Position numbers and translations under genes: made by a program
Shown: in pieces, positions 1-64,000 of the stretch
Layout of the letters: each line of letters starts with the position of its first letter
How positions within the stretch are numbered: position 1 is the first letter of the stretch
Notes under the pieces: generated by a model
Told to the model about the DNA's origin: nothing
The model's database searches: none
What the model saw: only the letters and a program-made list of their open reading frames with translations
Assembly: GCF_051903065.1 (NCBI RefSeq)
Contig: NZ_CP178438.1
Source: Escherichia coli
GTDB taxonomy: Bacteria > Pseudomonadota > Gammaproteobacteria > Enterobacterales > Enterobacteriaceae
DNA: 64,000 nucleotides
Direction: 5' to 3' (one strand)

Positions 1-1251
1 GTGGCTATTCTGGGTGACCTCCAGGGGCCCAAAATCCGTGTATCCACCTTTAAGGAAGGCAAAGTTTTCCTCAATATTGGGGATAAATTCCTGCTCGACG
101 CCAACCTGGGTAAAGGTGAAGGCGACAAAGAAAAAGTCGGTATCGACTACAAAGGCCTGCCTGCTGACGTCGTGCCTGGTGACATCCTGCTGCTGGACGA
201 TGGTCGCGTCCAGTTAAAAGTACTGGAAGTTCAGGGCATGAAAGTGTTCACCGAAGTCACCGTCGGTGGTCCCCTCTCCAACAATAAAGGTATCAACAAA
301 CTTGGCGGCGGTTTGTCGGCTGAAGCGCTGACCGAAAAAGACAAAGCAGACATTAAGACTGCGGCGTTGATTGGCGTAGATTACCTGGCTGTCTCCTTCC
401 CACGCTGTGGCGAAGATCTGAACTATGCCCGTCGCCTGGCACGCGATGCAGGATGTGATGCGAAAATTGTTGCCAAGGTTGAACGTGCGGAAGCCGTTTG
501 CAGCCAGGATGCAATGGATGACATCATCCTCGCCTCTGACGTGGTAATGGTTGCACGTGGCGACCTCGGTGTGGAAATTGGCGACCCGGAACTGGTCGGC
601 ATTCAGAAAGCGTTGATCCGTCGTGCGCGTCAGCTAAACCGAGCGGTAATCACGGCGACCCAGATGATGGAGTCAATGATTACTAACCCGATGCCGACGC
701 GTGCAGAAGTCATGGACGTAGCAAACGCCGTTCTGGATGGTACTGACGCTGTGATGCTGTCTGCAGAAACTGCCGCTGGGCAGTATCCGTCAGAAACTGT
801 TGCAGCCATGGCGCGCGTTTGCCTGGGTGCGGAAAAAATCCCGAGCATCAACGTTTCTAAACACCGTCTGGACGTTCAGTTCGACAATGTGGAAGAAGCT
901 ATTGCCATGTCAGCAATGTACGCAGCTAACCACCTGAAAGGCGTTACGGCGATCATTACCATGACCGAATCGGGTCGTACCGCGCTGATGACCTCCCGTA
1001 TCAGCTCTGGTCTACCAATTTTCGCCATGTCGCGCCATGAACGTACGCTGAACCTGACTGCTCTCTATCGTGGCGTTACGCCGGTGCACTTTGATAGCGC
1101 TAATGACGGCGTAGCAGCTGCCAGCGAAGCGGTTAATCTGCTGCGCGATAAAGGTTACTTGATGTCTGGTGACCTGGTGATTGTCACCCAGGGCGACGTG
1201 ATGAGTACCGTGGGTTCTACTAATACCACGCGTATTTTAACGGTAGAGTAA
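1..1251 (+). CDS. pykA: pyruvate kinase II (5' partial; window starts inside gene)
   Basis: ORF open from window start, stop at 1249-1251; translation matches PykA C-terminal 416 aa as recalled. Confidence 0.95.
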
Positions 1252-1255
1252 GTAC

Positions 1256-1294
1256 GTTGCCGGATGCGGCGAAAACGCCACATCCGGCCTACAG
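1256..1294. repeat. REP (repetitive extragenic palindromic) element
   Basis: gccggatgcggcg...cgccacatccggc palindrome typical of E. coli REP. Confidence 0.7.
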
Positions 1295-1356
1295 TTCAAT
1301 GATAGTTCAACAGATTTCGAATATTCTGAAGCAAACTTGAACTTATCATCAGGCGA

Positions 1357-1386
1357 AGGCCTCTCCTCGCGAGAGGCTTTTTTATT
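1357..1386 (+). terminator. rho-independent terminator downstream of pykA
   Basis: GC stem gcctctc/gagaggc followed by T-run. Confidence 0.75.
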
Positions 1387-2353
1387 TGATGGGATAAAGA
1401 TCTTTGCGCTTATACGGCTGGATTTCGCCCGGTTTGCGAGTTTTCAGCAATTTTAGTATCCAGGTGTATTGTTCTGGTCGCGGACCAACAAAAATCTCGA
1501 CTTCTTCATTCATCCGCCGCGCAATCGTATGATCATCCGCCTCTAACAGATCATCCATCGGTGGGCGCACCTGAATCATCAGACGATGCGTCTTGCCATC
1601 ATAAATCGGAAACAGCGGTACAACGCGCGCACGGCACACTTTCATCAAACGACCAATCGCGGGCAACGTCGCTTTATAGGTGGCAAAGAAATCCACAAAT
1701 TCGCTGTGCTCTGGGCCATGATCCTGATCGGGTAAATAATATCCCCAGTACCCCTGACGTACCGACTGGATGAATGGTTTAATACCGTCATTTCTCGCAT
1801 GCAGACGACCGCCAAAGCGACGACGCACCGTGTTCCAGACATAATCAAAAACCGGGTTGCCCTGATTATGGAACATCGCTGCCATTTTCTGCCCTTGCGA
1901 GGCCATCAGCATGGCAGGAATATCGACGGCCCAACCGTGCGGCACCAGAAAGATAACTTTCTCGTTATTACGCCGCATCTCTTCGATGATCTCCAGCCCT
2001 TGCCAGTCAACGCGCGGCTGAATTTTCTCCGGCCCGCGTATTGCCAACTCAGCCATCATTGCCATCGCTTGCGGCGCGGTGGCAAACATCTCATCAACAA
2101 TCGCTTCGCGTTCAGCTTCACTACGTTCTGGAAAGCAGAGCGACAGATTGATTAACGCACGACGGCGTGAGCTTTTTCCCAGTCGTCCGGCAAAACGTCC
2201 CAGCCGTGCCAGAATGGGATCACGGAACTTTGGCGGCGTTAAAGCGATACCCGCCATCGCTGCTACGCCCAGCCATGCTCCCCAGTAGCGCGGGTGGCGA
2301 AAGGATTTATCAAACTCAGGAATGTATTCGCTATTATTTTTTTTCGTTTCCAT
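1382..2353 (-). CDS. lpxM: lipid A biosynthesis myristoyltransferase
   Basis: 323-aa ORF matching LpxM/MsbB ([14 protein letters not shown]...). Confidence 0.95.
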
Positions 2354-2424
2354 GCTTTTCCAGTTTCGGATAAGGCAAAAATCAATCTGGTGATAGTGTA
2401 GCGGCGCAACTTGCCCCGCACCAA

Positions 2425-2456
2425 ATAAAAAAAGCCGGTACTGACTACGTACCGGC
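2425..2456 (-). terminator. rho-independent terminator downstream of mepM
   Basis: A-run then gccggtac/gtaccggc hairpin on plus strand, i.e. hairpin plus T-run on minus strand. Confidence 0.7.
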
Positions 2457-2472
2457 TGCGAATGGATGTTAA

Positions 2473-3795
2473 TTAATCAAACCGTAGCTGCGGCACAATC
2501 TCTTTGGCCTGCGCCAGGAATTCGCGACGATCGGAGCCGGTCAGCCCTTCGGTACGCGGCAGTTTTGCCGTCAGCGGGTTTACGGCCTGCTGGTTTATCC
2601 ATACTTCATAGTGCAGATGCGGCCCGGTTGAACGTCCGGTATTACCGGAAAGCGCGATACGGTCGCCACGTTTCACCTTCTGTCCCGGTTTCACCAGAAT
2701 CTTGCGCAAGTGCATATAACGCGTGGTGTAGCTGCGACCATGACGAATAGCCACATAATAACCTGCTGCGCCACTGCGTTTGGCAACCACCACTTCACCG
2801 TCACCCACTGAAAGCACTGGCGTACCCTGCGGCATGGCGAAATCAACACCTCTGTGTGGTGCAACGCGACCGGTCACCGGATTAGTACGACGCGGGTTAA
2901 AGTTAGACGAGATACGGAACTGTTTCGCCGTCGGGAATCGCAAGAATCCTTTCGCCAGACCAGTACCGTTACGATCGTAGAATTTGCCATCTTCAGCGCG
3001 GATAGCGTAATAATCTTTACCTTCTGAACGCAAACGTACGCCCAGCAGCTGGCTTTGCTCACGTTTACCATCAAGCATTTCTCGAGACATTAATACCGCA
3101 AATTCATCGCCTTTTTTCAGTTTGCGGAAATCCATTTGCCACTGCATGGCTTTAATCACTGCGCTCACTTCGGCGCTGGTTAAACCGGCGTTTCTGGCGC
3201 TGGCAACAAAGCTCCCCCCGACGGTACCTTTCAGCAGATTGTTAACCCACTCTCCTTGCTGCATTTCGCTGGTCATTTTAAAACCGTTAGCGGCAGTACG
3301 GTCATAGGTTCGGGTTTCACGACGAGACACTTCCCAGGTGAGGCGCTGCAGTTCGCCGTCCGCGGTTAATGTCCAGGAGAGTTGTTGACCGATTTTCAGG
3401 TTACGCAATTCTTTGTCGGCCGCAGCCAGTTGGGTGATATCACCCATATCAATACCATACTGATTGAGAATGCTGCTTAGCGTATCGCCAGTGGAAACAA
3501 CATATTCATGCACGCCCGCTTCACCGGCGATTTTGTCATCCAGTTCGTCCTGGGGAATGGCTTCATCTTCTTGTGCAGCTTGATCAATCGGCTCACTGGC
3601 TTCAGGCAAGAGCGAACGAATTTCGTTCTGTTCCAGCTCAATGGTTTTGACAATTGGCGTGGCATCGCGGTGATAAACATAGGGCCGCCAGACAGCGACG
3701 GCCAGAGTAAGAACGGTGAGCGACCCCAACATAACGCGGTGTGGTCGCGGTAAATTATTAAACGCCAGGGCGACAGAGCGGGCTATCTGTTGCAC
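2473..3795 (-). CDS. mepM: murein DD-endopeptidase MepM (LysM + M23 peptidase)
   Basis: 440-aa ORF matching YebA/MepM. Confidence 0.95.
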
Positions 3796-3810
3796 GTAAT
3801 CACTTCCTCA

Positions 3811-4743
3811 TTAATCTCCTTTCAGGCAGCTCGCATACTGGTTGGCTAATTGACTCAGGAATTCTGAATAGCTTGTTTTACCCAGTTTGATATTCGTCCC
3901 CAGGGGATCCAACGTTCCCATACGAACGGATGTCCCTCGTGCGACGCTCTCAACGACCGCTGGCCTGAACTGTGGCTCAGCAAAAACGCAGGTTGCTTTT
4001 TGCTCAACCAACTGTGTTCTTATTTCATGTAAACGCTGCGCGCCAGGTTGAATCTCAGGATTAACGGTAAAATGACCAAGCGGTGTCAGTCCGAACTGTT
4101 TTTCGAAATAGCCGTAAGCATCGTGAAAAACGAAATAACCTTTCCCCTTGAGCGGCGCGAGCTCGTTACCAACCTGCGTTTCGGTTGAGGCTAATTGTGC
4201 CTCAAAATCCTTCAGGTTGGCGTCAAGTTTGGCTCGACTTTGCGGCATAAGTTCCACTAATTTTCCATGGATTGCAACCGCTGTAGCCCGCGCTATCTCT
4301 GGGGAAAGCCAAAGATGCAGGTTGAAATCGCCGTGATGGTGATCTTCGTCACTTTTTTCCGCGTGGTCGTGATCATCATCATCGCCGTGAATACTTTTCA
4401 TCAGTAGCGGTTTCACATCTTCAAGCTGCGCAATCGTTACCTGCTTCGCTTCTGGTAATTTGCTTACCGGTTTTTGCATAAACGCTTCCATCTCCGGGCC
4501 AACCCAAACGACTAAGTCCGCGTTCTGTAAGCGTTTTACATCCGATGGACGCAGTGAATAATCATGTTCAGAGGCGCCATCAGGAAGTAATACCTCCGTC
4601 TCTGTTACCCCATCAGCAATAGCGGAAGCGATGAATCCAACAGGTTTAAGCGAAGCGACAACGGCGGCATCTGCGGCCTGTGTTGCACCTCCCCAGAGAG
4701 CGGCGGATAATGCTGCGAAAAGAAGCGTTTTTTTATGTAACAT
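3811..4743 (-). CDS. znuA: zinc ABC transporter periplasmic binding protein
   Basis: ORF track gives 352 aa; start trimmed to [14 protein letters not shown] (ATG at 4743..4741) for 310 aa; His/Asp-rich loop [19 protein letters not shown]. Confidence 0.93.
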
Positions 4744-4771
4744 AATGCGACCAATCATCGTAATGAATATG

Positions 4772-4796
4772 AGAAGTGTGATATTATAACATTTCA
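4772..4796. promoter_or_regulatory. Zur box in divergent znuA / znuCB promoter
   Basis: near-palindrome gtgatattataacatttcatg between divergent znuA and znuC starts; established Zur-regulated locus. Confidence 0.7.
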
Positions 4797-4821
4797 TGAC
4801 TACTGCAAGACTAAAATTAAC

Positions 4822-5577
4822 ATGACAAGTCTGGTTTCCCTGGAAAATGTCTCGGTTTCTTTTGGCCAACGCCGCGTCCTCTCTGATGTGTCGCTGGAAC
4901 TTAAACCTGGAAAAATTTTGACTTTACTTGGGCCAAATGGCGCAGGTAAGTCGACACTGGTACGGGTAGTGCTCGGGCTGGTAACACCCGATGAAGGGGT
5001 TATCAAGCGCAACGGAAAACTGCGCATCGGCTATGTACCGCAGAAGCTGTATCTCGACACCACGTTGCCACTGACCGTAAATCGTTTTTTACGCTTACGC
5101 CCTGGTACACATAAAGAAGATATTTTGCCTGCACTGAAACGTGTCCAGGCCGGGCACCTGATTAACGCACCGATGCAAAAGCTCTCTGGTGGCGAAACGC
5201 AGCGTGTACTGTTAGCGCGAGCATTGTTAAATCGCCCGCAATTATTAGTGCTGGATGAACCCACTCAAGGCGTGGATGTAAATGGCCAGGTGGCGTTATA
5301 TGACCTTATTGACCAACTGCGTCGTGAACTGGATTGTGGCGTTTTAATGGTTTCTCACGATCTGCATCTGGTGATGGCAAAAACCGATGAAGTGCTGTGC
5401 CTGAATCACCACATTTGTTGTTCCGGCACACCGGAAGTTGTTTCCCTGCATCCGGAGTTTATTTCAATGTTTGGTCCTCGTGGTGCTGAACAACTGGGTA
5501 TCTATCGCCATCATCATAATCATCGTCACGATTTACAGGGACGAATTGTTTTGCGTCGGGGAAATGATCGCTCATGA
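4822..5577 (+). CDS. znuC: zinc ABC transporter ATP-binding protein
   Basis: 251-aa ORF, Walker [13 protein letters not shown] signature LSGGETQR. Confidence 0.95.
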
Positions 5578-6359
5578 TTGAATTATTATTTCCCGGTTGG
5601 TTAGCCGGGATCATGCTCGCCTGTGCCGCGGGTCCGCTGGGTTCGTTTGTAGTCTGGCGTCGTATGTCTTATTTCGGTGATACGCTGGCTCATGCCTCAT
5701 TACTTGGTGTCGCGTTTGGTTTGTTGCTGGACGTGAATCCATTCTATGCGGTGATTGCCGTTACGCTGCTGCTGGCGGGCGGTCTGGTATGGCTGGAGAA
5801 GCGTCCACAGCTGGCGATCGACACGTTATTAGGGATTATGGCGCACAGTGCCCTGTCGCTGGGCCTGGTGGTCGTTAGTCTGATGTCTAACATTCGTGTT
5901 GATTTGATGGCTTACCTGTTCGGTGATTTACTGGCAGTGACGCCAGAAGATCTCATCTCTATTGCAATTGGCGTGGTCATCGTGGTGGCTATTTTGTTCT
6001 GGCAATGGCGCAATTTGCTGTCGATGACGATTAGCCCGGATCTGGCGTTTGTTGATGGTGTGAAATTACAGCGAGTGAAATTGTTGTTGATGCTGGTGAC
6101 GGCATTGACGATTGGTGTAGCGATGAAATTTGTCGGTGCGTTGATTATTACTTCGTTGCTGATTATTCCTGCAGCTACTGCGCGTCGCTTTGCCCGTACG
6201 CCGGAACAGATGGCTGGTATCGCTGTTTTGGTGGGGATGGTGGCAGTAACTGGCGGTTTAACCTTTTCCGCGTTTTACGATACACCGGCGGGTCCGTCGG
6301 TGGTGCTATGTGCGGCACTGTTATTTATTATCAGTATGATGAAAAAGCAGGCCAGCTAA
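5574..6359 (+). CDS. znuB: zinc ABC transporter permease
   Basis: 261-aa hydrophobic ORF, 4-nt overlap with znuC stop. Confidence 0.95.
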
Positions 6360-6371
6360 TCTATCGCTGAA

Positions 6372-7618
<1,247 letters not shown>

Positions 7619-7623
7619 TTACC

Positions 7624-8235
7624 TCATAACGCGGCGCGTAGGGCTTCGCGAATTAATGTTTCACTGCTGGCGTCAGGGCGAGCGATTTTGCTCACCATGC
7701 GGCTTGCTTCTTGTGGTTTATAGCCCAGCGCCACCAGCGCGGCAACCGCTTCTTGTTCAGCATCGTCGGTCGCCGGGCTGGCAGGAGACGTGAGTACCAG
7801 GTCGGCGGCTGGCGTAAAGAGATCGCCATGCAAACCTTTAAATCGGTCTTTCATTTCCACAATCAAGCGTTCGGCGGTTTTTTTGCCAATACCCGGCAGT
7901 TTCACCAGTGCCCCCACTTCTTCACGCTCAACGGCATTAACGAACTGCTGCGCTGACATTCCGGAGAGGATCGCCAGCGCCAACTTCGGGCCGACGCCGT
8001 TGGTTTTGATCAACTCTTTGAACAATGTGCGCTCTTGTTTATTGTTAAAACCGTACAGCAGTTGCGCGTCTTCACGCACCACAAAGTGGGTGAAAACGAT
8101 CGCTTCCTGACCCGCTTCAGGGAGTTCATAAAAACAGGTCATCGGCATATGCACTTCATAGCCTACGCCGCCCACTTCAATTAACACCAGCGGGGGTTGT
8201 TTTTCAATGATGATGCCTCTGAGTCTGCCTATCAC
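7624..8235 (-). CDS. ruvA: Holliday junction DNA helicase RuvA
   Basis: 203-aa ORF matching RuvA. Confidence 0.97.
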
Positions 8236-8284
8236 ATGACGCTCCTGCGTAATGAATCAAAGATAATGCTGTATGATAAAAAAA

Positions 8285-8304
8285 TGCTGGATAGATATCC
8301 AGCG
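8285..8304. promoter_or_regulatory. LexA (SOS) box upstream of ruvAB
   Basis: CTGG-N8-CCAG core (tgctggatagatatccagcg) upstream of ruvA start; fits LexA CTG-N10-CAG. Confidence 0.75.
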
Positions 8305-8509
8305 AAGGATGAAGAAAACTTGCGAGGTGTCTCGATGAACTGAAAAATGGCACAGTATAATTTATTCTACAGGTTATATTGGAAGCAAATATTTTAATAT
8401 TACATATTCAGTGAAGAAATGCGTAATAAAAATATACATTGCGCCTCCTGAAAAAATAAATTTTTTATGCTGTTACGTATATTCGTATCTATTTCAATGG
8501 AATGACAAC

Positions 8510-9112
8510 GTGAATATTAATTACCCTGCTGAATATGAAATTGGAGATATCGTCTTTACATGTATAGGTGCTGCCTTATTTGGTCAAATATCAGCTGCAT
8601 CAAATTGCTGGAGTAATCACGTCGGGATCATTATCGGTCATAACGGTGAAGACTTCCTGGTTGCAGAAAGCCGGGCTCCCCTTTCAACCATCACCACGCT
8701 ATCTCGTTTTATTAAACGTTCGTCTAATCAACGCTATGCTATAAAGCGATTAGACGCTGGGCTGACAGAACAACAAAAACAACGAATTGTTGAACAGGTT
8801 CCCTCCCGGCTACGCAAACTTTACCACACCGGTTTTAAATACGAATCTTCGCGCCAGTTCTGTTCAAAATTTGTTTTTGATATTTATAAAGAAGCGCTAT
8901 GTATTCCGGTGGGTGAAATAGAGACGTTTGGAGAATTGTTAAATAGCAATCCGAATGCAAAACTCACTTTCTGGAAATTCTGGTTCCTGGGTTCTATTCC
9001 GTGGGAGCGTAAAACCGTCACGCCAGCCAGTTTGTGGCATCATCCGGGTTTGGTGTTGATTCATGCGGAGGGAGTGGAAACGCCTCAGCCGGAACTGACC
9101 GAGGCGGTATAA
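8510..9112 (+). CDS. yebB: YebB, DUF830-family protein
   Basis: ORF track 233 aa from GTG 8411; trimmed to internal GTG at 8510 giving the 200-aa form [16 protein letters not shown]; AT-rich. Confidence 0.8.
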
Positions 9113-9113
9113 C

Positions 9114-9635
9114 TTAACGCAGTCGCCCTCTCGCCAGGTTCAGCCGCGATTCGCTCATCTGCATCGCATTCTGACTAACGTGGCAGTGGGTGATGGCAAT
9201 CGCCAGCGCATCGGCGGCATCCGCCTGTGGATTAGCGGGCAGTTTCAGCAAGGTGCGGACCATATGCTGCACCTGGCTTTTTTCGGCACTACCAATACCT
9301 ACCACCGTTTGTTTTACCTGACGTGCCGCGTATTCAAATACTGGCAACTCCTGATTCACCGCCGCCACAATCGCCACGCCGCGCGCCTGGCCCAGTTTCA
9401 GGGCTGAGTCAGCGTTCTTTGCCATAAAGACTTGTTCAATGGCGAAATAATCAGGCTGGAACTGGGTGATGATTTCCGTCACGCCCGCATAGATGAGTTT
9501 CAGACGAGACGGTAAATCATCCACTTTGGTGCGGATGCATCCGCTACCCAGGTAGGACAGTTGCCTACCTACCTGGCGGATGACGCCGTAGCCGGTCACG
9601 CGCGAACCCGGATCAATGCCGAGAATAATAGCCAT
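9114..9635 (-). CDS. ruvC: crossover junction endodeoxyribonuclease RuvC
   Basis: 173 aa from second Met ([12 protein letters not shown]...). Confidence 0.95.
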
Positions 9636-9669
9636 CACGCGTCTCCGTTTTGCTGTTTAGCAGGCCTCA

Positions 9670-10410
9670 TCAGAGAGTCGCTGCGACCTCATCAGAGATT
9701 TCACCGTTATGGTAAACTTCCTGCACGTCGTCGCAATCTTCCAGCATATCGATCAGACGCATCAGTTTCGGTGCGGTTTCTGCATCCATATCAGCTTTGG
9801 TAGACGGGATCATGGAAACTTCCGCGCTGTCTGCTTTCAGACCTGCCGCTTCCAGAGCGTCGCGCACTTTACCCATTTCTTCCCATGCAGTGTAGACATC
9901 AATCGCGCCGTCATCATAGGTCACAACGTCTTCAGCACCTGCTTCCAGTGCTGCTTCCATGATGGTGTCTTCATCGCCTTTCTCGAAGGAGATGACGCCT
10001 TTTTTGCTGAACAGATAGGCTACGGAACCATCAGTACCGAGGTTACCGCCACATTTGCTGAATGCATGACGCACTTCAGCAACGGTACGGTTGCGGTTGT
10101 CAGACAGACATTCAATCATGATTGCCGTGCCGCCAGGACCGTAACCTTCGTAGATGATGGTTTCCATGTTCGCATCATCATCACCGCCCACACCACGTGC
10201 AATTGCGCGGTTCAGAGTGTCACGGGTCATGTTGTTAGACAGCGCTTTATCCACCGCTGCACGCAGACGCGGGTTAGCGTCCGGATCGCCACCGCCCAGC
10301 TTAGCCGCGGTTACCAGCTCACGAATGATTTTAGTGAAGATTTTACCGCGCTTAGCATCCTGCGCAGCTTTACGATGTCTGGTGTTGGCCCATTTACTAT
10401 GACCTGCCAT
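9670..10410 (-). CDS. yebC: YebC/PmpR-family transcriptional regulator
   Basis: 246-aa [17 protein letters not shown]... Confidence 0.95.
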
Positions 10411-10438
10411 AAAAATATCTCCAGATAGCCCTGCCTGT

Positions 10439-10891
10439 TCAGGCAGCGTTAATTACAAACTGTTCAATCGCCTGCCGGTTGCTCCAGGACTTAGTGAGCG
10501 CTGCCGCAGCAGGCGCATCAAGCCACTTGTAAGCCAGATGTTCAGTGAAAACGATCTGCCGCTCGTGCGGAAGCGCAAGACAGAACCATGATTCCGTATT
10601 ACGCGTCACGCCCGGCGCATAGCGATGACGTAAATGTGAAAAAATTTCAAACTCTACCGTGCGCTGACAGTCAATTAAGGTCAGTTGTTCAGCGACAACA
10701 TCAATGGTGACCTCTTCCTTTACTTCGCGCATGGCAGCTTGCGGCGCGGTTTCACCCTCTTCCACGCTGCCGGTTACCGACTGCCAGAAATCGGGATCAT
10801 CACGCCGCTGCAACATCAGCACCCGTTTCGTATCTTGTGCGTAGATGACCACTAAGATCGAAACGGGACGCTTATACACTTTATCCTTCAC
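10439..10891 (-). CDS. nudB: dihydroneopterin triphosphate diphosphatase (Nudix)
   Basis: Nudix box [20 protein letters not shown]; start trimmed to GTG at 10891 (VKDKVYKRP) for 150 aa. Confidence 0.88.
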
Positions 10892-11008
10892 GCTGCCTCT
10901 TCGTTGACTGCCTTCGCTCATCCCATTCACATAGTTATCTATGCTCATGGGAGTTCACTCAGTTGCCGCCTCGATGCAACGCGAATGATTTCGTGTATTT
11001 GAGTCATA

Positions 11009-12781
11009 TCAGTTATTCTCAGCCTTCTTCACAACCTGAATGCTCAGCTCAGCCAGTGCAGCCGGGTTAGCAAAGCTCGGTGCTTCAGTCATCAGACACG
11101 CTGCCGCCGTGGTTTTCGGGAAGGCGATAACGTCACGGATATTGTCGGTGCCGGTCAGCAGCATGGTCAGACGGTCAAGACCGAATGCCAGACCTGCGTG
11201 CGGCGGAGTACCGTATTTCAGAGCGTCGAGCAGGAAGCCGAATTTCTCGCGCTGTTCCTCTTCGTTGATACCCAGAATACCAAACACCGTCTGCTGCATA
11301 TCACCATTATGGATACGTACTGAACCACCGCCCACTTCGTAACCATTGATGACCATATCGTAAGCGTTCGCCACCGCATTTTCCGGTGCAGCTTTCAGCT
11401 CTGCAGCCGTCATGTCTTTCGGTGAGGTGAACGGATGGTGCATTGCCGTCAGGCCGCCTTCACCGTCGTCTTCAAACATCGGGAAGTCGATAACCCACAG
11501 CGGTGCCCATTTGCTTTCGTCGGTCAGACCAAGGTCTTTACCCACTTTCAGGCGCAGTGCGCCCATCGCGTCGGCAACAATTTTCTTGTTGTCGGCACCG
11601 AAGAAAATCATATCGCCATCTTGCGCGGCAGTACGATCCAGGATGGCTTCGATGATTTCTGCATTAAGGAACTTCGCTACCGGGCTGTTGATACCTTCCA
11701 GACCTTTCGCGCGTTCGTTAACTTTGATGTAAGCCAAACCTTTCGCGCCGTAGATTTTAACGAAGTTACCGTATTCGTCGATCTGCTTACGGGTCAGCGA
11801 TGCGCCACCCGGAACACGCAGAGCGGCAACGCGACCTTTCGGATCGTTCGCCGGACCTGCAAATACTGCAAACTCAACAGATTTCAGCAGATCAGCAACG
11901 TCGGTCAGTTCCATCGGGTTACGCAGATCCGGTTTATCAGAACCATAACGGCGTTCGGCTTCCGCAAAGGTCATTACCGGGAAATCGCCCAGATCCACGC
12001 CCTTCACTTCCAGCCACAGATGGCGCACCAGCGCTTCCATCACTTCACGCACTTGCGGCGCGGTCATGAAAGAAGTTTCCACATCGATCTGAGTAAATTC
12101 AGGCTGACGATCAGCGCGCAGGTCTTCGTCACGGAAGCATTTAACGATCTGATAGTAGCGGTCAAAGCCGGACATCATCAGCAGCTGTTTGAACAACTGT
12201 GGGGATTGCGGCAGTGCGTAGAATTTACCTTTGTGCACACGAGAAGGCACCAGGTAGTCACGCGCGCCTTCCGGCGTGGCTTTGGTCAGCATCGGAGTTT
12301 CGATGTCGAGGAAGCCGTGGTCATCCATAAAACGGCGCACCAGGCTGGTGATTTTAGCGCGGGTTTTCAGGCGCTGAGCCATTTCCGGACGACGCAGGTC
12401 GAGGTAGCGGTATTTCAGACGCGCTTCTTCGGTGTTGACGTGGTTAGAGTCAAGCGGCAGAACATCTGCGCGGTTGATGATAGTCAGCGAGGACGCCAGC
12501 ACTTCGATTTCGCCGGTCGCCATATCGCGGTTAATATTTTTTTCGTCACGCGCACGTACGGTGCCCGTGACCTGAATGCAGAACTCATTACGCAGTTCAG
12601 AGGCCAGCTTTAACGCGTCCGCACGATCCGGATCGAAAAATACCTGCACGATACCTTCGCGGTCGCGCATATCGATGAAGATCAGGCTACCAAGATCACG
12701 ACGACGGTTGACCCAACCACACAGAGTCACCTGCTGCCCCACGTGGGACAAACGGAGCTGTCCACAATATTCTGTACGCAT
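11009..12781 (-). CDS. aspS: aspartate--tRNA ligase
   Basis: 590-aa class II aaRS matching AspRS. Confidence 0.97.
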
Positions 12782-13090
12782 GAGATATCCCTTAACTTAG
12801 CTGCCGGCGGATGCCCCCTGCTGCGCAGGTGACCAAGTCGCAGCGTTAGCTGTATGTCACAACTGAATGAAAAAAGGCGGCTATTATACTGGAAATTCTG
12901 CCGCACCGTAAGAGCCTGGCCCGCGCTGGAACGCCTCGTTACCACTTTATATCGGGCCTGAAATCAGACTCTACGCCAGTTTGCTATAAAGGTGTTGCCC
13001 GAACTCATAAAAATTAACAAAATTTGTCGTTCCGCCATCGGCTAATCGCATTAAGGTGTGAGGCACGATTTTGTTTTTTCAGGAGTCATC

Positions 13091-13657
13091 ATGCTTGAAC
13101 TTAATGCTAAAACCACTGCGCTGGTGGTGATCGATTTACAAGAAGGCATCTTACCTTTTGCCGGTGGTCCACATACTGCCGATGAGGTAGTTAATCGCGC
13201 CGGGAAGCTGGCGGCGAAATTTCGCGCCAGCGGTCAGCCCGTGTTTCTGGTGCGCGTTGGCTGGTCTGCCGATTACGCCGAAGCATTAAAACAGCCGGTT
13301 GATGCCCCTTCCCCCGCTAAAGTGTTGCCCGAAAACTGGTGGCAACATCCAGCTGCATTAGGTGCAACTGACAGTGATATCGAAATAATCAAACGTCAGT
13401 GGGGTGCGTTTTACGGTACGGATCTGGAGTTGCAATTACACCGCCGAGGTATCGATACAATAGTGTTATGTGGGATCTCGACCAATATCGGTGTTGAATC
13501 CACCGCCCGCAATGCCTGGGAACTTGGCTTTAATCTGGTGATTGCCGAAGACGCCTGTAGTGCCGCCAGCGCCGAGCAACACAATAACAGCATTAATCAT
13601 ATCTACCCGCGCATCGCCCGTGTGCGTAGCGTGGAAGAGATCCTTCACGCGTTATGA
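13091..13657 (+). CDS. yecD: isochorismatase-family hydrolase YecD
   Basis: 188 aa from [17 protein letters not shown]; ORF track has 11-codon N-terminal extension from GTG. Confidence 0.88.
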
Positions 13658-14472
13658 TTTACATCGGTCTACCGCAATGGTCGCATCCTAAATGGGTGCG
13701 GTTGGGGATCACCAGCCTTGAAGAGTATGCCCGCCACTTTAACTGCGTGGAGGGCAACACCACGCTTTACGCCCTGCCGAAACCCGAGGTTGTCCTGCGC
13801 TGGCGTGAGCAGACCACAGATGACTTCCGCTTCTGTTTTAAGTTTCCGGCGACCATTTCGCATCAGGCAGCATTACGGCATTGCGATGATTTAGTGACTG
13901 AATTTTTGACCCGCATGTCACCGTTGGCTCCGCGCATTGGGCAATACTGGCTGCAACTGCCTGCCACATTCGGCCCACGGGAGCTGCCTGCGCTTTGGCA
14001 TTTTCTCGATTCTCTCCCTGGCGAATTTAATTATGGTGTGGAAGTCCGCCATCCACAGTTTTTCGCCAAAGGGGAAGAGGAACAAACGCTTAATCGCGGT
14101 TTACATCAGCGCGGCGTTAATCGGGTGATTTTAGACAGCCGCCCGGTTCATGCAGCACGTCCACACAGTGAAGCTATTCGCGACGCTCAACGAAAAAAAC
14201 CTAAAGTTCCGGTACATGCTGTACTGACGGCGACAAATCCACTGATCCGTTTTATCGGTAGTGATGATATGACGCAAAACCGGGAATTATTTCAGGTCTG
14301 GTTACAAAAATTAGCGCAGTGGCATCAGACCACTACGCCTTATCTTTTTTTACATACGCCAGATATTGCCCAGGCCCCGGAACTGGTACATACCCTGTGG
14401 GAAGACTTACGTAAAACGCTTCCAGAGATCGGAGCAGTTCCGGCTATTCCACAGCAATCTTCTCTTTTCTGA
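13654..14472 (+). CDS. yecE: DUF72 family protein YecE
   Basis: 272-aa ORF; ATGA overlap with yecD stop. Confidence 0.92.
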
Positions 14473-14524
14473 ATTTGCCACCTATCATAGACAGGTGCCA
14501 TCGGCCATTTTAAAGGGAGTTTGT

Positions 14525-16672
<2,148 letters not shown>

Positions 16673-16680
16673 AGGTCTGG

Positions 16681-16800
16681 TATTACTGCCGGATGCGGCG
16701 TGAACGCCTTATCCAGCCTACAAAACCTTGCTAATTCAATATATTGCAGGGACTATGTAGGCCTGATAAGCATAGCGCATCAGGCAGCTTTATGTTTGCA
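16681..16800. repeat. REP elements between cmoB and torZ
   Basis: gccggatgcggcgtgaacgccttatcc... and gcctgataagcatagcgcatcaggc palindromes. Confidence 0.75.
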
Positions 16801-16836
16801 TAACCTCAGCGCCCGTTTCCGGGCGCTTTTCACGTC

Positions 16837-19266
16837 TTATGCCTGAACAGCTGGCTGATCAAACGCCGTTAACTTCGGTGCGTTACCCGTATATTTTTCG
16901 ATATACACCAGCGCAGAGTTACCGGCACAGGCATTTGCCAGCTGCGAGCTGGGGATATCCGCCGTTAACACGTTCGCACTGCCGTTTTTACACAAGCCAT
17001 TTTCCAGATCTGGCCATGCACCTTCATGCACGCATACCACGCCTTTTTTGATCCCGTCAGTCACCACAGCGCCTGTCAGGATCTGACCGCGTTTGTTCCA
17101 GACTCGCACCAGATCACCATTCGCAATACCAAAGCGGGCAGCATCTTCGGTGTGAATAGTGATTGGTTCACGATCGGCAACCGAATATTTTTTACGCAGT
17201 TCCGCATAGTTAAGCTGACTGTGTAAACGATGTGCCGGATGTGCGGTCAGAAGCTGCAACTGCTTCTCGTCGGCGGTACCTTTCCACTCATCAGGCGCAA
17301 GCCAGGTCGGGTGTGCCGGGCAATCCTTATAGCCAAATTTCTCCAGCGTTTTTGAGTAGATTTCAATTTTGCCACTTGGTGTACCCAGCGCATTTTTCAC
17401 CGGATCTGCGCGGAAATCGCCATAGCGAACGAACTGCTCATTCTTCTCGCTGCGGCGCATTTCAAGCAATTTATTTTGCTGCCAGAAGGCATTAAACATC
17501 GGCATGGTGACGCGTTGCGCACGCGCACCTTTCTGAGCGGCATCATAGAAAAATTTCAGCCACGCCATTTCATCTCTACCTTCGGTATAGATCTCTTTTC
17601 CGCCTGGTTTCAGTAATTCCGCAAGTTCGGCAAACACGTCAAAATCGTTTCGCGCTTCAAATTGCGGAGCGACAGCCTGCTTCATCGGCACAATATGCTG
17701 GTTGCTGTAATCACCGGTCATCGTCAAGTCATTGCGCTCAAACGATGTGGTGATCGGTAATACGATATCTGCATGTTTAGCAGCTGCGGTCCAGTAGCAT
17801 TCAGAAACGACGATCATCTCCGGTTTCTGCCATGCTTTGATCAGACGATTAGTATCCTGGTGATGGGTAAAGTTACCGCCACCCGCCCACCAGATCATTT
17901 TGATATTCGGATACGTTTGTTCTTTACCGTTATGCTGATATTTGCCACCAGGATTTTCCAGCGCATCGACGATACGGGCAACAGGAATCGCCGTCATTCC
18001 GCCATCATCAGCGGCCTCGCTGGCCTGTCCGGCAATCGCCGCAGACATTTCCGGCAGCACGCCGCCAACACGCGTCGGGTTGCCACCATTGGAGTAATGA
18101 TAAGAGAAACCAAAACCGCCGCCCGGTGTACCAATCTGCCCTAACATCGCCGCCAGCGTCACCAGCATCCAGTGTTTCTGTTCACCATATTGCTGGCGCT
18201 GAATTCCCCAGCCTGCCATCAGCATTGTGCGATTCGCCGCCATCAGTTCTGCGAGTTTGACTATCTGCGCTTCCGGTACGCCAGTAATTTCCGCCGCCCA
18301 GGCCGCACTCTTCGGAGTATTATCGCTCTTACCTGTCAGATATTCTTCAAACTGCGGATACCCGGTGGTGTATTTTTCAAGGAACACTTTATCGTGTTTG
18401 CCTTGTGTCATCAGGGTATGCGCAATCCCTAACATCAGTGCCACGTCGGTGCCCATATTCGGCGCGATCCAGGTGACATTATCGCCAAAGAACTCGATGG
18501 TTTCGGAGCGGATAGGATCAATGGCAATCACTGGTTTGCCAGATTTTTTCAGCTGATGGAAGTATTCCAGCCCTTGCTCATCGGTACTGCTCCAGGCAAT
18601 TTTTAAGGTATTCAGCGGGTTCATTCCCCACAGCACCACAACCTGGCTGTTTTCCAGAATCAGCGGCCAGGAGGTCTGCTGTTCATACACCTCTACAGAA
18701 CCGACCACATGCGGCATGATCACCTGTGCTGCCCCGGTTGAATAATCGCCGCTATGCCCGGAATAACCGCCCGCCAGGTTCATATAACGTTGCAGTAAGG
18801 TTTGCGCTTTATGCAACACGCCAGAAGAGCGCCAGCCGTAAGATCCGGCAAAAATGGCCGATGGTCCGTTAGCTTTACGAATACGCTCATGTTGCTCATG
18901 AATCAGTTTTAATGCCTGTTCCCAGCTCACCTGTACATAGGTATCTTCGCCACGACCTTTCGCCGGTTGCAGTGGATTGTCGAGATAGCTTTTTCTCACC
19001 ATCGGATGCTGAATACGCGCCGTGGTGTGTACCTGATCCGCCGCCGTAGACTGTAAGGAGTTCGGTATGGTTTTCGCCAGCGCGCCTGTCGAAGAAACAA
19101 TCTTGCCGTCCTTCACTTCTACGTTCATCGCTCCCCAACGTCCCGCGGTGAGGATTTTACCGCCCTTCTCTTCTGCCCATGCGGGTAGCGGTGTAGCCGA
19201 TGTCACCACCAGCGCCCCAGCGGCAATACTGCTGTGTTTAATAAATTCACGTCTTGTTAATGTCAT
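16837..19266 (-). CDS. torZ: trimethylamine N-oxide reductase 2 catalytic subunit (molybdoenzyme)
   Basis: Tat signal [10 protein letters not shown]...; ATG at 19266..19264 after gggagg RBS; 809 aa. Confidence 0.93.
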
Positions 19267-19290
19267 CACTTCCTCCCTGATCAACGAGGA

Positions 19291-20391
19291 TCACTGTTTC
19301 TCGGTAATATCTTTGGCGTTGTACTGGAAATACCGCGTTAAAATGTCCAGTTCGTTTTCGCTCATGCTGGTTCGTGCCCCCATTCCTTTGGCAATGGACG
19401 GCCACGCATTGACGGTGTAATGGTCGGCGGCAATAGGGGCATGACAACCAGCGCAATAGGTATCGTCAAGTTTTTCAGCGTATTGCCATAGCGGTTTACG
19501 GTCCGCTAATGCGGGATCGGTAAGCGCACCCTGTAAAGACGCCTGACGCCATTGATTGCCGTATTCGTCAGCCTGCCATTCCCCGTTTACCGTGAGCGCC
19601 TTGATACCTTCTTCACTTAATGTGGCTAGCGCCAGCCGTTGACCTGCCGCCAGGTAGAGCGTGTTTTCACTGCCCTGCATTTGATAACCCTGCAACAGAA
19701 CGATCGGCTGTTTGCCACTGGCATCAACGACGGTGAGATCGGTACCAGGATTCACGGTAGCCAGCTCGCCTATGCGAGAAGTTTTGAAAGGATAAATATG
19801 TGCGCCATTAGTCACTGAAGTAGCGGCCTGACTTTCCAGCTCATGCGCCGCGTTGTCATCCATTTTTATTTCTGGCGGAAAATGGGCAATGCCTTTATGA
19901 CAATCGATACAGGTTTCGCCGCCCTTTTGTGCTTTGTTATGCATTTTCTGCGCAGATTCACTTTGCGAGGCAATATCCATGGCATCAAAAGAATGGCAAC
20001 TACGGCACGTTGCAGAGTCAGTTGCTTTTAATTCTTTCCATACTGTTTCGGCCATTTCCTGGCGATGAGTTTCGAACTTATCGTCACTGTCTATTTTGCC
20101 GCTAACAAATTCATGATAAATATCTTTAGATGCTTTTAATTTAGCAAATAAATAATCCATCCCTGACTTTGGAATATGGCAATCGGCACATTCCGCACGT
20201 ATCCCTTTCTGGTTCGAAAAGTGGACAGTTCCCTGATATTCCTCAAAAGGTTTACTCATCGAGTGGCAGGAAAGGCAAAATGCTGTATCCGACGTTTTAT
20301 GTAAGGCTTTTTGCGCCAGCAATAACCCGCCGCCACCAACCACAACCGCTATCAGCAAAAACAATAACCCAATGCGTTTTTTCCCTCGCAT
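19291..20391 (-). CDS. torY: NapC/NirT-family pentahaem c-type cytochrome
   Basis: 366-aa ORF with five CxxCH motifs (CLSCH, CADCH, CRSCH, CIDCH, CAGCH). Confidence 0.95.
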
Positions 20392-20699
20392 AGATTCCTC
20401 TAATTAAATTCCAGAACACCGAAATCATTGTATAATTAAATATACAACGAATTAACCGCTTGCATAATTCGGCACAACACTGCCTGAAATAATCGATAAA
20501 GAATATGATTTATTACAATGTAATCATTAATTGCTAAGGAATAACCCAGTTGCTATTTAGAATATATATTTATCAGTTTTAGTAATTTAAATCCCATAAT
20601 TAATGTGAATATATAAAATATTTTTAGCACAACGCTATGTTCACTGTCACCCGCTCAACAGATCACGGTAATCGTTCGTTTTTTATACTGTTCAGGGAT

Positions 20700-20731
20700 A
20701 AAAAAAGGCCCCTGTTGAAATTGCAGGGGCC
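20700..20731 (-). terminator. rho-independent terminator downstream of cutC
   Basis: A-run + ggcccctg/caggggcc hairpin (plus-strand view). Confidence 0.7.
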
Positions 20732-20778
20732 TGGTACGAGCAAGCATCATATTGGGCGACATGATGCAACGGTAAAAA

Positions 20779-21534
<756 letters not shown>

Positions 21535-21538
21535 TTAA

Positions 21539-22105
21539 TTACGCCGACTGCTCGCTGGCAACGATCTCTTCAATGGACCACGGATGAAACTTAATAGTTG
21601 TTTTGCCATCGGTGACCGCCAGCGTCGGATTCGGTAATCGCTCATGCTCACCTTTTGGCGAACTGGTTTTAACTGAGATCCCCGGTAGGCTGAGTCCTTC
21701 ATCAGAAAGCAATGCCAGCGCACGGGCATTCAGCGTTTCTGGATCACCCGGCAGAACGATTTCAATATGTTCCCAACCTTCGTGTGGGTAACGTTTTTCC
21801 CCGGGCCACGGTAGCTCCACAATAGAAAACTGCCAGTGCGCAACCTGTACCGGTTCATGCAATTTAAACAGACAAATCGGTCTGCCATTGATCATATTTT
21901 CTGACAAAAGCTCGCCACACTGTTCAAACCCGCGACGCCAGCGTTCAGCAGTGGCGTTTTGATGGCAACGCAAAGAAATGTGATCGGCAGTCAGCGGAGT
22001 GATATTCAACCCCAGACGGCGGGAAAGTTCATCTAATGCGTGGGTAAATCGCGGTAAATCCGATGCAATATCCTGCAGCTCGTCGATAGATTGCCAGTTC
22101 GCCAT
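21539..22105 (-). CDS. yecM: YecM (VOC-fold protein)
   Basis: 188 aa from MANWQSIDELQ. Confidence 0.9.
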   Translation of the reverse strand: MANWQSIDELQDIASDLPRFTHALDELSRRLGLNITPLTADHISLRCHQNATAERWRRGFEQCGELLSENMINGRPICLFKLHEPVQVAHWQFSIVELPWPGEKRYPHEGWEHIEIVLPGDPETLNARALALLSDEGLSLPGISVKTSSPKGEHERLPNPTLAVTDGKTTIKFHPWSIEEIVASEQSA

Positions 22106-22320
22106 AATCACTCTTCGTCTTTCAGTAAAAGCGATAATTTACCCTGTTGCCCTGCGCCAACCAACCGCTGATTTCACGCCGCTTCTGATGCAATAGTGAA
22201 AACGGCAATACGCCACGCGCACGTTGCTGACGAAAACAGCCATTTGCAGTATACTCCCGCCCTAATTTCTTTAACTGGTGCGGGCAATTTTTGCTCGCTT
22301 CATCAATGTAAGGTATTCCG

Positions 22321-24054
22321 GTGAATATTCAGGCTCTTCTCTCAGAAAAAGTCCGTCAGGCCATGATTGCGGCAGGCGCGCCTGCGGATTGCGAACCGCA
22401 GGTTCGTCAGTCAGCAAAAGTTCAGTTCGGCGACTATCAGGCTAACGGCATGATGGCAGTTGCTAAAAAACTGGGTATGGCACCGCGACAATTAGCAGAG
22501 CAGGTGCTGACTCATCTGGATCTTAACGGTATCGCCAGCAAAGTTGAGATCGCCGGTCCAGGCTTTATCAACATTTTCCTTGATCCGGCATTCCTGGCTG
22601 AACATGTTCAGCAGGCGCTGGCGTCCGATCGTCTCGGTGTTGCTACGCCAGAAAAACAGACCATTGTGGTTGACTACTCTGCGCCAAACGTGGCGAAAGA
22701 GATGCACGTCGGTCACCTGCGCTCTACCATTATTGGTGACGCAGCAGTGCGTACTCTGGAGTTCCTCGGTCACAAAGTGATTCGCGCAAACCACGTCGGC
22801 GACTGGGGCACTCAGTTCGGTATGCTGATTGCATGGCTGGAAAAGCAGCAGCAGGAAAACGCCGGTGAAATGGAGCTGGCTGACCTTGAAGGTTTCTACC
22901 GCGATGCGAAAAAGCATTACGACGAAGATGAAGAGTTTGCCGAGCGTGCACGTAACTACGTGGTAAAACTGCAAAGCGGTGACGAATATTTCCGCGAGAT
23001 GTGGCGCAAACTGGTCGACATAACCATGACGCAGAACCAGATCACTTACGATCGTCTCAACGTGACGCTGACCCGTGATGACGTGATGGGCGAAAGCCTC
23101 TACAACCCAATGCTGCCAGGAATTGTGGCGGATCTCAAAGCCAAAGGTCTGGCAGTAGAAAGCGAAGGGGCGACCGTCGTATTCCTTGATGAGTTTAAAA
23201 ACAAGGAAGGCGAACCGATGGGCGTGATCATTCAGAAGAAAGATGGCGGCTATCTCTACACCACCACTGATATCGCCTGTGCGAAATATCGTTATGAAAC
23301 ACTGCATGCCGATCGCGTGCTGTATTACATCGACTCCCGTCAGCATCAACACCTGATGCAGGCATGGGCGATCGTCCGTAAAGCAGGCTATGTACCGGAA
23401 TCCGTACCGCTGGAACACCACATGTTCGGCATGATGCTGGGTAAAGACGGCAAACCGTTCAAAACCCGCGCGGGTGGTACAGTGAAACTGGCCGATCTGC
23501 TGGATGAAGCCCTGGAACGTGCACGCCGTCTGGTGGCAGAAAAGAACCCGGATATGCCAGCCGACGAGCTGGAAAAACTGGCTAACGCGGTTGGTATTGG
23601 TGCGGTGAAATATGCGGATCTCTCCAAAAACCGCACCACGGACTACATCTTCGACTGGGACAACATGCTGGCGTTTGAGGGTAATACCGCGCCATACATG
23701 CAGTATGCATACACGCGTGTATTGTCCGTGTTCCGTAAAGCAGAAATTAACGAAGAGCAACTGGCTGCAGCTCCGGTTATCATCCGTGAAGATCGTGAAG
23801 CGCAACTGGCAGCTCGCCTGCTGCAGTTTGAAGAAACCCTCACCGTGGTTGCCCGTGAAGGCACGCCGCATGTAATGTGTGCTTACCTGTACGATCTGGC
23901 CGGTCTGTTCTCTGGCTTCTACGAGCACTGCCCGATCCTCAGCGCAGAAAACGAAGAAGTGCGTAACAGCCGTCTGAAACTGGCACAACTGACGGCGAAG
24001 ACGCTGAAGCTGGGTCTGGATACGCTGGGTATTGAGACTGTAGAGCGTATGTAA
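22321..24054 (+). CDS. argS: arginine--tRNA ligase
   Basis: 577-aa ORF with GTG start; HVGH motif; matches ArgRS. Confidence 0.97.
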
Positions 24055-24073
24055 TCGATTTTTCGTGAGAGTG

Positions 24074-24110
24074 AAGCCTGATCAGGGTTAGCCGATCAGG
24101 CTTTTTTATT
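24074..24110 (+). terminator. rho-independent terminator downstream of argS
   Basis: gcctgatc...gatcaggc hairpin followed by TTTTTTATT. Confidence 0.8.
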
Positions 24111-24230
24111 GCCATCTAAATGTATTCTGAAAACGGACATGCCATCGTTTTCTCACTGTTGAGTAAGAGGCCAGAAGCGTAATATCCAGGCCCAGGAAAA
24201 CGATAACGGTTCAATTTAAGGAATACCGCA

Positions 24231-24719
24231 GTGTTTAAATTTCTTGTATTAACATTAGGCATTATCTCTTGCCAGGCTTACGCAGAAGATACGGTTATAG
24301 TAAATGATCATGACATTTCAGCCATCAAAGATTGTTGGCAAAAAAATTCAGATGATGATACTGACATTAACGTGATCAAATCATGTCTGCGACAAGAATA
24401 CAACCTCGTCGATGCGCAATTAAATAAAGCTTATGGTGAAGCTTATCGTTATATAGAACAAGTGCCACGCACAGGTGCAAAAAAACCTGATACCGAACAA
24501 CTTAACTTGCTTAAAAAATCACAACGAGCCTGGCTGGATTTTAGGGACAAAGAATGTGAATTAATCCTTTCAAATGAGGATGTTCAGGATTTAAGTGACC
24601 CTTATTCTGAATCAGAATGGCTATCATGTATGATCATACAGACCAATACGCGAACTCGCCAGTTGCAGCTATACCGTAACTCTGAAGATTTTTATCCAAG
24701 CCCTTTGACAAGAGGATAA
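24231..24719 (+). CDS. yecT: YecT (secreted protein of unknown function)
   Basis: 162-aa AT-rich ORF, GTG start, N-terminal signal peptide. Confidence 0.85.
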   Translation: MFKFLVLTLGIISCQAYAEDTVIVNDHDISAIKDCWQKNSDDDTDINVIKSCLRQEYNLVDAQLNKAYGEAYRYIEQVPRTGAKKPDTEQLNLLKKSQRAWLDFRDKECELILSNEDVQDLSDPYSESEWLSCMIIQTNTRTRQLQLYRNSEDFYPSPLTRG

Positions 24720-24840
24720 TTCACATCTTTTTGGCATGTTTTGTTGCAAGCTATTCCTGATAAATAATTGCAACAAAACATCGAGCCTTTTTCGCTGAGT
24801 TATTAAACATGCTCGCGAGCGCGTAATTTTTATTTGTCCT

Positions 24841-25233
24841 TCAGCGATAATTCACAATCACTTCATTCCGTTGTACCTTTAGCGGTGGAATTAACCGCCC
24901 ACCGCCAGGCACTTCCCAGATAAAGCGCAACGGTTCTGCTGCCGCTATACCGGAAAAGGCCACGGTGGTTCCGCTCTGCCCCTCTAATTCGACACAACGA
25001 GATTGCGAACACAAGCGAACCCGCAGTCCTGCAGGTGTCGGGCCGATAAGCTGATACCGCCACGCCACCAGCGTCATCAATCCTGAAGCAGGTTGTCGAG
25101 TAGAAAGAGGCGCTGACGACATCGACTCACCGCGATGATTTAGCGTAATTCCGACACTACTTGCCTGCCACATCCCCTCCCCGGCGGCTTGCACCAGCAG
25201 CGGAAACAATAATATTGCTAATAAGGTTCTCAT
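24841..25233 (-). CDS. flhE: flagellar protein FlhE
   Basis: 130 aa from MRTLLAILLFPLLVQA (signal peptide); start overlaps flhA stop. Confidence 0.9.
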   Translation of the reverse strand: MRTLLAILLFPLLVQAAGEGMWQASSVGITLNHRGESMSSAPLSTRQPASGLMTLVAWRYQLIGPTPAGLRVRLCSQSRCVELEGQSGTTVAFSGIAAAEPLRFIWEVPGGGRLIPPLKVQRNEVIVNYR

Positions 25234-27311
25234 CATTTACCGCCAATTGTCGCCGTCATGCGGATATGTCGGTTATCAGATAGTTCCAGATTCGACAGCA
25301 CCACTAACTGCGGCAAGCTGCGGCGCAGAAAGCGAGACAATAATGGTCGCAGCGCGTGGTTCACCAACAATACTGGCGGCGCACCCAACATCTCCTGACG
25401 GGATAGCGCTTCCTGAGTTTGCGCCAGTAAACGATCCGCCAGCCCTGGCTCCAGTCCGCCCCCGCCCTGCAACGCCTGTAGCAACAAACGTTCCAGCGGT
25501 GTATCGAGGCCAATAACATGGACTTCATCTTTGCCAGGAAACCACTGCTGGGTAATCGCCCGTCCCAACGCCACGCGCACGACGGCGGTTAATTCATGTG
25601 GATCGCTTTGGATGGGCGCATGTTCCGCCAGCGTTTCGAGAATAGTGCGCATATCGCGAATCGGCACTTTTTCATCGAGCAGATTTTGCAGCACTTTATG
25701 CAGTGTGGTGAGCGTGACGACGCCAGGAACGAGATCTTCCGTCAGCTTTGGCATCTCCTGGGCGACGCGATCCAGCAGCTGTTGCGCCTCCTGACGACCA
25801 AACAGCTCTGCGGCATGCTGGCTAATGAGGTGGTTAAGATGCGTTGCTACCACCGTGCTAGCCTCAACCACGGTGTACCCCTGAATCTGCGCCTGTTCTT
25901 TTAGCGCACTTTCAATCCAGATAGCATTCAGGCCAAATGCCGGATCGATGGTCGCCTCACCAGGTAACGTCCCGGCAGCGGTTCCAGGGTTAATCGCCAG
26001 CCAGCGCCCCGGATAAGCATCACCACTGCCTATCTCCACGCCTTTCATCAAAATGCGATAGCGGGCAGGTTGCAGATCCATATTGTCGCGAATGTGCACC
26101 ACCGGCGGCAAGAAGCCCATTTCCTGAGCAAATTTCTTACGAATACTACGAATACGGCCCAGCAACTCGCCATCTTGTTGGAAATCAACCATCGGGATCA
26201 ATCGATAACCCACTTCCATTCCCAGAGAATCTTCCAGTTGTACATCGTTCCACGTCGCTTCGACAACGGTATTATTCTCTGCCATTTTTACCGGTTTGGG
26301 TTCGGCAGGCGCTTTTTGTTCGCGTCCGCGTATCCACCAGGCCAGCCCGAGCAATCCGGCAGTGAACAGCAAAAATACCAGGTTCGGCATTCCAGGCACC
26401 AGGCCGAGTAAACCGAGCACGGCGGCGCTTAACAACATAACGCTTGGGTTACTGAAAAGCTGATTCACCATCTGCTCGCCAACATCCTGATCGGTGCTGA
26501 CACGCGTAACGATGACCCCCGCGGCGGTAGAAATCACCAGCGCCGGGATTTGTGCCACCAGACCGTCACCAATGGTCAAGAGCGTATAACTTTCCGCCGC
26601 GTGTCCCATGCTCATGCCATGTTGCAGCACGCCGACCAGCAACCCGCCGACAACGTTAATGACCATGATGAGGATCCCGGCGATGGCATCGCCGCGAACA
26701 AACTTACTTGCCCCGTCCATTGAGCCGTAAAAATCGGCTTCCTGAGTCACTTCGGAGCGACGTTTTTTCGCCTCATCTTCACCAATCAATCCGGCGTTAA
26801 GGTCGGCGTCAATCGCCATCTGCTTACCCGGCATACCATCGAGAACAAAGCGCGCACCCACTTCTGCGATACGTCCGGCACCTTTGGTAATGACCATAAA
26901 GTTGATGATCACGAGAATGACGAACACCACGATACCGATAGCGAAATTGCCACCAACGAGGAAGTGACCGAACGCTTCGACCACCTTCCCAGCCGCCGCT
27001 GCGCCGGTATGCCCTTCCATCAAAATGATACGGGTTGAAGCCACGTTAAGTGCCAGACGCAACAGCGTGGTAAACAACAGAATGGTCGGAAACGCAGCAA
27101 ACTCAAGCGTGCGCTGGGTAAACATCGCCACCAGCAACACCATGATCGACAAGGCAATATTGAAGGTAAACAACAGGTCGAGTATGAATGCGGGCAGTGG
27201 CAGCACCATCATCGACAAGATCAACAGGATCAAAATCGGTCCGGCAAGGATCTGCCATTGTGTCGATTTCAGGTTTGCGGGCAGGCGCAGCATCGCGGCC
27301 AGATTACTCAT
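25233..27311 (-). CDS. flhA: flagellar export apparatus protein FlhA
   Basis: 692 aa from MSNLAAMLRLPANL; ORF track has 25-codon upstream extension. Confidence 0.93.
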   Translation of the reverse strand: MSNLAAMLRLPANLKSTQWQILAGPILILLILSMMVLPLPAFILDLLFTFNIALSIMVLLVAMFTQRTLEFAAFPTILLFTTLLRLALNVASTRIILMEGHTGAAAAGKVVEAFGHFLVGGNFAIGIVVFVILVIINFMVITKGAGRIAEVGARFVLDGMPGKQMAIDADLNAGLIGEDEAKKRRSEVTQEADFYGSMDGASKFVRGDAIAGILIMVINVVGGLLVGVLQHGMSMGHAAESYTLLTIGDGLVAQIPALVISTAAGVIVTRVSTDQDVGEQMVNQLFSNPSVMLLSAAVLGLLGLVPGMPNLVFLLFTAGLLGLAWWIRGREQKAPAEPKPVKMAENNTVVEATWNDVQLEDSLGMEVGYRLIPMVDFQQDGELLGRIRSIRKKFAQEMGFLPPVVHIRDNMDLQPARYRILMKGVEIGSGDAYPGRWLAINPGTAAGTLPGEATIDPAFGLNAIWIESALKEQAQIQGYTVVEASTVVATHLNHLISQHAAELFGRQEAQQLLDRVAQEMPKLTEDLVPGVVTLTTLHKVLQNLLDEKVPIRDMRTILETLAEHAPIQSDPHELTAVVRVALGRAITQQWFPGKDEVHVIGLDTPLERLLLQALQGGGGLEPGLADRLLAQTQEALSRQEMLGAPPVLLVNHALRPLLSRFLRRSLPQLVVLSNLELSDNRHIRMTATIGGK

Positions 27312-28452
27312 GGGTCGGTTTCTCGTTAATAAAATCCAGGGCTTCCGGCACCGGAAGATGAGTAGGTTGTACAGGGCGCTGTCCACCAGCCAGACGCCAG
27401 CGTTTTAGTTGCCAGACCCAGGCCAGCACTTCCGCCACCGCGGCGTACAGTTGACCCGGGATTTGTTGACCAATCTCCGCATGTCGATACAGCGCTCGCG
27501 CCAGCGGCGGCGCTTCAAGCGTCGGGACGTTATTTTCAGCGCCAATTTCACGAATGCGCAGCGCGACCAGCCCTGCACCTTTAGCGACCACTTTCGGTGC
27601 GCTCATTTTGTTTTCGTCATACTGCAACGCTACCGAATAGTGGGTCGGGTTATTGACAATGACATCCGCTTTCGGCACATCGGCCATCATCCGACGCCGT
27701 GCGGCAGCTCGCTGCATCTGACGGATCCGTCCTTTAACATGGGGGTCGCCTTCGCTTTGTTTGAACTCATCACGAATATCCTGCCGCGACATTCGCAGCT
27801 TTTTCAGGTGGCTGAAGATTTGGAAAAAGACGTCAAATCCCACCATTGGAATGACACCAAGCACCACCAGCAGTGCGCATAGCCCTACCAAATCCATCGC
27901 ATTACCCATGGCGGTAATCGGAGACTCGGCCATTAAGCGCATCATCTGCGGCCAGTGATGCCAGAGAAAAAACCCCGTCACGCTGCCAACCAGGATGGTT
28001 TTCAAAATTGCTTTAAGCAACTCCGCGCCAGTCTGTGCCGAGAACATCCGTTTTATGCCCGGTAGCGGGTTGAGTTTGGAAAACTTCGGCTGCAAGGATT
28101 TTCCGCTAAATACCAGCCCCCCCAGCATAACCGGAGAAATGAGCGCCACCAGCACCACGCCGCTAATCAGCGGTAGCAGCGCCAGCATGGCTTCTCTGAT
28201 CAGCAGAATAATTTGCCCGAGGATCAGATTCGGGTCTTTGATAATACTGTGATCAAAATGCAGCCCAGCGGAGAGCATGCCCGACAATCGACGGGCCAGC
28301 GACACACCGCCAAACCAGATAACACTAACGCCCACCAGCAAAATCAGCAGTGAGGTCAGTTCACGGGAACGCGGGATTTGCCCCTCTTCCCGCGCTTTTT
28401 CTAGTCGGTGAGGTGTGGGGGCTTCTGTTTTGTCGTCGCTCTCGTCAGACAC
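27304..28452 (-). CDS. flhB: flagellar export apparatus protein FlhB
   Basis: 382-aa ORF with NPTH autocleavage motif (VIVNNPTHYSVAL). Confidence 0.96.
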   Translation of the reverse strand: MSDESDDKTEAPTPHRLEKAREEGQIPRSRELTSLLILLVGVSVIWFGGVSLARRLSGMLSAGLHFDHSIIKDPNLILGQIILLIREAMLALLPLISGVVLVALISPVMLGGLVFSGKSLQPKFSKLNPLPGIKRMFSAQTGAELLKAILKTILVGSVTGFFLWHHWPQMMRLMAESPITAMGNAMDLVGLCALLVVLGVIPMVGFDVFFQIFSHLKKLRMSRQDIRDEFKQSEGDPHVKGRIRQMQRAAARRRMMADVPKADVIVNNPTHYSVALQYDENKMSAPKVVAKGAGLVALRIREIGAENNVPTLEAPPLARALYRHAEIGQQIPGQLYAAVAEVLAWVWQLKRWRLAGGQRPVQPTHLPVPEALDFINEKPTHE

Positions 28453-28559
28453 GTCGCCAATCCTGGAAAGAGTATTAAGCGTAAATGATGCCAGAGCGCA
28501 AAGCGTTCAATGGTTTGAGTAAGGGGCAAAACAGGCGGGATTTAGGGCTTTTGCTGCCA

Positions 28560-28650
28560 CACATCAAGCATAGTGTGCGTTTGTCGGATGCGGCGTCATC
28601 GCCTTATCAGACCGCCTGATATGACGTGGTCACGCCACATCAGGCAATAC
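28560..28650. repeat. REP element between flhB and cheZ
   Basis: tgtcggatgcggcgtcatcgccttatcagaccgcctgatatgacg... palindromic units. Confidence 0.7.
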
Positions 28651-28653
28651 AAA

Positions 28654-29298
28654 TCAAAATCCAAGACTATCCAACAAATCGTCCACCTGATCCTGACTGG
28701 CTACCACACCGGCTTTGCTGGTATCGACCTGAGGTCCATTAAGCAAACTCTGGTTTTCACGTTTTGGACGCGACTCCTGTTCCGGGATGTTTTCCAACAG
28801 CACCATCAGCAACTGGCGTTCGATCTCCTGAATGACATCCATCATCCGCTTAATGACCTGCCCGGTGAGATCCTGAAAATCCTGCGCCATCATGATTTCC
28901 AGCAGTTGCGCGTTAGTAAAGCTGGTATGCGCGGGTACATCTGCCAGAAATTGTCGTGTATCTGTTACCAGTTCACGGGCGTCGGCAAGGTCAATCGGAT
29001 CGGCAAACCAGTCATCCCAACGTTGGGTTAACGCTTTTGCTGATTTCTCCATTTGATCCTGATGCGGTTGTGACGCCTCAACACTGTTCAGCGCCCGCTC
29101 CGCAGCCTGGGCGGTCATCTGCACAACATAGTACAAACGATCGCGCGCATCCGGGATGGCTTCCGCCGCTTCGGCAATGGCCTGATCCAGCCCCAGTTCC
29201 CGCAAACTGTCGCGCAGCATACGCGTCAGGCTGCCGATGCGCGCAATGATATCGCCAGCTGAATGCTCGTCAGCAGGTTTGATTGATGGTTGCATCAT
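28654..29298 (-). CDS. cheZ: chemotaxis phosphatase CheZ
   Basis: 214 aa from [12 protein letters not shown]. Confidence 0.93.
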
Positions 29299-29308
29299 AG
29301 TCGCATCC

Positions 29309-30762
<1,454 letters not shown>

Positions 30763-30764
30763 CG

Positions 30765-31625
30765 TTAATCCTTACTTAGCGCATACACCGTCTGACCACG
30801 CAGCGTGAAGCGGCGCTCAAGGTGGCTAAAGTTTTCAGAGTGACCCGCAAACAGCAATCCGTCGGGTTTAAGGAGCGGAACAAAGCGGCGCAAAATCTCC
30901 TGCTGGGTAGTTTGATCGAAGTAGATCATGACGTTACGACAGAAGATCGCATCAAACGGCCCCGGCACGGTGTACTGTTTCGCCAGTAGATTCAGCGGGG
31001 CAAAATCAACATAGTTCGCCAGCTCCTGACGCACGCGTACCAGCCCTTCATGCGGTCCCGTCCCTCGCATGAAATACCGTTGCAGTTGCTGCGGCGTCAG
31101 GTTTTTCAACTCTTCATGGCGATAGATACCGCTTCTGGCTTTTTCCAGCACTTCGGTGTCGATATCACTGGCAAACACTTTCCAGCGTCCGGGCGCGGTG
31201 CCCAATGTGTCAGCCAGCGTCATCGCAATGCTGTACGGCTCTTCGCCGGTCGAAGCCGCCGCGCTCCATACGCGATACTCGCCAGAACGGCGACGTGCGT
31301 GATCCGCGAGCAGAGGGAAATGATGTGCCTCACGGAAAAATGCCGTCAGATTCGTGGTCAGCGAATTGATAAACGCCTGCCACTCACGGCTGTGCTGATT
31401 AGATTCCAGCAAGTTCAGATAATGACCGAAATCCGTCAGTCCCAGCGAACGCAAACGACGAACCAGTCGGTTGTAAACCATGTCGCGTTTATGGTCAGCC
31501 AGAACGATCCCGGCTCGTTGATAGATCAATTGACTTATCCGCCGAAAATGCGCGTCGGAAAGCGCCAGGCGCTCGGTCATCTGTAACAATAAAGACGTTT
31601 GCCCACAGGGCAGAGATGAAGTCAT
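30765..31625 (-). CDS. cheR: chemotaxis methyltransferase CheR
   Basis: 286-aa ORF matching CheR. Confidence 0.97.
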
Positions 31626-31643
31626 AGCGCCTTCTCAATCACT

Positions 31644-33245
31644 TCAGGATACCACTGGCGCAATTTGTAACTGCGCCGACTCATGTCGTGCTACTTCATG
31701 TTCTTCAAGGGTAAATACCGCCACACGCGACGAAAGATGGTCGGCCTGATTCGCCAGTTGTTCCGTTGCCACCGCCGCTTCTTCTACCAGCGAGGCGTTC
31801 TGCTGAGTCACCTGATCCATCTGGCTGACAGCCTGTGCAACCTGCTCAATCCCCCGCCGTTGTTCTTCCGACGCCGAAGCAATTTCTCCCATAATGTCGT
31901 TCACGCGGGTCACCGAACTGACAATATCGGTCATGGTCGCGGCGGCGTTATTCACCAGTTTCGAACCCTGCTGGACACGATTGACTGACTCTTCGATCAG
32001 CCCTTTGATCTCTTTTGCTGCCTGCGCGCTACGGCTGGCAAGATTGCGCACTTCACCTGCCACTACCGCAAAACCACGCCCCTGCTCTCCGGCGCGAGCC
32101 GCTTCCACTGCCGCATTCAGGGCCAGAATATTGGTCTGGAAAGCAATTCCGTCGATAACGCTGATAATGTCGCCAATTTTTTGCGAGCTGGTGGCGATCC
32201 CCTGCATGGTGTGAGTCATGGTACTGACCTGAACACCGCCCGCCTGCGCCGTTGTCGCGGCATTTTTTGCCAGTTCCGACGCCTGTCGTGCGTTATCGGC
32301 GTTTTGCCCTACCGTGGCGGTTAATTGCTCCATACTGGCGGCCGTTTGTGCCAGCGATGCCGCCTGCTGTTCGGTACGACTTGAGAGATCGTTATTGCCT
32401 GCGACAATCTCCGCGATCCCAATGTGCATCTCCTGGCTTCCCTTACGCACATCACTCACCGTCCCACGCAAAGCCTGCTGCATGGTCTTCAGGCTGGCAA
32501 AAATGGCGGTGATCTCATTACGACCATATACCGCAATCGGACGCGCCAGATTACCCGCAGCAATGCTGTCAAAATGGCTACCGATAATGGCCAGTGGTTG
32601 AACAATCATCTTGCGCGTCCACCACAGCGCACTGCTGATGTAGATCGCCGCAACAATAATCATGCTGATAAACACCAGCGCCGAAATCTGATAGTTACGC
32701 TGGCTTTGCGCACTGGCGGCTTCCAGCACATGGTTGATCTCCAGCTGCCAGGCCTCAAAGTTAACGTCAAACGCATTCTGTGATCCCTGCACCGGCGCAG
32801 TGAGGAAATCCGAAAGTTGATTACTTTCAAGCCAGGTCGCCTGATGTTCGAGATCGTTGTGCCAGCGGGCAAAACTTTTCTCCGTCTCTTTTTGCAATGC
32901 CCTGACGTGCTCGTTGCCCGCAGTCATCGCCATAAAACTTTTAAACAGCGTGGTGGATTGCGTCAGACTGGCGCGCGCCGTCGTCATCAACGTTTTAATG
33001 TCATCCGCCGGATAGCTAAGCGCTGTCAGAGTGCCTGCTTTGTTCAGCGCGGTACTGGCCTGTAACATTACCGCCCGAGTTTGCGCTAATGCCGCACGTT
33101 GCTGATTGCTCTGCTCGACCTGATTCAGTCGTTGCAAATCGTCGCGAAATGCCCAAAAAGACATGCCGTTACTGCCAATCTGCAAGATCCCGCAGAGAAT
33201 CAAAATTAAAAACAGCGTGGTCGAAATTCGAATACGATTAAACAT
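31644..33245 (-). CDS. tap: methyl-accepting chemotaxis protein IV (dipeptide/pyrimidine)
   Basis: 533 aa from MFNRIRISTTLF; conserved MCP signalling domain. Confidence 0.94.
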   Translation of the reverse strand: MFNRIRISTTLFLILILCGILQIGSNGMSFWAFRDDLQRLNQVEQSNQQRAALAQTRAVMLQASTALNKAGTLTALSYPADDIKTLMTTARASLTQSTTLFKSFMAMTAGNEHVRALQKETEKSFARWHNDLEHQATWLESNQLSDFLTAPVQGSQNAFDVNFEAWQLEINHVLEAASAQSQRNYQISALVFISMIIVAAIYISSALWWTRKMIVQPLAIIGSHFDSIAAGNLARPIAVYGRNEITAIFASLKTMQQALRGTVSDVRKGSQEMHIGIAEIVAGNNDLSSRTEQQAASLAQTAASMEQLTATVGQNADNARQASELAKNAATTAQAGGVQVSTMTHTMQGIATSSQKIGDIISVIDGIAFQTNILALNAAVEAARAGEQGRGFAVVAGEVRNLASRSAQAAKEIKGLIEESVNRVQQGSKLVNNAAATMTDIVSSVTRVNDIMGEIASASEEQRRGIEQVAQAVSQMDQVTQQNASLVEEAAVATEQLANQADHLSSRVAVFTLEEHEVARHESAQLQIAPVVS

Positions 33246-33290
33246 CAACGCTCCCCATCAGGCGGCAATGACCGCGTTAGTAAATACTCG

Positions 33291-34952
33291 TCAAAATGTT
33301 TCCCAGTTTGGATCTTGTTCAGCAATTCGCAGTCGTGGCTGTGCCGGTGGTTGCTCACTAGCAGGACGGGATGGTGTTTGCGGTTTATTGGTGAGTGGGC
33401 TGGCTGCCAGACGAAACGCGGAAACCGCTTGCGTTAAACGACTTGCCTGTTCTTCCAGCGCAGCTGCGGCGGCAGCTGATTCCTGCACCAGCGATGCGTT
33501 CTGTTGCGTGACGCGATCCATTTCCGAAACCGCCAATGCGACTTGATCGATGCCACGGCTCTGTTCATCCGATGCCGATGCAATCTCGCCCATAATGTCA
33601 GTCACGCGAGTGACAGCATTGACGATATTGTTCATTGTTTCCCCGGCGCTTTCGACCAGCACCGAACCGGTATCAACGCGCGAGACGGAGTCTTCAATGA
33701 GAGCTTTGATCTCTTTTGCCGCCTGGGCGCTACGACTGGCAAGATTACGCACTTCGCCCGCCACCACGGCAAAACCACGGCCCTGTTCACCCGCTCGCGC
33801 GGCTTCAACCGCGGCATTCAGCGCGAGGATATTAGTCTGGAAGGCAATACCGTCGATAACGCTGATAATGTCGGCAATTTTCTTCGAACTATCGGCGATC
33901 TCATGCATCGTTTTCACTACGCCATCCACCACTTTGCCGCCGTGCTGGGCGGTGTCGGAGGCACTTTGCGCCAGTTGCGAGGCCTGGCGGGCGTTATCGG
34001 CATTTTGCTTCACTGTCGCGGTGAGCTGCTCCATGCTGGCGGCAGTTTCTTCCAGCGCGGATGCCTGCTGTTCAGTACGGGAGGAAAGATCGGTGTTGCC
34101 CGCCGCAATTTCACGGGTACCGGCATAGATGGCATCTGAACCTTCGCGGACATGAGTGACGGTGTCAGTCAAAGAGCGTTGCATATGTGAAACGCTCTGC
34201 GCCAGGTCGCCCATTTCACTGCGCCCGTCAATGGTCAGGGTATTCGCCAGGTTACCACCGGCGATTTCGCGAATGTGAGCAATAATTTTTGCCAGCGGTG
34301 TAAGCAACATACGGCGAATGCCGTACCACGCCACCAGCAGAATCAATACTACCACCAGCGCGATAACCGCCAGTTGCCACTGGGCAAATCGGTAATCATC
34401 TGCGTTGTCAGTGACGATATCGCGATACAGTTTTTCACTGCTGAGGGCGTACTGAGCAAACGCTTCGCCCATTGCATTTTGCATTCCCTGGGTTGGCTGA
34501 GCGAAATAAGCTCCAGTATTGCCATAATCAAGATAATCAATCAGCTCAGTTAACGCTGTGTAATAGTTTTTATATTTTTCATCAATATTACGACTGGTAG
34601 CGACCATTTCAGGTAACGGTGCCATGCTTTTGAATTTTTTATAATGAGTCGCGGCCTGGGCCAATGTTTTCCTGGCGCTATCGAGCAATTCAACTTTGGC
34701 ATTACTTTGTTGATTGGAGGAATCCATCATCATCCGCACCGCTGAACGACTCAGGTTAATGCGCGTTTGCAGCATTAAATCCCAGGTTGACGTCAGCTCG
34801 CCCTGCTGTTCCCGTAATTGATTGGAAACCACAAAGCTCTTCTGGCTATGGTGAAGGGAAGAAAAAAACAGACTGCCGGAAATAAGCTGTAACAGTGCGA
34901 ATACCCCCAGCACCATTACCAACAGCGTGACTACGCGGATACGGTTAATCAT
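33291..34952 (-). CDS. tar: methyl-accepting chemotaxis protein II (aspartate/maltose), NWETF C-terminus
   Basis: 553 aa from [11 protein letters not shown]; C-terminal NWETF pentapeptide. Confidence 0.95.
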
Positions 34953-34983
34953 AAGGCACCTTCCTGAAAACAAGTTGATCTCG

Positions 34984-35010
34984 TTATCGGCAAGAAGGGG
35001 GGAAACTTTA
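34984..35010 (-). promoter_or_regulatory. sigma-28 (FliA) class 3 promoter of tar operon
   Basis: minus strand reads TAAAGTTT-N11-GCCGATAA, consensus FliA promoter, just upstream of tar. Confidence 0.8.
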
Positions 35011-35036
35011 TTGCTGATGCCACCCGCCGCGAAATT

Positions 35037-35067
35037 GAAATAAAACCCGATGCGCAGATCATCGGGT
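35037..35067 (-). terminator. rho-independent terminator after cheW
   Basis: cccgatg...catcggg hairpin followed by TTTTATTT on minus strand. Confidence 0.8.
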
Positions 35068-35094
35068 TCATTTCAATTGAGGAAATCGGGAGAA

Positions 35095-35598
35095 TTACGC
35101 CACTTCTGACGCCGCGCTATCTAACAGCGCCATCTCTTCGCTGTTCAGCAGTTTTTCGATGTTCACCAGAATCAACATCCGGTCGCCCAGTGCGCCCAGT
35201 CCAGTGAGATATTCTGTTGAAAGCGTCACGGCAAATTCCGGTGCCGGACGAATTTGCTCCGCCGTCAATGAAAGCACGTCTGAAACGCCGTCAACCACGA
35301 TGCCGACCACCCGCTGTCCGAGATTCAGGACGATAACTACCGTGTTGTCGTTATAGTCCACATCCACCTGGCTGAACTTAATTCGTAAGTCAACAATCGG
35401 CACAATAACGCCGCGCAGATTCGTGACGCCTTTGATAAACGCTGGCGTGTTCGCAATCCGTGTTACCTGATCGTAGCCACGGATCTCCTGCACTTTCAGG
35501 ATATCAATACCGTACTCTTCATCACCAAGGGTAAATACCAGAAATTCCTGGCCTGACGGCTCGCTGGCCAGCTTTGTTACATTCGTCATACCGGTCAT
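35095..35598 (-). CDS. cheW: chemotaxis coupling protein CheW
   Basis: 167-aa ORF matching CheW. Confidence 0.97.
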
Positions 35599-35618
35599 AT
35601 TGTTACCTTTTTACTCAT

Positions 35619-38510
<2,892 letters not shown>

Positions 38511-38514
<4 letters not shown>

Positions 38515-39398
38515 GCTTCCTCGGTTGTCGTCTGTTGTTGCGGATTTTTCACCGCACGCACATGCTCTTCCAGTTCAATAAACGACGGACGTTCGCTGGA
38601 ATAGAGCGTTTTGCGACCAAACTCAACGGCGATAGGCGGTGCGTAACCGTTCAGATTAGAAAGCAGTGTGACTTTGACGCACTGCATCATTTTGCTGGTT
38701 TCGGCGCTTTTCTGACGTAAAACACTCGCTAATGGGGAAATAAATCCGTAAGCCAATAAAATGCCGAGGAAAGTCCCCACCATCGCATGTGCGATAAGCG
38801 CCCCCAGCTCGGCGGCAGGACGATCGGCTGAACCTAACGCGTGAACGACCCCCATTACAGCCGCGACAATACCAAACGCCGGAAGTGAGTCCCCGACCAG
38901 CGCCAGACTGTTCGCCGGGACTTCTGCCTCGCTTTCGTGCGTCTCAATCTCTTCATCCATCAGGGCTTCGATTTCGAAGGTGTTCATGTGACCGCTGATA
39001 ATCAGGCGCAGATAATCGACGATAAAATCAAGCATGACGCTATCCGCGATGATGCGTGGGTAGCTGGCGAAGATCTCGCTCTCACGGGGATTTTCAATAT
39101 CACGTTCCAGCGAAAACATCCCCATCTGCCGCGATTTCGCCATCAACCGATAAAGCAGAGCCAGCAGATCCATATACATTGCTTTGGTGTATTTGGAGCG
39201 ACGAAACAGCAATGGCAGCGCTTTAAGCGTGCCTTTAATCGCTTTGCCATTATTGCCGACGATAAACGACCCAATCCCTGCACCGGCAATAATCACCAGT
39301 TCAGCGGGTTGATAGAGTGCTCCAAGGCTTCCACCGGTCATCAAATAACCGCCGAAAACTGTACCGAGAACAACCAGGTAACCTAATAAGATAAGCAC
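38511..39398 (-). CDS. motA: flagellar motor stator protein MotA
   Basis: 295-aa ORF, 4-nt overlap with motB. Confidence 0.97.
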
Positions 39399-39466
39399 GA
39401 CATCATCCTTCCACTGTTGACCATGACAGGATGTTCAGTCGTCAGGCGTTAACGCGCGATTGGGGC

Positions 39467-39499
39467 AAAAAAAAGCAGCGGTACGTCGTTACCGCTGCT
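39467..39499 (-). terminator. rho-independent terminator after flhC
   Basis: agcagcggtac...gtaccgctgct hairpin with T8 on minus strand. Confidence 0.8.
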
Positions 39500-39524
39500 G
39501 GAATGTTGCGCCACACCGTATCAG

Positions 39525-40103
39525 TTAAACAGCCTGTACTCTCTGTTCATCCAGCAATTGTGGGATAATATCGGCAGGATTCTGGGAAAGTTTACGTCTT
39601 TTTACTGCCCGGGATGGCGGTTGACATAAGCTGCAGGCAAAGCTGCCAACAGGCTGGTGAGCGTGGGTAATAAAATTGCCGCCGCAGCAGTTGCAGCTGG
39701 AAAGTTGCAGTAATCCACTTTCAACAAACCGCACCAATGTCCAGGCACGGGTTAATGCCAGCAGCGGTCCTTCTTCTGCTTGCGGGCACTGTTCGAGGTA
39801 TAAACGGTAGGCTTTGATCACCGCATCGACGCCATTACACAAACCGGTTTTCAGTAAAAACTGCCATGCATTACAGAACATCGAAGCATGAACGTTTTGT
39901 TCCCAGGTCATAAACCAGTCGGTTGAAAATGGCAGCATGCCTTTCGGCGGTGGGCTTCCGCGCAGTTCTTTATAAAGTTTTATCAGGCGTCCGCGACTTA
40001 ACTGTGTTTCGCTTTCCAGCATCTGCAAACGAGCGCCCAGGGTGATCAATTCCATTGCCAGCTGAATATCCCGCGCTTCCTGAACAATGCTTTTTTCACT
40101 CAT
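39525..40103 (-). CDS. flhC: flagellar master regulator FlhC
   Basis: 192-aa ORF with Cys4 zinc site. Confidence 0.97.
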
Positions 40104-40105
40104 GA

Positions 40106-40456
40106 TCAGGCCCTTTTCTTGCGCAGCGCTTCTTCAGGCTGATTAACATCATTCAGCAAGCGTGTTGAGAGCATGATGCCGGTATGAATTTGCTGGAGAT
40201 CGTCAACGCGGGAATCTTGCGTCAACTGAGTAATCGTCTGGTGGCTGTCAAAACGGAAGTGACAAACCAGCTGATTGGTTTCTGCCAGCTTAACCATTTG
40301 CGGAAGAGTCAGTGCCGCTAATGTTGTCGCCATTTCTTCATTTATGCCGAGACGAAACATAGCGGACGCTTTGTCCTGAACAATCAGACGCTGTGCAAGT
40401 AGTAAATATGACAAGTTGATGTCATAAATGTGTTTCAGCAACTCGGAGGTATGCAT
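40106..40456 (-). CDS. flhD: flagellar master regulator FlhD
   Basis: 116 aa from [17 protein letters not shown]. Confidence 0.94.
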
Positions 40457-40717
40457 TATTCCCACCCAGAATAACCAACTTTATTTTTATGCGGTTTCAC
40501 CGCACCCCGTGATGTCGCCGGGAAGCCCCGGTAAAAAATAATTAGCATTAGAATAGTTGCGATAAGCTGCAATAAGCAGAGCCACCTTTTTGGTTTAATA
40601 AGTCCTTACAAATAGAAGGGGGTCTTTACACTTATCTAAGATTATTCCTAAATCGACGCAACTGTACTCGTCACTACACGCACATACAACGGAGGGGGGC
40701 TGCGATTTTCATTAATG

Positions 40718-40733
40718 TGTGATGCAGATCACA
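40718..40733. promoter_or_regulatory. CRP binding site in flhDC promoter
   Basis: TGTGATgcagaTCACA, perfect CRP half-sites, about 265 bp upstream of flhD ATG. Confidence 0.8.
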
Positions 40734-41235
40734 CAAATCACTCAATTACTTAACATAAATGTATAAGTCATACTTTTGTTTTGGGTGTATTTCAATCTGT
40801 TAAAAAGTTTTTCGCTACGCTAGCAAGCAAAAATGAAACAGGAATAATCGAAATGGGATGTTGCGCACAGTTAAAATAACTCACCGTAAATAATCATCTG
40901 CTATAAATAATCACTTTCATGCAATACCAGATAAGCTATTTTTAAACAGACACTTACCGCACAACAAACTAATTAAATACAAAGAAAGGCAACAATCAAC
41001 TTAATGTTAATAAAATGTTTTGCATATATTAACCACTTGTTTAATGCGGGGAATCAGTACATTATTTTCTTATAATTACAGTTGAAATCATATGATCACC
41101 GAGAGTGATTGATTAATTGTCTTTACTAATAATCAGACTAATATTTACCTGTTTGACTGAGTTGGGATTGCGTCGTTTCTCCATTAGGAGTAAAGCTTTA
41201 ATGTCACCTGAAGTTCACAGAATAAGGAACAGGTT

Positions 41236-41664
41236 ATGAGCTATAGCAATATTCTTGTCGCCGTTGCGGTTACACCGGAAAGTCAGCAACTGCTGGCAAA
41301 AGCGGTATCTATCGCCAGGCCAGTAAAGGGACACATCAGTTTAATTACTCTCGCTTCCGACCCAGAAATGTACAATCAATTAGCTGCGCCGATGCTTGAA
41401 GATTTACGCAGCGTGATGCAGGAAGAAACGCAAAGCTTTCTTGATAAGTTAATTCAGGATGCGGGGTATCCCGTTGACAATACGTTTATTGCCTACGGTG
41501 AGTTAAGCGAACATATTCTGGAAGTTTGTCGCAAATATCATTTCGATTTGGTGATTTGCGGTAATCACAATCACAGTTTCTTTTCGCGAGCATCCTGCTC
41601 GGCGAAAAGAGTGATTGCCTCAAGTGAGGTCGATGTGCTGTTAGTTCCACTTACGGGAGATTAA
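41236..41664 (+). CDS. uspC: universal stress protein C
   Basis: 142-aa ORF matching UspC/YecG. Confidence 0.93.
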   Translation: MSYSNILVAVAVTPESQQLLAKAVSIARPVKGHISLITLASDPEMYNQLAAPMLEDLRSVMQEETQSFLDKLIQDAGYPVDNTFIAYGELSEHILEVCRKYHFDLVICGNHNHSFFSRASCSAKRVIASSEVDVLLVPLTGD

Positions 41665-41670
41665 CCGCTC

Positions 41671-45023
<3,353 letters not shown>

Positions 45024-45037
45024 CATACTCTCCTTAC

Positions 45038-46552
45038 TCAGGCAACTGCCTGGCTGACTTTAGGCATCGCAAGGCTCAGTGCCTGACGCTCATCTGCCTG
45101 CTCGTGTAACAATTCACCGGCGATTTCACCTTCCCGCATCACCACAATCCGGTCGGCAACGCCGAGGACTTCAGGTAAGTCGCTGGAGGCAAACAGCACC
45201 GCCACGCCCTGCGCCGCCAGCGCATAAATTACGTTATATATTTCGTGCTTAGCGCCAACATCAATGCCGCGCGTAGGTTCATCCAGCAAAATGACCTTCA
45301 TCTCTTCCGATAACCAGCGGCCCAGAATGGCTTTTTGCTGATTTCCACCTGAGAGATTCATAATCAGTTGCTCAGCGCCCGGCGTTTTGATGTTGAGCGA
45401 ACGAATGTGGTGATCGGCATTGTTTTCTTCCCAACCGTTGTTGATTACACAACCGCCGAGCACATGTTTACGTCTGGCACTGATGTTGATATTGTCGCGA
45501 ACGGAGTGCACAGGAATAATGCCTTCCGCTTTGCGATCTTCCGGGCAGAGCATCATGCCTGCGGCAATGGCGTGGCTCGGTTTACGAATATCGATCGGCT
45601 GTTGGTCGATATAAACCTGACCGGCGGTGATTTGCGTCCCGCCAAACATGCCTTTCATTAATTCGCTACGCCCCGCCCCTACCAGACCAAACAGCCCAAC
45701 AATTTCACCACTGCGAACCGCCAGACTTATTGGCGTACGCACGCCTGGTGCTTTCACAGCATCAAGACGCAGGCGCTCCTCGCCATAACTACGCGGTTGC
45801 CAGCCGTAGATATCGCCAATGTCGCGCCCGACCATCGCCTGCACCAGCGCGTCGTGGTCAACCTGCTGCATATCGGTAAAGGTTTTGACATAACGTCCAT
45901 CTTTAAAGACAGTGATGGCATCGCTGAGGGCAAATATTTCTTCCATACGGTGAGAAACGTATAAGATCACCCGCCCCTCTTTTCGCAGTTCACGAATAAC
46001 GCTGAAAAGATTGTCGATTTCGCGGGCAGAAAGGGAGCTGGTTGGCTCATCAAAGGCGATAATTTTAGCGTTACGCGCCAGCGCCTTGGCGATTTCAACC
46101 ATCTGCCACTGACCAATGGAGAGATATTTCAGCGGCGTGTCCGGGTCAATATCCATACCAAGATGTTTAAGTTGTAAACCCGCCTCATAATTCAGCAATG
46201 AGCGATTCACAATGCCGCCTTTATGCGGCAGCTGGCCGAGATAGATGTTTTCCGCGACGGTCATTTCCGGCACGAGATGCAGTTCCTGGTAAATAATCGC
46301 CACACCCGCGTTAAGTGCTGCGGTCGTGTCGGAAAAGGACATTTCCTGCCCATTAATCACTACAGAACCCGTGGTTGGCGCATAGTTGCCGCTGAGGATT
46401 TTTAAGAGAGTTGATTTTCCTGCGCCATTTTCACCCATCAACGCATGAACCTGACCGGCATAGCAGTCAAAACTAATATCCGTCAGCGCCTTAACGCCGG
46501 GAAACGTTTTACCGATGCCGCGAAATGAGAGATACGGGGTAGACTGTTGCAT
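45038..46552 (-). CDS. araG: L-arabinose ABC transporter ATP-binding protein
   Basis: 504 aa from [10 protein letters not shown]; two ABC cassettes. Confidence 0.94.
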
Positions 46553-46621
46553 AACGTCTCCGTGAATCACTGGTCGTTCACACCCCCTCTGCATCATGCA
46601 GAGGGGAATTTTTCCGGCAAA

Positions 46622-47611
46622 TTACTTACCGCCTAAACCTTTTTTCTCCAGTTCTTCTTTAAAGTTGTCACGCGTGATCAGCACCACGTCGGTAACTTCG
46701 GTGAATTTGGTCGGTTCAACACCTTTTGCTACCCAGTTGTAAAGCATTTCGCTGGACTTATAACCATGTACGTCCGGGCTTGGCAACAGGGAACCGTAGA
46801 AGCCGGTTGCCTGTGCCTTAGACAGTTCGCTCACCGCATCCACACCGTTAATACCGATACCGATGATATCGGCCGCTTTAAAGCCCTGACCTTCCGTCGC
46901 GCGTACGCCGCCCAGCACGGTGCTGTCGTTCATACCGACGATCAGCCAATGTTTAACTTCCGGATGTTGAACCAGCATTGAGTTGGCAGCGTCAAATGCC
47001 CCGGGGATGTCGTTAGATTTGGTAGGTACCTGATAAATTTGTTTTTCCGGGAATCCTGCAGCTTTCAGCGCATCCATAGAACCCGTAGTACGGCGACGAG
47101 CCGTATCCAGTTCGTTGGAGGTAATCGCCATCACCGCGCTTTCTTTGACATCCCAGCCACGTTTCTGCATCTCTTTATACAGTTCCTGGCCCTGACGTTC
47201 GCCAATTTTGGTCGCCGCCATCATCACCAGAGGAACGGTATCCATTGGCTTACCTTTGGCGTTAACAAACTGGTCATCCACGGCAATGACTTTCATATCG
47301 TAGCCACGCGCTTTCGCCACGATGGCAGAGCCGAGTTTCGGGTCCGGAGTACAAATAACGAAACCTTTTGCGCCACTGGCGGCCAGGCTATCGATCGCGT
47401 TCAATGTTTTTTCGCCATCCGGCACGGCAATCTTAATAACCTCAAACCCTAAATCCTTCCCGGCTTTATCGGCAAACTTCCATTCGGTCTGGAACCACGG
47501 CTCTTCCGGTTGCTTCACCAGGAAACCGAGCTTCAGGTTCTCCGCCATAGCGGATTGTGACATAACGGCTGCCAGACCAATGGCTGCCAGGGCTTTAGTA
47601 AATTTGTGCAT
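46622..47611 (-). CDS. araF: L-arabinose ABC transporter periplasmic binding protein
   Basis: 329 aa from MHKFTKALAAIGLAAVMSQSAMA (signal peptide). Confidence 0.94.
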   Translation of the reverse strand: MHKFTKALAAIGLAAVMSQSAMAENLKLGFLVKQPEEPWFQTEWKFADKAGKDLGFEVIKIAVPDGEKTLNAIDSLAASGAKGFVICTPDPKLGSAIVAKARGYDMKVIAVDDQFVNAKGKPMDTVPLVMMAATKIGERQGQELYKEMQKRGWDVKESAVMAITSNELDTARRRTTGSMDALKAAGFPEKQIYQVPTKSNDIPGAFDAANSMLVQHPEVKHWLIVGMNDSTVLGGVRATEGQGFKAADIIGIGINGVDAVSELSKAQATGFYGSLLPSPDVHGYKSSEMLYNWVAKGVEPTKFTEVTDVVLITRDNFKEELEKKGLGGK

Positions 47612-48406
47612 GGTTCTCTCCAGCTTTAGTGTCGTTTTGTGTAGGGCAAAAACGAATGACATTCGTTAAATTAATCGGAAAACAAAGCATTACCTTTTAA
47701 CTAAAAGATAAGTGACTGTGTTGACATAGTTTTAGCGAGAAATTAATTCTCCATAGGAGAGCAATATCACATCGCAGAATTACAGTGAGAACGTGCATAA
47801 ATTTAGCGGGAAAAGACATAAGGAAAGCCAATTTGTCAGACAAATTGTTGAATGCACAGCAGATTAATCCATAAGATTAGCCTGGAAATCCTTGTTGTCT
47901 TTGGTACCCATGCGGGATGTCTTCTTTGTAACCAGTCAATAGGCCGCATTACCTGGCGTTGAGTTTTTGAAATGGTGTAATAACCGCAACTCAAAGATGT
48001 GGAAAATGCACGTCATTCATTTCGTCATTAATTATCACTGTGCTCATTAATTAACAGAACACGTATAATGAGAGCCATCTCGCAAAAATGAAAAAACGTT
48101 TTATAAAATCATCACTTCATCATGAATTCAAATTCATTGATTAATATCAACAAGATACAAAAAGCACTATCATTAAAATTCATTGCAGTTACATTGATTT
48201 CATCAATGAAATGTAAAAATATATAAACTTGATGATTTAAGCATTTTCTTATACCCGTTCAGACGTTATTCTTATTTCAGATCATCGTCAGAATTGACTC
48301 CACGATCACATTTCGGACCGGCAGAAAGGAATTATTCTGCAAACAGTAATTATGGTGTTTTGATTTATCTTGCACCTCTCCACTTCTGGATATAAGGATA
48401 TTAGGT

Positions 48407-48910
48407 ATGGCAACCGCTGGAATGCTTCTCAAACTCAACTCTCAAATGAACCGCGAGTTTTACGCATCCAATCTCTACCTTCACCTGAGTAACTGGTGTT
48501 CTGAACAGAGTCTGAACGGCACCGCCACTTTCCTTCGCGCCCAGGCACAGAGTAATGTGACCCAAATGATGCGCATGTTTAACTTTATGAAGAGTGTCGG
48601 CGCTACCCCCATCGTTAAAGCCATTGATGTTCCCGGTGAAAAACTGAACTCTCTGGAAGAACTGTTCCAAAAAACGATGGAAGAATACGAGCAACGTTCT
48701 AGTACGTTGGCACAGTTAGCCGATGAAGCGAAAGAACTGAATGATGATTCAACCGTCAATTTCCTGCGCGATCTGGAAAAAGAACAGCAGCATGATGGCC
48801 TGTTGCTGCAAACCATTCTTGATGAAGTGCGCAGTGCGAAACTTGCGGGTATGTGCCCAGTGCAGACCGACCAACATGTTCTGAATGTCGTGTCGCATCA
48901 GCTGCATTGA
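48407..48910 (+). CDS. ftnB: ferritin-like protein FtnB
   Basis: 167-aa ORF, ferritin-like. Confidence 0.93.
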
Positions 48911-48988
48911 TCATACATCGGCGCTAATGCATTGCGCCGATGAAGTTTTTGAGAAACCGCTGCCTCATCTTTTTGAAGCAGCGGTTTT

Positions 48989-49240
48989 TTAATGGGATTC
49001 GCCTTGTGGGGTAAACTTGAGTTCAATCAGCGCGATGGCTTTTTGGATTGCCCGCATGGTGACCGGGTCTGCGGCGGCGGGATGGTTAGTAAAGTCGATA
49101 TTCTTCAGCTGGCTGGACATTTTTTCGCGAACTTCAACGGGCGCGATTACATCGAGAACATCCAGAATTTGTTTGATAACCAACTGGCAAGCAACCACAT
49201 CAGAAACCAGTTCCTGATCGGCATTCAGCGGCTGGGACAT
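48989..49240 (-). CDS. yecJ: YecJ (DUF2766)
   Basis: 83-aa ORF matching YecJ. Confidence 0.88.
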
Positions 49241-49325
49241 CGTAAACTCCTGATAGCATTTTGAAAGCCGTTATAGTAGCGGCTTCACATCTTCAGCGAT
49301 AGTCACATCCACCGTCATCAGGACA

Positions 49326-49354
49326 CAAAAAAACCTGCCGGAGCAGGTTTTTTG
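49326..49354 (-). terminator. rho-independent terminator downstream of azuC
   Basis: acctgc-cgga-gcaggt hairpin flanked by A-run and T-run (potentially bidirectional). Confidence 0.7.
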
Positions 49355-49441
49355 TTATCGGAACATATTGCCTGGCGGTACGTCTTTGAACGTCTTGCAA
49401 TAGTTATTGAACATACTTTTCAGGATTTTGCGCAGTTTCAT
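49355..49441 (-). CDS. azuC: small protein AzuC (28 aa)
   Basis: minus strand translates to MKLRKILKSMFNNYCKTFKDVPPGNMFR; not in the 60-aa ORF track. Confidence 0.85.
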   Translation of the reverse strand: MKLRKILKSMFNNYCKTFKDVPPGNMFR

Positions 49442-49523
49442 CGCGGCACTCCGACCATTTGTTATACAGGTGTTATTGTCTTTGCGCTTATAATATGACA
49501 ACCATCACAAAAATCAATCTTTA

Positions 49524-49539
49524 TGTGATGCAAATCACA
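49524..49539. promoter_or_regulatory. CRP binding site upstream of azuC
   Basis: TGTGATgcaaaTCACA about 85 bp upstream of azuC start. Confidence 0.75.
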
Positions 49540-49702
49540 TAAATACCCCTTTAATGTTATAAAAATGATAATCAAAAAGCAGCCCCCCCTTTCTGACACC
49601 TACAGATGGCGAGAAATAGCGCCTGCCAGGCGTCTTTTCCGGCCATTGTCGCAGCGCTGTAACGCGTAAAATACTGCTTTCTTTTACTCTTCTGGCTGGA
49701 CC

Positions 49703-50026
49703 ATGAGACTTCTGATTCTGACTCTTTCATTAATAACGCTGGCGGGGTGTACGGTTACTCGCCAGGCCCATGTGAGCGAAGTTGACGCGGCAACAGGTAT
49801 TGTACGGTTGGTTTATGACCAGGCTTTTTTGCAGCATGCCCATACCGATCGTTATGTCAGTCGCGGGATCGCCGATCGCGCATGCCAGCAGGAAGGCTAT
49901 ACCCACGCGATCCCCTTTGGTCAGCCAGTAGGCAACTGTGGCCTTTTTGCGGGTTCCTTATGTTTGAATACGGAATTCACTTTGTCATATCAGTGCCATC
50001 ATTCCGCCTTCCCTGTCTTTCTCTAA
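49703..50026 (+). CDS. yecR: lipoprotein YecR
   Basis: 107-aa ORF with lipobox LAGC. Confidence 0.9.
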   Translation: MRLLILTLSLITLAGCTVTRQAHVSEVDAATGIVRLVYDQAFLQHAHTDRYVSRGIADRACQQEGYTHAIPFGQPVGNCGLFAGSLCLNTEFTLSYQCHHSAFPVFL

Positions 50027-50196
50027 ATATTTTAATCAGCGAGGGGATCTTCGCTGATTAAAGAAATAGCGGTAATGCGTTTTATTCCCATTCGTATTTT
50101 TAATAATTGAAGTTTATATTTTACCTTTTGCAAATAATAAAATAACAAATTATAGTGACGCCACAGCAACAAATATAACCTTTGTGGAGCACTATC

Positions 50197-50694
50197 ATGC
50201 TGAAACCAGAAATGATTGAAAAACTTAATGAGCAGATGAACCTGGAACTGTACTCTTCACTGCTTTATCAGCAAATGAGCGCCTGGTGCAGCTATCATAC
50301 CTTCGAAGGTGCTGCCGCGTTCCTGCGCCGTCACGCCCAGGAAGAGATGACGCATATGCAGCGTCTGTTTGATTACCTGACTGATACCGGCAATTTACCG
50401 CGTATTAATACCGTTGAATCTCCGTTTGCTGAATATTCCTCACTTGATGAATTATTCCAGGAAACCTATAAACACGAACAATTAATCACCCAGAAAATTA
50501 ACGAACTGGCTCATGCTGCAATGACCAATCAGGACTACCCAACATTTAATTTCCTGCAGTGGTATGTTTCTGAGCAGCATGAAGAAGAGAAACTGTTCAA
50601 ATCGATTATTGATAAATTAAGCCTGGCAGGCAAAAGCGGCGAAGGTCTGTATTTTATCGACAAAGAACTCTCTACCCTCGACACACAAAACTAA
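50197..50694 (+). CDS. ftnA: ferritin FtnA
   Basis: 165 aa from [13 protein letters not shown]. Confidence 0.95.
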
Positions 50695-50700
50695 TGCTCT

Positions 50701-50728
50701 CCGGCGGCAGGTTTCTGCCGCCGTTTCA
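50701..50728. terminator. terminator hairpin between convergent ftnA and yecH
   Basis: ggcggcag-gttt-ctgccgcc hairpin followed by T-rich tract. Confidence 0.7.
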
Positions 50729-50730
50729 AA

Positions 50731-50970
50731 TCAGTGACGGCAAATCTTACTCTGATCGGTCGAAAAACCGTATTCTGAAGGTATAAATTTGCCTTTTGCT
50801 GCCAGAAACGCTACCAGCTCTCCCGCTGTCATCCCTTCTGCCGAGCAAGTGTGAAAACGTGCCTGTTCACCAAAACGCGCTTTAATCGCAGCTTCCAGAC
50901 TGGCATGCGTATATTGCTCGCCTGATTCAATCATCATATTTAACACTTCATGACCGTGAATAGAGTCCAT
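50731..50970 (-). CDS. yecH: YecH (DUF2492)
   Basis: 79-aa ORF matching YecH. Confidence 0.9.
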   Translation of the reverse strand: MDSIHGHEVLNMMIESGEQYTHASLEAAIKARFGEQARFHTCSAEGMTAGELVAFLAAKGKFIPSEYGFSTDQSKICRH

Positions 50971-51052
50971 CGTTCCTCCTCAAAAAAAGCCTAGCGTAGC
51001 GATTGCCGCTTATGAAGACTTTGCGCCAGCGCAGGACTGAATGCTTTTTATT

Positions 51053-51092
51053 GTACATTTATATTTACACCATATGTAACGTCGGTTTGACG
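51053..51092. promoter_or_regulatory. TyrR boxes in tyrP promoter
   Basis: TGTACAtttataTTTACA strong box plus adjacent weaker TGTAACgtcggtTTGACG. Confidence 0.75.
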
Positions 51093-51160
51093 AAGCAGCC
51101 GTTATGCCTTAACCTGCGCCGCAGATATCACTCATAAAGATCGTCAGGACAGAAGAAAGC

Positions 51161-52372
51161 GTGAAAAACAGAACCCTGGGAAGTGTTTTTATCGTGGCGG
51201 GAACCACAATTGGCGCAGGCATGCTGGCAATGCCGCTGGCTGCGGCAGGTGTTGGTTTTAGCGTCACGTTAATCTTGTTGATTGGGCTTTGGGCGTTGAT
51301 GTGCTACACGGCGCTATTACTGCTGGAGGTGTACCAGCATGTTCCGGCAGATACCGGCCTGGGCACGCTGGCAAAACGCTATCTGGGACGCTACGGTCAG
51401 TGGCTGACGGGCTTCAGTATGATGTTCTTAATGTATGCTCTGACTGCGGCATACATCAGCGGTGCTGGTGAATTGTTGGCTTCCAGCATCAGCGACTGGA
51501 CAGGTATTTCAATGTCGGCAACCGCTGGCGTGCTGTTGTTCACTTTTGTTGCCGGTGGCGTGGTTTGTGTCGGGACATCGCTGGTCGATTTATTTAACCG
51601 TTTTCTGTTCAGCGCCAAAATTATTTTTCTGGTGGTAATGCTGGTACTACTGCTACCGCATATTCACAAAGTGAATCTTTTAACCCTGCCGTTGCAACAG
51701 GGGCTGGCACTGTCTGCAATCCCGGTGATTTTTACGTCGTTTGGTTTTCACGGTAGTGTGCCGAGTATTGTCAGCTATATGGATGGCAACATTCGTAAGC
51801 TACGCTGGGTGTTTATAACCGGTAGTGCGATCCCCCTGGTGGCATATATTTTCTGGCAGGTGGCGACGCTTGGCAGCATTGATTCAACAACCTTTATGGG
51901 ATTGCTGGCTAATCATGCCGGATTAAACGGGCTGCTACAGGCGTTACGCGAAATGGTGGCCTCTCCGCATGTTGAACTGGCGGTGCATTTATTTGCTGAT
52001 TTAGCCCTCGCCACGTCATTTCTCGGCGTTGCGTTAGGCTTATTTGATTATCTGGCTGATTTGTTTCAGCGTTCAAATACCGTTGGTGGAAGATTGCAAA
52101 CGGGTGCAATTACCTTTCTGCCGCCGTTGGCGTTTGCACTGTTTTATCCACGAGGATTTGTGATGGCGCTGGGTTACGCCGGTGTGGCGCTGGCGGTACT
52201 GGCATTGATTATCCCTTCACTATTGACCTGGCAAAGCAGAAAGCACAATCCTCAGGCGGGTTACCGGGTCAAAGGTGGTCGTCCGGCGCTGGTGGTGGTG
52301 TTTCTCTGTGGTATTGCTGTGATTGGCGTGCAATTTTTGATTGCGGCAGGGTTGTTACCAGAAGTGGGGTGA
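51161..52372 (+). CDS. tyrP: tyrosine-specific permease
   Basis: 403-aa ORF with GTG start ([14 protein letters not shown]). Confidence 0.95.
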
Positions 52373-52433
52373 TTAGATAGCCTCAAATTCCTTATTGGGT
52401 GCCAGAATTAACGCTGACACCCAATTTGACTTC

Positions 52434-53099
52434 TTAATGCAGGCAGCACTGCTTAAATTTCTTACCACTACCGCACGGGCAAGGATCGTTACGCCCCGGT
52501 TTCTCTTCTGCTATGATCGGTTGCTGAACAGCTTTTTCCTGCGGATGCGCCATCCAGTATGCATGTAAATCAAGCGCCGCCAGTCGAATGGCATCTACGC
52601 TCTCTTCAAACGCTTCTGGCGACATCTTCTCTACCCGCTCGAAGTTTTCCTGAGTACCGTGCAGCGCTATCGCCTCCAGCGCTGGTTTTAACGAATCGGG
52701 CAATGTTGACCAGTCAGAAAGTGCCACGCCCCGCATATAGCCAAAGCACCACTCCTCAACAATCGTCAGCTCGCTGCCATCAACTTCTCGCAAGCCGAAT
52801 AACGGCTCAAACTGCTCCGGGAATTCGTTCAGACGCTCTGCGGTATCGGCCATATGTTGAAAAGCCAGGTTCATAAAGCGCGTCATCTCTTTCTCTGACG
52901 CCCAGCGCGGCACATAGTCAGCCCCACCCCACACGGCAACCAGCCACTGTGCCGGTTCAATCTCTTGCGGAGAACTCAACACCGCCGTCAATAAACCGTC
53001 CAGCTCCGCCACATCAAGGATGGCGTGGTCAGTGTTGTATTTGGTCAGAATATCGTCCAGCCATTCCAACTCACTTTCGTTTAACGGTCCCGTTTTCAT
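52434..53099 (-). CDS. yecA: YecA (UPF0149, C-terminal SEC-C metal-binding motif)
   Basis: 221-aa ORF ending [15 protein letters not shown]. Confidence 0.93.
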
Positions 53100-53227
53100 A
53101 CGCTTTTCCTTGTGGATCTCAACTCGCCAGCACCTATCTTACATGCCGGTCCGTATCAGAGATACTTTTTGAGTGGCTTTGCCGGTGATTAAAAATCAAG
53201 GAGGGTGTAACGACAAGTTGCAGGCAC

Positions 53228-53250
53228 AAAAAAACCACCCGAAGGTGGTT
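53228..53250 (-). terminator. rho-independent terminator (tRNA-operon terminator homologue), repeat copy 1
   Basis: minus strand ccacc-ttcg-ggtgg hairpin + T7. Confidence 0.75.
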
Positions 53251-53294
53251 TCACGACACTGCTTATTGCTTTGATTTTATTCTTATCTTTCCCA

Positions 53295-53350
53295 TGGTAC
53301 CCGGAGCGGGACTTGAACCCGCACAGCGCGAACGCCGAGGGATTTTAAAT
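53295..53350 (-). other. 3' fragment (56 nt) of tRNA-Leu(UAA), att-site remnant
   Basis: revcomp ATTTAAAATCCCTCGGCGTTCGCGCTGTGCGGGTTCAAGTCCCGCTCCGGGTACCA = 3' part of leuZ from anticodon loop to CCA; 5' half absent. Confidence 0.85.
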
Positions 53351-53529
53351 TCTACGCAGGATCAATGAGTTACATAGCAGTGCATTGCGAAACTTTGCTG
53401 TAATTGTTTACTCATTTTACTGTAATTGGCAGTAAATAGATAGACTTGGATAACTTTGAGCACAGAATCTGCACAGGTAAGTCCCCTCTCACGGAGGCCT
53501 ACCTGTGCTATATCTATATGACTGCAAAG

Positions 53530-54171
53530 TTACGAGTTTGACTGGAAATCTTCAATTATCTTCTGATTGTAATCATCCAGATACTTTTGCAGTTCATCCC
53601 TGTCGATCAGACGTACCAAGGCTGATTCAGCTAACTCTTTCGCAGAGCGAGTGAGTAGGAATTAGTCACAACCATCGCCTCATCACAACCATAGAATGTT
53701 TTAGCAGAGATCACCTGCTGCACCGCCGAGTTACCTACAGAACCAGAATAATTTTTCGCCTGAATAACCATATCCTTACCAAATCGAGTGACGAAGAGAT
53801 CTGCCCCCTGATCTTGCGTTCTCTTGGTTTCTTTGACGTCATAGCCCATAGTCTGGAATACTTCCACAAGGAAATCTTCAAACTGGAAACCGTCCATTGC
53901 ATCAACTAAATACATGGTGACGAATTTGTTAGGGTTAAAATGTTCGAGCCGTGTAGCTAATCTATCAACCAGAATATCAAAATAAATATGTTCGCACACA
54001 GCTAAGTATTTTTTAACTTCATCAAATGAAACTAAAGGAACACCAGGCGTAGCCTCCACTTTTTCATTGAACTCTACTGATGAGAACTCTATTTTATTGC
54101 TCCATATATAGAATAGAAACAATGAAAGATCTGCCCTAAAAGTGGTACCCGCTTCCTCAATCCATGACTTC
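53530..54171 (-). pseudogene. Mrr-like (PD-(D/E)xK) restriction endonuclease pseudogene: 5' truncated by IS1, frameshift near 3' end
   Basis: ORF 53631..54185 has Mrr_cat-like ...GADLFVTRFGKDMVIQAKNYSGSVGNSAVQQV...; its apparent TTG start lies inside the IS1 end; -1 frame past the stop reads AKELAESALVRLIDRDELQKYLDDYNQKIIEDFQSNS. Confidence 0.7.
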
Positions 54172-54226
54172 GGTGATGCTGCCAACTTACTGATTTAGTG
54201 TATGATGGTGTTTTTGAGGTGCTCCA

Positions 54227-54502
54227 GTGGCTTCTGTTTCTATCAGCTGTCCCTCCTGTTCAGCTACTGACGGGGTGGTGCGTAACGGCAAAAGCACCGC
54301 CGGACATCAGCGCTATCTCTGCTCTCACTGCCGTAAAACATGGCAACTGCAGTTCACTTACACCGCTTCTCAACCCGGTACGCACCAGAAAATCATTGAT
54401 ATGGCCATGAATGGCGTTGGATGCCGGGCAACAGCCCGCATTATGGGCGTTGGCCTCAACACGATTTTACGTCACTTAAAAAACTCAGGCCGCAGTCGGT
54501 AA
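54227..54502 (+). CDS. insA: IS1 InsA
   Basis: 91-aa [25 protein letters not shown]... Confidence 0.95.
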
Positions 54503-54924
54503 CCTCGCGCATACAGCCGGGCAGTGACGTCATCGTCTGCGCGGAAATGGACGAACAGTGGGGCTATGTCGGGGCTAAATCGCGCCAGCGCTGGCTGTTT
54601 TACGCGTATGACAGGCTCCGGAAGACGGTTGTTGCGCACGTATTCGGTGAACGCACTATGGCGACGCTGGGGCGTCTTATGAGCCTGCTGTCACCCTTTG
54701 ACGTGGTGATATGGATGACGGATGGCTGGCCGCTGTATGAATCCCGCCTGAAGGGAAAGCTGCACGTAATCAGCAAGCGATATACGCAGCGAATTGAGCG
54801 GCATAACCTGAATCTGAGGCAGCACCTGGCACGGCTGGGACGGAAGTCGCTGTCGTTCTCAAAATCGGTGGAGCTGCATGACAAAGTCATCGGGCATTAT
54901 CTGAACATAAAACACTATCAATAA
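54421..54924 (+). CDS. insB: IS1 InsB (expressed as InsAB' by -1 frameshift at A6C, 54476..54484)
   Basis: 167-aa [19 protein letters not shown]...; slippery TTAAAAAAC present. Confidence 0.93.
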
Positions 54925-55001
54925 GTTGGAGTCATTACCGCCGCTTCACGCAATATCATTTCAGGCTGGCCCGGGAGCTTAATATTCCTCCCCAGGCAAT
55001 C

Positions 55002-55364
55002 GTGTATGCCAATCTACTGGCGTGGGATTACGACGGACTGACCCCTCTCAATCGCCCTCAAAATGAAGTGCAGGAAGTTATATTAGCCTCGCTGAAGCTG
55101 CTGGCGGTACAAATTAAACACCTTGAGCCTGATTTCATCATCTTTGCATCTGGAGCCCGGAGAACAGACTACATCATAAAACAGGTGCTTACTGAGCTGG
55201 GCGGCTATGAGACTTCTGCAGTCATTCCGGGGAAGCTATGGGAGTTCAAAACAGGTAATGCAATCTGTTTCAGAATTGCCCATCCAAGGGCTATGCGCGG
55301 ACACAAGAAGTACAGAGATGAGGTGATTGCACGAATTAAGCAACTTTGTACTCAGGGTGGCTAG
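55002..55364 (+). CDS. hypothetical protein, possibly 5'-truncated gene remnant
   Basis: 120-aa ORF from GTG; frame stays open back to the IS1 junction (54942), so likely a C-terminal fragment. Confidence 0.4.
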   Translation: MYANLLAWDYDGLTPLNRPQNEVQEVILASLKLLAVQIKHLEPDFIIFASGARRTDYIIKQVLTELGGYETSAVIPGKLWEFKTGNAICFRIAHPRAMRGHKKYRDEVIARIKQLCTQGG

Positions 55365-55541
55365 AGCATTACAGTTTGCTCAGCAGGCCCCCCCTTCCCG
55401 GAAGAGTACCGGAAAACAGGCAAAGCGGCCTGGTTCTCTATGCTGGAGGCGACACGTTCAATTCGGCATTGCCAGGCTGTAGATTGCAGCTCATTGCACC
55501 CCGTGAGCACAGGATATGCACAGGGCGTGAATTGCATGCAC

Positions 55542-55567
55542 AAAAAAACCACCCGGAGGTGGTTTCA
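55542..55567 (-). terminator. rho-independent terminator, repeat copy 2
   Basis: A7 + ccaccc-gga-ggtgg hairpin, homologous to 53228..53250. Confidence 0.7.
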
Positions 55568-55606
55568 CGACACTGCTTATTGCTTTGATTATTCTGATGT
55601 TTCCCA

Positions 55607-55662
55607 TGGTACCCGGAGTGGGACTTGAACCCACACAGCGCGAACGCCGAGGGATTTTAAAT
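55607..55662 (-). other. second 3' fragment of tRNA-Leu(UAA), diverged
   Basis: same 56-nt fragment with two substitutions (gagTggg / cccAcac) that stay base-paired in the T-stem. Confidence 0.85.
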
Positions 55663-55938
55663 TCTACGTAGGATCAATGAGTTACATAGCAGTGCATTGC
55701 GAAACTTTGCTGACGTTGAATGGTCGTCTTTGCAACCACTGGCAGAAAATGGATAGCCGTAGATTGCGTTGAGCACAGAAACAGCACAGGGTAATCGTCT
55801 ACCTGGTCCTGTAAAGGAGGTTGTTGCCACACAAGCTAAAGCGCTTGACCTGCCCCCAGTATTCGGTACAACTGTCAGTTAGTAATGGACTGACCCCACC
55901 CCGGTAGACGATCCTGCCCTATAGTTACCTTTAACTAA

Positions 55939-58900
55939 TTATGCCAATTCAGACTCAAACGCTGCATCATTCGCTTCAGCCTCTGCGCCATCAATTAATG
56001 CCAAGACTCGGTCAAGAAAGCGTTGCGCTTCGTATACATCTGTTGCTTGCCGCAGATAATGAGGTATTCGTTCAACAAACTCGGAACGTGATAAAGGCTG
56101 ATGTTCCAGCAAAGCCTCAAGCATTGCGGGCCGCAACAAACGACGATCAGCATCAACATTAGGAAGCTCAACCTCAATGACATGTGTGGCAAAATACTTA
56201 AGTTGCTCCTTAAGCCCCAAATTGGGCATAAGAGAATCAATTGAGTCAGACGCCACTTCAGCGCTTGACTCAATCGTTTCTACATATTCATAGGAAGGTA
56301 CAACAACGTCTGGAGCCAATGTTTTAAGCTCATGGAGTTTACGGATAATCGGAGATAGAACCTCATCAGGATTACTGAACCAATCAGTGGACCAAATGCG
56401 GCTAATTCTCCAACCCAAACGCTCCAGAACCTCTTGACGCAAACGGTCACGATCACGAGCAGATTTAGCTGAGTGATAAGCCGCACCATCACACTCTATG
56501 CCCATTAAGTAACGGCCAGGACAACCTGGATCTTTCACAGCTAGATCAATAAAGAATCCTGCAACCCCTACCTGAGGTTCACACTCAAACCCAGCGTGAT
56601 TGAGTGCTTCCATTACAGCAACCTCAAAGTCACTATCTGGAGCCCTGCCGGTATGCGTTGTGAGGGAATCTAGTTTGCCACTTTCGGCAAACTGTAAAAA
56701 ACCTTTCAACGAAATAACACCAAGTTTACTGATTTCACTCGTCAATACATCTTCAGAACGCATTGAACTAAACACATGCATCCGTTTTTTTGATCGAGTG
56801 AAAAGCACATTCAAGCGACGCCAGCCAACATCGGAATTGATAGGTCCAAAGCGTTGATAAACCTTTCCACCATGCTCAGAAGGTCCATAGGTAAAGGAAA
56901 TAAAGATTACATCACGCTCATCCCCTTGAACGTTCTCAAGGTTTTTCACAAAAAGTGGCTCTTCCATGGCATATAAGCCATCGATTGCATCGTTAAATTC
57001 AGGGCGATTTCGGCGCAATTCATCGATAGCGCGCTCAATTTGATCGCGTTGCTTGGAACTCATGGCCACTACCCCGAGTGACTCACCCGGCCGGTGTTGC
57101 GCATGATGAAGTACGGCCTCAGCAACTGCTTGGGCTTCTTCAATATTGTGTTGATTGGAGAACCGACCTTTTGACACATAGGTAAATTTAATCCCATACT
57201 CTGGAGACTCAGCATTTGGGGAAGGGAATATCACCAAATCACTGTTATAAAAATGGCGGTTAGAGTATGCAATCAACTTTTCATGTCGTGAACGATAGTG
57301 CCAACGCAAACGTCTCATAGGAAACAGTGGCAAAGCAGCATCCAAAATGCTGTCAGTATCACTTAAAGCCGCGGCATCATCGTCATCTTCTCCGTCGGCA
57401 CTTCGATCAAAGAAACTGGTTGGTGGTAGCTGTTTCGGGTCACCAACGACCACTAGTTGCTTGCCCCTCGCGATGACACCCAATGCATCCTCTGGCTTCA
57501 CCTGAGACGCTTCGTCCATCACCACCAGATCAAATTCCATTCGTCCAGGTTCTAGGTAATGAGCTGCTGACATTGGCCCCATCATGAAACAAGGTTTAAT
57601 TGCAACCAGCGCATTACATGCACGGTTAACCAATTGCCTAATTGGAATATGTCTGGTTTTTTTACCCAACTCATTTTTGATCAAAGCTAGTTCTGTATAT
57701 TCACTTTTCTTACCACCAGAATTCCCTTCTGGTATATTTCGGCAAGCAATTTTTGCTGCAATCCGCTGACGTTGTAATTCAATCAGTTTTTTATCGTAAT
57801 CTTTAAATGACTTCTGCAAAGCATTGCGCTGTGAGCCGGAAACTCTCATCAATTCAGGGTGGATGTGAATAACCTCCCGCGCCAGCTGGTCATGAATTGC
57901 TAATGCTAAACCCAATTCAACTTTTTCAATCGGGAGCGAGCCCGCAAGTACAGCACTCCAGATTCGCTGCAATCCATTTTCATGCATCTGCTCGTAACAA
58001 CGAATAAAGTTAACCCACCCGTTCAACCAACGGGGTTGCTGTATTGCTCTTTCGTTGCGCTCGATTAATGTATTAAGAGAACCATCAGTCGACTTGAGCC
58101 ACTGACTCCGCTCTAACTTTGTTTCTAGCGCATATAACTCAGCATTTTTAATCTGTTCATTCCATTTCGAAACTATTTCCCCACCATCACGACATAGTAA
58201 ATCGTAATCACTACCACTAGCCAAATGTCTGATCTGGGTAGCCAAGGATACGCAATTTATCTTATCAACCAGTTGCTCGGCAAAATTCAGCGTGTCGTTA
58301 ATAGTGTCTAACGTCAGTTGATTATTTTTATACGCACCGCAAGCCAATGGGGTTAATTGTAAAAACGCCCCTAACTGTAACGAGTCATTTTCAAGGGATA
58401 TCTGAAGATCGTTTATGTTTTGCAAAATCTCGGAGGAATGAGTCATCTGCTCTAATGATATATCTGGATTGATAAACCATCCCTGCAAGGCAATGAGAGT
58501 ATTCCGCACCTGTCGGTAAGATTGCATCAATACACCTTGCTCACCTAACCAAGATGCATGTTCTTCCAACAAGCTAGAAATACGCGGTAATAACTTAGCC
58601 TCGTGCTCGACCCGTTTAACCAAAGTCATTAATCTTGAGCTAATCTGCGATTTCTCGATTAAATGCACACCTTTGATAATCTCACCATCTAGGTTAAATA
58701 ATCCAGAGCCTATCGCAACTCGCTTTCCAAAACCTATCCCGTAACAAGCTCGGACCTTCTTGTACCAATCACGCAATAACATGAGTTGTTCACAGTCGGT
58801 GTCCAACCCTCGGAATGCATTACCAAGTTGATTACCAAAGTCACTTTGTTCAAACCGTTGTAACAGCTCCGAATACTTGAGCAAATCAGCTGAGCAGCGT

Positions 58901-61686
58901 TTTAACTCAGCAAACTTAGTGTCAGGCTTACGAGATTGCGCCATGAGCAGTGCCTTGGCACTACGCCAATCACTCTTAAACCATGCAAATAATCCCCCTT
59001 GCTGGATAACAGCAACGGCATGCGCGAGCATCTCTTGGGAAGGCAACTGGTCCAATTGATACAAAGTAGATAGACCATCTCTTAAAGGACGCAATGTTTC
59101 GATTTGACACATTAAGTCGCGCAATACTGCATCGATATCATCATCATCAAAAAGAGGATCTCGAACTCTAATAAGCTCAGTCGGTAAAGCACCCAGAATC
59201 GACAACAACTCAGAGCAGAATAGCAATCCAGCTTGCGAATCATCGATATACGAAGCAATACCATCTGGCAAAGCATTTTTGAAATCGTTTAATTGCGCAT
59301 AAATAGATGATAACTCATCATGAATTGATTGGATGGATTCAAGCCACCTGACCAAATCACGTAAAGTGAAATCCTCTGCTGCACCATATTTTTCCAGCTC
59401 TTCACGAGGAAAGTCACACGATTGTCCTTGTTCTAAAAGTCGTAGCTTTTGAGGCTCGATAACCTGGCTCAAGGCCACATAATGACCTTGTAGCAACTCG
59501 AACCTATCTAAATAGTGACGCACCCGTGCAATGGCATCGGGTGAATCTAGCTCACTAAGTGCTGGGAAATGCTCTGAACCACACAACACTGGAAGATTCG
59601 ACTGATCTTCTACCAATTGCTCAATATATTGAAGCGTATTAAGGCTTTCGCCTTCTAACGCCCACTTATCTACATATTCTTGATAGCTATGTTGAAAGTC
59701 GATAATTGATGTCTGCCAAGTTTGTAGCAAATCGACTATACGAGCGCTGTCAAACAATTGAATTTGTGTGTTATTCACACCGCTCCAAGGGTGCTCATAT
59801 ATTTCTGCATTAGCCCCCACCTGCTCACGAACCTCTTTGTAGATGCGGCTAAACTCTACTATTTGGTCACGCAGCCGTAATTGGGTCACTTTATCCAACT
59901 GCTTCCCGGAAAGGTTTTCGATATGAAGTGCTGTTGCATCAATATCTAATTTGTGACGATAACGGGTTGCACCACTCAAAATCTGATGGATCGTTTTGCC
60001 TGTTTGCGCCCATTGGTTATTGATCAATGCGGCATATTCATTGAGCTGCTGCTTAAGATCTTCATAACGCAAAATCTGAGCATCAATCTCTTCCATAGTA
60101 GGCATGGTCGCCTGACTCACCAAGCGAGCATTAATATCATCCAGCACCTTGCGCTTATGAGTTTTATGACTGTGCAACTCTAAGCAAAATTGACCTAGCC
60201 CCGCACGATCCAAGCGACGTTTGACGACCTCCAGTGCAGCCATCTTCTCTGCCACAAACAGGACTTTCTTACCGTTGAGCAGAGCTGCTGCAATCAAGTT
60301 GGTGATCGTTTGTGATTTGCCACTACCAGGAGGGCCCTCAATGACTAAGTTTTGACCACGGATAGCATCGATCAACGCACTGTGCTGCGAGCTATCCGCA
60401 TCATCGATTAGTGGAACCTTGTCATGAATATCAGGGTAACTATCGATGCAGTACTCATGCTGACCGAAGCCACCAGGTAAGCCGGAATTCTCTTGACCAC
60501 AGCTCTGACTGGTGAAAAAGCGACGAATTACTTCATGAGACAATATATTGCGCTTGTCACAAGGCCAGCGGGCAGGATCGAGGTCAAGATACATCATCAT
60601 CTTGCCAAAATTGAGCAAGCTAAGTGCACCATAACGTTTCACAGACCATTTAGGTTTGTGCTGCTCTACAACCTTCTTCACCGAAGCAAAATAAGACTCT
60701 GGAGTTTCCTCTTCATTGAACAAAGGAAGAGCGAGGCCAAAGTCAGCCTGAAGTTTTTCCTTCAAAGAGAGATTGGGCAAAATATCTTCACCCGTGTAAT
60801 AAAGTTGAAACTTGTAAAGACCATCCTTCGGATCTAATTTTCCTCGTTCACATCTCACCGGAATTGTAAATAACGGTGCATAACGTGCCTTTTCAGAGGA
60901 ATCGCTTTCATACCACTCAAGGAACCCTAACGCCAAATACAAGATGTTGGCGCCACTCTCCTCCAAAGCAGTTTGAGCCTTACCATAGATGGCGCGCAAA
61001 CAAGCTTCCAGTTCATTTGGATAAAGCAGAGCCTGTATCCGATTATCGTCATGAGAGGGATTGGAAGAAGATATACTAATCTCATTCCCAGCCTTTGCCT
61101 GTCGTTCAAAATCCTCAAGCCCTTCATAGCCTGCTAAGCAGCACGCCTCCTTCAACGCTGACAAAGCTATACCTTGATTAACGTATTCAGAACGAATCCC
61201 TGTTAATTTTCCATTCTGGCCTTGGGCATATTGCAAGATAAACTGATGGGCTTTTTCCAGCAACTCTCTATCTGAATCAGAAACAACCGTTTTATGGCTA
61301 TCTGGTAAATCAAAATCTGTACGGATTCCTAAGACGTGCGCCCAATCCTTAGCGCTAGGATGAGCTCTTAACTGTATATCTTTACCATCTGGCCCAACTT
61401 TGAGATAGCCATGCTCTAACAGCTGCGCTCTAGTTGGATCGGGCACAGGAGCAAATTCCATCGGGATTTCCGAGCAAAGGGTTTCATAAAGCTGTTCTGG
61501 TAATTCATCAACAATACGTAGTGAAGACCCTTTTTGAGTGATAGGGAAATTCAAAAGTCGATTTCGAGACGTAAGGTCCAATAACTTCTTACGCATAGCC
61601 TCGAGGGAAGTCAGAATAAAATCTGAGCCTCCTTGATTGAGTTCCTCTGCTGTAGAGGTATCTACAGTCGACATAATGTTCTCCAT
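55939..61686 (-). CDS. giant helicase-nuclease (1915 aa): DUF4011-like N-terminus, Upf1-like SF1 helicase with ~940-aa insertion, C-terminal Vsr/DUF559-like nuclease domain
   Basis: LLDLTSRNRLLNF and LALGFLEWYE near N-terminus; Walker A GPPGSGKS (res 451-458, nt 60313..60336); DEAS (res 1391-1394, nt 57505..57516); VVVGDPKQLPP; GDERDVIFIS; GWRRLNVLFTRSKKRMHVF; C-terminal FFIDLA...IECDGAAYHSAKSARDRDRLRQEVLERLGWRISRIW (nt about 56377..56628). Confidence 0.85.
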   Translation of the reverse strand: MENIMSTVDTSTAEELNQGGSDFILTSLEAMRKKLLDLTSRNRLLNFPITQKGSSLRIVDELPEQLYETLCSEIPMEFAPVPDPTRAQLLEHGYLKVGPDGKDIQLRAHPSAKDWAHVLGIRTDFDLPDSHKTVVSDSDRELLEKAHQFILQYAQGQNGKLTGIRSEYVNQGIALSALKEACCLAGYEGLEDFERQAKAGNEISISSSNPSHDDNRIQALLYPNELEACLRAIYGKAQTALEESGANILYLALGFLEWYESDSSEKARYAPLFTIPVRCERGKLDPKDGLYKFQLYYTGEDILPNLSLKEKLQADFGLALPLFNEEETPESYFASVKKVVEQHKPKWSVKRYGALSLLNFGKMMMYLDLDPARWPCDKRNILSHEVIRRFFTSQSCGQENSGLPGGFGQHEYCIDSYPDIHDKVPLIDDADSSQHSALIDAIRGQNLVIEGPPGSGKSQTITNLIAAALLNGKKVLFVAEKMAALEVVKRRLDRAGLGQFCLELHSHKTHKRKVLDDINARLVSQATMPTMEEIDAQILRYEDLKQQLNEYAALINNQWAQTGKTIHQILSGATRYRHKLDIDATALHIENLSGKQLDKVTQLRLRDQIVEFSRIYKEVREQVGANAEIYEHPWSGVNNTQIQLFDSARIVDLLQTWQTSIIDFQHSYQEYVDKWALEGESLNTLQYIEQLVEDQSNLPVLCGSEHFPALSELDSPDAIARVRHYLDRFELLQGHYVALSQVIEPQKLRLLEQGQSCDFPREELEKYGAAEDFTLRDLVRWLESIQSIHDELSSIYAQLNDFKNALPDGIASYIDDSQAGLLFCSELLSILGALPTELIRVRDPLFDDDDIDAVLRDLMCQIETLRPLRDGLSTLYQLDQLPSQEMLAHAVAVIQQGGLFAWFKSDWRSAKALLMAQSRKPDTKFAELKRCSADLLKYSELLQRFEQSDFGNQLGNAFRGLDTDCEQLMLLRDWYKKVRACYGIGFGKRVAIGSGLFNLDGEIIKGVHLIEKSQISSRLMTLVKRVEHEAKLLPRISSLLEEHASWLGEQGVLMQSYRQVRNTLIALQGWFINPDISLEQMTHSSEILQNINDLQISLENDSLQLGAFLQLTPLACGAYKNNQLTLDTINDTLNFAEQLVDKINCVSLATQIRHLASGSDYDLLCRDGGEIVSKWNEQIKNAELYALETKLERSQWLKSTDGSLNTLIERNERAIQQPRWLNGWVNFIRCYEQMHENGLQRIWSAVLAGSLPIEKVELGLALAIHDQLAREVIHIHPELMRVSGSQRNALQKSFKDYDKKLIELQRQRIAAKIACRNIPEGNSGGKKSEYTELALIKNELGKKTRHIPIRQLVNRACNALVAIKPCFMMGPMSAAHYLEPGRMEFDLVVMDEASQVKPEDALGVIARGKQLVVVGDPKQLPPTSFFDRSADGEDDDDAAALSDTDSILDAALPLFPMRRLRWHYRSRHEKLIAYSNRHFYNSDLVIFPSPNAESPEYGIKFTYVSKGRFSNQHNIEEAQAVAEAVLHHAQHRPGESLGVVAMSSKQRDQIERAIDELRRNRPEFNDAIDGLYAMEEPLFVKNLENVQGDERDVIFISFTYGPSEHGGKVYQRFGPINSDVGWRRLNVLFTRSKKRMHVFSSMRSEDVLTSEISKLGVISLKGFLQFAESGKLDSLTTHTGRAPDSDFEVAVMEALNHAGFECEPQVGVAGFFIDLAVKDPGCPGRYLMGIECDGAAYHSAKSARDRDRLRQEVLERLGWRISRIWSTDWFSNPDEVLSPIIRKLHELKTLAPDVVVPSYEYVETIESSAEVASDSIDSLMPNLGLKEQLKYFATHVIEVELPNVDADRRLLRPAMLEALLEHQPLSRSEFVERIPHYLRQATDVYEAQRFLDRVLALIDGAEAEANDAAFESELA

Positions 61687-61860
61687 TTCTTAGGGTCCAC
61701 AAGTAAAACGTTTTATGCTGATGCATCACAAAAAGACCGCAGTAAACTGCTGCAAAGAAGAGGAGATTTTTAGTCTCCCCTTCTTTATCAATCAGATCAT
61801 ACAATCAACTTAACGCCCATTAGTTGATAGCAGCCAAATTTCATAAACAGATTCAATCCG

Positions 61861-63903
61861 TTATTGCTGAATTTGATTGGATAGTAAGACCTGCAACATA
61901 TCTTGTTGATGCACAGCTATCTCATCTTCCAGCCAACGACCTTTATCTTTCATCAGCCGAATCATAGCAAGCAATTTAAGACTATCAGTCTGGTTATTGG
62001 CAAGGCTTGCTTCAAAGTGCTCCTGCTTCTGTTGCGGCTGGAAGTTACTCAAGCGCGAGTTCTTGCTGTGGCTGATAAGGCAAAGGTTGCCAAACGAATG
62101 GAGTGCACTCTGCTCAACCGGTTTATAGCCATCCATCGGATGCTGGGGTGAGAAGTGCTCCACCGAGCTGCGGAAAGTGAACTCAAAGGAGCCAGCAACT
62201 TTGTCGCTATTCCGATCTCGTACCCACAGCAGATAGTCGAGGAAGTTGAAGACAAAGTTGTTCTCGATATGACCGAAGCGAAGTTTGGATGTAATCACCT
62301 TGTGCCAACTCTCATCCACATTGATGGCGGGCAACAGGGCGTTATCAAGGTAGAGCATCTGGTAATAGGAAGCCCCTTCACCAGGCGCCAAAAAGCGCTG
62401 GAAGACAAAGCGGCGAGCCTGACTCTCCAGATAGGACAGATAAGCCCCGGCATCCACCGGTTGATCAGGGTGACAATTGTCGAACAGATATCTCAGTGCA
62501 CCATTCAGCCAATGTTTGTAAACCAGGGTCGGGGTCGACACATGAAACGCCGACAGCAACATCAGGACCCGCCGGTTAACACCAGAGAAACCATTCTCAT
62601 TTTCATCCTTGTCAAAGGTATTGATGTAACTGACGCTCTTTTCCGAATACCAGTGCAGCCGCTTCAGACTCCAACTATCCTTGCCATCGGCAAACTCGCG
62701 CTTGATGATGAACTGATCAAACAGATACTTGCTCTTTAACAGGCCATAGATAAAACGCTGAACTGCCGCTACTGGATCCGGTTGCCTTATCACTCGCAGC
62801 TCAAACTGATCGACCAGTTGTTTATCATCAAGCGGCACCCCCTCCGTATCACCCGGGTCGCGGCTCACGAGTCGCAGCACATGGAGCAAGAAGTTGGAGA
62901 AGTTGATGACGCTGTTAAAGCGCTCGGAGCCTGCGCTCTCCTCCTCCACCGTCTGCTCACCATCAAGCTTGTCATCCTGCAAAATGGCCAACAAGGTGCG
63001 CCCTTGGCTACCGGCAGCTGCACGGCTTTTATCGGCAGCGTCGGCCGTGTTTGGGGATCCTAGCAGATCAAGCAGATGGGCAAAGTCACGGGGCACAAAC
63101 TGACCCCAGTCGCTCTCACCAAACAGACGGTGGCGCTCTTGCGGGGTAAAGCCGTACTGGATATAGCGCTCCATATTGGCGCAGGCATCCCATACCCGGG
63201 TCAGGATATGAATACTTTGGCGACGATGCTCTTCCTCGGGTATCTGGTTCAGCGTCTCCATCAGCCGCGCCTTGATCACTTCATGCTTTTCCAACTGCTC
63301 GCCGCGATTGTTCATCGCCTCGAAGAAGTGATTGAGATCGGTATCCTTGGGTACTTCGATACGAGAGATCTGCACATGCTTGAAGAGGTAGTCGCAAAAG
63401 GTCGTCAGTTTAGCCCCTACCAAACCAAGATCCGCCATTGCCTTGCCAATCAGCTCAAAACCGTTCACCAAACCTTCATTGAAGGTACTCCCCCGCAAAT
63501 CGTAGGGGGCAACACCCTGCCATAAGCGCTCGAAGGTATGGCTCGATATCGGGCGACTCTCAAAAGCGAGGTTGATGGTCTGATACCAGCTCATATCCAC
63601 CGAATCTATCGCGTGATGTTTGAGCCAATTGGCCAGCAGAGAGAGGGTAGTAAAGCGCTGCTGGCCATCGATTACCTCGAAACTGCCATCGTCCCGGGCA
63701 AACACCACCAGGGTGCCGATATAGTAGGTTTGCGGCCCCTTACCACTGACCAATTTTTGCTGATAATCCAGCACATCCTGCAGCAGCTGGGTGATCTCTC
63801 CCTCACCCCAGGCATAGTTGCGCTGGTACATGGGCACCAGATAGCGGGCGCGATCTTCAAGCAGTGCACGAATGGAAAAGGGGCGAACGCCTGCATCATT
63901 CAT
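61861..63903 (-). CDS. DUF262 (ParB-like NTPase/nuclease) + DUF1524 (His-Me finger) protein, GmrSD-like putative type IV restriction enzyme
   Basis: N-terminal [16 protein letters not shown] and [12 protein letters not shown] (res 79-83); C-terminal [12 protein letters not shown]...[18 protein letters not shown]. Confidence 0.85.
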
Positions 63904-64000
63904 AATATTTCATCTCCCGAAACAGCCCGACCAGCTCATCTTCGGCACCATTGCGATTGTTCTTGTTCTCTCGACTGCTCATGCTAGGCAAAGGGAAGCC
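63896..64000 (-). CDS. 3' end of an upstream ORF running off the window (partial)
   Basis: minus-strand frame open from 64000 to TGA at 63898..63896 (...[28 protein letters not shown]); ATGAATGA overlap with the DUF262 start. Confidence 0.4.

Follow-up and report, generated by a model that had tools for sequence, protein, structure and literature searches.

The flhD-uspC intergenic region of an Escherichia coli chromosome lacks the IS insertions found upstream of flhD in K-12 laboratory strains

Introduction

Does the DNA upstream of flhD in this Escherichia coli chromosome carry an activating insertion sequence (IS), as in motile K-12 laboratory strains, or is it the native control region, and what would either state mean for motility? 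In poorly motile K-12, flhD expression and motility are reported to increase when an IS inserts anywhere between about -96 and -476 (PMC5100188, PMC5493358, PMC5289928), and one of these reports gives activating insertions at -166, -303 and -315 and out to -476 (PMC5100188). In an ST131 strain, hyper-motile mutants were enriched for transposon insertions in the flhDC intergenic region, and the authors ascribed the hyper-motility to read-through transcription from the transposon (PMC5425062). An earlier note on the present DNA proposed that the region is free of IS1 and IS5. The window referred to below is the whole stretch of DNA that was analysed, 64,000 nucleotides in length.

Methods

Positions relative to the flhD transcription start follow K-12: in the MG1655 annotation the antisense RNA AsflhD extends to a point 198 nt upstream of the ATG of flhD (ATG+198), and the alignment to the window over this stretch is gap-free, which places +1 at 40654. 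AsflhD was located via this annotation, AsflhD and MotR being absent among the Rfam matches.

Mobile-element ends were searched by pattern for IS1 and IS5 only, and direct comparison of the spacer with other E. coli served as the more general test. Counts were taken over 5,426 complete E. coli genomes. Pieces separated by less than about 890 bp are merged in this search, and IS1-split loci of the MG1655 type thus count as one place; the 5271 of 5426 genomes in which a single place covers at least 80% of the full-length query therefore include IS1-split loci and are not a count of uninterrupted spacers. The uninterrupted state was instead counted with two 450-bp half-queries, which are not bridged across IS1. 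The window covers flhDC and the neighbouring flh, che and mot genes; the rest of the flagellar regulon (fliA, fliC, the flg operons) and its trans-acting regulators are encoded elsewhere on the chromosome.

Results

The spacer between the divergent genes flhD (minus strand) and uspC (plus strand), which is the position of the native flhDC class I regulatory region, occupies 40457-41235 of the window. The region of about 780 bp, AT-rich and upstream of flhD, that the earlier note described holds to its exact coordinates, with a length of 779 bp and a G+C content of 35.3% versus 49.9% for the whole window. This value falls in the lowest 0.3% among all 779-bp windows of the stretch, and G+C drops to 28-32% across 40700-41200. 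The genes and the AT-rich part of the spacer are as follows.

39525-40103, minus strand: flhC, 192 aa, 100% amino-acid identity to K-12 FlhC
40106-40456, minus strand: flhD, ATG at 40456, 116 aa, first gene of the flhDC class I operon (from the ORF list)
40734-41235, no strand: AT-rich upstream region, 31% G+C, common to the divergent uspC promoter; in K-12, IS insertions in this zone activate flhDC
41236-41664, plus strand: uspC, 142 aa, divergent neighbour of flhD (from the ORF list)

On the minus strand flhD and flhC are followed by motAB, cheAW, tar, tap, cheRBYZ and flhBAE, and on the plus strand uspC is followed by otsAB and araHGF. The sole other stretch equally AT-rich, at about 47600-48400 (34.4% G+C over 779 bp), is the long araF-ftnB intergenic region.

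The pattern search found no IS1 terminal repeats in the spacer, the sole IS1 end in the 64-kb window lying at 54172, and no IS5 ends, the sole match in the window (50881) having three mismatches and being at chance level. Within the spacer there are no direct or inverted repeats of at least 12 bp, and no Rfam matches either at the gathering threshold or at E-values up to 1. The spacer is collinear with IS-free E. coli spacers, with no large indel; it measures 778-780 bp in 10 diverse E. coli chosen across the identity range and is 95-100% identical in 5,407 of 5,421 matching genomes. Its copy number per genome has a median of one place and a maximum of two, and such single-copy DNA contains no repeated mobile DNA. 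The gap-free alignment, the panel lengths and the single copy together rule out other mobile elements as well. Had an IS once inserted here and later been excised precisely, the spacer would show no sign of it.

The spacers of MG1655 and W3110 are 1555 bp and 1978 bp long, respectively, and BLAST splits each around an insert. The MG1655 spacer consists of 779 bp plus IS1 (IS1H, 768 bp) plus an 8-bp target duplication, CATAAATG, with IS1 after -107, and its junction reads TTAACATAAATG, IS1, CATAAATGTATAAG. In W3110 the 779 bp are lengthened by IS5 (1195 bp), which sits at TTAA (-99 to -96), and by its 4-bp duplication, and the junction reads ATTACTTAA, IS5, TTAACATAAATG. The published IS5 position, -99 to -96, agrees with the present numbering (PMC5100188). 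Subtracting the IS and the duplication from both strains leaves two identical 779-bp sequences, to which the window spacer aligns with 18 substitutions and no indel (97.7% identity). Both target sites are empty in the window, and neither the duplicated target nor the 0.8-1.2 kb lengthening of an IS-activated allele is present.

40750-40753, no strand: empty IS5 target TTAA (the W3110 site), -96 to -99, one copy in the window
40754-40761, no strand: empty IS1 target CATAAATG (the MG1655 site), one copy in the window

The alignment to MG1655 and W3110 that the earlier note proposed as a check has thus been run, and the window corresponds exactly to the spacer left after removal of the IS and its duplication. 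The note's claim that the region has no IS1 or IS5 terminal sequences is upheld by the lack of ends and repeats and by the gap-free alignment with the IS-subtracted K-12 spacer, and the contrast it drew with motile K-12 derivatives is accurate for both strains, MG1655 holding IS1H and W3110 IS5, with neither in the window.

Of the 5,426 complete genomes, 5251 have an unbroken flhD-proximal half of the spacer and 5363 an unbroken distal half, so the spacer is uninterrupted in about 96-97% of genomes, and the interruptions are concentrated near flhD. An IS-free spacer is therefore the species norm and not a distinguishing mark of the present strain. Junctions of the MG1655 IS1 type and the W3110 IS5 type occur in 54 and 55 of the 5426 genomes, respectively; the 40 genomes listed for each type are all K-12-sized (about 4.5-4.7 Mb) and mostly named as K-12 or laboratory strains. 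IS1 was also seen in the flhD-uspC spacer of pig isolate EC19 at -206 to -214 (window 40860-40868) and of chicken-meat isolate HCM-28C-2 at -161 to -170 (window 40815-40824), positions not seen in K-12, and urine isolate E05 has an IS1-linked deletion of window 34707-41014, comprising flhDC, motAB, cheAW and part of tar.

Empty YTAR tetramers are present further upstream at -166 (CTAG, 40820-40823), -315 (CTAA, 40969-40972) and -472 (CTAA, 41126-41129), and the reported IS5 positions -166, -315 and about -476 coincide with these empty CTAG/CTAA tetramers. A complete IS1 copy lies about 13 kb from this empty insertion hot spot. Because every documented IS target is empty and an IS1 is 13 kb away, motile IS-insertion mutants could arise under soft-agar selection, and would parallel those reported for K-12.

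The control elements of flhD could be placed on the spacer as follows.

40435-40654, plus strand: AsflhD antisense RNA region, by homology to MG1655 b4839
40457-40654, minus strand: flhD 5' leader, 198 nt, extent by homology to K-12
40637-40650, minus strand: RcsB/RcsAB box TAGGAATAATCTTA, +5 to +18, fitting TN(G/A)GA-N4-TC(T/C)NA
40654, minus strand: putative flhD transcription start (+1, G), by homology to K-12
40661-40689, minus strand: core sigma-70 promoter, -35 TTGTAT (40684-40689), 17-bp spacer, -10 TACAGT (40661-40666)
40718-40733, no strand: cAMP-CRP site TGTGATGCAGATCACA, perfect TGTGA-N6-TCACA core

The -35 and -10 hexamers agree with the consensus at 8 of 12 positions, too few to reach the threshold of the promoter scanner, and the flhD promoter was therefore not called. 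Weak hexamers are consistent with an activator-dependent promoter. The scanner's one plus-strand consensus match has no supporting evidence and was set aside.

The earlier note was also correct in reporting a CRP site in the spacer: TGTGATGCAGATCACA has a perfect core at 40718-40733, centred at 40725.5, which is -71.5 from the homology-placed start site. CRP activates the flhD promoter in class I mode. Perfect TGTGA-N6-TCACA cores occur twice in the 64 kb versus 0.10 expected by chance; the second, TGTGATGCAAATCACA, lies at 49524-49539 between azuC and yecR, and the azuC/AzuR locus is CRP-regulated. At 40718 (-64) the window has T and K-12 has C, which breaks one of the CRP pentamers (on the flhD strand it reads TCACG). 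The exact 16-mer of the window recurs in nine of the 10 other panel strains, and in the tenth, DA33137, the site differs only in the N6 spacer, with both pentamers perfect. With perfect pentamers in the window and in all ten other panel strains, K-12 is the outlier, and to judge by the sequences it appears to be K-12, not the wild isolates, that bears a weaker-looking, non-consensus CRP site.

Downstream of +1 are the RcsB box and a 198-nt leader with GGA motifs near its 5' end, at +7 to +9 (40646-40648) and +50 to +52 (40603-40605). Small RNAs base-pair with the flhD leader, as known from K-12 work. The box fits the structurally defined RcsB motif, TN(G/A)GA-N4-TC(T/C)NA (PMC7913699); the K-12 and Salmonella box is TAGGAAAAATCTTA (PMC5758874), and the A>T change of the window at +11 (40644) sits in the unspecified N4 of the motif. 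Two CsrA sites near the 5' end of flhD mRNA are reported to protect it from RNase E (PMC7652899), and the GGA motifs at +7 and +50 are consistent with those two sites and may correspond to them. The DNA of 40388-40456 is identical to K-12, including flhD codons 11-19 (40400-40426), at which AsflhD promoter mutations were made in K-12 (PMC9600491).

Footprints of H-NS, LrhA, OmpR, Fur, IHF, QseB, MatA and YjjQ are reported for the flhDC control region. One report describes the flhDC upstream region as a SIDD region bound by several repressors (PMC5493358).

The window holds 15 flh, che and mot genes, each of full length and gap-free when compared with K-12. FlhD has 100% amino-acid identity to the K-12 protein and its gene three synonymous DNA differences. 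The window is 99.99% identical over 40.8 kb to strain 23CRST027, from human faeces in Ecuador, and the source strain is essentially the same clone. In the window flhA (25236-27311) is intact and encodes 692 aa with 99.7% identity to K-12; in the near-identical genome of 23CRST027 flhA is annotated as frameshifted (2080 bp), so either the two genomes truly differ by 1 nt here or the 23CRST027 record contains an assembly error.

The window also contains the edge of what looks like an island integrated into the tRNA-Leu gene leuZ (53297-53350, minus strand). Homology with K-12 and O157:H7 ends inside leuZ, at 53349/53350, and only the 3' part of about 54 nt is left beside yecA, with foreign DNA beyond; ARAGORN finds no tRNA genes anywhere in the window. 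In O157:H7 PV15-279 a phage integrase gene and phage-like genes adjoin yecA at the equivalent site. An imperfect direct repeat of about 263 bp (53218-53480 and 55532-55794, 87% identical) has in each copy the leuZ 3' fragment and its 3'ETS/terminator flank, then about 60 nt of matching island-side sequence, and in the second copy a T-stem base pair is changed on both sides (GCGGG/CCCGC to GTGGG/CCCAC). The repeat suggests that two related elements integrated in tandem, the first of which (about 2.2 kb) would be degraded. An ORF at 53631-54185 (minus strand) has an Mrr-like restriction endonuclease domain (Pfam Mrr_cat, E=3e-21); its 5' end overlaps the end of the complete 768-bp IS1 (54172-54939), and the annotation of 23CRST027 lists its counterpart as a partial restriction endonuclease without the N-terminus. 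The island also holds two anti-phage defence genes, one for a 1915-aa Hhe protein (55939-61686, minus strand; PADLOC Hhe, 4303 bits, full length) with DUF4011, helicase and MTES_1575 nuclease domains and the other for a 680-aa GmrSD-like type IV restriction protein (61861-63903, minus strand; GmrSD_N and GmrSD_C). Rfam matches above the gathering score are MicL (20700-21007, minus strand, within cutC), C0465 (35000-35075, plus strand, between tar and cheW), naRNA4 (6431-6506, minus strand) and ES036 (16722-16764, plus strand), all of which are known E. coli small RNAs or elements.

Discussion

The region is very probably the native, never-interrupted flhD-uspC spacer of a commensal-type E. coli, equipped with the usual class I flagellar promoter and the sites that control it. 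By transfer from K-12 work, the weak sigma-70 promoter (TTGTAT, 17 bp, TACAGT) would fire only with cAMP-CRP bound at -71.5, the roughly 500 bp of AT-rich upstream DNA would act as a repression platform for H-NS, LrhA, OmpR, Fur, IHF, MatA and YjjQ, and the RcsB box at +5 to +18 would block transcription under envelope stress. The 198-nt leader would add post-transcriptional control by CsrA, through RNase E protection, and by the AsflhD antisense RNA. The occupancy of these sites by their proteins is thus predicted from K-12, as are the start site and the resulting motility. As the promoter is not cut off from its upstream DNA by an IS, these native inputs should continue to govern flhDC expression, and it is a reasonable inference, as the earlier note had proposed, that motility here depends on native regulation.

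The chance that the spacer conceals mobile DNA of some other kind, be it a different IS family, a MITE or the scar of an IS, is negligible. The pattern search covered IS1 and IS5 ends only, and natural isolates do have IS1 elsewhere in this spacer, but the spacer aligns without gaps to IS-less K-12, is within 1 bp of the length in 10 diverse strains, is single-copy per genome, has no direct or inverted repeats of at least 12 bp, and holds the K-12 target sequences unduplicated. A less remote alternative, though still an unlikely one, is that the state of the promoter region has no bearing on the phenotype, because lesions elsewhere, such as in other flagellar operons or in regulators like lrhA, leave the strain non-motile or abnormally motile. 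The flhA annotated as frameshifted in near-identical 23CRST027 speaks for it, as do the loss of a whole flhDC-tar segment by IS1-linked deletion in a natural isolate and the reported finding that motility variation among natural isolates correlates with class III expression and not with PflhD activity (PMC5289928); against it, flhA and the 14 other flh, che and mot genes of the window are full length and gap-free relative to K-12.

It is also improbable that the region, while native, has been retuned by substitutions of its lineage, at +11, -58 and -84, so that motility differs from that of close relatives. These three alleles are private to the window in a 12-sequence panel, are its only spacer differences from O157:H7 PV15-279 and are confined to 95 bp at the promoter: +11 lies next to the first GGA motif, in the spacer of the RcsB box, and -58 and -84 lie on either side of the CRP site. 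Only two complete genomes have a spacer 100% identical to that of the window, and a third is at 99.9%. However, +11 changes an unspecified position of the RcsB motif, the CRP pentamers and the -35 and -10 hexamers are unaltered, and a significant cluster of private substitutions was considered and rejected: sequence divergence from O157:H7 averages 0.93% per bp, and at least three O157:H7 differences occur in 10% of 95-bp windows, so three substitutions are not unusual as a cluster. That the three, which set this clone apart from its nearest clade, together shift the set-point of flhDC expression has a very slim chance of being true; if it were, they would constitute a natural cis-regulatory motility variant working without an IS element.

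The native-spacer reading agrees with what is already known, in that an IS-free flhDC region is the default state of the species and the K-12 IS1 and IS5 insertions are the exception. Both the DNA upstream of flhDC and the way IS1 and IS5 activate the operon in K-12 are familiar from textbooks, and the main use of the present analysis is correct annotation: the clone should not be assumed to act like motile K-12 laboratory stocks.

Compared with known systems, the MG1655 and W3110/MC4100/DH10B-type regions have the same flanking genes and the same 779-bp spacer DNA as the window. The W3110/MC4100/DH10B-type regions bear the 1195-bp IS5, whereas the window keeps TTAA empty, and continued native control of flhDC here would contrast with MG1655 (IS1 at -107) and W3110 (IS5 at -99). 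The spacer of IS-less K-12 (e.g. the MG1655 stock NZ_CP010442.1) is also 779 bp, gap-free against the window, and the two are alike in promoter hexamers, RcsB box motif, leader length and IS target sites. The O157:H7 spacer (e.g. PV15-279) is likewise 779 bp and 99.6% identical to the window, with an identical distal 450 bp and the same CRP core.

Follow-up and report, generated by a model that had tools for sequence, protein, structure and literature searches.

The araF-ftnB intergenic region of Escherichia coli: two control regions joined by AT-rich DNA, and the probable loss of a DJ-1/PfpI gene

The unusually long interval between the divergent genes araF and ftnB of Escherichia coli is probably composed of two regulatory regions, mostly matching known regulation, which are joined by AT-rich filler, and its length probably derives from the loss of a DJ-1/PfpI gene. 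The left third (47612-47897) would be the araFGH control region, comprising a leader of about 111 nt, a weak -10 element and a CRP site next to RNA polymerase, together with two upstream AraC dimer sites and one conserved dyad. The right quarter (about 48200-48406) would be the ftnB control region, with a CpxR-type box, sigma-E-like and sigma-70-like elements, and a leader whose GGA motifs, one of them over the Shine-Dalgarno sequence, are bound by CsrA, which blocks translation. The central 300 bp appear to be under little or no constraint and are probably the remnant of an ancestral long AT-rich spacer upstream of ftnB. In the ancestor, araF and ftnB were probably separated by a 185-aa DJ-1/PfpI gene; with its loss in Escherichia, the DNA upstream of araF would have become joined to the spacer upstream of ftnB. 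The main elements, i.e., the regulation of araFGH by AraC and CRP and that of ftnB by Cpx, sigma-E and CsrA, are mostly already known, and the conserved flanks are largely explained by known promoters and leaders. The present analysis provides the pattern of conservation in three zones, the motif matches and the distribution of the DJ-1 gene across genera, while the control by CsrA, Cpx and sigma-E and the Term-seq ends are taken from published work; what we infer is where exactly transcription starts, in which direction the gene-loss event ran, and how the centre originated. The gap is of little importance for discovery, in that its conserved parts mostly correspond to described regulation and the rest behaves as neutral filler.

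Boundaries and composition of the intergenic region

The window, i.e., the whole stretch of E. coli DNA that was analysed, has a length of 64,000 nucleotides, and the features discussed here are collected in Table 1. The start codon of araF occupies 47611-47609 on the minus strand, and the ATG of ftnB begins at 48407. An earlier, sequence-only reading of this DNA had described the gap at 47612-48406 as about 800 bp, AT-rich and unusually long, and the measurements agree: it comprises 795 bp with a GC content of 34.7%, compared with 49.9% for the whole window, and a minimum of 25.5% is reached at 48100-48299. Among the stretches of the window which are free of ORFs of at least 60 aa, the gap is the second-longest (731 bp), the first being a stretch of 770 bp at 40466-41235. 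As that reading had also stated, the ORF list contains no ORF of at least 60 aa inside the gap; the longest are of 53 aa (48277-48438, minus strand, extending into ftnB), 52 aa (47836-47994, minus strand) and 48 aa. In such AT-rich DNA an ORF-free run of this kind is not itself surprising. The region is carried by 5405 of 5426 complete E. coli genomes with an identity of 95-100%. The current RefSeq annotation of MG1655, which includes recent small genes, e.g., azuC/azuR and spfP, leaves the interval from araF to ftnB empty.

Table 1. Features of the araF-ftnB gap and its boundaries (positions in the window)
Feature	Position	Strand	Basis or remark
araF CDS, arabinose ABC transporter binding protein (left boundary)	46622..47611	-	ORF list and RefSeq annotation of identical DNA
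Putative araF 5' leader, about 111 nt	47612..47722	-	16-genome alignment
araFGH core promoter: -10 TAAAAC (47734-47729) and CRP-like site TGTGATATTGCTCTCC (47771-47756)	47729..47771	-	Consensus match, alignment
Proximal AraC-like half-site pair: CAGTGAGAACGTGCATA (47783) and TAGCGGGAAAAGACATA (47804)	47783..47820	+	21 bp apart, pointing away from araF
19-bp dyad CAATTTGTCAGACAAATTG, core TTGTC-N-GACAA	47829..47847		Conserved; between the two AraC-like site pairs
Distal AraC-like half-site pair: CAGCAGATTAATCCATA (47857) and TAGCCTGGAAATCCTTG (47878)	47857..47894	+	21 bp apart
Fast-evolving AT-rich centre, 302 bp, 33.8% GC	47898..48199		Escherichia only
Semi-conserved CRP-like sequence, next to TATAAT (48064-48069)	48069-48084		Within the centre; 8/10 match
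Near-palindrome ttgatttcatcaatgaaatg	48194..48213		Present as described in the sequence-only reading
ftnB promoter region	48213..48272	+	Consensus matches, cross-genus conservation
CpxR-like box GTAAAAATATATAAA	48213-48227	+	9/10 against CpxR consensus GTAAA-N5-GTAAA
Sigma-E-like -35 TAAACTT and -10 TCTTA	48224-48230 and 48247-48251	+	9/12 consensus match
Sigma-70-like -10 TATTCT	48267-48272	+	ftnB promoter region
ftnB 5' leader, putative start within 48258-48282 (length about 128-149 nt)	48258..48406	+	Conservation, GGA motifs
Two published RNA 3' ends in the ftnB leader	48338 (MG1655 1986856) and 48381 (MG1655 1986899)	+	Term-seq supplements, PMC7815308
ftnB CDS, ferritin-like protein (right boundary)	48407..48910	+	ORF list and RefSeq annotation

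The araFGH control region

The araF side (47612-47897) is 77-80% conserved across genera, and within Escherichia its identity to the window is 83-92%. The results from blastn analyses indicate similarity to most other araF-carrying genera from 47406 to 47895/47896, with an earlier end, at 47843-47845, in three loci. Transcription of araFGH is arabinose- and cAMP-dependent, and its promoter is reportedly activated by AraC plus CRP. The proposal of the sequence-only reading that the gap holds the araFGH promoter is borne out by the AraC-like half-sites, the CRP-like site and the -10 element, each of them preserved in an alignment of 16 genomes from several genera. The core promoter block is nearly invariant across genera. 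Within it, the CRP-like site TGTGATATTGCTCTCC matches the consensus at 8/10 positions and is centred at about -41.5, as counted from a putative start of araF transcription which, judging from the spacing of the -10 element and the CRP site, would lie near 47722. Of the proximal half-sites, TAGCGGGAAAAGACATA matches TAGC-N7-TCCATA at 8/10, while its partner CAGTGAGAACGTGCATA was identified by eye; both are conserved in the 16-genome alignment. The distal half-sites match the same consensus at up to 9/10 (CAGCAGATTAATCCATA and TAGCCTGGAAATCCTTG, 9/10 and 8/10, respectively), and this pair is the final element of the block conserved across genera. The half-sites of each pair form direct repeats spaced 21 bp apart, and all four are conserved across the 16 genomes. 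The arrangement of 21-bp AraC half-site pairs upstream of a CRP site adjoining the -10 element is that of the E. coli araFGH promoter, which is the same locus, and there is no difference in kind, except that the dyad at 47829-47847 is not known to belong to that architecture.

The putative araF leader includes a Shine-Dalgarno sequence, GGAG, at 47621-47618, and two blocks which stand out in the 16-genome alignment: CCCTACA (47646-47640), which is invariant across genera, and AGGTAATGCTTTGTTT (47695-47680), which is largely so. The leader folds no better than shuffled sequences (z = -0.49). The invariant block, CCCTACA, shows complementarity to the 5' end of Spot 42. Pairing of Spot 42 with the araF leader was considered and rejected, since the longest-helix statistic was not above shuffles (439/1000) and the energy of the whole-length duplex was not significant.

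The ftnB control region

The ftnB side has an identity of 79-99% to the window in Escherichia and is nearly invariant in the genus, and similarity with Citrobacter and Salmonella resumes, by blastn, at 48191-48211. The AT-rich near-palindrome ttgatttcatcaatgaaatg, to which the sequence-only reading had drawn attention, is indeed found at 48194-48213; in other Escherichia species only its right half is conserved and the left arm is not kept, and the right arm runs into the conserved CpxR-like box. This box, GTAAAAATATATAAA, is of the kind expected upstream of a Cpx regulon promoter, and Escherichia, Citrobacter and Salmonella all retain it. The sequences ATGTAAAAA..ATAAAC and TTTAAGGATTTTCTTAT are likewise kept in these three genera. 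In a comparison with the sigma-E consensus (-35 GGAACTT and -10 TCTGA, about 16 bp apart), the best match on the plus strand extends from 48224 to 48251, with agreement at 9 of 12 positions. Both positive regulation of ftnB by Cpx and a sigma-E promoter for ftnB (yecI) are on record in the literature, and ftnB has been reported to have a sigma-E promoter as well as a Cpx-dependent sigma-70 promoter (PMC6686035). The exact starts of ftnB transcription would fall in the interval given in Table 1.

The ftnB leader contains GGA motifs at 48315, 48328, 48388 and 48396. The one at 48328 is located in the loop of a predicted hairpin, GCAGAA/TTCTGC (48321-48340), while that at 48396 is within the Shine-Dalgarno sequence, such that the region has the arrangement of GGA motifs which characterizes a CsrA-repressed leader. 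The identity of the leader across Escherichia species is 93-99%, and among seven E. coli strains it has no segregating sites (pi = 0). The hairpin is retained in 19-20 of 20 genomes, with changes that are only G-U-compatible. The leader as a whole folds no better than shuffled sequences (z = -0.61). Four GGA motifs and three CsrA footprints, one of them over the Shine-Dalgarno sequence, have been reported in the ftnB leader; expression is derepressed 14-fold in a csrA mutant, a fusion used in that work spans +1 to +152, and CsrA represses ftnB in a purified translation system (PMC6686035). The locus is the same as that of the CsrA-repressed leader of Pourciau et al. 2019 (PMC6686035), with four GGA motifs and one over the Shine-Dalgarno sequence as published, to which the present analysis adds that the leader is nearly invariant throughout the genus and that Citrobacter and Salmonella, too, have the hairpin. 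Few sequences of the locus are as constrained as the ftnB leader, in keeping with its being a target of CsrA.

The AT-rich centre and the DJ-1/PfpI gene

In Citrobacter, Leclercia, Lelliottia, Silvania and others, araF is separated from ftnB by an ORF of 185 aa encoding a DJ-1/PfpI protein, and in Salmonella this ORF is found upstream of ftnB. The gene is absent from Escherichia, and it has independently decayed or been deleted in four further loci (L008, L015, L037 and L039). In Escherichia the AT-rich centre sits where other genera have the DJ-1/PfpI gene and its upstream spacer. The spacer from the DJ-1 gene to ftnB measures 489-556 bp with 34-39% GC in Citrobacter and Salmonella, and the distance from 47897 to the ftnB ATG is 510 bp. 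The unusual length of the gap is best explained by the loss of this gene, which is still present in other enteric genera. A remnant of DJ-1 was sought in the Escherichia gaps by tblastn and by a six-frame profile search, and no hit was obtained at an E value below 4; the same six-frame search returned E values of 1e-24 for both L039 and L015 and of 0.005 for L008. The Escherichia gaps thus contain no recognizable DJ-1/PfpI pseudogene.

Neither blastn nor profile nhmmer detected a homologue of the centre outside Escherichia, the DJ-1/ftnB spacers of the other genera included. In global alignments of the centre with these spacers, z values against shuffles ranged from 0 to 2.8 and were mostly not significant, and an Escherichia control gave a z of about 15. 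The spacer is unalignable even between the Citrobacter groups and Salmonella, and the missing homology of the centre is therefore uninformative. Because homology to the DJ-1/ftnB spacer is undemonstrable, the origin of the centre is argued only from position and size.

Within Escherichia, the identity of the centre to other species is 52-56%, with 11-17 gaps, compared with 62-70% at four-fold degenerate sites, and in seven E. coli strains its pi of 0.037 is the highest of all zones. Its rate of evolution equals or exceeds the neutral one. A few short islands, TTAATTATCAC, ATAATGAGAGC, CATCA and AATATCAA, are invariant across Escherichia species, and given these islands, parts of the centre may be functional.

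It is conceivable, and in our view unlikely, that the centre takes part in the control of ftnB as a functional extension, i.e., that nucleoid proteins such as H-NS, with a possible input from CRP, use it as an AT-rich platform from which ftnB would be silenced or tuned. The invariant islands and the AT-richness, with GC falling to its minimum for the gap, are in accord with such a platform, as is the CRP-like sequence at 48069-48084, in which TG.GA-N6-TC.CA is retained in most Escherichia species. In addition, the inhibition of Rho raises plus-strand coverage from 19 to 138 reads over the 800 nt upstream of 48338, and a Salmonella paper reportedly links ftnB, Fur and H-NS. A resemblance to the paralogue ftnA, with its long upstream region, points in the same direction: there, too, a ferritin-family gene is preceded by several hundred AT-rich base pairs, and H-NS silencing is reportedly relieved by Fe-Fur. 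The ftnB gap differs, however, from the ftnA region in that it is without Fur boxes above chance and in that its distal part is not conserved. No box close to GATAATGATAATCATTATC, as expected of a Fur-regulated promoter, was found; the best match agrees at 12 of 19 positions, and block shuffles reach at least 12 in 275 of 300 cases, usually with 12-13. Overall conservation of the centre is below the neutral benchmark, indels are frequent, and several of the candidate positions (48068, 48076, 48079, 48099, 48104 and 48110) vary within E. coli, all of which argue against such a platform. Moreover, an ftnB'-'lacZ fusion with about 500 nt of upstream DNA was unaffected by Fur, and no Fur effect was seen on ftnB expression in LB (PMC6686035). 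The reading of the centre as filler under little or no constraint is preferred.

Small RNA and small protein candidates

The sequence-only reading had suggested that the length of the gap leaves room for an unannotated small RNA or small protein, and had named transcriptome data and conservation as checks. We judge it very unlikely that the gap conceals such a gene, whether specific to E. coli and located in the centre or in the form of a functional RNA derived by cleavage from the ftnB leader. With regard to transcripts, published Term-seq data from three conditions, with positions mapped from MG1655 to the window, place two RNA 3' ends in the ftnB leader, the first of them at the conserved hairpin with the GGA loop (PMC7815308). 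This is the part of the check which could favour a hidden RNA. There is no other entry in MG1655 1986000-1986999 and none in the centre or on the minus strand in these conditions, and the check therefore speaks against any transcript ending outside the leader. The end at 48338 is represented by 1255 reads, with a Rho score of 0.49 (not significant) and an intrinsic-terminator score of 1.39, i.e., below the threshold of 3 (PMC7815308). Both ends were classed by Adams et al. 2021 among the 3' ends in 5' UTRs as 'orphan, upstream ORF'; compared with the ends described there, those in the ftnB leader are low-count and without a terminator or Rho signature, no regulatory element was noted for them, and the main text never names ftnB (PMC7815308). 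The two low-count ends are 5'-UTR fragments and not a separate gene. It seems correspondingly improbable that an RNA of about 60-80 nt, reaching from the ftnB promoter to the 3' end at 48338 at the GGA-loop hairpin, is a functional 5'-UTR-derived regulatory RNA, e.g., a decoy for CsrA, and not a decay fragment.

Sequence-based searches gave a similar picture. No Rfam match was found in the gap at E values up to 1. Promoter-like sites numbered 0, where 3.3 were expected from shuffles, and weak terminator-like sites 2, where 1.1 were expected, such that neither was in excess over shuffles. No small RNA gene was found in the gap, either as a defined transcript which starts at a promoter of its own and ends at a terminator or a stable 3' end, or by conservation of sequence or structure or membership in a described family. 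The room which the sequence-only reading saw for a gene is therefore not occupied by any detectable one: the centre evolves as described above, at or above the neutral rate and less conserved than four-fold sites, and it contains no small ORF which is intact across Escherichia species. An 18-codon ORF at 48088-48144, for example, was rejected, its ATG being replaced by CTG in other species. The two small ORFs that are intact across Escherichia are both located in promoter or leader DNA which is itself invariant. One of them, an upstream ORF of 33 codons with a TTG start in the ftnB leader (48294-48395), has an unbroken reading frame in every Escherichia species, which could favour a hidden gene; it was rejected, as it is not kept beyond Escherichia and the C. 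amalonaticus group. This ORF is also without a Shine-Dalgarno sequence, and in most Citrobacter stops at codon 4 despite the conserved DNA there. No small protein gene was found whose start, reading frame and stop are all preserved in related species, and the current MG1655 annotation is, as noted, empty here. The probable origin of the length by gene loss is a warning against taking long intergenic regions as evidence of hidden genes.

That the centre is instead foreign DNA, e.g., left behind by a mobile element or acquired horizontally as a fragment, which took the place of the DJ-1 gene, would agree with an AT-rich segment without detectable homologue outside Escherichia, but is exceedingly improbable, given that no match was obtained in a phage collection, that the matches in a plasmid collection are only E. 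coli records of 0.39-4.9 Mb resembling chromosomal DNA, that the centre has no ORF and is found at the same place in every Escherichia species examined, and that the equivalent spacer of other genera is equally AT-rich and equally poorly conserved between genera.

A conserved dyad between the AraC site pairs

In the araFGH control region, the dyad CAATTTGTCAGACAAATTG is not accounted for by AraC or CRP. Its arms are conserved in Escherichia and in most other genera, its centre base is variable even within E. coli, and no other exact copy is present in the window. The conservation suggests that the araFGH promoter may receive an input not yet assigned to any factor. The 11-mers of the dyad can also be found in papers on the GntR-family regulators AlkR and LhgR, and the dyad contains exactly the core TTGTC-N-GACAA which GntR/FadR-type operators reportedly have.

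The araF-ftnB gap

The 795 bp between the divergent genes araF and ftnB (47612-48406) consist of a regulatory landscape that is already known and of neutral filler where a gene has probably been lost. The sequence-only reading had described an AT-rich, ORF-poor gap of about 800 bp, and this description holds: the gap contains no ORF reaching 60 aa, its GC content is 34.7% versus 49.9% for the window, with the lowest value (25.5%) at 48100-48299, and the near-palindrome that had been quoted is present at 48194-48213. The length is notable, not unique, as the gap ranks second among the ORF-free stretches of the window at a cut-off of 60 aa. By this measure it is slightly exceeded by the longest such stretch (40466-41235; 770 bp), which from its map position is presumably the region upstream of flhDC.

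The window belongs to the E. coli chromosome. Of 5426 complete genomes of this species, 5405 carry the 1.2 kb around the gap at 95-100% identity. The RefSeq annotation of MG1655 is empty between araF and ftnB, though the same record includes the recent small genes azuC/azuR and spfP.

Features of the araF-ftnB gap and its borders, in window coordinates
Feature	Position	Strand	Remarks
araF start codon	47611-47609	minus	left flank of gap
araF Shine-Dalgarno GGAG			after the leader blocks, before the araF start
araF leader block CCCTACA	47640-47646	minus	invariant, 16 genomes
araF leader block AGGTAATGCTTTGTTT	47680-47695	minus	largely invariant, 16 genomes
Candidate araF TSS	near 47722		within variable stretch; placed by spacing
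-10 TAAAAC	47734-47729		closes an invariant block
CRP-like site	47771-47756		consensus 8/10
Proximal AraC-like half-site pair	47783 and 47804		21 bp apart
Dyad CAATTTGTCAGACAAATTG	47829-47847		19 bp; between the two AraC-like pairs
Distal AraC-like half-site pair	47857 and 47878		21 bp apart; consensus 9/10 and 8/10
12-codon ORF			inside invariant araF promoter; intact across Escherichia
CpxR-type box ATGTAAAAA..ATAAAC	48213-48227		consensus 9/10
TTTAAGGATTTTCTTAT	ftnB side		invariant
-10-like TAT(G/T)CT	ftnB side		conserved
Sigma-E-like pair TAAACTT + TCTTA			candidate ftnB TSS near 48258
Sigma-70-like TATTCT			candidate ftnB TSS near 48279
33-codon TTG ORF	48294-48395	plus	ftnB leader; stops 11 nt before ftnB ATG; intact in all Escherichia species
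Hairpin GCAGAA-AGGAATTA-TTCTGC	ftnB leader		GGA in loop
CTGGA(A/T)ATAAGGATATT	reaches ftnB ATG		conserved
ftnB ATG	48407	plus	right flank of gap

Conserved flanks and a divergent centre

The comparison set comprised 38 loci anchored on FtnB, with one genome per species. Divergent araF and ftnB are neighbours in Escherichia, Citrobacter, Leclercia, Lelliottia, Silvania, Huaxiibacter, and one Enterobacter MAG. When the window was compared with these loci by blastn, the araF-side zone (47406-47895/47896) shared 77-80% identity with most araF-carrying genera, the similarity ending already at 47843-47845 in three loci, and the ftnB-side zone (about 48191-48211 to 48406) shared 70-77% identity with Citrobacter and Salmonella. 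The central 300 bp or so gave no blastn match outside Escherichia among the fetched loci.

The same three zones are seen in an alignment of eight Escherichia sequences. As a neutral yardstick we took the four-fold degenerate sites of araF and ftnB, at which the window shares 62-70% identity with the five more distant Escherichia species. Against the same five species, with the window as reference, identity reaches 86-90% in the araF leader, 83-86% in the araF promoter region, 79-90% in the ftnB promoter and 93-99% in the ftnB leader. For the centre (47898-48199) the value is 52-56%, and the alignment there has 11-17 gap columns. Nucleotide diversity among seven E. coli strains drops from 0.037 in the centre to 0.014-0.019 in the two coding sequences and to 0 in the ftnB leader. 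By these comparisons, both flanks are under purifying selection and the centre as a whole is free of it.

Probable loss of a DJ-1 family gene

In the gaps outside Escherichia, the araF strand carries a conserved ORF of 185 aa, whose product is a member of the DJ-1/PfpI family (Pfam PF01965; E value 2.6e-29) and has the DJ-1 family glyoxalase III as its closest NCBIfam model. Gap lengths in these araF-carrying genera are for the most part about 1250-1435 bp, falling to about 1100 bp in two loci whose spacer between the DJ-1 gene and ftnB is short; in all six other Escherichia species the gap is 789-800 bp and the gene is absent. The difference in length, about 597 bp, is the size of the DJ-1 coding sequence and its short 3' flank taken together. 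In the C. amalonaticus locus (L009, locus coordinates), the araF-conserved block ends at 2894, the DJ-1 gene occupies 2927-3484, and the ftnB block starts at 3800, with 516 bp from the DJ-1 start to the ftnB ATG. Across Citrobacter and Salmonella this spacer is 489-556 bp long with 34-39% GC; in the window, 510 bp with about 34% GC separate the end of the distal AraC site from the ftnB ATG.

In Salmonella, araF is not beside ftnB, yet the DJ-1 gene is kept upstream of ftnB. The gene is present in Salmonella and Citrobacter, which form the sister clade of Escherichia, and in more distant genera, but in no Escherichia. The parsimonious reading is therefore that it was lost at the base of this genus, and this is probably what occurred. 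Moreover, the gene has independently undergone deletion or decay in at least four of the Citrobacter and Leclercia genomes sampled, so that, as judged from these loci, its loss is demonstrably recurrent: one copy has an internal 456-bp deletion (L008), one is fragmented with internal pieces missing (L015), one is broken into two pieces (L037), and of one only a decayed C-terminal half is left (L039). Homology of the Escherichia centre to the distal part of the DJ-1/ftnB spacer could not be demonstrated, in a test that has no power, since the spacer aligns no better among Citrobacter groups and Salmonella, all of which keep the gene. We infer the origin of the centre from its position, size, and composition.

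The araF control region

The elements on the araF side were assigned from a 16-genome alignment in the araF direction, consensus scans, and coordinate checks. The claim that the gap holds the araFGH promoter proved correct, the AraC-like pairs, the CRP-like site and the -10 all being present in this alignment. In the araFGH promoter, reportedly described by Hendrickson et al. in 1990 and Johnson and Schleif in 2000, CRP is said to lie by the polymerase and AraC upstream, with half-sites facing away from the gene, and the order of elements in the window agrees with this architecture. In most genera, cross-genus similarity stops at the final base of the distal AraC site, as would be expected if the sequence beyond had once belonged to a neighbouring gene.

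The arms of the dyad between the AraC-like pairs are conserved in Escherichia, Citrobacter, Lelliottia, Leclercia, and Silvania, and its centre base is variable even within E. coli. Its core, TTGTC-N-GACAA, is presumably of the type bound by GntR/FadR-family regulators, and 11-mers identical to it occur in papers on such regulators. This core looks like a GntR/FadR-type operator; we know of no factor for the dyad. CCCUAC in the araF leader and GUAGGG, the six bases at the start of Spot 42, are complementary; the helix length was not significant when compared with shuffles.

In Salmonella enterica subsp. diarizonae (L010), no araF was found in the approximately 4 kb fetched upstream of ftnB, and locus positions 2618-2678 and 2712-2827 share 76-84% identity with the araF start and promoter region. 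This suggests that araFGH was deleted in this subspecies and its control region left behind.

The ftnB promoter and leader

Elements on the ftnB side were taken from a 20-genome alignment. According to Pourciau et al. 2019 (PMC6686035), translation of ftnB is repressed 14-fold by CsrA, and the 5' UTR contains four GGA motifs, three of them footprinted, with the strongest footprint overlapping the Shine-Dalgarno sequence. Exactly four GGAs lie downstream of 48258 in the window (48315, 48328, 48388, and 48396), the same number as in the published leader. Transcription employs one sigma-E promoter and one Cpx-dependent sigma-70 promoter, and the in-vitro fusion spans +1 to +152 (PMC6686035). If this 152-nt fusion is in frame, the TSS would be one of the positions 48258, 48261 and so on up to 48282, a range that both the sigma-E-like and the sigma-70-like candidates fit.

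The GGA hairpin was recovered by RNAalifold in 19-20 of 20 genomes, with solely G-U-compatible changes and no compensatory pairs among them, and the whole leader folds no better than shuffles (z = -0.61). The constraint on the leader is therefore most readily explained by protein-binding sequence and a single small hairpin, without a large RNA structure. In Salmonella and in the C. freundii group, 35-40 additional nt separate the GGA hairpin from the Shine-Dalgarno sequence (ftnB-side alignment A2, columns about 176-225; e.g. L015-L026, L010, and L013). This segment holds a GC-rich inverted repeat, GTGCAACGG...CCGTTGCAC, and is missing from Escherichia and C. amalonaticus.

Transcript ends

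Adams et al. 2021 (PMC7815308) list Term-seq 3' ends for LB at OD 0.4, LB at OD 2.0, and M63 glucose, all three without arabinose, so that their reach does not extend to araF-side transcripts. The only entries between MG1655 positions 1986000 and 1986999 are two plus-strand ends, 1986856 (window 48338, within the 3' arm of the GGA hairpin) and 1986899 (window 48381). The end at 48338 is backed by 1255 reads, which is among the lower counts in the table, and has a non-significant Rho score of 0.49 and an intrinsic-terminator score of 1.39, below the threshold of 3 set by the authors; they note no regulatory element for it, and ftnB is unmentioned in the main text (PMC7815308). In our reading both ends arise by processing or decay of the ftnB leader, with the hairpin or CsrA perhaps stabilising them; they are no evidence for a separate gene. 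Plus-strand coverage in the 800 nt upstream of 48338 (about 47538-48338) goes from 19 to 138 under inhibition of Rho by bicyclomycin (PMC7815308, supplementary file 3), which hints at Rho-suppressed pervasive transcription over the AT-rich gap.

The centre and the question of a hidden gene

The suggested small RNA or small protein finds no support in conservation, motif, structure, annotation, or Term-seq evidence. In the centre, no Rfam family matched at E values up to 1, a promoter scan found none versus 3.3 in shuffles, and two weak terminator-like sites compare with 1.1 in shuffles. All ORFs of at least 10 codons in the gap were examined for a start, frame, and stop kept across Escherichia species; only two passed, and none of those in the centre. 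Of the two, the 33-codon TTG ORF was rejected as a gene, having no Shine-Dalgarno sequence and being interrupted at codon 4 in most Citrobacter despite conserved DNA; it is probably a by-product of nucleotide conservation.

Matches to Fur boxes in the centre are at chance level. Invariant islands of the centre across Escherichia are TTAATTATCAC near 48028, ATAATGAGAGC near 48065, CATCA, and AATATCAA; a CRP-like sequence, TGAGAGCCATCTCGCA (48069-48084; consensus 8/10), overlaps one of them, and several of these positions are variable within E. coli. The centre had no match in phages, and in the plasmid collection it matched only E. coli records of 0.39-4.9 Mb that resemble chromosomal DNA.

Outside the gap, between yecJ and azuC/azuR and on the strand opposite to azuC, 49295-49359 (plus strand) matched the Rfam model of STnc370, an enterobacterial sRNA, below threshold (33.4 bits versus a gathering score of 54; E value 0.065).

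What the first reader, a model, noticed from the sequence alone, without database searches (positions are those of the whole stretch)
53224..55712. Two diverged ~175-bp direct repeats with tRNA-Leu 3' fragments mark tandem island accretion next to yecA
Where K-12 has leuZ beside yecA, this sequence has two copies of terminator + spacer + 56-nt tRNA-Leu(UAA) 3' fragment + about 50 bp of island arm (53224..53400 and 55538..55712, about 90% identical by eye). Weaker homology continues for about 100 bp to the right of each. They bracket a decayed module 1 and precede module 2, which holds the defence genes. Because the repeat includes the terminator beyond the tRNA portion, this is not a simple att core duplication; it points to serial integration of related elements or recombination between island ends.
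Basis: partly seen in the sequence, partly recalled or inferred. Interest (0 to 1): 0.65.

Follow-up and report, generated by a model that had tools for sequence, protein, structure and literature searches.

The report
Tandem mobile-island att sites at leuZ
Two copies of the tail of the leuZ tRNA gene plus its terminator mark where two related mobile defence islands, one decayed and one a pipolin, inserted one after the other into the same tRNA gene; the process is ordinary and already described, but the repeated piece also contains a known small-RNA sponge.

Summary
Windows 53218-53400 and 55532-55712 are direct repeats, 95.1% identical. Each holds the leuZ terminator and spacer, the last 56 nt of tRNA-Leu(UAA), and about 50 bp of island end.

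They are attachment sites left by two serial integrations into leuZ. Both elements use the same tyrosine integrase (99% identical). Element A (53351-55662) is a 2.3-kb remnant gutted by IS1. Element B (from 55663, about 35 kb) is a pipolin carrying Hhe, DUF262 nucleases and a type I R-M system. In a 99.9%-identical genome the intact leuZ lies about 26.7 kb beyond the window end.

E. coli genomes show all four states: empty, A only, B only and A+B. In A-only genomes the working leuZ carries exactly the copy-2 variants.

The terminator is not evidence of anything unusual. The elements' own attP carries a 133-bp block that restores the tRNA 3' part and its terminator. Unrelated leuZ phages carry the same block. 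A secondary insertion on a plasmid places the crossover in the anticodon loop.

Pipolins at this tRNA, their conserved att repeats, and genomes with three repeats are already published.

One new side point: the terminator plus spacer is the 3'ETS-leuZ sponge for RyhB and RybB, so this strain holds three copies.

The parts
52434..53099 (-). yecA, the chromosomal flank of the insertion site
   Evidence: ORF list. RefSeq annotation of the 99.9%-identical genome. Same neighbour as in K-12.
53218..53350 (-). Distal att (copy 1): the original chromosomal identity block. It comprises 10 nt, then 3'ETS-leuZ (53228-53294, terminator hairpin plus spacer), then the displaced leuZ 3' fragment (53295-53350).
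   Evidence: Identical to K-12 over this block, up to TTTTAAAT of the anticodon loop. The 3'ETS-leuZ feature is b4759 in the K-12 annotation.
53351..53520 (+). Far-end arm (P arm) of element A, with the tandem motif GCACAG-N5-GCACAGG at 53460-53477 and an inverted CCTGTGC at 53503-53509
   Evidence: The same arm sits next to yecA in the A-only genomes L004 and L005. The motif has 3 hits in the window against 0 expected, all of them at att arms.
53530..54177 (-). Restriction-endonuclease pseudogene (C-terminal part of an Mrr-like nuclease); remaining cargo of element A
   Evidence: RefSeq pseudogene call in the near-identical genome. The full-length homologue in L005 matches Mrr-like/ZorD nuclease models.
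54172..54939 (+). IS1 (768 bp) without a target-site duplication. It joins non-contiguous parts of element A, so it marks a deletion.
   Evidence: Terminal inverted repeats read directly in the sequence. IS1A transposase annotation. The flanks differ (catgacttc versus gccgcttca). L004 has the integrase gene directly after its IS1, and its IS1 junction lies about 120 bp further into the nuclease gene.
54943..55365 (+). 3' part of the 246-aa UDG-like gene that lies between the integrase and the tRNA-proximal att in intact elements (truncated here)
   Evidence: Aligns with the full gene in L002 (16211-16951) and L004. Matches phrog_29550 at E=1e-179. Some cluster members are named 'uracil-DNA glycosylase-like'. 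No Pfam or PDB sequence hit.
55366..55531 (+). Integrase-side arm (P' arm) of element A, with GCACAG-N5-GCACAGG at 55507-55524
   Evidence: Identical to the sequence left of the terminator at the intact leuZ of A-only genome L004, and near-identical to that of L002.
55532..55662 (-). Internal att (copy 2): the island-borne identity block of element A. It comprises 10 nt, then an island-type 3'ETS-leuZ (55542-55606; 2-nt deletion, 2 substitutions and 1 loop change), then a leuZ 3' fragment (55607-55662) with a compensatory T-stem change at 55619/55633.
   Evidence: Matches the 3' end of the functional leuZ of L004 at every diagnostic position. Also present as an internal att, 100% identical over 181 nt, in the independent tandem array L006.
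55663..55860 (+). Far-end arm (P arm) of element B, with GCACAG-N5-GCACAGG at 55773-55790
   Evidence: The same arm abuts the chromosomal att in B-only genome L018 and a plasmid secondary site in L007.
55939..61686 (-). hhe (DUF4011 anti-phage helicase-nuclease); first cargo gene of element B, transcribed towards copy 2
   Evidence: ORF list. RefSeq name. Full-length PADLOC Hhe match, 4303 bits.
61861..63903 (-). DUF262/GmrSD-like nuclease gene; cargo of element B, which continues beyond the window
   Evidence: ORF list. RefSeq annotation. PADLOC HEC-06/Orf5/SspE-type N-terminal domain.

Best explanation
The two repeats are attachment sites left by two successive site-specific integrations into leuZ. 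Both elements use the same tyrosine integrase.

Each element's attP holds a 133-bp copy of the leuZ tail. This comprises the last 57 nt of the tRNA from the anticodon loop, the 65-67-nt 3' external transcribed spacer with its terminator, and about 10 nt more. Two element arms flank it, each carrying a GCACAG-N5-GCACAGG motif.

Strand exchange happens in the anticodon loop. Integration therefore rebuilds leuZ from the element's own tRNA tail and terminator. The previous tail is pushed to the far end of the element.

Element A most likely integrated first and displaced the chromosomal tail, which is now copy 1 beside yecA. IS1 then deleted A's integrase and most of its cargo. Element B, a pipolin carrying defence genes, then integrated into the rebuilt leuZ and displaced A's tail, which is now copy 2. 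Copy 2 is thus both the tRNA-side att of A and the far-end att of B.

Shown: the anatomy, the population states and the position of the exchange interval. Inferred: integrase binding at the motifs, the order of events, and present-day mobility.
For: Copy 1 matches K-12 up to the anticodon loop, and K-12 is the empty site.

In the 99.9%-identical genome NZ_AP045789.1 the order is yecA, copy 1, A, copy 2, B, integrase, UDG-like gene, island-type terminator/spacer, intact leuZ, cysT, glyW, pgsA.

The right end of A (54943-55531) aligns with the integrase-side end of the element at the intact leuZ.

A-only genome L004 has an intact leuZ with the same variants as copy 2: G in the terminator loop, island-type spacer and T-stem double change.

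B-only genome L018 has the chromosomal tail joined to arm B.

An independent tandem array (L006) has a full integrase and UDG-like gene directly left of a 100%-identical copy 2.

The integrases of the A-type and B-type elements are 99% identical.

Diagnostic SNPs confine the exchange to 55634-55662.

A plasmid gene containing GGATTTTAAATCCC is joined to arm B exactly at ...TTTTAAAT|TCTACG. The crossover is therefore in the anticodon loop and needs only about 15 bp of similarity.

The motif GCACAG-N5-GCACAGG occurs 3 times in the window against 0 expected. In all loci it occurs only at equivalent att-arm positions.

Published work places E. coli pipolins at the tRNA-Leu between pgsA and yecA, with conserved att repeats and sometimes three of them (PMC7385651, PMC9710591, PMC11551731).
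Against: The window itself holds neither an integrase nor the intact leuZ. That part rests on a 99.9%-identical genome.

No excision product or circular form can be observed with these tools, and the pipolin papers say att-mediated mobility still awaits in vivo proof.

Sequence alone cannot fix the order of integration. An attP recombining with B's far-end att would give the same product.

Element A has no piPolB, so calling it a pipolin remnant rests only on the shared integrase, UDG-like gene, arms and att.

The arm motifs are candidate integrase sites by position and statistics only.
Confidence: 0.9

Rival explanations
1. Element B entered by RecA-dependent homologous recombination between the 133-bp identity block on a circular or transferred copy of B and the resident block. 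No integrase crossover was involved.
For: The block is long enough for homologous recombination and is 95-97% identical between copies.
Against: All five A-type markers lie on the terminator side and the B-type marker lies in the arm. That leaves only the 29 nt next to the arm for the exchange. The identical junction recurs in an independent strain (L006). A plasmid secondary site with only about 14 nt of similarity is joined at the same nucleotide, which is typical of an integrase.
Confidence: 0.05
2. The order was reversed. B integrated first, and A later integrated into B's far-end att beside yecA.
For: The predicted product is identical in sequence to what is seen. B-only genomes exist.
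Against: The far-end att has an attP-like core half-site and lacks the 5' half of the anticodon stem. A is the more decayed element, and in relatives its integrase is already truncated at residue 328 by IS1. A 2-4 kb integrase-less remnant is therefore an unlikely late arrival. A-only genomes carry the copy-2 variants in a working leuZ.
Confidence: 0.04
3. The repeats arose by a local tandem duplication or unequal crossing-over of the chromosomal yecA-leuZ spacer. No second mobile element was involved.
For: The direct repeats include chromosomal-looking sequence (terminator and spacer).
Against: The sequence left of copy 2 is the element's integrase-side arm, not the yecA promoter region. Copy 2 carries the island-type spacer, loop and T-stem variants found at the integrase end of single elements. 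Both elements occur alone in other genomes.
Confidence: 0.01

Closest known systems
E. coli pipolins (piPolB-encoding integrative elements; Redrejo-Rodriguez group: PMC7385651, PMC9710591, PMC11551731)
   Same: The integration site is the same, the tRNA-Leu between pgsA and yecA. They have conserved att-like direct repeats. Their core holds two tyrosine recombinases, an excisionase-like gene, a UDG-like gene, DUF2787 and a B-family polymerase near the tRNA, with variable defence cargo at the far end. Genomes with three att repeats and tandem accretion are already reported.
   Different: The reported three-repeat cases in E. coli pair a pipolin with a myovirus prophage. Here the partner is an IS1-gutted element with the pipolin-type integrase module and no polymerase gene. 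The papers do not mention the terminator, the 3'ETS or the sRNA sponge inside the att repeat.
Tandem genomic-island arrays at tRNA/tmRNA genes (Islander database, PMC4383910; general model of tRNA-targeting tyrosine integrases)
   Same: The element restores the split tRNA gene. A displaced 3' fragment marks the far end. Repeated use of the rebuilt gene gives arrays with one fragment per element (abstract listed).
   Different: Nothing essential differs. The identity block here runs 77 nt past the tRNA end to include the whole operon terminator.
Temperate phages that use leuZ: mEp390 (attP annotated), Fostie, ZF40, a P2-like prophage of O157:H7 and an ST131 prophage
   Same: The crossover region is the same, with identity ending at TTTTAAA(T) of the anticodon loop. 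The attP content is the same: tRNA tail, spacer and terminator placed directly after the integrase gene. mEp390 and Fostie even share the T-stem double change of copy 2.
   Different: The integrases are unrelated or very distant (19% identity to mEp390 Int). The arms differ. They are phages, not defence islands.
3'ETS-leuZ sponge RNA of the glyW-cysT-leuZ transcript (K-12 b4759; described in bioRxiv 10.1101/2021.04.25.441314 and the papers listed)
   Same: Copy 1 is 67/67 identical to b4759. Copy 2 and the copy at the intact leuZ keep the terminator and the AAUCAAAGCAAUAAGCAGUGUCGUG segment. Predicted pairing is unchanged: RyhB -23.6 to -24.4 kcal/mol, RybB -18.8 kcal/mol. The ARN run is 7 in K-12 and 6 in the island type.
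   Different: The two copies in the window no longer follow a complete tRNA or the operon promoter. Whether they are transcribed and released is unknown.

Membership tests
att sites of a tRNA-targeting tyrosine-integrase element | The direct repeat equals the 3' part of a tRNA gene, with an intact copy of that gene at one end of the element | tested here: met
   The 56-nt leuZ fragment occurs at 53295-53350 and 55607-55662. The intact leuZ is at the far end of B in the 99.9%-identical genome.
att sites of a tRNA-targeting tyrosine-integrase element | A tyrosine integrase gene lies next to the tRNA-proximal att | tested here: met
   A 399-aa integrase lies about 1 kb from the intact leuZ. It matches phrog_1 integrase at E=1.6e-53 and XerC/XerD-type models. 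It lies outside the window.
att sites of a tRNA-targeting tyrosine-integrase element | Related genomes have an empty site that lacks exactly the segment between the repeats | tested here: met
   K-12 has yecA, 3'ETS and leuZ with no insert. A-only and B-only genomes also exist.
att sites of a tRNA-targeting tyrosine-integrase element | Integrase-dependent excision or integration can be demonstrated (circular form, attP junction) | not testable with these tools
   There is only indirect support: a secondary-site insertion on a plasmid joined at the anticodon-loop sequence.
Pipolin (element B) | A primer-independent B-family DNA polymerase gene lies between the att repeats | tested here: inconclusive
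   An 866-aa protein is annotated by RefSeq as a 'DNA polymerase type-B family protein'. The Pfam DNA_pol_B_2 hit is only E=0.014. There is no NCBIfam or PDB sequence hit. The piPolB-specific HMM of ExplorePipolin was not available. The gene lies outside the window.
Pipolin (element B) | Integration at the tRNA-Leu between pgsA and yecA, with the conserved E. coli pipolin att repeats and core genes (tyrosine recombinases, excisionase-like, UDG-like, DUF2787) | tested here: met
   The excisionase-family hit is and the UDG-like naming. The reference att sequence itself was not available for direct comparison.
Pipolin (element A, module 1) | A piPolB gene is present | tested here: not met
   There is no polymerase gene in 53351-55662, nor in the A-type single elements L004 and L005. 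A shares only the integrase (99%), the UDG-like gene, the arms and the att. It is filed as 'pipolin-type integration module, polymerase absent or lost'.
3'ETS-leuZ sponge RNA | Sequence corresponds to b4759 and keeps the RyhB/RybB pairing segment and the terminator | tested here: met
   Copy 1 is 67/67 identical. Copy 2 is 65 nt, with changes confined to the first 18 nt and one loop base. The pairing energies are unchanged.
3'ETS-leuZ sponge RNA | Transcribed behind a tRNA, released by RNase E and bound by Hfq and the sRNAs | not testable with these tools
   The displaced copies follow a truncated tRNA and island genes. The consensus scan found no other terminator between the hhe stop codon and copy 2, but that scan also missed the known terminator.

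The most novel reading that the evidence does not exclude
Every element that targets leuZ (pipolin-type islands, P2-like and lambdoid phages) carries a complete 3'ETS-leuZ in its attP. The reason would be that loss of this RyhB/RybB sponge, or of the operon terminator, is costly to the host. The displaced copies left behind after each integration lie downstream of island genes such as hhe. They would still be transcribed and processed into extra sponge RNA. Under this reading, island accretion at leuZ changes the dosage of an sRNA sponge (three copies in this strain) and so shifts the iron- and envelope-stress thresholds.
Probability: 0.12. Interest if true: 0.6.

Novelty: new member of a known kind. 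Interest (0 to 1): 0.3.

Why it matters
The finding gives a clean, fully resolved example of how a defence-island hotspot grows. All four occupancy states are found in E. coli genomes, and the exchange point is mapped to the leuZ anticodon loop.

It also gives practical rules for delimiting elements at this site. There is one att block per element. The block is 133 bp. The copy beside yecA is chromosomal, and internal copies are island-borne.

The only point that goes beyond published descriptions is that the att repeat of E. coli pipolins and of leuZ phages contains the whole 3'ETS-leuZ sponge. This could be tested with existing RNA methods. It would link mobile-element traffic to sRNA regulation.

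Tried and rejected
- **Rfam:** a scan of 52000-57000 gave only two sub-threshold chance hits (STnc130 on the terminator hairpin and a plastid motif inside hhe). There is no Rfam family for the repeat.
- **Terminator scan:** the consensus scan did not report the known leuZ terminator. Its negative result between hhe and copy 2 is therefore weak.
- **Whole-length RNA duplex energies** were inflated by terminator-terminator pairing and were replaced by a calculation on the single-stranded parts.
- **UDG-like protein:** Pfam, NCBIfam and PDB sequence searches found nothing.
- **Polymerase:** the PDB and NCBIfam searches found nothing, and Pfam gave only a weak hit.
- **Phage records:** 520873 and the ON4705xx/ON4706xx records match the block at 98.5-100% over nearly its whole length. 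The one inspected, 520873, also aligns with the chromosomal flank left of the terminator, so it looks like a prophage cut-out rather than a true attP. The ON records match all 133 nt including the 10 flank nt but were not opened. None of these records was used as attP evidence.
- **L005:** it first looked like an A-only genome with the window's IS1 junction. Its leuZ-side segment turned out to be the end of a P2-like prophage, so L004 was used as the A-only reference.
- **Literature:** searches linking leuZ islands with the sponge RNA found nothing relevant.
Full report
**Observation.** The region holds two direct repeats, 53218-53400 and 55532-55712. The repeat finder reports them as a 59-nt block (97%) and a 124-nt block (96%) in register apart from a 2-bp indel. 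A global alignment gives 174/183 identical columns, or 95.1%. A 55-nt segment identical to the 3' end of tRNA-Leu(UAA) occurs twice, at 53295-53349 and 55607-55661, with 0 matches expected by chance. ARAGORN finds no complete tRNA in the window. To the right of each copy, similarity drops to about 60% over 120 nt, with one well-kept stretch.

**What the pieces are.**
- In K-12 the order is yecA, a 67-nt feature annotated as the small RNA 3'ETS-leuZ (b4759), then leuZ, cysT, glyW and pgsA.
- Copy 1 matches K-12 from yecA through the 3'ETS and the last 56-57 nt of leuZ, apart from one substitution in the yecA-proximal flank outside the repeat. The match ends at TTTTAAAT of the anticodon loop, where an unrelated 'arm' begins. 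Copy 1 is therefore the original chromosomal tail of leuZ.
- Copy 2 has a different left flank.
- Copy 2 has a spacer with a 2-nt deletion and two substitutions.
- Copy 2 has one change in the terminator loop.
- Copy 2 has two changes in the T stem that compensate each other, turning a C-G pair into U-A.

**The rest of the locus.** A genome that is 99.9% identical over this region (NZ_AP045789.1) shows what lies beyond the window.
- Module 2 runs for about 35 kb.
- Its genes are hhe, two DUF262 nuclease genes, a type I R-M system, a tyrosine recombinase with an excisionase-like gene, a B-family DNA polymerase gene, DUF2787, a second tyrosine integrase and a 246-aa UDG-like gene.
- An island-type copy of the terminator and spacer follows, attached to an intact leuZ, then cysT, glyW and pgsA.
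- The intact leuZ lies about 26.7 kb past the window end.
- The right end of module 1 (54943-55531) aligns with the 3' part of the UDG-like gene and the sequence leading to that terminator.

Module 1 is therefore what remains of an element of the same kind, cut down by IS1. This IS1 (54172-54939) has no target duplication and joins non-adjacent sequence.

**Population evidence.** All four occupancy states exist in complete E. coli genomes:

| State | Example | What is seen |
|---|---|---|
| Empty | K-12 | yecA, 3'ETS, leuZ with no insert |
| A only | L004 | Working leuZ carries exactly the copy-2 variants; IS1 sits in the same nuclease gene, followed by a truncated integrase |
| B only | L018 | Chromosomal tail joined to arm B |
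| A+B | Window and two genomes | The arrangement described here |
| Independent tandem | L006 | Complete integrase and UDG-like gene directly left of a 100%-identical copy 2 |

The integrases of A-type and B-type elements are 99% identical.

Counts in 5,426 genomes:
- 675 carry a far-end att with this arm.
- 532 carry the integrase/UDG-like module, at 559 places, so at least 27 genomes have two copies.
- 295 carry the polymerase gene.

**Where and how the exchange happens.** Markers of A's tRNA-side att run from 55474 to 55633: the P'-arm base, the loop G, the island spacer and both T-stem changes. The first B-specific marker is in the arm at 55669. The exchange therefore lies in 55634-55662.

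A plasmid copy of arm B gives an independent fix. An FAD-dependent oxidoreductase gene that reads CCGGAGGATTTTAAATCCCGC in intact plasmids is joined to arm B as ...GGATTTTAAAT|TCTACGTA. This site shares only the GGATTTTAAATCCC of the leuZ anticodon stem-loop. The crossover is therefore in the anticodon loop, and the other roughly 115 bp of the block are not needed for recombination.

The motif GCACAG-N5-GCACAGG occurs three times in the 64-kb window against 0 expected. All three copies have the same orientation. They lie about 110 bp to the right of each crossover and about 140-155 bp to the left of copy 2's crossover. In all fetched loci the motif occurs only at the equivalent positions. I read these as arm-type integrase sites, which is an inference. 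On that reading the tRNA tail and terminator lie inside a roughly 300-bp attP, between the core and the P' arm.

**Why the terminator is in the repeat.** The block next to the intact leuZ is island-borne. The element therefore supplies a new tRNA tail, spacer and terminator on integration and displaces the old ones. The same holds for unrelated elements at leuZ:
- a P2-like prophage of O157:H7;
- an ST131 prophage;
- phage mEp390, whose attP is annotated, and phages Fostie and ZF40.

The mEp390 integrase is only 19% identical to the island integrase. Even so, its attP has the same layout and the same T-stem double change as copy 2. The terminator in the repeat is thus the normal att identity block of leuZ-targeting elements, not a sign of an unusual event. 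Only the arm similarity between the two copies reflects relatedness of A and B.

**Order of events.** The sequence cannot formally exclude that A integrated into B's far-end att. A-first is much more likely for four reasons. The rebuilt leuZ is equivalent to attB, whereas the far-end att is attP-like. A is far more decayed. A's integrase is already truncated in A-only relatives. Those relatives carry the copy-2 tail in a working tRNA gene.

**Comparison with what is known.** Element B matches published E. coli pipolins. These integrate at the tRNA-Leu between pgsA and yecA and have conserved att-like repeats. They carry a core of recombinases, an excisionase-like gene, a UDG-like gene, DUF2787 and piPolB near the tRNA, with variable defence cargo at the other end (PMC7385651, PMC9710591, PMC11551731). 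Those papers report genomes with three att repeats, a pipolin plus a myovirus prophage, and they mention tandem accretion. The polymerase here has only a weak Pfam hit, and I could not run the piPolB-specific model. That membership feature is therefore inconclusive by my own tests and rests on annotation and context. Element A has no polymerase gene. It is best called a pipolin-type integration module with lost or absent polymerase.

Defence content is confirmed. Hhe matches full length, the DUF262 protein is GmrSD/HEC-06-like, and A-type relatives carry Mrr-like and PDC-S26 proteins.

**The one point not found in the literature searched.** The terminator plus spacer is the 3'ETS-leuZ RNA, a sponge for RyhB and RybB that is released from the glyW-cysT-leuZ transcript.
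- The island-borne versions keep the terminator and the segment AAUCAAAGCAAUAAGCAGUGUCGUG unchanged.
- Predicted pairing is the same as for K-12: RyhB -23.6 to -24.4 kcal/mol, RybB -18.8 kcal/mol.
- The ARN run is 6 triplets against 7 in K-12.
- The pipolin papers do not mention it, and searches joining leuZ, sponge and integrase found nothing relevant.
- This strain therefore has three copies: one behind the working leuZ and two displaced. Copy 2 lies 330 bp downstream of hhe on the same strand.

Whether the displaced copies are expressed is unknown. I give that reading a low probability.

**Verdict.** It is an ordinary instance of a published phenomenon. The added detail is the exact att anatomy, the crossover position, the four population states, and the overlap of the att block with a known sRNA sponge.

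Noticed in passing
L007 4990-5200 (plasmid NZ_JBTLHG010000003.1) versus L008 2740-2880 (plasmid NZ_CP026206.1): Arm B of the pipolin-type element is joined to a plasmid FAD-dependent oxidoreductase gene at a sequence that mimics the leuZ anticodon stem-loop (GGATTTTAAATCCC). An IS3-family transposase gene is annotated about 60 bp beyond where the similarity to arm B ends. This is a secondary-site insertion. The att query found 20 places on plasmids in all.
   Followed up: partly
Population counts: More genomes carry the pipolin-type far-end arm (675) or the integrase/UDG-like module (532) than carry the polymerase gene (295). Roughly 45% of elements using this integration module therefore lack piPolB.
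   Followed up: partly
L005 16500-17060 (NZ_CP027701.1) and L013 1400-1535 (O157:H7): In L005 the segment between IS1 and the intact leuZ is the end of a P2-like prophage, not of the island. This 'single island' is an IS1-fused chimera of an A-type island and a prophage remnant.
   Followed up: partly
window 55619 and 55633; L014 and L015 (phages mEp390, Fostie): The compensatory T-stem change (C-G to U-A) of the displaced leuZ fragment is shared by the attP of two lambdoid phages whose integrase is unrelated. It is also the functional leuZ allele in A-only E. coli genomes.
   Followed up: partly
L001 37495-38178; L006 34799-35482; L011 17506-18645: Genes annotated as YecA/YgfB-family proteins sit inside the type I R-M operon of element B and in the P2-like prophage at leuZ. 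Both elements insert next to the chromosomal yecA. No relation was tested.
   Followed up: no
window 54943-55365; L002 16211-16951: The 246-aa protein encoded between the integrase and the att is called a type-4 UDG in the pipolin papers, and some cluster members are named 'UDG-like'. By sequence it has no Pfam, NCBIfam or PDB match. It does match phrog_29550 (unknown function).
   Followed up: partly
window 54172-54939: This IS1 has no 9-bp target duplication. Compared with L004, about 120 bp of the nuclease gene on one side, and the integrase plus the 5' part of the UDG-like gene on the other side, are missing. This is consistent with IS1-adjacent deletions.
   Followed up: partly
window 56233-56281: A 21-nt inverted repeat (81% complementary, 7-nt gap) lies inside the 3' part of hhe. 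It gave a sub-threshold chance match to a plastid Rfam family.
   Followed up: no

Follow-up and report, generated by a model that had tools for sequence, protein, structure and literature searches.

The minus-strand sequence at positions 53530-54171 of the window, by which we mean the whole 64-kb stretch of Escherichia coli DNA that was analysed, is almost certainly a non-functional pseudogene, namely the 3' 54% of a gene for a 393-aa stand-alone nuclease that was left over from an older island at the tRNA gene leuZ. The match of this remnant to the intact gene goes far beyond chance, and nothing that we found contradicts its pseudogene status. The truncation point, the missing target duplication next to IS1, the frameshift, the homology, the tandem leuZ repeats and the intact arrangement in other strains were all observed directly. 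The stump is an ordinary relic, neither a working system nor a new one, and it is already annotated in sister genomes: RefSeq calls it a pseudogene ("incomplete; missing N-terminus") in strains 23CRST027, 23CRST031 and ECNB21-M121.

A 3' remnant of a nuclease gene

The remnant corresponds to nt 540-1182 of a 1182-nt gene annotated as "restriction endonuclease", and to residues 181-393 of a protein that combines a zinc ribbon, a helical domain and an Mrr_cat domain. As the intact reference we used the allele of strain HH194M (WP_032176356.1, 1182 nt, 393 aa), which lies directly beside yecA; when the remnant was aligned with this gene (L003:5058-6239), 640 of 643 positions were identical (99.5%), with one gap. 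Strain 214-4 has an allele of 392 aa, and the RefSeq proteins for the same gene at the yecA-leuZ island are WP_032176356.1 and WP_000640254.1 (393 and 392 aa, respectively). By this alignment, the window copy lacks the first 539 nt (179 2/3 codons), so that its promoter is gone together with the start codon and 180 residues, and it carries a 1-nt deletion that creates a TAG stop codon. Position 53530 closes the natural stop codon (TAA, 53532-53530), while position 54171 is the first base outside a copy of IS1. The ORF that can still be read runs from 54185 to 53631 on the minus strand, with a TTG start and 184 aa. Both the ORF list and the three-frame translation agree exactly with the coordinates and the ORF description of the first-pass annotation.

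That annotation had also recognised a core resembling the Mrr catalytic domain, which the profile search that it proposed bore out. As it stands, the ORF matches Mrr_cat (PF04471) over profile positions 2-88 of 115 with E=3e-21 and 76.1 bits, the Pfam gathering cut-off being 21 bits. The peptide of the downstream frame gives on its own a weak match to profile positions 90-114 (E=0.14), and once the sequence is repaired by one base the match extends over positions 2-114 (E=1.8e-30, 105.9 bits); the intact orthologue reaches 103.9 bits (E=7e-30) over residues 270-377 of 393. The window copy has no complete Mrr_cat domain in one frame, because profile positions 90-114 lie in a different frame after the deletion. 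Enzymes of the Mrr/MspJI type carry the catalytic motif D ... (Q/E)xK with an upstream acidic residue, and the residues E278, D304 (GAD304) and Q317-A318-K319 (VIQAK) are present in the remnant and invariant in an alignment of 45 homologues.

Among 5426 complete E. coli genomes, 243 carry the gene, and 220 of these 243 have at least 80% of it. The truncation points among the records listed fall at nt 265, 418, 442, 540, 858 and 1078. At the same locus in other strains, the intact gene is the last gene of an island that contains type I restriction-modification (R-M), M48, DUF262 and PD-(D/E)XK genes on a pipolin backbone. In HH194M specifically, the intact nuclease gene comes after a HEC-06-like DUF262 gene and a PDC-S26-like PD-(D/E)XK gene.

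A single-base deletion in the remnant

From the sequence it had been proposed that the natural C-terminus continues in another frame past the stop codon, implying a 1-nt indel. This is what three-frame translation gave: the extant ORF ends in ...VVTNSYSLALRKS and is followed in the other frame by TRSAKELAESALVRLIDRDELQKYLDDYNQKIIEDFQSNS, which stops at the natural TAA. Alignment to the intact gene placed the lesion at 53654-53655 on the minus strand, where one T has been lost from codon F353 (TAC-TTC to TAC-TC), this being the sole alignment gap. The premature TAG at 53631-53633 (minus strand) is a product of the frameshift and leaves the ORF ending in ...NSYSLALRKS, and restoring the deleted base recovers the C-terminus of the homologues. 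The family does not end where this ORF ends: homologues from Enterobacterales, Pseudomonas and Burkholderiales are ~390 aa long and share the C-terminus encoded in the downstream frame, and none of the 405 homologues found (the best 120 of which were listed) naturally starts near residue 181 or ends in ...SLALRKS. According to the alignment and an AlphaFold model, the frameshift takes out the invariant residues T354, A357 and E359 together with the last strand and helix of the fold.

When the region 53380-54171 was compared by megablast with the 5426 complete E. coli genomes, a match was obtained in 320 of them, and every full-length match had 793 bases for the 792-base query. None of the 243 E. 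coli genomes with the gene has the deletion in codon F353, and these include two sister genomes that are otherwise identical. Within the gene, the deletion is the only difference from the sister genome 23CRST027, and over 30.9 kb the window and that genome differ by 0 substitutions and two indels of one base, namely this deletion (at 53654) and a C7 versus C6 at 55388, both of them derived in the window. The C7 homopolymer occupies 55382-55388, in intergenic DNA of the relic, and both 23CRST027 and 2022CK-00450 have C6 at this place.

The missing base could also be a sequencing or assembly error, in which case the stump would otherwise be in frame, as in the sister genomes, and still be truncated at its 5' end by IS1. 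Differences that consist of indels only, with no substitution in 30.9 kb, are typical of long-read assembly errors; moreover, the second indel affects a homopolymer and the deletion is present in no other genome of the collection. However, the run from which the base is missing has just 2 bases (AA/TT) and is no long homopolymer, and both indels fall inside the 2.4-kb relic, which has a chance of ~0.006 if errors are spread evenly over the 30.9 kb. Indels confined to the relic are the pattern that real indels, tolerated only in DNA under no selection, would show, and we regard an error as unlikely. The gene is dead whether the frameshift is real or an artefact, and the functional consequence is nil either way.

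Expression of the stump

A second alternative is that the stump still gives rise to a protein that starts at the TTG within the end of IS1, through read-through or an outward IS1 promoter, and that this protein is a free Mrr-type nuclease domain with a residual or new function. The uninterrupted 184-codon ORF does keep E278, D304 and Q317-x-K319, and the same junction between IS1 and the stump persists in several strains. Against this, the promoter scan of the minus strand detected no sigma-70-like promoter upstream of the stump, the TTG is not preceded by a Shine-Dalgarno sequence and the first 5 codons come from IS1. The product would lack the three invariant residues and the terminal strand and helix removed by the frameshift, as well as the highly conserved N-terminal 180 residues. 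Finally, the sister strains do not have the frameshift, so that no single product is conserved across the two forms. It is therefore very unlikely that a functional product is made from the stump.

IS1 marks a deletion joint

The element next to the pseudogene is a complete IS1 of the IS1A type (768 bp, 54172-54939, plus strand), recognised by its sequence and by its insA (54227-54502) and insB' (54421-54924) ORFs, and it is identical at 770 of 770 positions to the annotated IS1A of strain 2022CK-00450. Its terminal repeat, GGTGATGCTGCCAACTTACTGAT, begins at 54172 and directly abuts the nuclease stump. Because the repeat starts there, the TTG at 54185-54183 is IS1 sequence, as the first-pass annotation had noticed.

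On its other side IS1 adjoins a second remnant, the 3' part of a gene for a 246-aa hypothetical protein (54940-55365, plus strand), whose 5' 316 nt were lost at that end of the element. The intact 246-aa gene is found in other strains between the island integrase and leuZ, and its stump is annotated in a sister strain as a pseudogene lacking the N-terminus; the stretch 54940-55662 matches L007:11349-12070 at 99.9%. No target-site duplication of 8-9 bp surrounds IS1, the 9-bp flanks being different (tgaagcggc versus gaagtcatg, minus strand). With no target duplication and with flanks that come from different genes, IS1 marks a deletion joint and not a simple insertion. The proposal that the 5' end had been removed in association with IS1 is thus well founded, with 539 nt gone and a different truncated gene on the opposite flank. 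We rejected, as having practically no probability, a simple IS1 insertion that split a complete gene and left its 5' half beyond the element: IS1 is indeed complete and lies exactly at the break, but there is no 9-bp duplication, the other flank (54940-55365) belongs to an unrelated plus-strand gene next to leuZ, and the sister-strain annotation contains no 5' half in 55400-64000 of the window or in the island beyond.

The same junction between nt 540 and IS1 occurs in ECNB21-M121 and 23CRST027, and the match in 23CRST031 also starts at nt 540. In ECNB21-M121 (L001:6793-6830), IS903B has since cut or replaced IS1, leaving 37 nt of it. Other strains (L002 and L007) have IS1 directly against the gene at nt 365 and nt 418, with its orientation unchanged. 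These junctions at several positions of the gene suggest stepwise IS1 adjacent deletions into it.

Two islands at the leuZ hotspot

The relic island consists of the two gene stumps joined by IS1, and it lies between two 56-nt copies of the leuZ 3' end, which we identified by comparison with intact leuZ and which belong to the direct-repeat family D1/D3 (D1 for copy 2). Copy 1 (53295-53350, minus strand) is the displaced original end of the tRNA gene and forms the distal boundary of the relic, beside yecA. Copy 2 (55607-55662, minus strand) is an exact match to the 3' end of the present leuZ and forms the boundary between the relic and a newer island. As copy 2 has the current leuZ sequence, the functional leuZ now carries an island-derived 3' end. 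ARAGORN found no complete tRNA in the 64-kb window.

Two further features of this DNA were noted. Between the leuZ copies, the T-stem shows a compensatory pair of differences, with GTGCGGG...CCCGC in copy 1 and GTGTGGG...CCCAC in both copy 2 and the current leuZ. In addition, a family of 51-nt direct repeats is present at 53427-53477, 55474-55524 and 55740-55790, a short way in from the island ends and close to the leuZ fragments; the second and third are 80% and 63% identical to the first copy, and the family may represent conserved att-flanking or integrase-arm sequence, although the 63% copy may be due to chance.

Upstream of copy 2, the window contains the distal cargo of the newer, pipolin-type island: an intact Hhe gene (55939-61686, minus strand, 1915 aa), annotated in the sister strain as a DUF4011 anti-phage protein, and after it a GmrSD-like DUF262 gene (61861-63903, minus strand, 680 aa). 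From there the newer island runs off the end of the window. In the sister strain, the island can be followed from Hhe to leuZ. Hhe is succeeded by two DUF262 genes, IS fragments and an M48 peptidase gene, and then by the type I R-M genes, in which hsdR, a YecA/YgfB-family gene, hsdS and hsdM follow one another. A tyrosine recombinase, the type-B DNA polymerase piPolB, DUF726, DUF2787, a site-specific integrase and the 246-aa gene come next, ending at intact leuZ-cysT-glyW and pgsA. This gene order is that of the enterobacterial pipolin backbone. E. coli pipolins occupy a tRNA-Leu gene that lies between pgsA and yecA, their core being close to the tRNA and their exchangeable defence cargo in the distal part, where type I R-M, PDC-S26, HEC-06, mza and hhe are among the systems named (PMC11551731); three att repeats have been reported in some E. 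coli pipolins (bioRxiv 10.1101/2020.04.24.059261).

The type I R-M operons of HH194M (L014:23634-25481) and 23CRST027 (L005) both have a YecA/YgfB-family gene between hsdS and hsdR, and in both strains an M48/YgjP-like metallopeptidase gene follows hsdR. The operon of HH194M additionally includes a gene for a 615-aa cold-shock-domain protein.

The older island resembles pipolins in its integration at the tRNA-Leu gene leuZ and in its flanking att repeats. piPolB is not found within the repeats of the relic; the newer island of the sister strain has it, and in HH194M it is likewise absent, next to IS903B. Since the relic has no piPolB, the name pipolin rests, for the older island, on comparison with other strains. 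The earlier suggestion that the stump is what remains of a former defence gene at this hotspot fits these data well, since in other strains the intact gene is the terminal cargo of an island that occupies precisely this site, a second and complete island is present in the window upstream of the relic, and the site is a published hotspot for pipolins and defence genes (PMC11551731). Of that suggestion, the relic and the hotspot hold; for the word "defence", the domain and the context of the intact protein point to a putative role as a restriction or anti-phage nuclease.

Proposed history

We infer the order of events and the mechanism of the deletion as follows. At first, a pipolin-type island would have been integrated between pgsA and yecA, in the 3' end of the tRNA-Leu gene leuZ, with the nuclease gene as its outermost cargo. 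An IS1-associated deletion, produced either by IS1 itself as an adjacent deletion or by recombination between two copies of the element, would then have extended from codon 180 of the nuclease gene to a point midway in the small gene beside leuZ, removing the integrase, the island core and the remaining cargo together with the promoter, the start codon and the N-terminal 180 residues of the nuclease. Before or after this deletion, a second island of the same kind, with piPolB (in the sister strain), type I R-M, two DUF262 genes and Hhe, would have been acquired at leuZ, and its integration would have left the relic sandwiched between the two 56-nt leuZ 3' copies. As the last step, and in this strain only, the dead stump would have lost one T in codon F353.

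The relic is thus a marker that the pgsA/leuZ/yecA hotspot has been occupied twice in this strain, and it offers a clean, datable case of defence-island turnover, with tandem accretion followed by IS-associated erosion. Such a process has already been described for pipolins and other islands. The discovery value is very small: the pseudogene had been read correctly, and sister genomes already carry the annotation of this stump.

The ancestral protein family

In the ancestral 393-aa protein, a CxxC...CxxC motif at the N-terminus is followed by a conserved helical region and then by the C-terminal Mrr-type PD-(D/E)XK domain with D...QxK. Our searches found 405 homologues at E<=1e-5, and among the best 120 of these 405, nearly all are full length (~390 aa) and 59-97% identical to the E. 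coli protein; the sources of these 120 are Enterobacterales, Pseudomonas, Paraburkholderia and Allopusillimonas. In the alignment of 45 homologues, C5, C8, C17 and many residues of the helical middle are invariant and C20 is almost invariant, and the N-terminal 180 residues, missing in the remnant, are highly conserved. The CxxC...CxxC motif and the helical region (within residues 1-260) show 60-97% conservation between E. coli, Pseudomonas and Paraburkholderia.

No Pfam family, not even Mrr_N, matched within residues 1-260 of the intact orthologue at E<=0.1; NCBIfam has no family for the intact protein, and a sequence search of the PDB with it returned nothing. The AlphaFold model has a mean pLDDT of 74, being confident from about residue 160 and mostly low in the N-terminal 130 residues. 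With this model, Foldseek matched only the C-terminal nuclease domain (to EndoMS, MspJI, AF1548 and AspBHI) and found no structural match in the PDB for the N-terminal or helical region. No conserved gene neighbours were seen in Pseudomonas, Paraburkholderia or Klebsiella, where the neighbours are mutually unrelated, indicating that the gene behaves as solitary cargo at the edges of mobile elements; for the same reason, we dropped the idea of a multi-gene system.

The intact protein is predicted to act in an Mrr/MspJI-like manner at the level of its catalytic domain; its gene is not an orthologue of mrr. The label "Mrr-like" given to the remnant in the first-pass annotation consequently applies to the catalytic domain and not to the ancestral N-terminus, which is not that of Mrr. 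We tentatively suggest, judging from the domains and the gene's surroundings, that the intact family might represent a restriction or anti-phage nuclease that is so far uncharacterised, acts as a single gene and has a new sensing domain, a possibility that we regard as somewhat less likely than not. If this were true, the repeated truncation of the gene in E. coli, often beside IS1, would reflect a cost of carriage. Any novelty would lie in the gene family and not in the stump, nothing in the window itself being functional or new.

Comparison with known systems

The proteins that RefSeq annotates as "restriction endonuclease" (WP_032176356.1 and WP_000640254.1) are products of the same gene, from which the window copy differs additionally by the one T missing in F353. 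The likeness to Mrr of E. coli K-12, a type IV modification-dependent enzyme, and to PF04471 lies in the C-terminal PD-(D/E)XK domain with its D...QxK site. In contrast, the Mrr_N winged helix at the N-terminus of E. coli Mrr is not in the intact orthologue, which has the CxxC...CxxC motif and the helical region instead, and the window copy is deleted to residue 180.

In PADLOC, the C-terminal 120 residues of the intact protein align with ZorD (its nuclease domain), PDC-S02 and mREase_IV with E values of 2e-21 to 1e-7. These are matches at the domain level, covering profile positions 935-1065 of 1071 and 185-313 of 334. The intact protein has no helicase domain and is a full-length member of none of the three, nor did it give a full-length match to any other defined PADLOC defence-system protein. 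The literature searched on leuZ defence islands and on PDC-S02 held nothing specific, and the "Mrr" matches in a search on pipolins and Mrr were an author's initials.

In arrangement, there is a parallel with the enterobacterial pipolins, which have the same integration site, att repeats overlapping leuZ, three att copies and variable defence cargo in the distal part. Unlike pipolins, the relic itself has neither piPolB nor an integrase and consists of two gene stumps and IS1. The strains with an intact nuclease gene share with pipolins a backbone of integrases, DUF2787, type I R-M, a HEC-06-like DUF262 gene and a PDC-S26-like PD-(D/E)XK gene.

Follow-up and report, generated by a model that had tools for sequence, protein, structure and literature searches.

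An IS1 copy without a target-site duplication very probably marks the deletion that emptied an older pipolin-type element at the leuZ hotspot of Escherichia coli

We analysed a stretch of 64,000 nucleotides of Escherichia coli DNA (hereafter the window) that runs through tyrP and yecA. In E. coli, yecA is followed by the tRNA genes leuZ-cysT-glyW and then by pgsA, and in the lineage of the window, to which the near-identical complete genome of strain 23CRST027 belongs, yecA is separated from leuZ by some 37 kb of accessory DNA. The window is the E. coli yecA-leuZ hotspot, a known integration site of pipolins and defence islands. The tRNA-Leu gene between pgsA and yecA has been described as the pipolin integration site of this species and as a defence hotspot, at which conserved att repeats overlap the Leu-tRNA and some genomes carry three atts with two elements in tandem (PMC11551731, PMC7385651, PMC9710591). 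The features that concern us here, among which the two integrated elements are called A (presumably the older) and B, are as follows.

53295..53350, minus strand: att1, a 56-nt copy of the leuZ 3' end with the C..G variant of the T-stem; yecA-proximal end of the presumably older element A
53351..53480, no strand assigned: conserved element end just inside att1, about 87% identical to the stretch inside att2 (55663-55794)
53530..54171, minus strand: remnant of a Mrr-type gene, namely the 3' 642 nt of a 393-codon gene whose 5' part is missing (Pfam Mrr_cat, PGAP and alignments)
54172..54939, plus strand: IS1A, with IRL at 54172-54194, insA at 54227-54502, the A6C motif at 54478-54484, insB' reaching to 54924 and IRR at 54917-54939; without a target-site duplication
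54940..55364, plus strand: remnant of a gene for a uracil-DNA glycosylase-like (UDG-like) protein, namely the 3' 425 nt of a 741-nt gene whose first 316 nt are missing
55607..55662, minus strand: att2, a 56-nt fragment of the leuZ 3' end with the T..A variant; boundary between the remnant of element A and element B
55663..64000, minus strand: start of element B, with the Hhe gene (55939-61686) and a DUF262 gene (61861-63903)

The IS1 at the centre of this region is intact. An initial annotation, made from the letters alone, had described a complete 768-bp copy with insA, insB and an A6C frameshift site, and the ends, the open reading frames and the PGAP annotation all bear this out. The termini are canonical (left GGTGATGCTGCCAACTTACTGAT, right ATCAATAAGTTGGAGTCATTACC), and IRL and IRR align as the imperfect terminal inverted repeats of about 23 bp that define IS1. 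The insA and insB' reading frames occupy 54227-54502 and 54421-54924, and in IS1 these two frames are joined via a -1 frameshift at the A6C motif; PGAP lists the copy in 23CRST027 as 'IS1-like element IS1A family transposase, programmed frameshift'. No second IS1 left end was found in the 64-kb window, where the IRL pattern gave a single match with up to three mismatches allowed. The copy is 100% identical to those at this locus in strains 2022CK-00450 and 22AR0118. We considered its descent from one of these copies, but IS1A copies are too uniform for this identity to decide the matter, and the idea was set aside.

A target-site duplication of 8-9 bp marks a simple insertion event rather than the element, and its absence at this IS1 is the finding. 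The sequence outside the IS1 reads ...tcaatccatgacttc on the left and gccgcttcacgcaat... on the right, and the 9-bp flanks, catgacttc on the left and gccgcttca on the right, are unequal, as had been noted initially. No k-mer of 8 bases or more is shared between the two 40-bp flanks; the sole word common to both is the 7-mer CCGCTTC (positions -23 and +1), and on the left it does not adjoin the IS1. Because the flanks share no word of at least 8 bases, moving the IS1 ends gives no duplication either, and none of 8-14 bp was found at any placement. The script detects duplications, since the same search recovered target-site duplications of 9 bp and 8 bp around two other IS1 copies in related loci that served as positive controls.

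Reading frames on both sides stay open into the IS1 ends, which agrees with the earlier description, and PGAP labels both flanking genes in 23CRST027 as 'incomplete; missing N-terminus'. The gene on the left encodes a C-terminal Mrr_cat domain (Pfam) and is a restriction-endonuclease gene of the WP_001310914 family; PADLOC places it near Mrr-like and type IV nucleases, as well as near PDC-S02, a candidate family. In the window a 1-bp deletion near 53654 shifts its frame, and the open reading frame ends at 53631 instead of 53530. The 120-aa reading frame on the right corresponds to the last 140 codons of a 246-codon gene. Both genes had been recognised initially, the Mrr-like one on the minus strand and the 120-aa one on the plus strand, and the frameshift and the parent gene refine that description. 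The right gene matches phrog_29550 (function unknown) and carries the UniRef name 'uracil-DNA glycosylase-like'; searches of Pfam, NCBIfam, PADLOC and PDB sequences gave no match. The UniRef name agrees with the UDG gene that is frequent in E. coli pipolins (PMC7385651), and in intact elements the UDG-like gene lies between the integrase and leuZ.

Two complete genomes from human faeces in Ecuador, those of E. coli 23CRST027 and 23CRST031, contain this 3.6-kb region at 99.9% identity, and these were the only genomes in which both junctions of the window IS1 were found in one piece. Relative to 23CRST027 the window carries two 1-bp indels, at 53654 (in the Mrr frame) and at 55388 (in a run of C), which may be sequencing errors or real differences of a third strain. 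We also compared the region beside the junction with strains 675SK2 and 2022CK-00450. In yecA, the roughly 440 bp at 52513-52951 contain 10 SNPs relative to both, and a further SNP lies immediately below the stop codon at 52431; the adjoining island remnant (53218-54171, about 950 bp) shows a single SNP and a single indel. The island remnant is far less divergent than yecA, and the island sequence is therefore common to several chromosomal backgrounds.

Two 56-nt copies of the leuZ 3' end in the window, together with the intact leuZ of the near-identical genome, make up a set of direct att repeats. ARAGORN reported no complete tRNA in the window, because the intact leuZ lies about 24 kb past its end. 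The DNA directly inside each att repeat is about 87% identical over roughly 130 bp (86.8% over 265 bp when 53218-53480 is aligned with 55532-55794), and because of this identity elements A and B appear to be of one family. Element B comprises Hhe, two DUF262 genes, type I restriction-modification (R-M) genes, piPolB and an integrase; in the near-identical genome the type I R-M genes, piPolB, the integrase and a UDG-like gene lie past the end of the window and are followed by the intact leuZ. The Hhe gene (1915 aa) is annotated there as the anti-phage protein Hhe (DUF4011), with the DUF262 gene next to it, and the two are variable defence cargo at the att-distal end of what would be the younger element.

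Element A, in contrast to element B, consists of a 2.3-kb remnant between att1 and att2 that holds two pseudogenes and the IS1. piPolB is absent between att1 and att2 and from the whole window, and the gene annotated 'DNA polymerase type-B family protein' is found in element B beyond the window (in the near-identical genome) and in strain SX12. The tyrosine recombinase that intact relatives carry by the tRNA-proximal end (Pfam Phage_integrase) is missing from element A, and because the integrase is lost, element A is unable to move on its own.

The att repeats also bear on the order of integration. att1 and att2 differ in a compensatory T-stem pair (C..G versus T..A), and both att1 and the present leuZ of 23CRST027 are of the C..G variant. 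In 2022CK-00450 and SX12 an element of the A type abuts leuZ directly, and the leuZ of these strains is of the T..A variant, as is att2; moreover, a single homopolymer indel is all that distinguishes att2 and the UDG-like remnant beside it from the stretch between the UDG-like gene and leuZ, both included, in these two strains. From these att alleles we infer that element A entered leuZ first, which would have displaced the old 3' end of the tRNA gene to att1, and that element B, with its Hhe, DUF262, type I R-M, piPolB and integrase genes, would then have entered leuZ and left att2 between A and B.

The initial annotation had proposed a comparison with related islands in order to reconstruct the deleted segment, and strain SX12 allowed this reconstruction. 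In SX12 the Mrr-type and UDG-like genes are both uninterrupted in one element, with no att copy between them, and the breakpoints of the window fall at 2368 and 27850 of the SX12 locus (L014), in the same order and orientation as the flanks of the window IS1. The description of the flanking genes as 'two unrelated truncated genes' consequently needs to be divided: they are truncated and belong to unrelated protein families, yet they are the two ends of one tRNA-Leu integrative element of the pipolin type. Relative to SX12 the window lacks 25,481 bp, in which type I R-M genes, piPolB and the integrase gene lie. The SX12 element begins with Mrr, a PD-(D/E)XK gene, a hypothetical gene, an M48 peptidase gene, hsdR, a cold-shock-domain gene, a YecA-like gene, hsdS and hsdM; these are followed by two hypothetical genes, a tyrosine recombinase gene, an HTH gene, a further hypothetical gene and a gene annotated 'DNA polymerase' at the position of piPolB; and it ends with a hypothetical gene, IS1, another hypothetical gene, DUF2787, two hypothetical genes, the integrase gene, the UDG-like gene and leuZ.

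This DNA was not relocated. The 5' part of the Mrr gene and the neighbouring PD-(D/E)XK and GmrSD/DUF262 genes had no match elsewhere in the whole 23CRST027 genome, where the search returned a single place that covered only positions 1-643 of the query, i.e. the retained 643 nt. Since the lost DNA is absent from this genome, the event was a deletion and not an inversion or translocation, which supports the initial proposal of an IS1-mediated adjacent deletion or a recombination between two IS1 copies. How large the deletion was depends on its progenitor: judged from the sequences compared, it may have reached about 25 kb if the progenitor resembled SX12, and would have been about 1.5 kb if the progenitor had already been reduced like 2022CK-00450. 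The candidate defence genes lost from element A are the intact Mrr-type nuclease, the PD-(D/E)XK gene (PADLOC PDC-S26) and the GmrSD/DUF262 gene (HEC-06-like), to which type I R-M genes and piPolB have to be added if element A was like SX12.

Related strains carry, at this locus, one IS1 in constant orientation and never with a target-site duplication, and they differ in their junctions:

2022CK-00450: Mrr gene with 765 nt remaining on the left of IS1; integrase gene with 1011 nt remaining on the right
22AR0118: left junction equal to that of 2022CK-00450; UDG-like gene, near its start, on the right
NCTC10973 and NDM3: hsdR on the left; TIR gene on the right
720632: Mrr gene with about 816 nt remaining on the left; right junction equal to that of NCTC10973
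675SK2 and SEV1: truncated GmrSD gene on the left; 474 bp before the leuZ region on the right
S1: Mrr gene with about 324 nt remaining on the left; ogr-like gene on the right

The strain pairs that have exactly one junction in common form a nested series, as is predicted by stepwise, one-ended (adjacent) deletion from a resident IS. The right junction of the window was found only alongside the left one, in 23CRST027 and 23CRST031. An intermediate with IS1 and a target-site duplication at either window junction was found in none of the 5,426 complete E. coli genomes, in which each junction was searched separately; other full-coverage matches in these searches were two-piece joins with IS1 at other positions. 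A second IS1-anchored junction was observed in three strains, in all of which the M48 peptidase / hsdR module borders the left IS1 end through an identical flank, atgggctcatttgtc (L005 14094-14469, which is in 23CRST027 and outside the window; L008 28019-28394; L007 24678-25445). The far side of this IS1 varies: two of the strains have an element cut off at nt 376, the third has the whole element, and the adjoining cargo also differs (Hhe-DUF262 versus fimbrial genes).

Strain ECNB21-M121 has the chromosomal backbone of the window lineage (its yecA, yecH and uvrC alleles are identical, as are the 4 kb that follow leuZ) and contains the exact left junction of the window, catgacttc followed by nt 1-37 of IS1, with different DNA to the right. 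At its locus (L015 12151-13244) the IS1 is interrupted at nt 37 by an IS903B without a target-site duplication, on whose other side an HTH-DUF726 region follows, and att2, Hhe, the type I R-M genes and piPolB are absent. The matching IS903B copy in 23CRST027 has a 9-bp target-site duplication (gcagcaaac). Because the copy in ECNB21-M121 lacks this duplication and that in 23CRST027 has it, ECNB21-M121 seems to descend from a window-type tandem, plausibly via IS903B-anchored deletions. When the stretch from DUF2787 to the UDG-like gene was compared between ECNB21-M121 (L015 15390-20000) and 23CRST027 (L005 34589-39200), SNPs were clustered in patches, and the chromosome beyond leuZ was identical. 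This clustering suggests recombination between related elements in the right part, which would then have been involved in the history of ECNB21-M121.

We consider it very probable that the IS1 in the window is the scar of an IS1-associated deletion that emptied the interior of an older, pipolin-type element A at leuZ. The most likely route is adjacent deletion, whether stepwise or in a single step. An IS1 within element A would have removed the DNA next to it through intramolecular replicative transposition, from one end at a time and once or repeatedly; each such step would keep the IS1 intact, make a new junction and destroy the target duplication, until att1, the 3' 642 nt of the Mrr-type gene, IS1, the 3' 425 nt of the UDG-like gene and att2 were left. 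IS-adjacent deletions that enlarge step by step and lose the target-site duplication have been documented experimentally (PMC11708052). Both junctions of the window differ from those of every sampled relative outside its lineage, and because of this at least two steps, or an unsampled intermediate, would be needed.

RecA-dependent recombination between two direct IS1 copies, each inserted with its own duplication, one in the Mrr-type gene and one in the UDG-like gene, is a serious rival that we nevertheless hold to be rather unlikely. It would delete the interval between the copies and yield the same end product, one IS1 with mismatched flanks, and missing duplications have been documented through both adjacent deletion and recombination between IS copies, the latter being listed as a common cause (PMC11708052). 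The lineage is also rich in IS1, with about 37-39 matches per genome (the near-identical genome included), and further IS1 copies lie in the neighbouring element, e.g. one with a target-site duplication at 33813-34579 of the 23CRST027 locus (L005), so that recombination between direct copies is quite possible. However, neither of the presumed parental insertions with its duplication was present in any of the 5,426 genomes, and across lineages the locus invariably carries a single IS1 of constant orientation, of which one junction is retained while the other shifts; to account for this, recombination would need a fresh and well-oriented second insertion for each variant. Both routes lead to the same end product; the sharing of junctions among related strains and the left junction of ECNB21-M121 fit adjacent deletion, and the nested junctions would tilt the balance, though only tilt it, toward its stepwise form.

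A single combined event, in which a newly arriving IS1 and the loss of the DNA between two target cuts coincided and the duplication was never made, appears very improbable. This 'IS-Del' class has been discussed, and proposed for some IS5 and IS481 events (PMC11708052); it would place the IS at the centre of a deletion without a target-site duplication, as observed here, and agrees with the failure to find an intermediate among the genomes searched. In the long-term evolution experiment, by contrast, 14 of 14 cases of an IS with a deletion were an insertion followed by an adjacent deletion (PMC11708052). A nested series with single shared junctions fits stepwise events rather than a combined one, and so does ECNB21-M121, which holds the left junction with other DNA to its right. 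Inversely oriented IS1 copies can invert chromosome segments and swap flanks, and this general ability is what speaks for a join formed by inversion, translocation or import of foreign DNA without any deletion in place, the missing gene halves surviving elsewhere; this explanation is scarcely credible and was rejected, as both flanks have the order and orientation of one element (SX12) and the Mrr 5' part and its neighbours, having no second match in 23CRST027, are missing from that genome. Insertion of IS1 into an older gene-gene junction was likewise rejected, since the Mrr-to-UDG-like junction without IS1 was found in 0 of 5,426 complete E. coli genomes. The initial annotation had named this junction, and a duplication at shifted IS1 ends, as the outcomes that would speak against it, and both are absent.

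Adjacent deletion, the preferred route, places the window among known events. Classical IS1-mediated adjacent deletions were reportedly described by Reif and Saedler in the gal region of E. coli. The class of IS-mediated adjacent deletions has since been reviewed and measured (PMC11708052). The case described here shares with the IS1-mediated deletions an intact IS at the deletion endpoint, the loss of the target-site duplication and, by the probable route, one kept and one new junction and a nested, step-by-step series; there is no difference in kind, and what sets the window apart is that both junctions differ from those of the sampled relatives outside its lineage. The IS903B deletions of ECNB21-M121, in the same lineage and island, likewise leave an IS without a duplication at the deletion endpoint, and differ in the IS family and in the removal of most of the IS1, of which the first 37 nt are left.

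With the E. coli leuZ pipolins the locus has in common the chromosomal site, att-like direct repeats over the tRNA 3' end with three atts in tandem cases, type I R-M genes, a UDG-like gene, tyrosine recombinases, IS elements and defence genes (PMC7385651, PMC9710591, PMC11551731). Unlike pipolins, the remnant of element A has neither piPolB nor an integrase, and because piPolB is absent it is not itself a pipolin by the published definition. Cis-mobilisable elements (CIMEs) are derivatives of integrative elements that have no recombination module and stand in tandem with an intact element, as in ICESt1/3 of Streptococcus thermophilus. The remnant resembles them in being flanked by att repeats, in having no integrase and in lying in tandem with a related element that bears one; it differs in that the loss was caused by IS1, in that it holds only pseudogenes and IS1, and in that mobilisation in trans is putative here. 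By analogy with CIMEs, the 2.3-kb att1-att2 remnant may be excised or carried by the integrase of the neighbouring pipolin, and IS-anchored erosion may be regular at leuZ, a proposal that we regard as improbable. If it were true, IS-anchored erosion (by IS1 here and by IS903B in ECNB21-M121) would fuse and immobilise tandem leuZ elements and reshuffle their defence cargo.

The type of event is already known and is ordinary, well-understood genome decay; its importance beyond annotation is small, and two pseudogenes are explained. What is added is the context, namely the presumably older of two tandem leuZ elements, a loss that can be reconstructed, and nested IS-anchored deletions across E. 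coli lineages. The region from yecA to Hhe would be what is left of an older mobile element, distinct from the neighbouring island, and the order of integration can be dated, with element A probably followed by element B. The locus is thereby a documented natural case of an IS eroding a defence island, in which candidate defence genes (an Mrr-type gene, a PD-(D/E)XK gene, a GmrSD/DUF262 gene and possibly type I R-M genes) were lost, and in which the remnant is fixed in place because the integrase was lost together with the defence genes. The six junction classes at this one hotspot make up a compact natural data set on the trimming of mobile elements by IS1.

Follow-up and report, generated by a model that had tools for sequence, protein, structure and literature searches.

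A non-functional 3′ fragment of a leuZ-island gene joined to IS1 in Escherichia coli, and its parent, predicted to be a divergent uracil-DNA glycosylase-superfamily protein

We asked what is encoded by the reading frame that opens at the right end of an IS1 element in a 64,000-nt stretch of Escherichia coli DNA (the whole of which is called the window below), and how this frame came to lie there. The earlier note, made from the sequence alone, had taken the frame for a possible C-terminal remnant of an island gene whose other part was lost in the IS1 event, and had left its family unassigned. Megablast of 54940–55600 recovered the entire stretch in 526 of 5,426 complete E. coli genomes, which assigned it to the E. 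coli chromosome. Alignment revealed that 54940–55364 (+ strand) matches the 3′ end of a 741-bp CDS of ECCHD184 at 425 of 425 nt with no differences, and that this identity begins precisely at 54940, the first base beyond the right end of IS1. The CDS encodes WP_032187455.1, a 246-aa protein labelled “hypothetical protein”, and lies in the glyW-cysT-leuZ cluster, flanked by a site-specific integrase on one side and by the 3′ end of leuZ on the other. The fragment corresponds to nt 317–741 of the gene: the native sequence starts at 54940, at position 2 of codon 106, whose first base is gone, the first complete native codon (R107) is found at 54942, and codons 107–246 with the stop codon are kept, that is 140 of the 246 codons. 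Thus, the proposed C-terminal remnant turned out to be the 3′ end of a gene that resides beside an integrase and leuZ. The stretch 54940–55364 is no ORF that arose by chance. In strain 23CRST027, which is 100% identical to the window across 54000–55100, RefSeq/PGAP annotates the corresponding locus as a pseudogene (“hypothetical protein; incomplete; missing N-terminus”). Downstream of the fragment, a poly-C run at ~55388–55395 is one base longer than that of ECCHD184, the sole difference within 661 nt.

The truncation junction coincides with the right end of a complete IS1 of the IS1A family (768 bp; 54172–54939, + strand), identified by sequence, BLAST and annotation, which begins with GGTGATGCTGCC, finishes with GAGTCATTACC, carries insA/insB at 54227–54924 and is the only IS1 copy within the window. 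A simple insertion of IS1 generates a target-site duplication of 8–11 bp, usually of 9 bp. If such an insertion had split the gene, the other half should lie beyond IS1 and excision would restore the gene. The presence of a complete 768-bp element exactly at the break fits this explanation, which was nevertheless refuted by the flanks and by the missing 5′ part and which we regard as practically impossible: no 9-bp direct repeat is present (left flank, CATGACTTC; right flank, GCCGCTTCA), the left flank belongs to a remnant of a different gene, a restriction endonuclease on the opposite strand, and BLAST with the whole ECCHD184 locus found no match in the window to the 5′ 316 nt of the gene or to the integrase, as the earlier note had supposed for the part lost to IS1. 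We infer that the event was either a deletion or an IS1-IS1 recombination, two routes that the sequence does not separate. An inversion involving a second IS1 was also considered and rejected, the window having one IS1 and no 5′ part of the gene. IS1-promoted deletion and recombination between IS copies are recognised, as textbook cases, by a complete IS1 that lacks a duplication and whose flanks are missing. Adjacent deletions caused by IS1 in E. coli islands likewise leave a complete IS1 abutting a gene fragment, with no duplication and with the flanking genes missing; compared to such ordinary deletions, the only notable point here is that the island integrase was also removed. The junction is present in 2 of the 5,426 complete E. 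coli genomes, those of the related isolates 23CRST027 and 23CRST031, whose chromosome records each contain at least 38 IS1-matching places.

At its left end, IS1 abuts the restriction endonuclease remnant (53529–54171, − strand; defined by ORFs and annotation), which has lost its N-terminus at this end. The gene is Mrr-like by eye, and its intact counterpart in strain W5-6 is 1182 bp long. An identical restriction endonuclease/IS1-left-end junction was found in ECNB21-M121, where IS1 is cut after 38 bp by IS903B and is followed by genes for an HTH regulator, DUF726, DUF2787, two hypothetical proteins and the integrase, then by an intact 741-bp gene and leuZ, so that the two junction points are separated by ~7.2 kb. 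The shared junction with 38 bp of IS1 indicates that the restriction endonuclease/IS1 junction appears to be older than the deletion in the window. As a direct ancestor, ECNB21-M121 was rejected, because 6 of 425 nt separate its allele from the fragment; it serves as an illustration of the undeleted arrangement. IS1 thus joins the truncated restriction endonuclease gene, its older neighbour on the left, to nt 317 of the 741-bp gene on the right, and none of the island DNA that once lay in between is left in the window. In the sequence of events that we propose, the right junction would have arisen either by adjacent deletion, with the IS1 next to the restriction endonuclease gene undergoing intramolecular transposition, or through recombination of one IS1 copy with another. 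By either route, the event would have removed the promoter, the start codon, the first 105 codons, the integrase and further island genes, amounting to ~6–7 kb of lost DNA if the ancestor resembled ECNB21-M121.

The surroundings of the fragment are those of an island integrated at a tRNA gene. The window carries 3′ ends of the tRNA-Leu(UAA) gene leuZ as two 56-nt direct repeats, each with ~75 bp of tRNA-downstream sequence, and contains no intact tRNA as judged by ARAGORN. Repeat comparison placed one copy at 53295–53350 (− strand) next to yecA, the distal att repeat, which we take to be the native K-12 leuZ version. The other copy, at 55607–55662 (− strand), bounds the decayed island on the right and is an island-borne variant with a compensatory T-stem change: the two repeats differ at two positions (C/T and G/A) such that the stem pair would be kept. 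As revealed by the repeats and by comparison with ECNB21-M121 and 23CRST027, the older decayed island (53351–55606) consists of its distal end, the restriction endonuclease remnant, IS1, the glycosylase-like remnant and a copy of the tRNA-downstream sequence. It is now 2.3 kb long and has no integrase, which makes self-excision impossible; in the intact relatives an integrase is found beside the tRNA. The removal of the integrase thus fixed the decayed island in place. The segments 53277–53400 and 55589–55712, representing the distal end of the older island and the start of the next one, are 96% similar, and this similarity to the right of both leuZ repeats points to two islands of the same family in tandem.

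The second island is ~35 kb long in 23CRST027 and encodes Hhe, two DUF262 (GmrSD-like) proteins, a type I R-M system, PolB and others, ending with a site-specific integrase, an intact copy of the gene (WP_089655401.1) and intact leuZ. The Hhe, DUF262, type I R-M and PolB genes, together with the second integrase, mark leuZ as a hotspot for large defence islands. Within the window, the 1915-aa helicase-type gene at 55939–61686 (− strand) carries the RefSeq name anti-phage protein Hhe (DUF4011). The intact 741-bp copy (L058, 37411–38151) is situated beyond the window, ~35 kb rightward of the fragment. Between the WP_089655401.1 gene and the fragment there are 13 differences in 425 nt, which indicates that the two copies are separate acquisitions rather than a duplication; with this second copy intact, the 23CRST027 genome keeps the function. 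A second island of the same family would have integrated later into leuZ, bringing its own integrase and an intact copy of the gene, and would have pushed the decayed island away from the tRNA. The locus resembles tRNA islands formed by tandem accretion, with the same leuZ direct repeats, a tRNA-adjacent tyrosine integrase in relatives and islands in series; unlike in the typical case, neither the integrase nor most of the cargo is left in the older island of the window.

The family of the parent protein was not apparent from direct searches. The intact 246-aa protein gave no match to Pfam, PADLOC or the PDB (phmmer), NCBIfam returned a chance match only (E = 0.059), and a narrow profile of 37 homologues produced only chance matches to PDB sequences. 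Fucosidase_C, a Pfam match obtained with the fragment alone, was rejected as chance (E = 0.25). The family assignment came only through a broadened 70-sequence profile and through structure prediction. An AlphaFold2 model built from the 37-homologue alignment (pLDDT 91.1, pTM 0.90) was compared to the PDB by Foldseek, one of the tools named in the earlier note, and the top 50 matches all belonged to the uracil-DNA glycosylase (UDG) superfamily (family 4, UdgX, SMUG1 and TDG), the best of them being 4zby (E = 2.6e-5), with TM scores of 0.4–0.58. The predicted fold, α/β/α around a central parallel β-sheet, can be superposed on UDGs of known structure. The broad profile matched the Sulfolobus tokodaii family-4 UDG 4zbx (E = 4.1e-5), in an alignment that pairs the β2-terminal N130 with the TN motif and H220-P221 with HPAA (YHPAA). 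In the 37-homologue alignment, GRETxGWN, N130, WDY and CFRIAHPR...GH are invariant; among the 70 sequences, which extend to about 22–25% identity, G50, N130 and R217 are invariant and E52, W56, H220 and P221 are conserved in at least 90%. H220-P221, within CFRIAHPR, follows right after the last core β-strand, the position of motif B, and the putative motif A, after the strand at residues 46–50, reads GRETAGWN, contains no Pro and is unlike the motif of every named UDG family. Sub-threshold matches to Pfam PF03167 were obtained for 14 of the 37 members (best E = 0.0016), and the gathering score of 24.3 bits was reached by no member, the best score being 21.1 bits for distant members. Some homologues in UniRef and NCBI already bear names that read “uracil-DNA glycosylase-like”. 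Taken together, the modelled fold and the profile assign the parent to the UDG superfamily, as a divergent protein that falls into none of the named families.

The closest known relatives are the family 4 UDGs (UDGa; 4ZBX/4ZBY of S. tokodaii, 1L9G of Thermotoga maritima and 1UI0 of Thermus thermophilus), which gave the best structural and the only significant profile matches. Both have the same topology, in which a loop follows β1, β2 ends with an Asn and His-Pro comes after the last strand. The parent differs from family 4 in its ~13–15% identity, in the replacement of GEAPG by GRETAGWN, in the absence of the four 4Fe-4S cysteines (C215 is the sole conserved Cys in the 37-homologue alignment) and in the presence of a 45-residue N-terminal segment and an insertion at residues 58–105. 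By analogy, the intact enzyme would flip a base out of DNA and cleave its N-glycosidic bond; the residues employed would be those of the putative motif-A loop (G50-R-E52), Asn130, where β2 ends, and His220-Pro221, which follows β4.

These assignments bear on what the fragment itself could encode. The frame reads RRFTQYHFRLARELNIPPQAIVYANLLAWDYDGLTPLNRPQ...RIAHPRAMRGHKKYRDEVIARIKQLCTQGG* from 54939 to the stop codon at 55362–55364. Translation bore out the statement of the earlier note that it is open from the IS1 junction, and the openness extends 58 nt further leftward inside IS1, to TGA at 54879–54881, with no start codon before 55002. The ORF listing gave a 120-aa ORF from the GTG at 55002–55004 (+ strand) to the stop. 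The suspicion that this GTG is not a native start was correct: comparison with the intact gene identified it as the codon of internal Val127 (QAIVYANL). One could suppose that the 120-aa ORF (55002–55364) is a real small gene, expressed by read-through or from an outward promoter of IS1, whose product is a functional half-domain protein. Its frame is intact and undecayed, the conserved N130 and the H220-P221 segment are retained, and IS elements are known to drive neighbouring genes. Against this, only an AGG triplet precedes the GTG, 5 nt upstream, no sigma-70-like promoter was detected by a promoter scan of 54700–55700, β1, the core strand of the sheet, is missing together with motif A, and the occurrence of the junction in 2 of 5,426 genomes shows no sign of selection. 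The native ATG of the intact gene is preceded by an AGGA Shine-Dalgarno sequence at 7-nt spacing. The scan of 54700–55700 also returned one terminator-like site, at 55417–55432, within chance expectation.

The size of the homologues argued further against a small gene. A search of a 5.8-billion-protein collection yielded 186 matches at E ≤ 1e-3, and an exhaustive profile search yielded 472 representative clusters; complete homologues have ~245 aa, almost all of them 240–260 aa, a few full-length ones are extended at the N-terminus and reach ~340–365 aa, and shorter entries among those listed represent partial matches. Neither the 186 matches nor the 472 clusters contained a conserved class of 120–140-aa proteins. 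The earlier note had held that homologues of this same short length, with their own conserved RBS and start, would speak against a remnant; the family proved to be full length, and the small-gene explanation is very improbable. The fragment retains β2 (N130), β3, β4 and H220-P221 and has no complete catalytic domain, since β1 (residues 46–50) and the putative motif A (G50/E52) are absent. Without β1 and the motif-A loop, the domain cannot form, and because the fragment also has no start and no promoter of its own, it should make no active protein. Its undecayed sequence, identical to that of ECCHD184, is expected if the event was recent. We conclude, with a probability of about 0.93, that 54940–55364 is a pseudogene remnant, a non-functional 3′ fragment of a leuZ-island accessory gene that was joined to IS1 and whose parent is predicted to be a divergent member of the UDG superfamily.

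The gene occurs in 531 of the 5,426 complete E. coli genomes (~10%), always on the chromosome and always as “hypothetical protein”. It lies between an integrase and leuZ in E. coli, Enterobacter, Citrobacter, Franconibacter, Buttiauxella and Shimwellia, with 79–98% identity across genera. In 12–13 enterobacterial loci its place was always between the integrase and the leuZ att site, divergent from int with a gap of ~50–80 bp. In Kosakonia, the intact gene is next to leuZ without an integrase, and this solitary gene suggests that it was kept for its own sake after the decay of the island. In Kosakonia sp. S29 (L021 7370–9278), the intact member stands alone between tRNA-Ser and leuZ. Pieces that comprise only the C-terminal part were seen elsewhere (L055 8001–8319, Atlantibacter; L052 1–192, Citrobacter amalonaticus; L056 8001–8192, Endozoicomonas; L057 1–105; and also E. 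coli AST46 (H100)); tRNA genes are located just beyond the Atlantibacter and Endozoicomonas pieces, and homologues of pgsA/uvrC follow the C. amalonaticus piece. Decay from the integrase side that leaves the att-proximal 3′ end seems to recur.

Homologues were found in none of 50,697 phage records and only rarely on plasmids. The family, with members of ~245 aa across the Gammaproteobacteria, is without a model in Pfam, NCBIfam or PADLOC. Beyond the Enterobacterales, neighbourhoods are almost wholly locus-specific and an adjacent integrase or tRNA is absent. Neighbours include ZacB/ZacC, GmrSD-like proteins, PDC-S26, WYL regulators, ADP-ribosylglycohydrolase, Mrr with type I R-M, mad2/3, AriA/GajA-type ATPases, HpaII-type R-M, integrases, transposases and ordinary flanking genes, a list that is descriptive context and not a measure of enrichment against background. 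These described neighbours and the absence from phages place the family in host-encoded defence islands and mobile elements.

Could the parent have a function other than defence, either as a housekeeping-type repair UDG or as an island factor that acts on att sites or replication intermediates during excision and integration? Canonical UDG families repair uracil, and the fixed position between int and att at leuZ in the 12–13 enterobacterial loci would suit an island factor. On the other hand, members outside Enterobacterales have highly variable neighbourhoods without an adjacent integrase or tRNA, the Kosakonia gene is intact in the absence of an integrase, just ~10% of E. coli genomes have the gene while all of them, to our knowledge, have ung and mug, and the neighbours are often defence genes. 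A non-defence function, which we consider rather unlikely, is nevertheless the main alternative; we tentatively favour, at less than even odds, an antiphage role of the intact family that resembles that of the Brig proteins.

Three UDG-fold antiphage proteins provide the basis for this comparison: Brig1, a glycosylase that targets α-glucosyl-5hmC (PMC11078745), Brig2, which targets modified thymidines (10.1101/2025.10.29.685425), and Brig3, which has 5hmC as its target and acts together with the accessory protein BapA (PMC13160076). Like the parent family, they are divergent single proteins of UDG fold, labelled “hypothetical” and encoded in defence islands or mobile elements. The best structural match of Brig1 is the S. 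tokodaii family-4 UDG (PMC11078745), which the parent shares as a structural match. The genes for Brig1 and Brig3 adjoin ADP-ribosyl glycohydrolase genes (PMC11078745; PMC13160076), a neighbour also found at four loci of the parent family. Brig1 has 42 PSI-BLAST homologues, mostly from Actinobacteria (PMC11078745), and this distribution, compared to 531 E. coli genomes, indicates that the parent does not belong to the Brig1 family proper. PDB sequence searches with the parent protein and profiles returned no Brig entry, and the motif strings and accessions of the parent do not occur in the available part of the supplementary tables on Brig2 and integron UDG-like proteins in the Brig2 preprint (10.1101/2025.10.29.685425).

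A further parallel to Brig3 concerns a small partner gene. In a group of homologues with 53–56% identity (Stutzerimonas, Marinobacter, Halopseudomonas, Pseudoalteromonas, Halomonas, Methylotuvimicrobium and others), a gene of ~109 aa lies immediately upstream in 17 of 17 loci, often overlapping the start. In proteins of 337–365 aa, a domain homologous to this partner is fused N-terminally to the glycosylase-like domain (pairwise BLASTP of partner versus fused domain, E = 1e-15). At four loci (L036, L037, L038 and L040), an ADP-ribosylglycohydrolase gene adjoins the partner/glycosylase-like pair, with a WYL regulator nearby. The overlapping 109-aa partner of these non-enteric members is reminiscent of the overlapping two-gene operon that Brig3 forms with its small accessory, with the differences that the partner is encoded upstream whereas BapA is encoded downstream, and that the partner has a predicted fold resembling immunity proteins of nuclease toxins (EsaG/BH3703) whereas BapA was reported to be ASCH-like. 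By analogy to Brig1/2/3, the likeliest target of the intact enzyme would be a modified base in invading phage DNA. A bolder possibility, which we hold at much the same odds, is that the intact family represents unrecognised Brig-like antiviral glycosylases, controlled or assisted by the partner in non-enteric bacteria, and that the fragment in the window may be what is left of a defence gene superseded by a fresh copy on the next island.

For the organism, the finding is ordinary genome decay, a textbook IS1 event at a gene already flagged as a pseudogene in RefSeq. The fragment documents that islands accumulate one behind the other at the leuZ hotspot and that an older one becomes immobilised once IS1 removes its integrase. 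The analysis further provides a predicted fold for a gene labelled only “hypothetical protein” in 531 complete E. coli genomes. The wider lead concerns the intact family elsewhere rather than the fragment in the window: since the UDG-fold proteins Brig1/2/3 act against phages with modified bases, the parent family is a reasonable and cheap candidate to test for such activity.

Follow-up and report, generated by a model that had tools for sequence, protein, structure and literature searches.

A leuZ fragment with a paired T-stem change in an array of integrative elements of Escherichia coli

Organisation of the array at leuZ

The window, that is, the whole stretch of 64,000 nucleotides analysed here, is 100% identical to Escherichia coli strain 23CRST027, and its neighbourhood was taken from the RefSeq record of that strain. 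In this record, the order is yecA, a first leuZ 3' fragment (copy 1), a stretch of 2.2 kb, a second leuZ 3' fragment (copy 2), an island of ~35 kb, an intact leuZ gene, cysT and glyW. The intact leuZ gene (record position 2382192-2382278) lies ~26.7 kb past the right end of the window. The array therefore has the arrangement of attachment repeats, two tRNA 3' fragments and one complete leuZ at its far end. The 2.2-kb stretch between the two copies is called element X below, and the island is called element Y.

The left end of Y (55663-55790) follows copy 2; it has 50 nt in common with the left end of X and carries a candidate arm-type site for the integrase. The cargo of Y begins with hhe (55939-61686, minus strand), known from the open reading frame list and RefSeq, which encodes a DUF4011 anti-phage protein of 1,915 aa and is read towards copy 2 and its terminator. 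Further cargo with a DUF262 gene occupies 61687-64000, and Y runs on for ~26.7 kb past the window to the integrase and the intact leuZ. In all, the cargo of the island includes hhe, two DUF262 genes, a type I restriction-modification system, a tyrosine recombinase, a family-B DNA polymerase, DUF726, DUF2787 and a second integrase, and a gene of 246 aa adjoins the tRNA. The integrase of Y (399 aa; Phage_integrase, E=8e-24; Arm-DNA-bind_3, E=3e-14) lies outside the window, 1.06 kb from the rebuilt leuZ. The 866-aa protein encoded between the repeats is annotated as DNA polymerase type-B family; its Pfam match to DNA_pol_B_2 (E=0.009) is weaker than the cut-off. By its position at the Leu-tRNA gene of E. 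coli with conserved repeats, Y is placed among the pipolins. As described in the pipolin papers, these elements carry a primer-independent family-B polymerase, two tyrosine recombinases and defence cargo, and their tRNA-adjacent gene is presented as a uracil-DNA glycosylase (PMC7385651; PMC9710591; PMC11551731). Pfam gave no match for the 246-aa tRNA-adjacent gene of Y or for its 120-aa fragment in X.

Element X (53351-55531) consists of a left end, an Mrr-type pseudogene, an IS1, a gene fragment and a right arm. The truncated Mrr-type restriction endonuclease gene (53631-54185, minus strand; Pfam Mrr_cat) is a RefSeq pseudogene flanking the IS1, which is complete (768 bp, 54172-54939) and lies between two RefSeq pseudogenes. 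The second of these (55002-55364, plus strand) is a C-terminal piece of 120 aa of the pipolin tRNA-adjacent gene. The right 590 bp of X share ~97% identity with the right end of the pipolin adjoining the intact leuZ. No polymerase is found among the leftovers of X, which are the restriction-enzyme pseudogene, the IS1 and the 120-aa gene fragment; as judged from this gene content, X is a remnant with a pipolin-type right end and not a pipolin by the published definition. Since X has neither integrase nor polymerase, its pipolin-type identity rests on the 590 bp of its right end and on a parallel in strain NCTC9967. The deletion that reduced X to 2.2 kb was probably caused by IS1.

The 84-nt junction at copy 2 was found exactly in 7 E. 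coli genomes, all of them with three repeats. In NCTC9967, the array consists of yecA, a host repeat, a 14-kb element, a middle repeat with the same T-stem variant as copy 2 (described below) and a pipolin. The 14-kb first element is the undeleted counterpart of X: it has its own tRNA-adjacent gene, and it retains an integrase at the position at which X has lost its own. This element (5372-20084 of the NCTC9967 locus analysed) has an integrase and a tRNA-adjacent gene of pipolin type, carries a fimbrial operon, has no polymerase and stands in tandem with a complete pipolin. A small island at leuZ in strain 675SK2 was considered as the parent of X and rejected, as only the left (restriction enzyme) part is common to both; its right end differs and its 3'ETS is of the host type. 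This match on the left only means either that X is a mosaic or that the left module is common to different elements. The 675SK2 island itself (21100-25660 of the locus analysed) is a 4.5-kb leuZ remnant with a restriction endonuclease, a PD-(D/E)XK nuclease, a GmrSD fragment and an IS1, and it is widespread in other genomes.

A 20-nt motif, GAGCACAGRANNNGCACAGG, occurs in one orientation at 53458-53477, 55505-55524 and 55771-55790, where 0 occurrences are expected by chance. These sites lie on both sides of copy 2 and on the element side of copy 1. Because they are placed on the element arms and the integrase has an arm-binding domain, they are candidate arm-type binding sites of the integrase. 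The window also holds repeats of other kinds: clusters of REP/BIME-type palindromes (GCCGGATGCGGCG...) at 6332-6610, which includes three tandem units of ~98 bp, at 1256-1316, at 16685-16745 and at 28580-28613, and a 300-nt direct repeat with 73% identity (31774-32073 and 33475-33774) in the adjacent chemoreceptor paralogues tap and tar.

Two leuZ fragments and the RNA they carry

The 56-nt sequence of copy 2 has two matches in the window, one at 55607-55662 (0 mismatches) and one at 53295-53350 (2 mismatches); none is expected from shuffled sequences. Both fragments lie on the minus strand and, matched to the K-12 gene, derive from leuZ, which encodes tRNA-Leu(UAA). Copy 1 (53295-53350) is the host-derived leuZ 3' fragment: it runs from the anticodon loop, where the similarity to the tRNA ends, to the CCA, is identical to K-12 leuZ over its whole length and has the canonical C50:G64 pair in the T stem. 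Copy 2 (55607-55662) is the middle attachment repeat, in which the right end of X is joined to the left end of Y; it is an element-derived leuZ 3' fragment with U50:A64 in the T stem.

The initial annotation had stated that the two copies differ at two bases that pair with each other in the T stem. Exactly two differences were indeed found, T in place of C (55619 relative to 53307) and A in place of G (55633 relative to 53321). Sites 55633 and 55619 correspond to positions 61 and 75 of the 87-nt gene, or 50 and 64 in the standard numbering. When the fragments were folded onto the tRNA-Leu cloverleaf, positions 50 and 64 paired, as had been proposed, in the T stem of the minimum-free-energy structure, so that the C:G pair is changed to U:A. 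The cloverleaf is retained with U:A (-35.1 kcal/mol, compared to -36.6 kcal/mol with C:G) and is broken in the form with a single change, C:A. When two random substitutions were simulated in the 56-nt fragment, a compensating pair arose by chance with a probability of ~0.003 to 0.008.

ARAGORN finds 0 tRNA genes in the window, and hence copies 1 and 2 are both fragments and neither is a gene. The possibility that copy 2 is a complete functional tRNA gene was rejected for this reason and because the 5' half is absent. Joined to the host 5' half in other genomes, the same copy-2 sequence is recognised by ARAGORN as tRNA-Leu(UAA). Scanning 53100-56000 against Rfam with a permissive threshold yielded 3 weak chance matches, with no match to a tRNA or to the 3'ETS-leuZ family.

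The duplicated block (53218-53400 and 55532-55712) exceeds the tRNA piece by 77 nt downstream of the tRNA and by 50 nt of element end, and its two copies are 96-97% identical over ~183 bp and 2.3 kb apart. The attachment repeat itself, ~133 bp long, consists of the leuZ 3' half, the complete small RNA 3'ETS-leuZ and the terminator of the operon. In the repeat next to yecA, the left part (53218-53294, minus strand) is the host 3'ETS-leuZ with its intrinsic terminator; it is identical to the K-12 ncRNA 3'ETS-leuZ just downstream of leuZ, and folding revealed the terminator hairpin and the U-run. The element-borne 3'ETS-leuZ with its terminator (55532-55606, minus strand) differs from the host version by a 2-nt deletion, 3 substitutions near the 5' end and the flank, and 1 in the hairpin loop. 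We take 3'ETS-leuZ to be a small-RNA sponge for RyhB and RybB. It is described as being cut from the glyW-cysT-leuZ precursor and as pairing with RyhB (Lalaouna et al. 2015, as cited in PMC6191717). As in this sponge, both repeats in the window carry the full 3'ETS with the RyhB-pairing core (AAGCAAUAAGCAGUGUCGUG) and the terminator unchanged; the hairpin is retained in the element version, its sole change being the one in the loop. In contrast to it, the copies in the window adjoin a truncated tRNA and lack the promoter of a tRNA operon. The host, the element and a dozen other genera have the same pairing core and differ within the first ~20 nt. RNAduplex energies for RyhB with the 3'ETS versions were discarded: the program over-extends the pairing, so that only the conservation of the core is relied on. 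The consensus terminator scan did not flag the 3'ETS hairpin, and the terminator call rests on the K-12 annotation, the literature and our own fold. As both attachment repeats hold the complete 3'ETS-leuZ and the terminator, pipolin integration would replace a regulatory RNA as well as part of a tRNA.

The position of copy 2 suggests an additional role that would come on top of the account given below. As hhe lies on the same strand, ends 276 nt upstream of copy 2 and is separated from it by no terminator-like site in a scan of that strand, copy 2 with its 3'ETS and terminator may end the hhe transcript and provide a further copy of the 3'ETS-leuZ sponge. Its tRNA/3'ETS junction, RyhB-pairing core and terminator hairpin are undamaged, and the left-end gene of X likewise points towards copy 1. 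However, the hairpin is the one left unflagged by the terminator scan, and 3'ETS is normally processed after a complete tRNA precursor has been recognised; copy 2 has no such precursor. We regard this role as possible but rather unlikely.

The U:A allele of leuZ in E. coli and in other genera

E. coli is not known to have any tRNA-Leu(UAA) gene other than leuZ, or any other reader of UUA. At 100% identity, a leuZ gene of full length with U50:A64 was present in 122 of the 5,424 complete genomes of E. coli. The gene carries the annotation tRNA-Leu, and ARAGORN recognises it in both genomes scanned (ATCC 43886 and G5). In strain G5, the U:A gene is the sole place in the genome that matches the 87-nt leuZ query. 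Since leuZ is the sole reader of UUA, a genome with U:A as its sole copy must have a working U:A tRNA; the U:A version is functional. No full-length leuZ with U:G or C:A was found among the complete E. coli genomes searched. At the three loci examined (ATCC 43886, G5 and SCPM-O-B-8794), the U:A leuZ adjoins a pipolin-type integrase end in every case.

These findings bear on the view of the initial annotation that copy 2 came in with the element and is no product of random decay of the host copy. Decay is contradicted by the genomes in which the same 3' half completes an annotated leuZ, with intermediates absent. That copy 2 was brought in with the element agrees with the sequences around it: its T stem, 3'ETS and left flank are those found beside pipolin right ends elsewhere. 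Copy 1 together with its 3'ETS and left flank has exactly the sequence of the empty K-12 site, from which copy 2 differs in the left flank and in the 3'ETS. The supplier of copy 2 is the small remnant to its left (53351-55531) and not the large island to its right. The part of the proposal in which the element brought a tRNA-Leu gene holds for the origin of the sequence in a functional leuZ; what was carried is the 3' half with the 3' spacer and not the whole gene. Copy 2 is an integration footprint and not a decaying gene.

The high identity and the proximity of the two blocks would also be expected if the 3' region of the host leuZ had been duplicated locally and had then drifted, the paired changes being a coincidence. 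This origin is extremely improbable. The exact copy-2 sequence and its flank stand beside pipolin ends in >100 other genomes, where they complete a full-length leuZ; copy 2 is bordered on its left by a pipolin right end and not by host DNA; the chance of a compensating pair is as low as given above; and U:A is the normal allele in other genera.

The latter point emerged from a scan of species-representative genomes with the U:A T arm and acceptor strand as the query, which corresponds to the search of other Enterobacterales that had been called for. At least 29 loci in Enterobacteriaceae carry this T arm and acceptor strand; unrelated tRNAs of Bacteroidota were set aside. Among the matches listed, intact leuZ genes with U:A occur in Citrobacter werkmanii, C. 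youngae, C. braakii, C. koseri and C. portucalensis, and also in Kluyvera, Pseudocitrobacter, Yokenella, Raoultella, Enterobacter and Buttiauxella; the only C. freundii sequence among them was a fragment lying at the end of a contig. In three Pseudocitrobacter species, yecA directly follows the U:A leuZ, and no element is therefore involved there. The displaced fragments of host origin in C. koseri, C. braakii and K. intermedia have U:A as well. The suggestion that copy 2 represents the allele of a different lineage is thus upheld by intact leuZ genes of many other Enterobacteriaceae, element-free loci included.

Some leuZ 3' fragments recovered in Enterobacter sichuanensis, C. freundii and C. 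portucalensis (our loci L091, L108 and L119) are joined to element ends (...AACACGCATGA, ...TTAACAACCAA) unlike those of pipolins. These different ends imply that other integrase families use leuZ with a different exchange point.

The element-type 3'ETS is without the AA insertion that sets E. coli apart from all non-Escherichia genera sampled. From this and from the presence of U:A in other genera, the sequence comparison supports a derivation of the 3' half of copy 2 from a non-Escherichia leuZ. The variable stretch ACAUCAG of the element-type 3'ETS found no match among the native sequences sampled. Within E. coli, the element-type 3'ETS is also combined with the canonical C:G stem in 212 genomes, including the intact leuZ of the present strain, which means that the T-stem allele is not strictly tied to the element. 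These combinations of markers call for an additional process, either sequence exchange among the repeats (homologous recombination or gene conversion) or a change that arose in the element lineage.

Both the unmatched ACAUCAG stretch and the sharing of the element-type 3'ETS by C:G and U:A genes (212 genomes and ~112-122 genomes, respectively) would fit an origin of U:A inside the element lineage, by two successive mutations through a U:G wobble selected for a working tRNA, with no inheritance from the leuZ of another host. Against it, U:A is present in many native leuZ genes of genera that also host related elements (C. koseri and Buttiauxella, for example), the AA insertion specific to E. 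coli is absent from the element-type 3'ETS, just as it is from all natives outside Escherichia, and the U:G intermediate was seen in no full-length leuZ. We consider an origin of this kind very unlikely, and favour inheritance of the U:A half from the leuZ of another host.

Probable successive integrations at leuZ

The distribution of sequence markers around the anticodon loop was analysed in an alignment of eight attachment copies from five genomes. The markers on the 3' side (T stem, 3'ETS and flank) go with the left neighbour, and the other side of the anticodon loop goes with the right neighbour, which is either a tRNA 5' half or the left end of an element. The markers break at the anticodon loop, the pattern expected of strand exchange at this point.

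Combined, these results make it very probable that two related elements of the pipolin family integrated at leuZ in succession and that copy 2 is the hybrid attachment site they left behind. According to this account, such elements would carry a replacement for everything 3' of the anticodon loop, namely the leuZ 3' half, the 3'ETS-leuZ spacer and the terminator of the operon. Their tyrosine integrase, which has an arm-binding domain, would exchange strands in the anticodon loop, joining the host 5' half to the element 3' half, so that the sole UUA-reading tRNA stays intact. The displaced host 3' half would be left as a dead fragment beside yecA, which is copy 1. A second element, Y, would then have taken the same site and displaced the 3' half supplied by the first element, X, as copy 2; we infer this order of the two integrations. 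IS1 would subsequently have removed most of X. The 3' half borne by the element would have to work in an essential tRNA and would hence be under selection for function, which would explain why the compensating pair C50:G64 to U50:A64 makes up its only differences from E. coli. The core of copy 2 is identical to the cores of copy 1 and of the intact gene. In all likelihood, copy 2 is now an inert scar, still usable as a partner in recombination, and its paired change reflects past selection in a working tRNA.

That an integrating element can replace the 3' part of a tRNA is textbook knowledge. A class of integration into tRNA genes, said to go back to Williams in 2002, reportedly uses strand exchange in the anticodon loop, the element supplying the replacement 3' part of the tRNA. 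The present array resembles this class in several respects: the repeat begins in the anticodon loop, a symmetric anticodon stem flanks the 7-nt loop, an integrase with an arm-binding domain lies near the rebuilt tRNA, and the displaced 3' fragment is found at the far end. It differs in that the common block reaches 77 nt past the tRNA, with a regulatory spacer RNA and a terminator. As in tandem arrays at one tRNA site, three direct repeats surround two elements and the middle repeat is a hybrid of a right end and a left end; here, however, the first element has been cut to 2.2 kb, probably by IS1, and is not self-mobile.

For E. coli pipolins, integration at Leu-tRNA, conserved att repeats and some genomes with three repeats have been described (Flament-Simon et al. 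2020, PMC7385651; ExplorePipolin, PMC9710591; Mateo-Caceres et al. 2024, PMC11551731), and the present array agrees with what these papers say on the integration site, the tRNA-overlapping repeat and the make-up of the island. In the three-repeat cases that they report, the extra element is a myovirus prophage (PMC7385651; PMC9710591; PMC11551731), whereas an integrase end of pipolin type marks the extra element of the present array and, more clearly, that of NCTC9967. Passages of the pipolin papers dealing with tRNA, att and leuZ mention neither the T-stem polymorphism, its frequency and the 3'ETS-leuZ inside the repeat, nor a second pipolin-type end in tandem with a pipolin in E. coli. A literature search on leuZ islands gave nothing relevant beyond the pipolin papers. 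The same papers state that the mechanism of integration and excision awaits in vivo confirmation (PMC7385651; PMC9710591; PMC11551731). The 2024 survey, in the part concerned, detected no re-infection by pipolins in Enterobacterales (Mateo-Caceres et al. 2024, PMC11551731); the tandem in NCTC9967 looks like the kind of occupation reported there as undetected. Set against these passages, the element family, the leuZ repeats and the three-repeat arrays are already published, and the T-stem allele, the 3'ETS in the repeat and the tandem pipolin-type end are refinements of a known system. The paired-substitution feature from which the analysis started is real, was correctly interpreted and is ordinary in kind.

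The observations on copy 2, the 3'ETS and hhe can be joined in one broader reading. Pipolin-type elements would carry a functional cassette of tRNA 3' half, 3'ETS-leuZ sponge and terminator and would swap both host RNA alleles at each integration, so that the two T-stem alleles of E. coli would be driven by elements; displaced copies downstream of defence genes such as hhe would be expressed and alter the buffering of RyhB and RybB, and the window would hold the remnant of a pipolin re-infection. Taken as a whole, this reading is a doubtful one. As the attachment repeat carries a known regulatory RNA, integration could change small-RNA buffering.

The known working of these elements is unchanged by the present findings. 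The analysis of the fragments gives the probable order of events at a busy defence-island site, and indicates that integrative elements can swap part of an essential host tRNA for a foreign, working allele; in this way, ~2% of complete E. coli genomes read UUA through a leuZ with an element-derived T stem.
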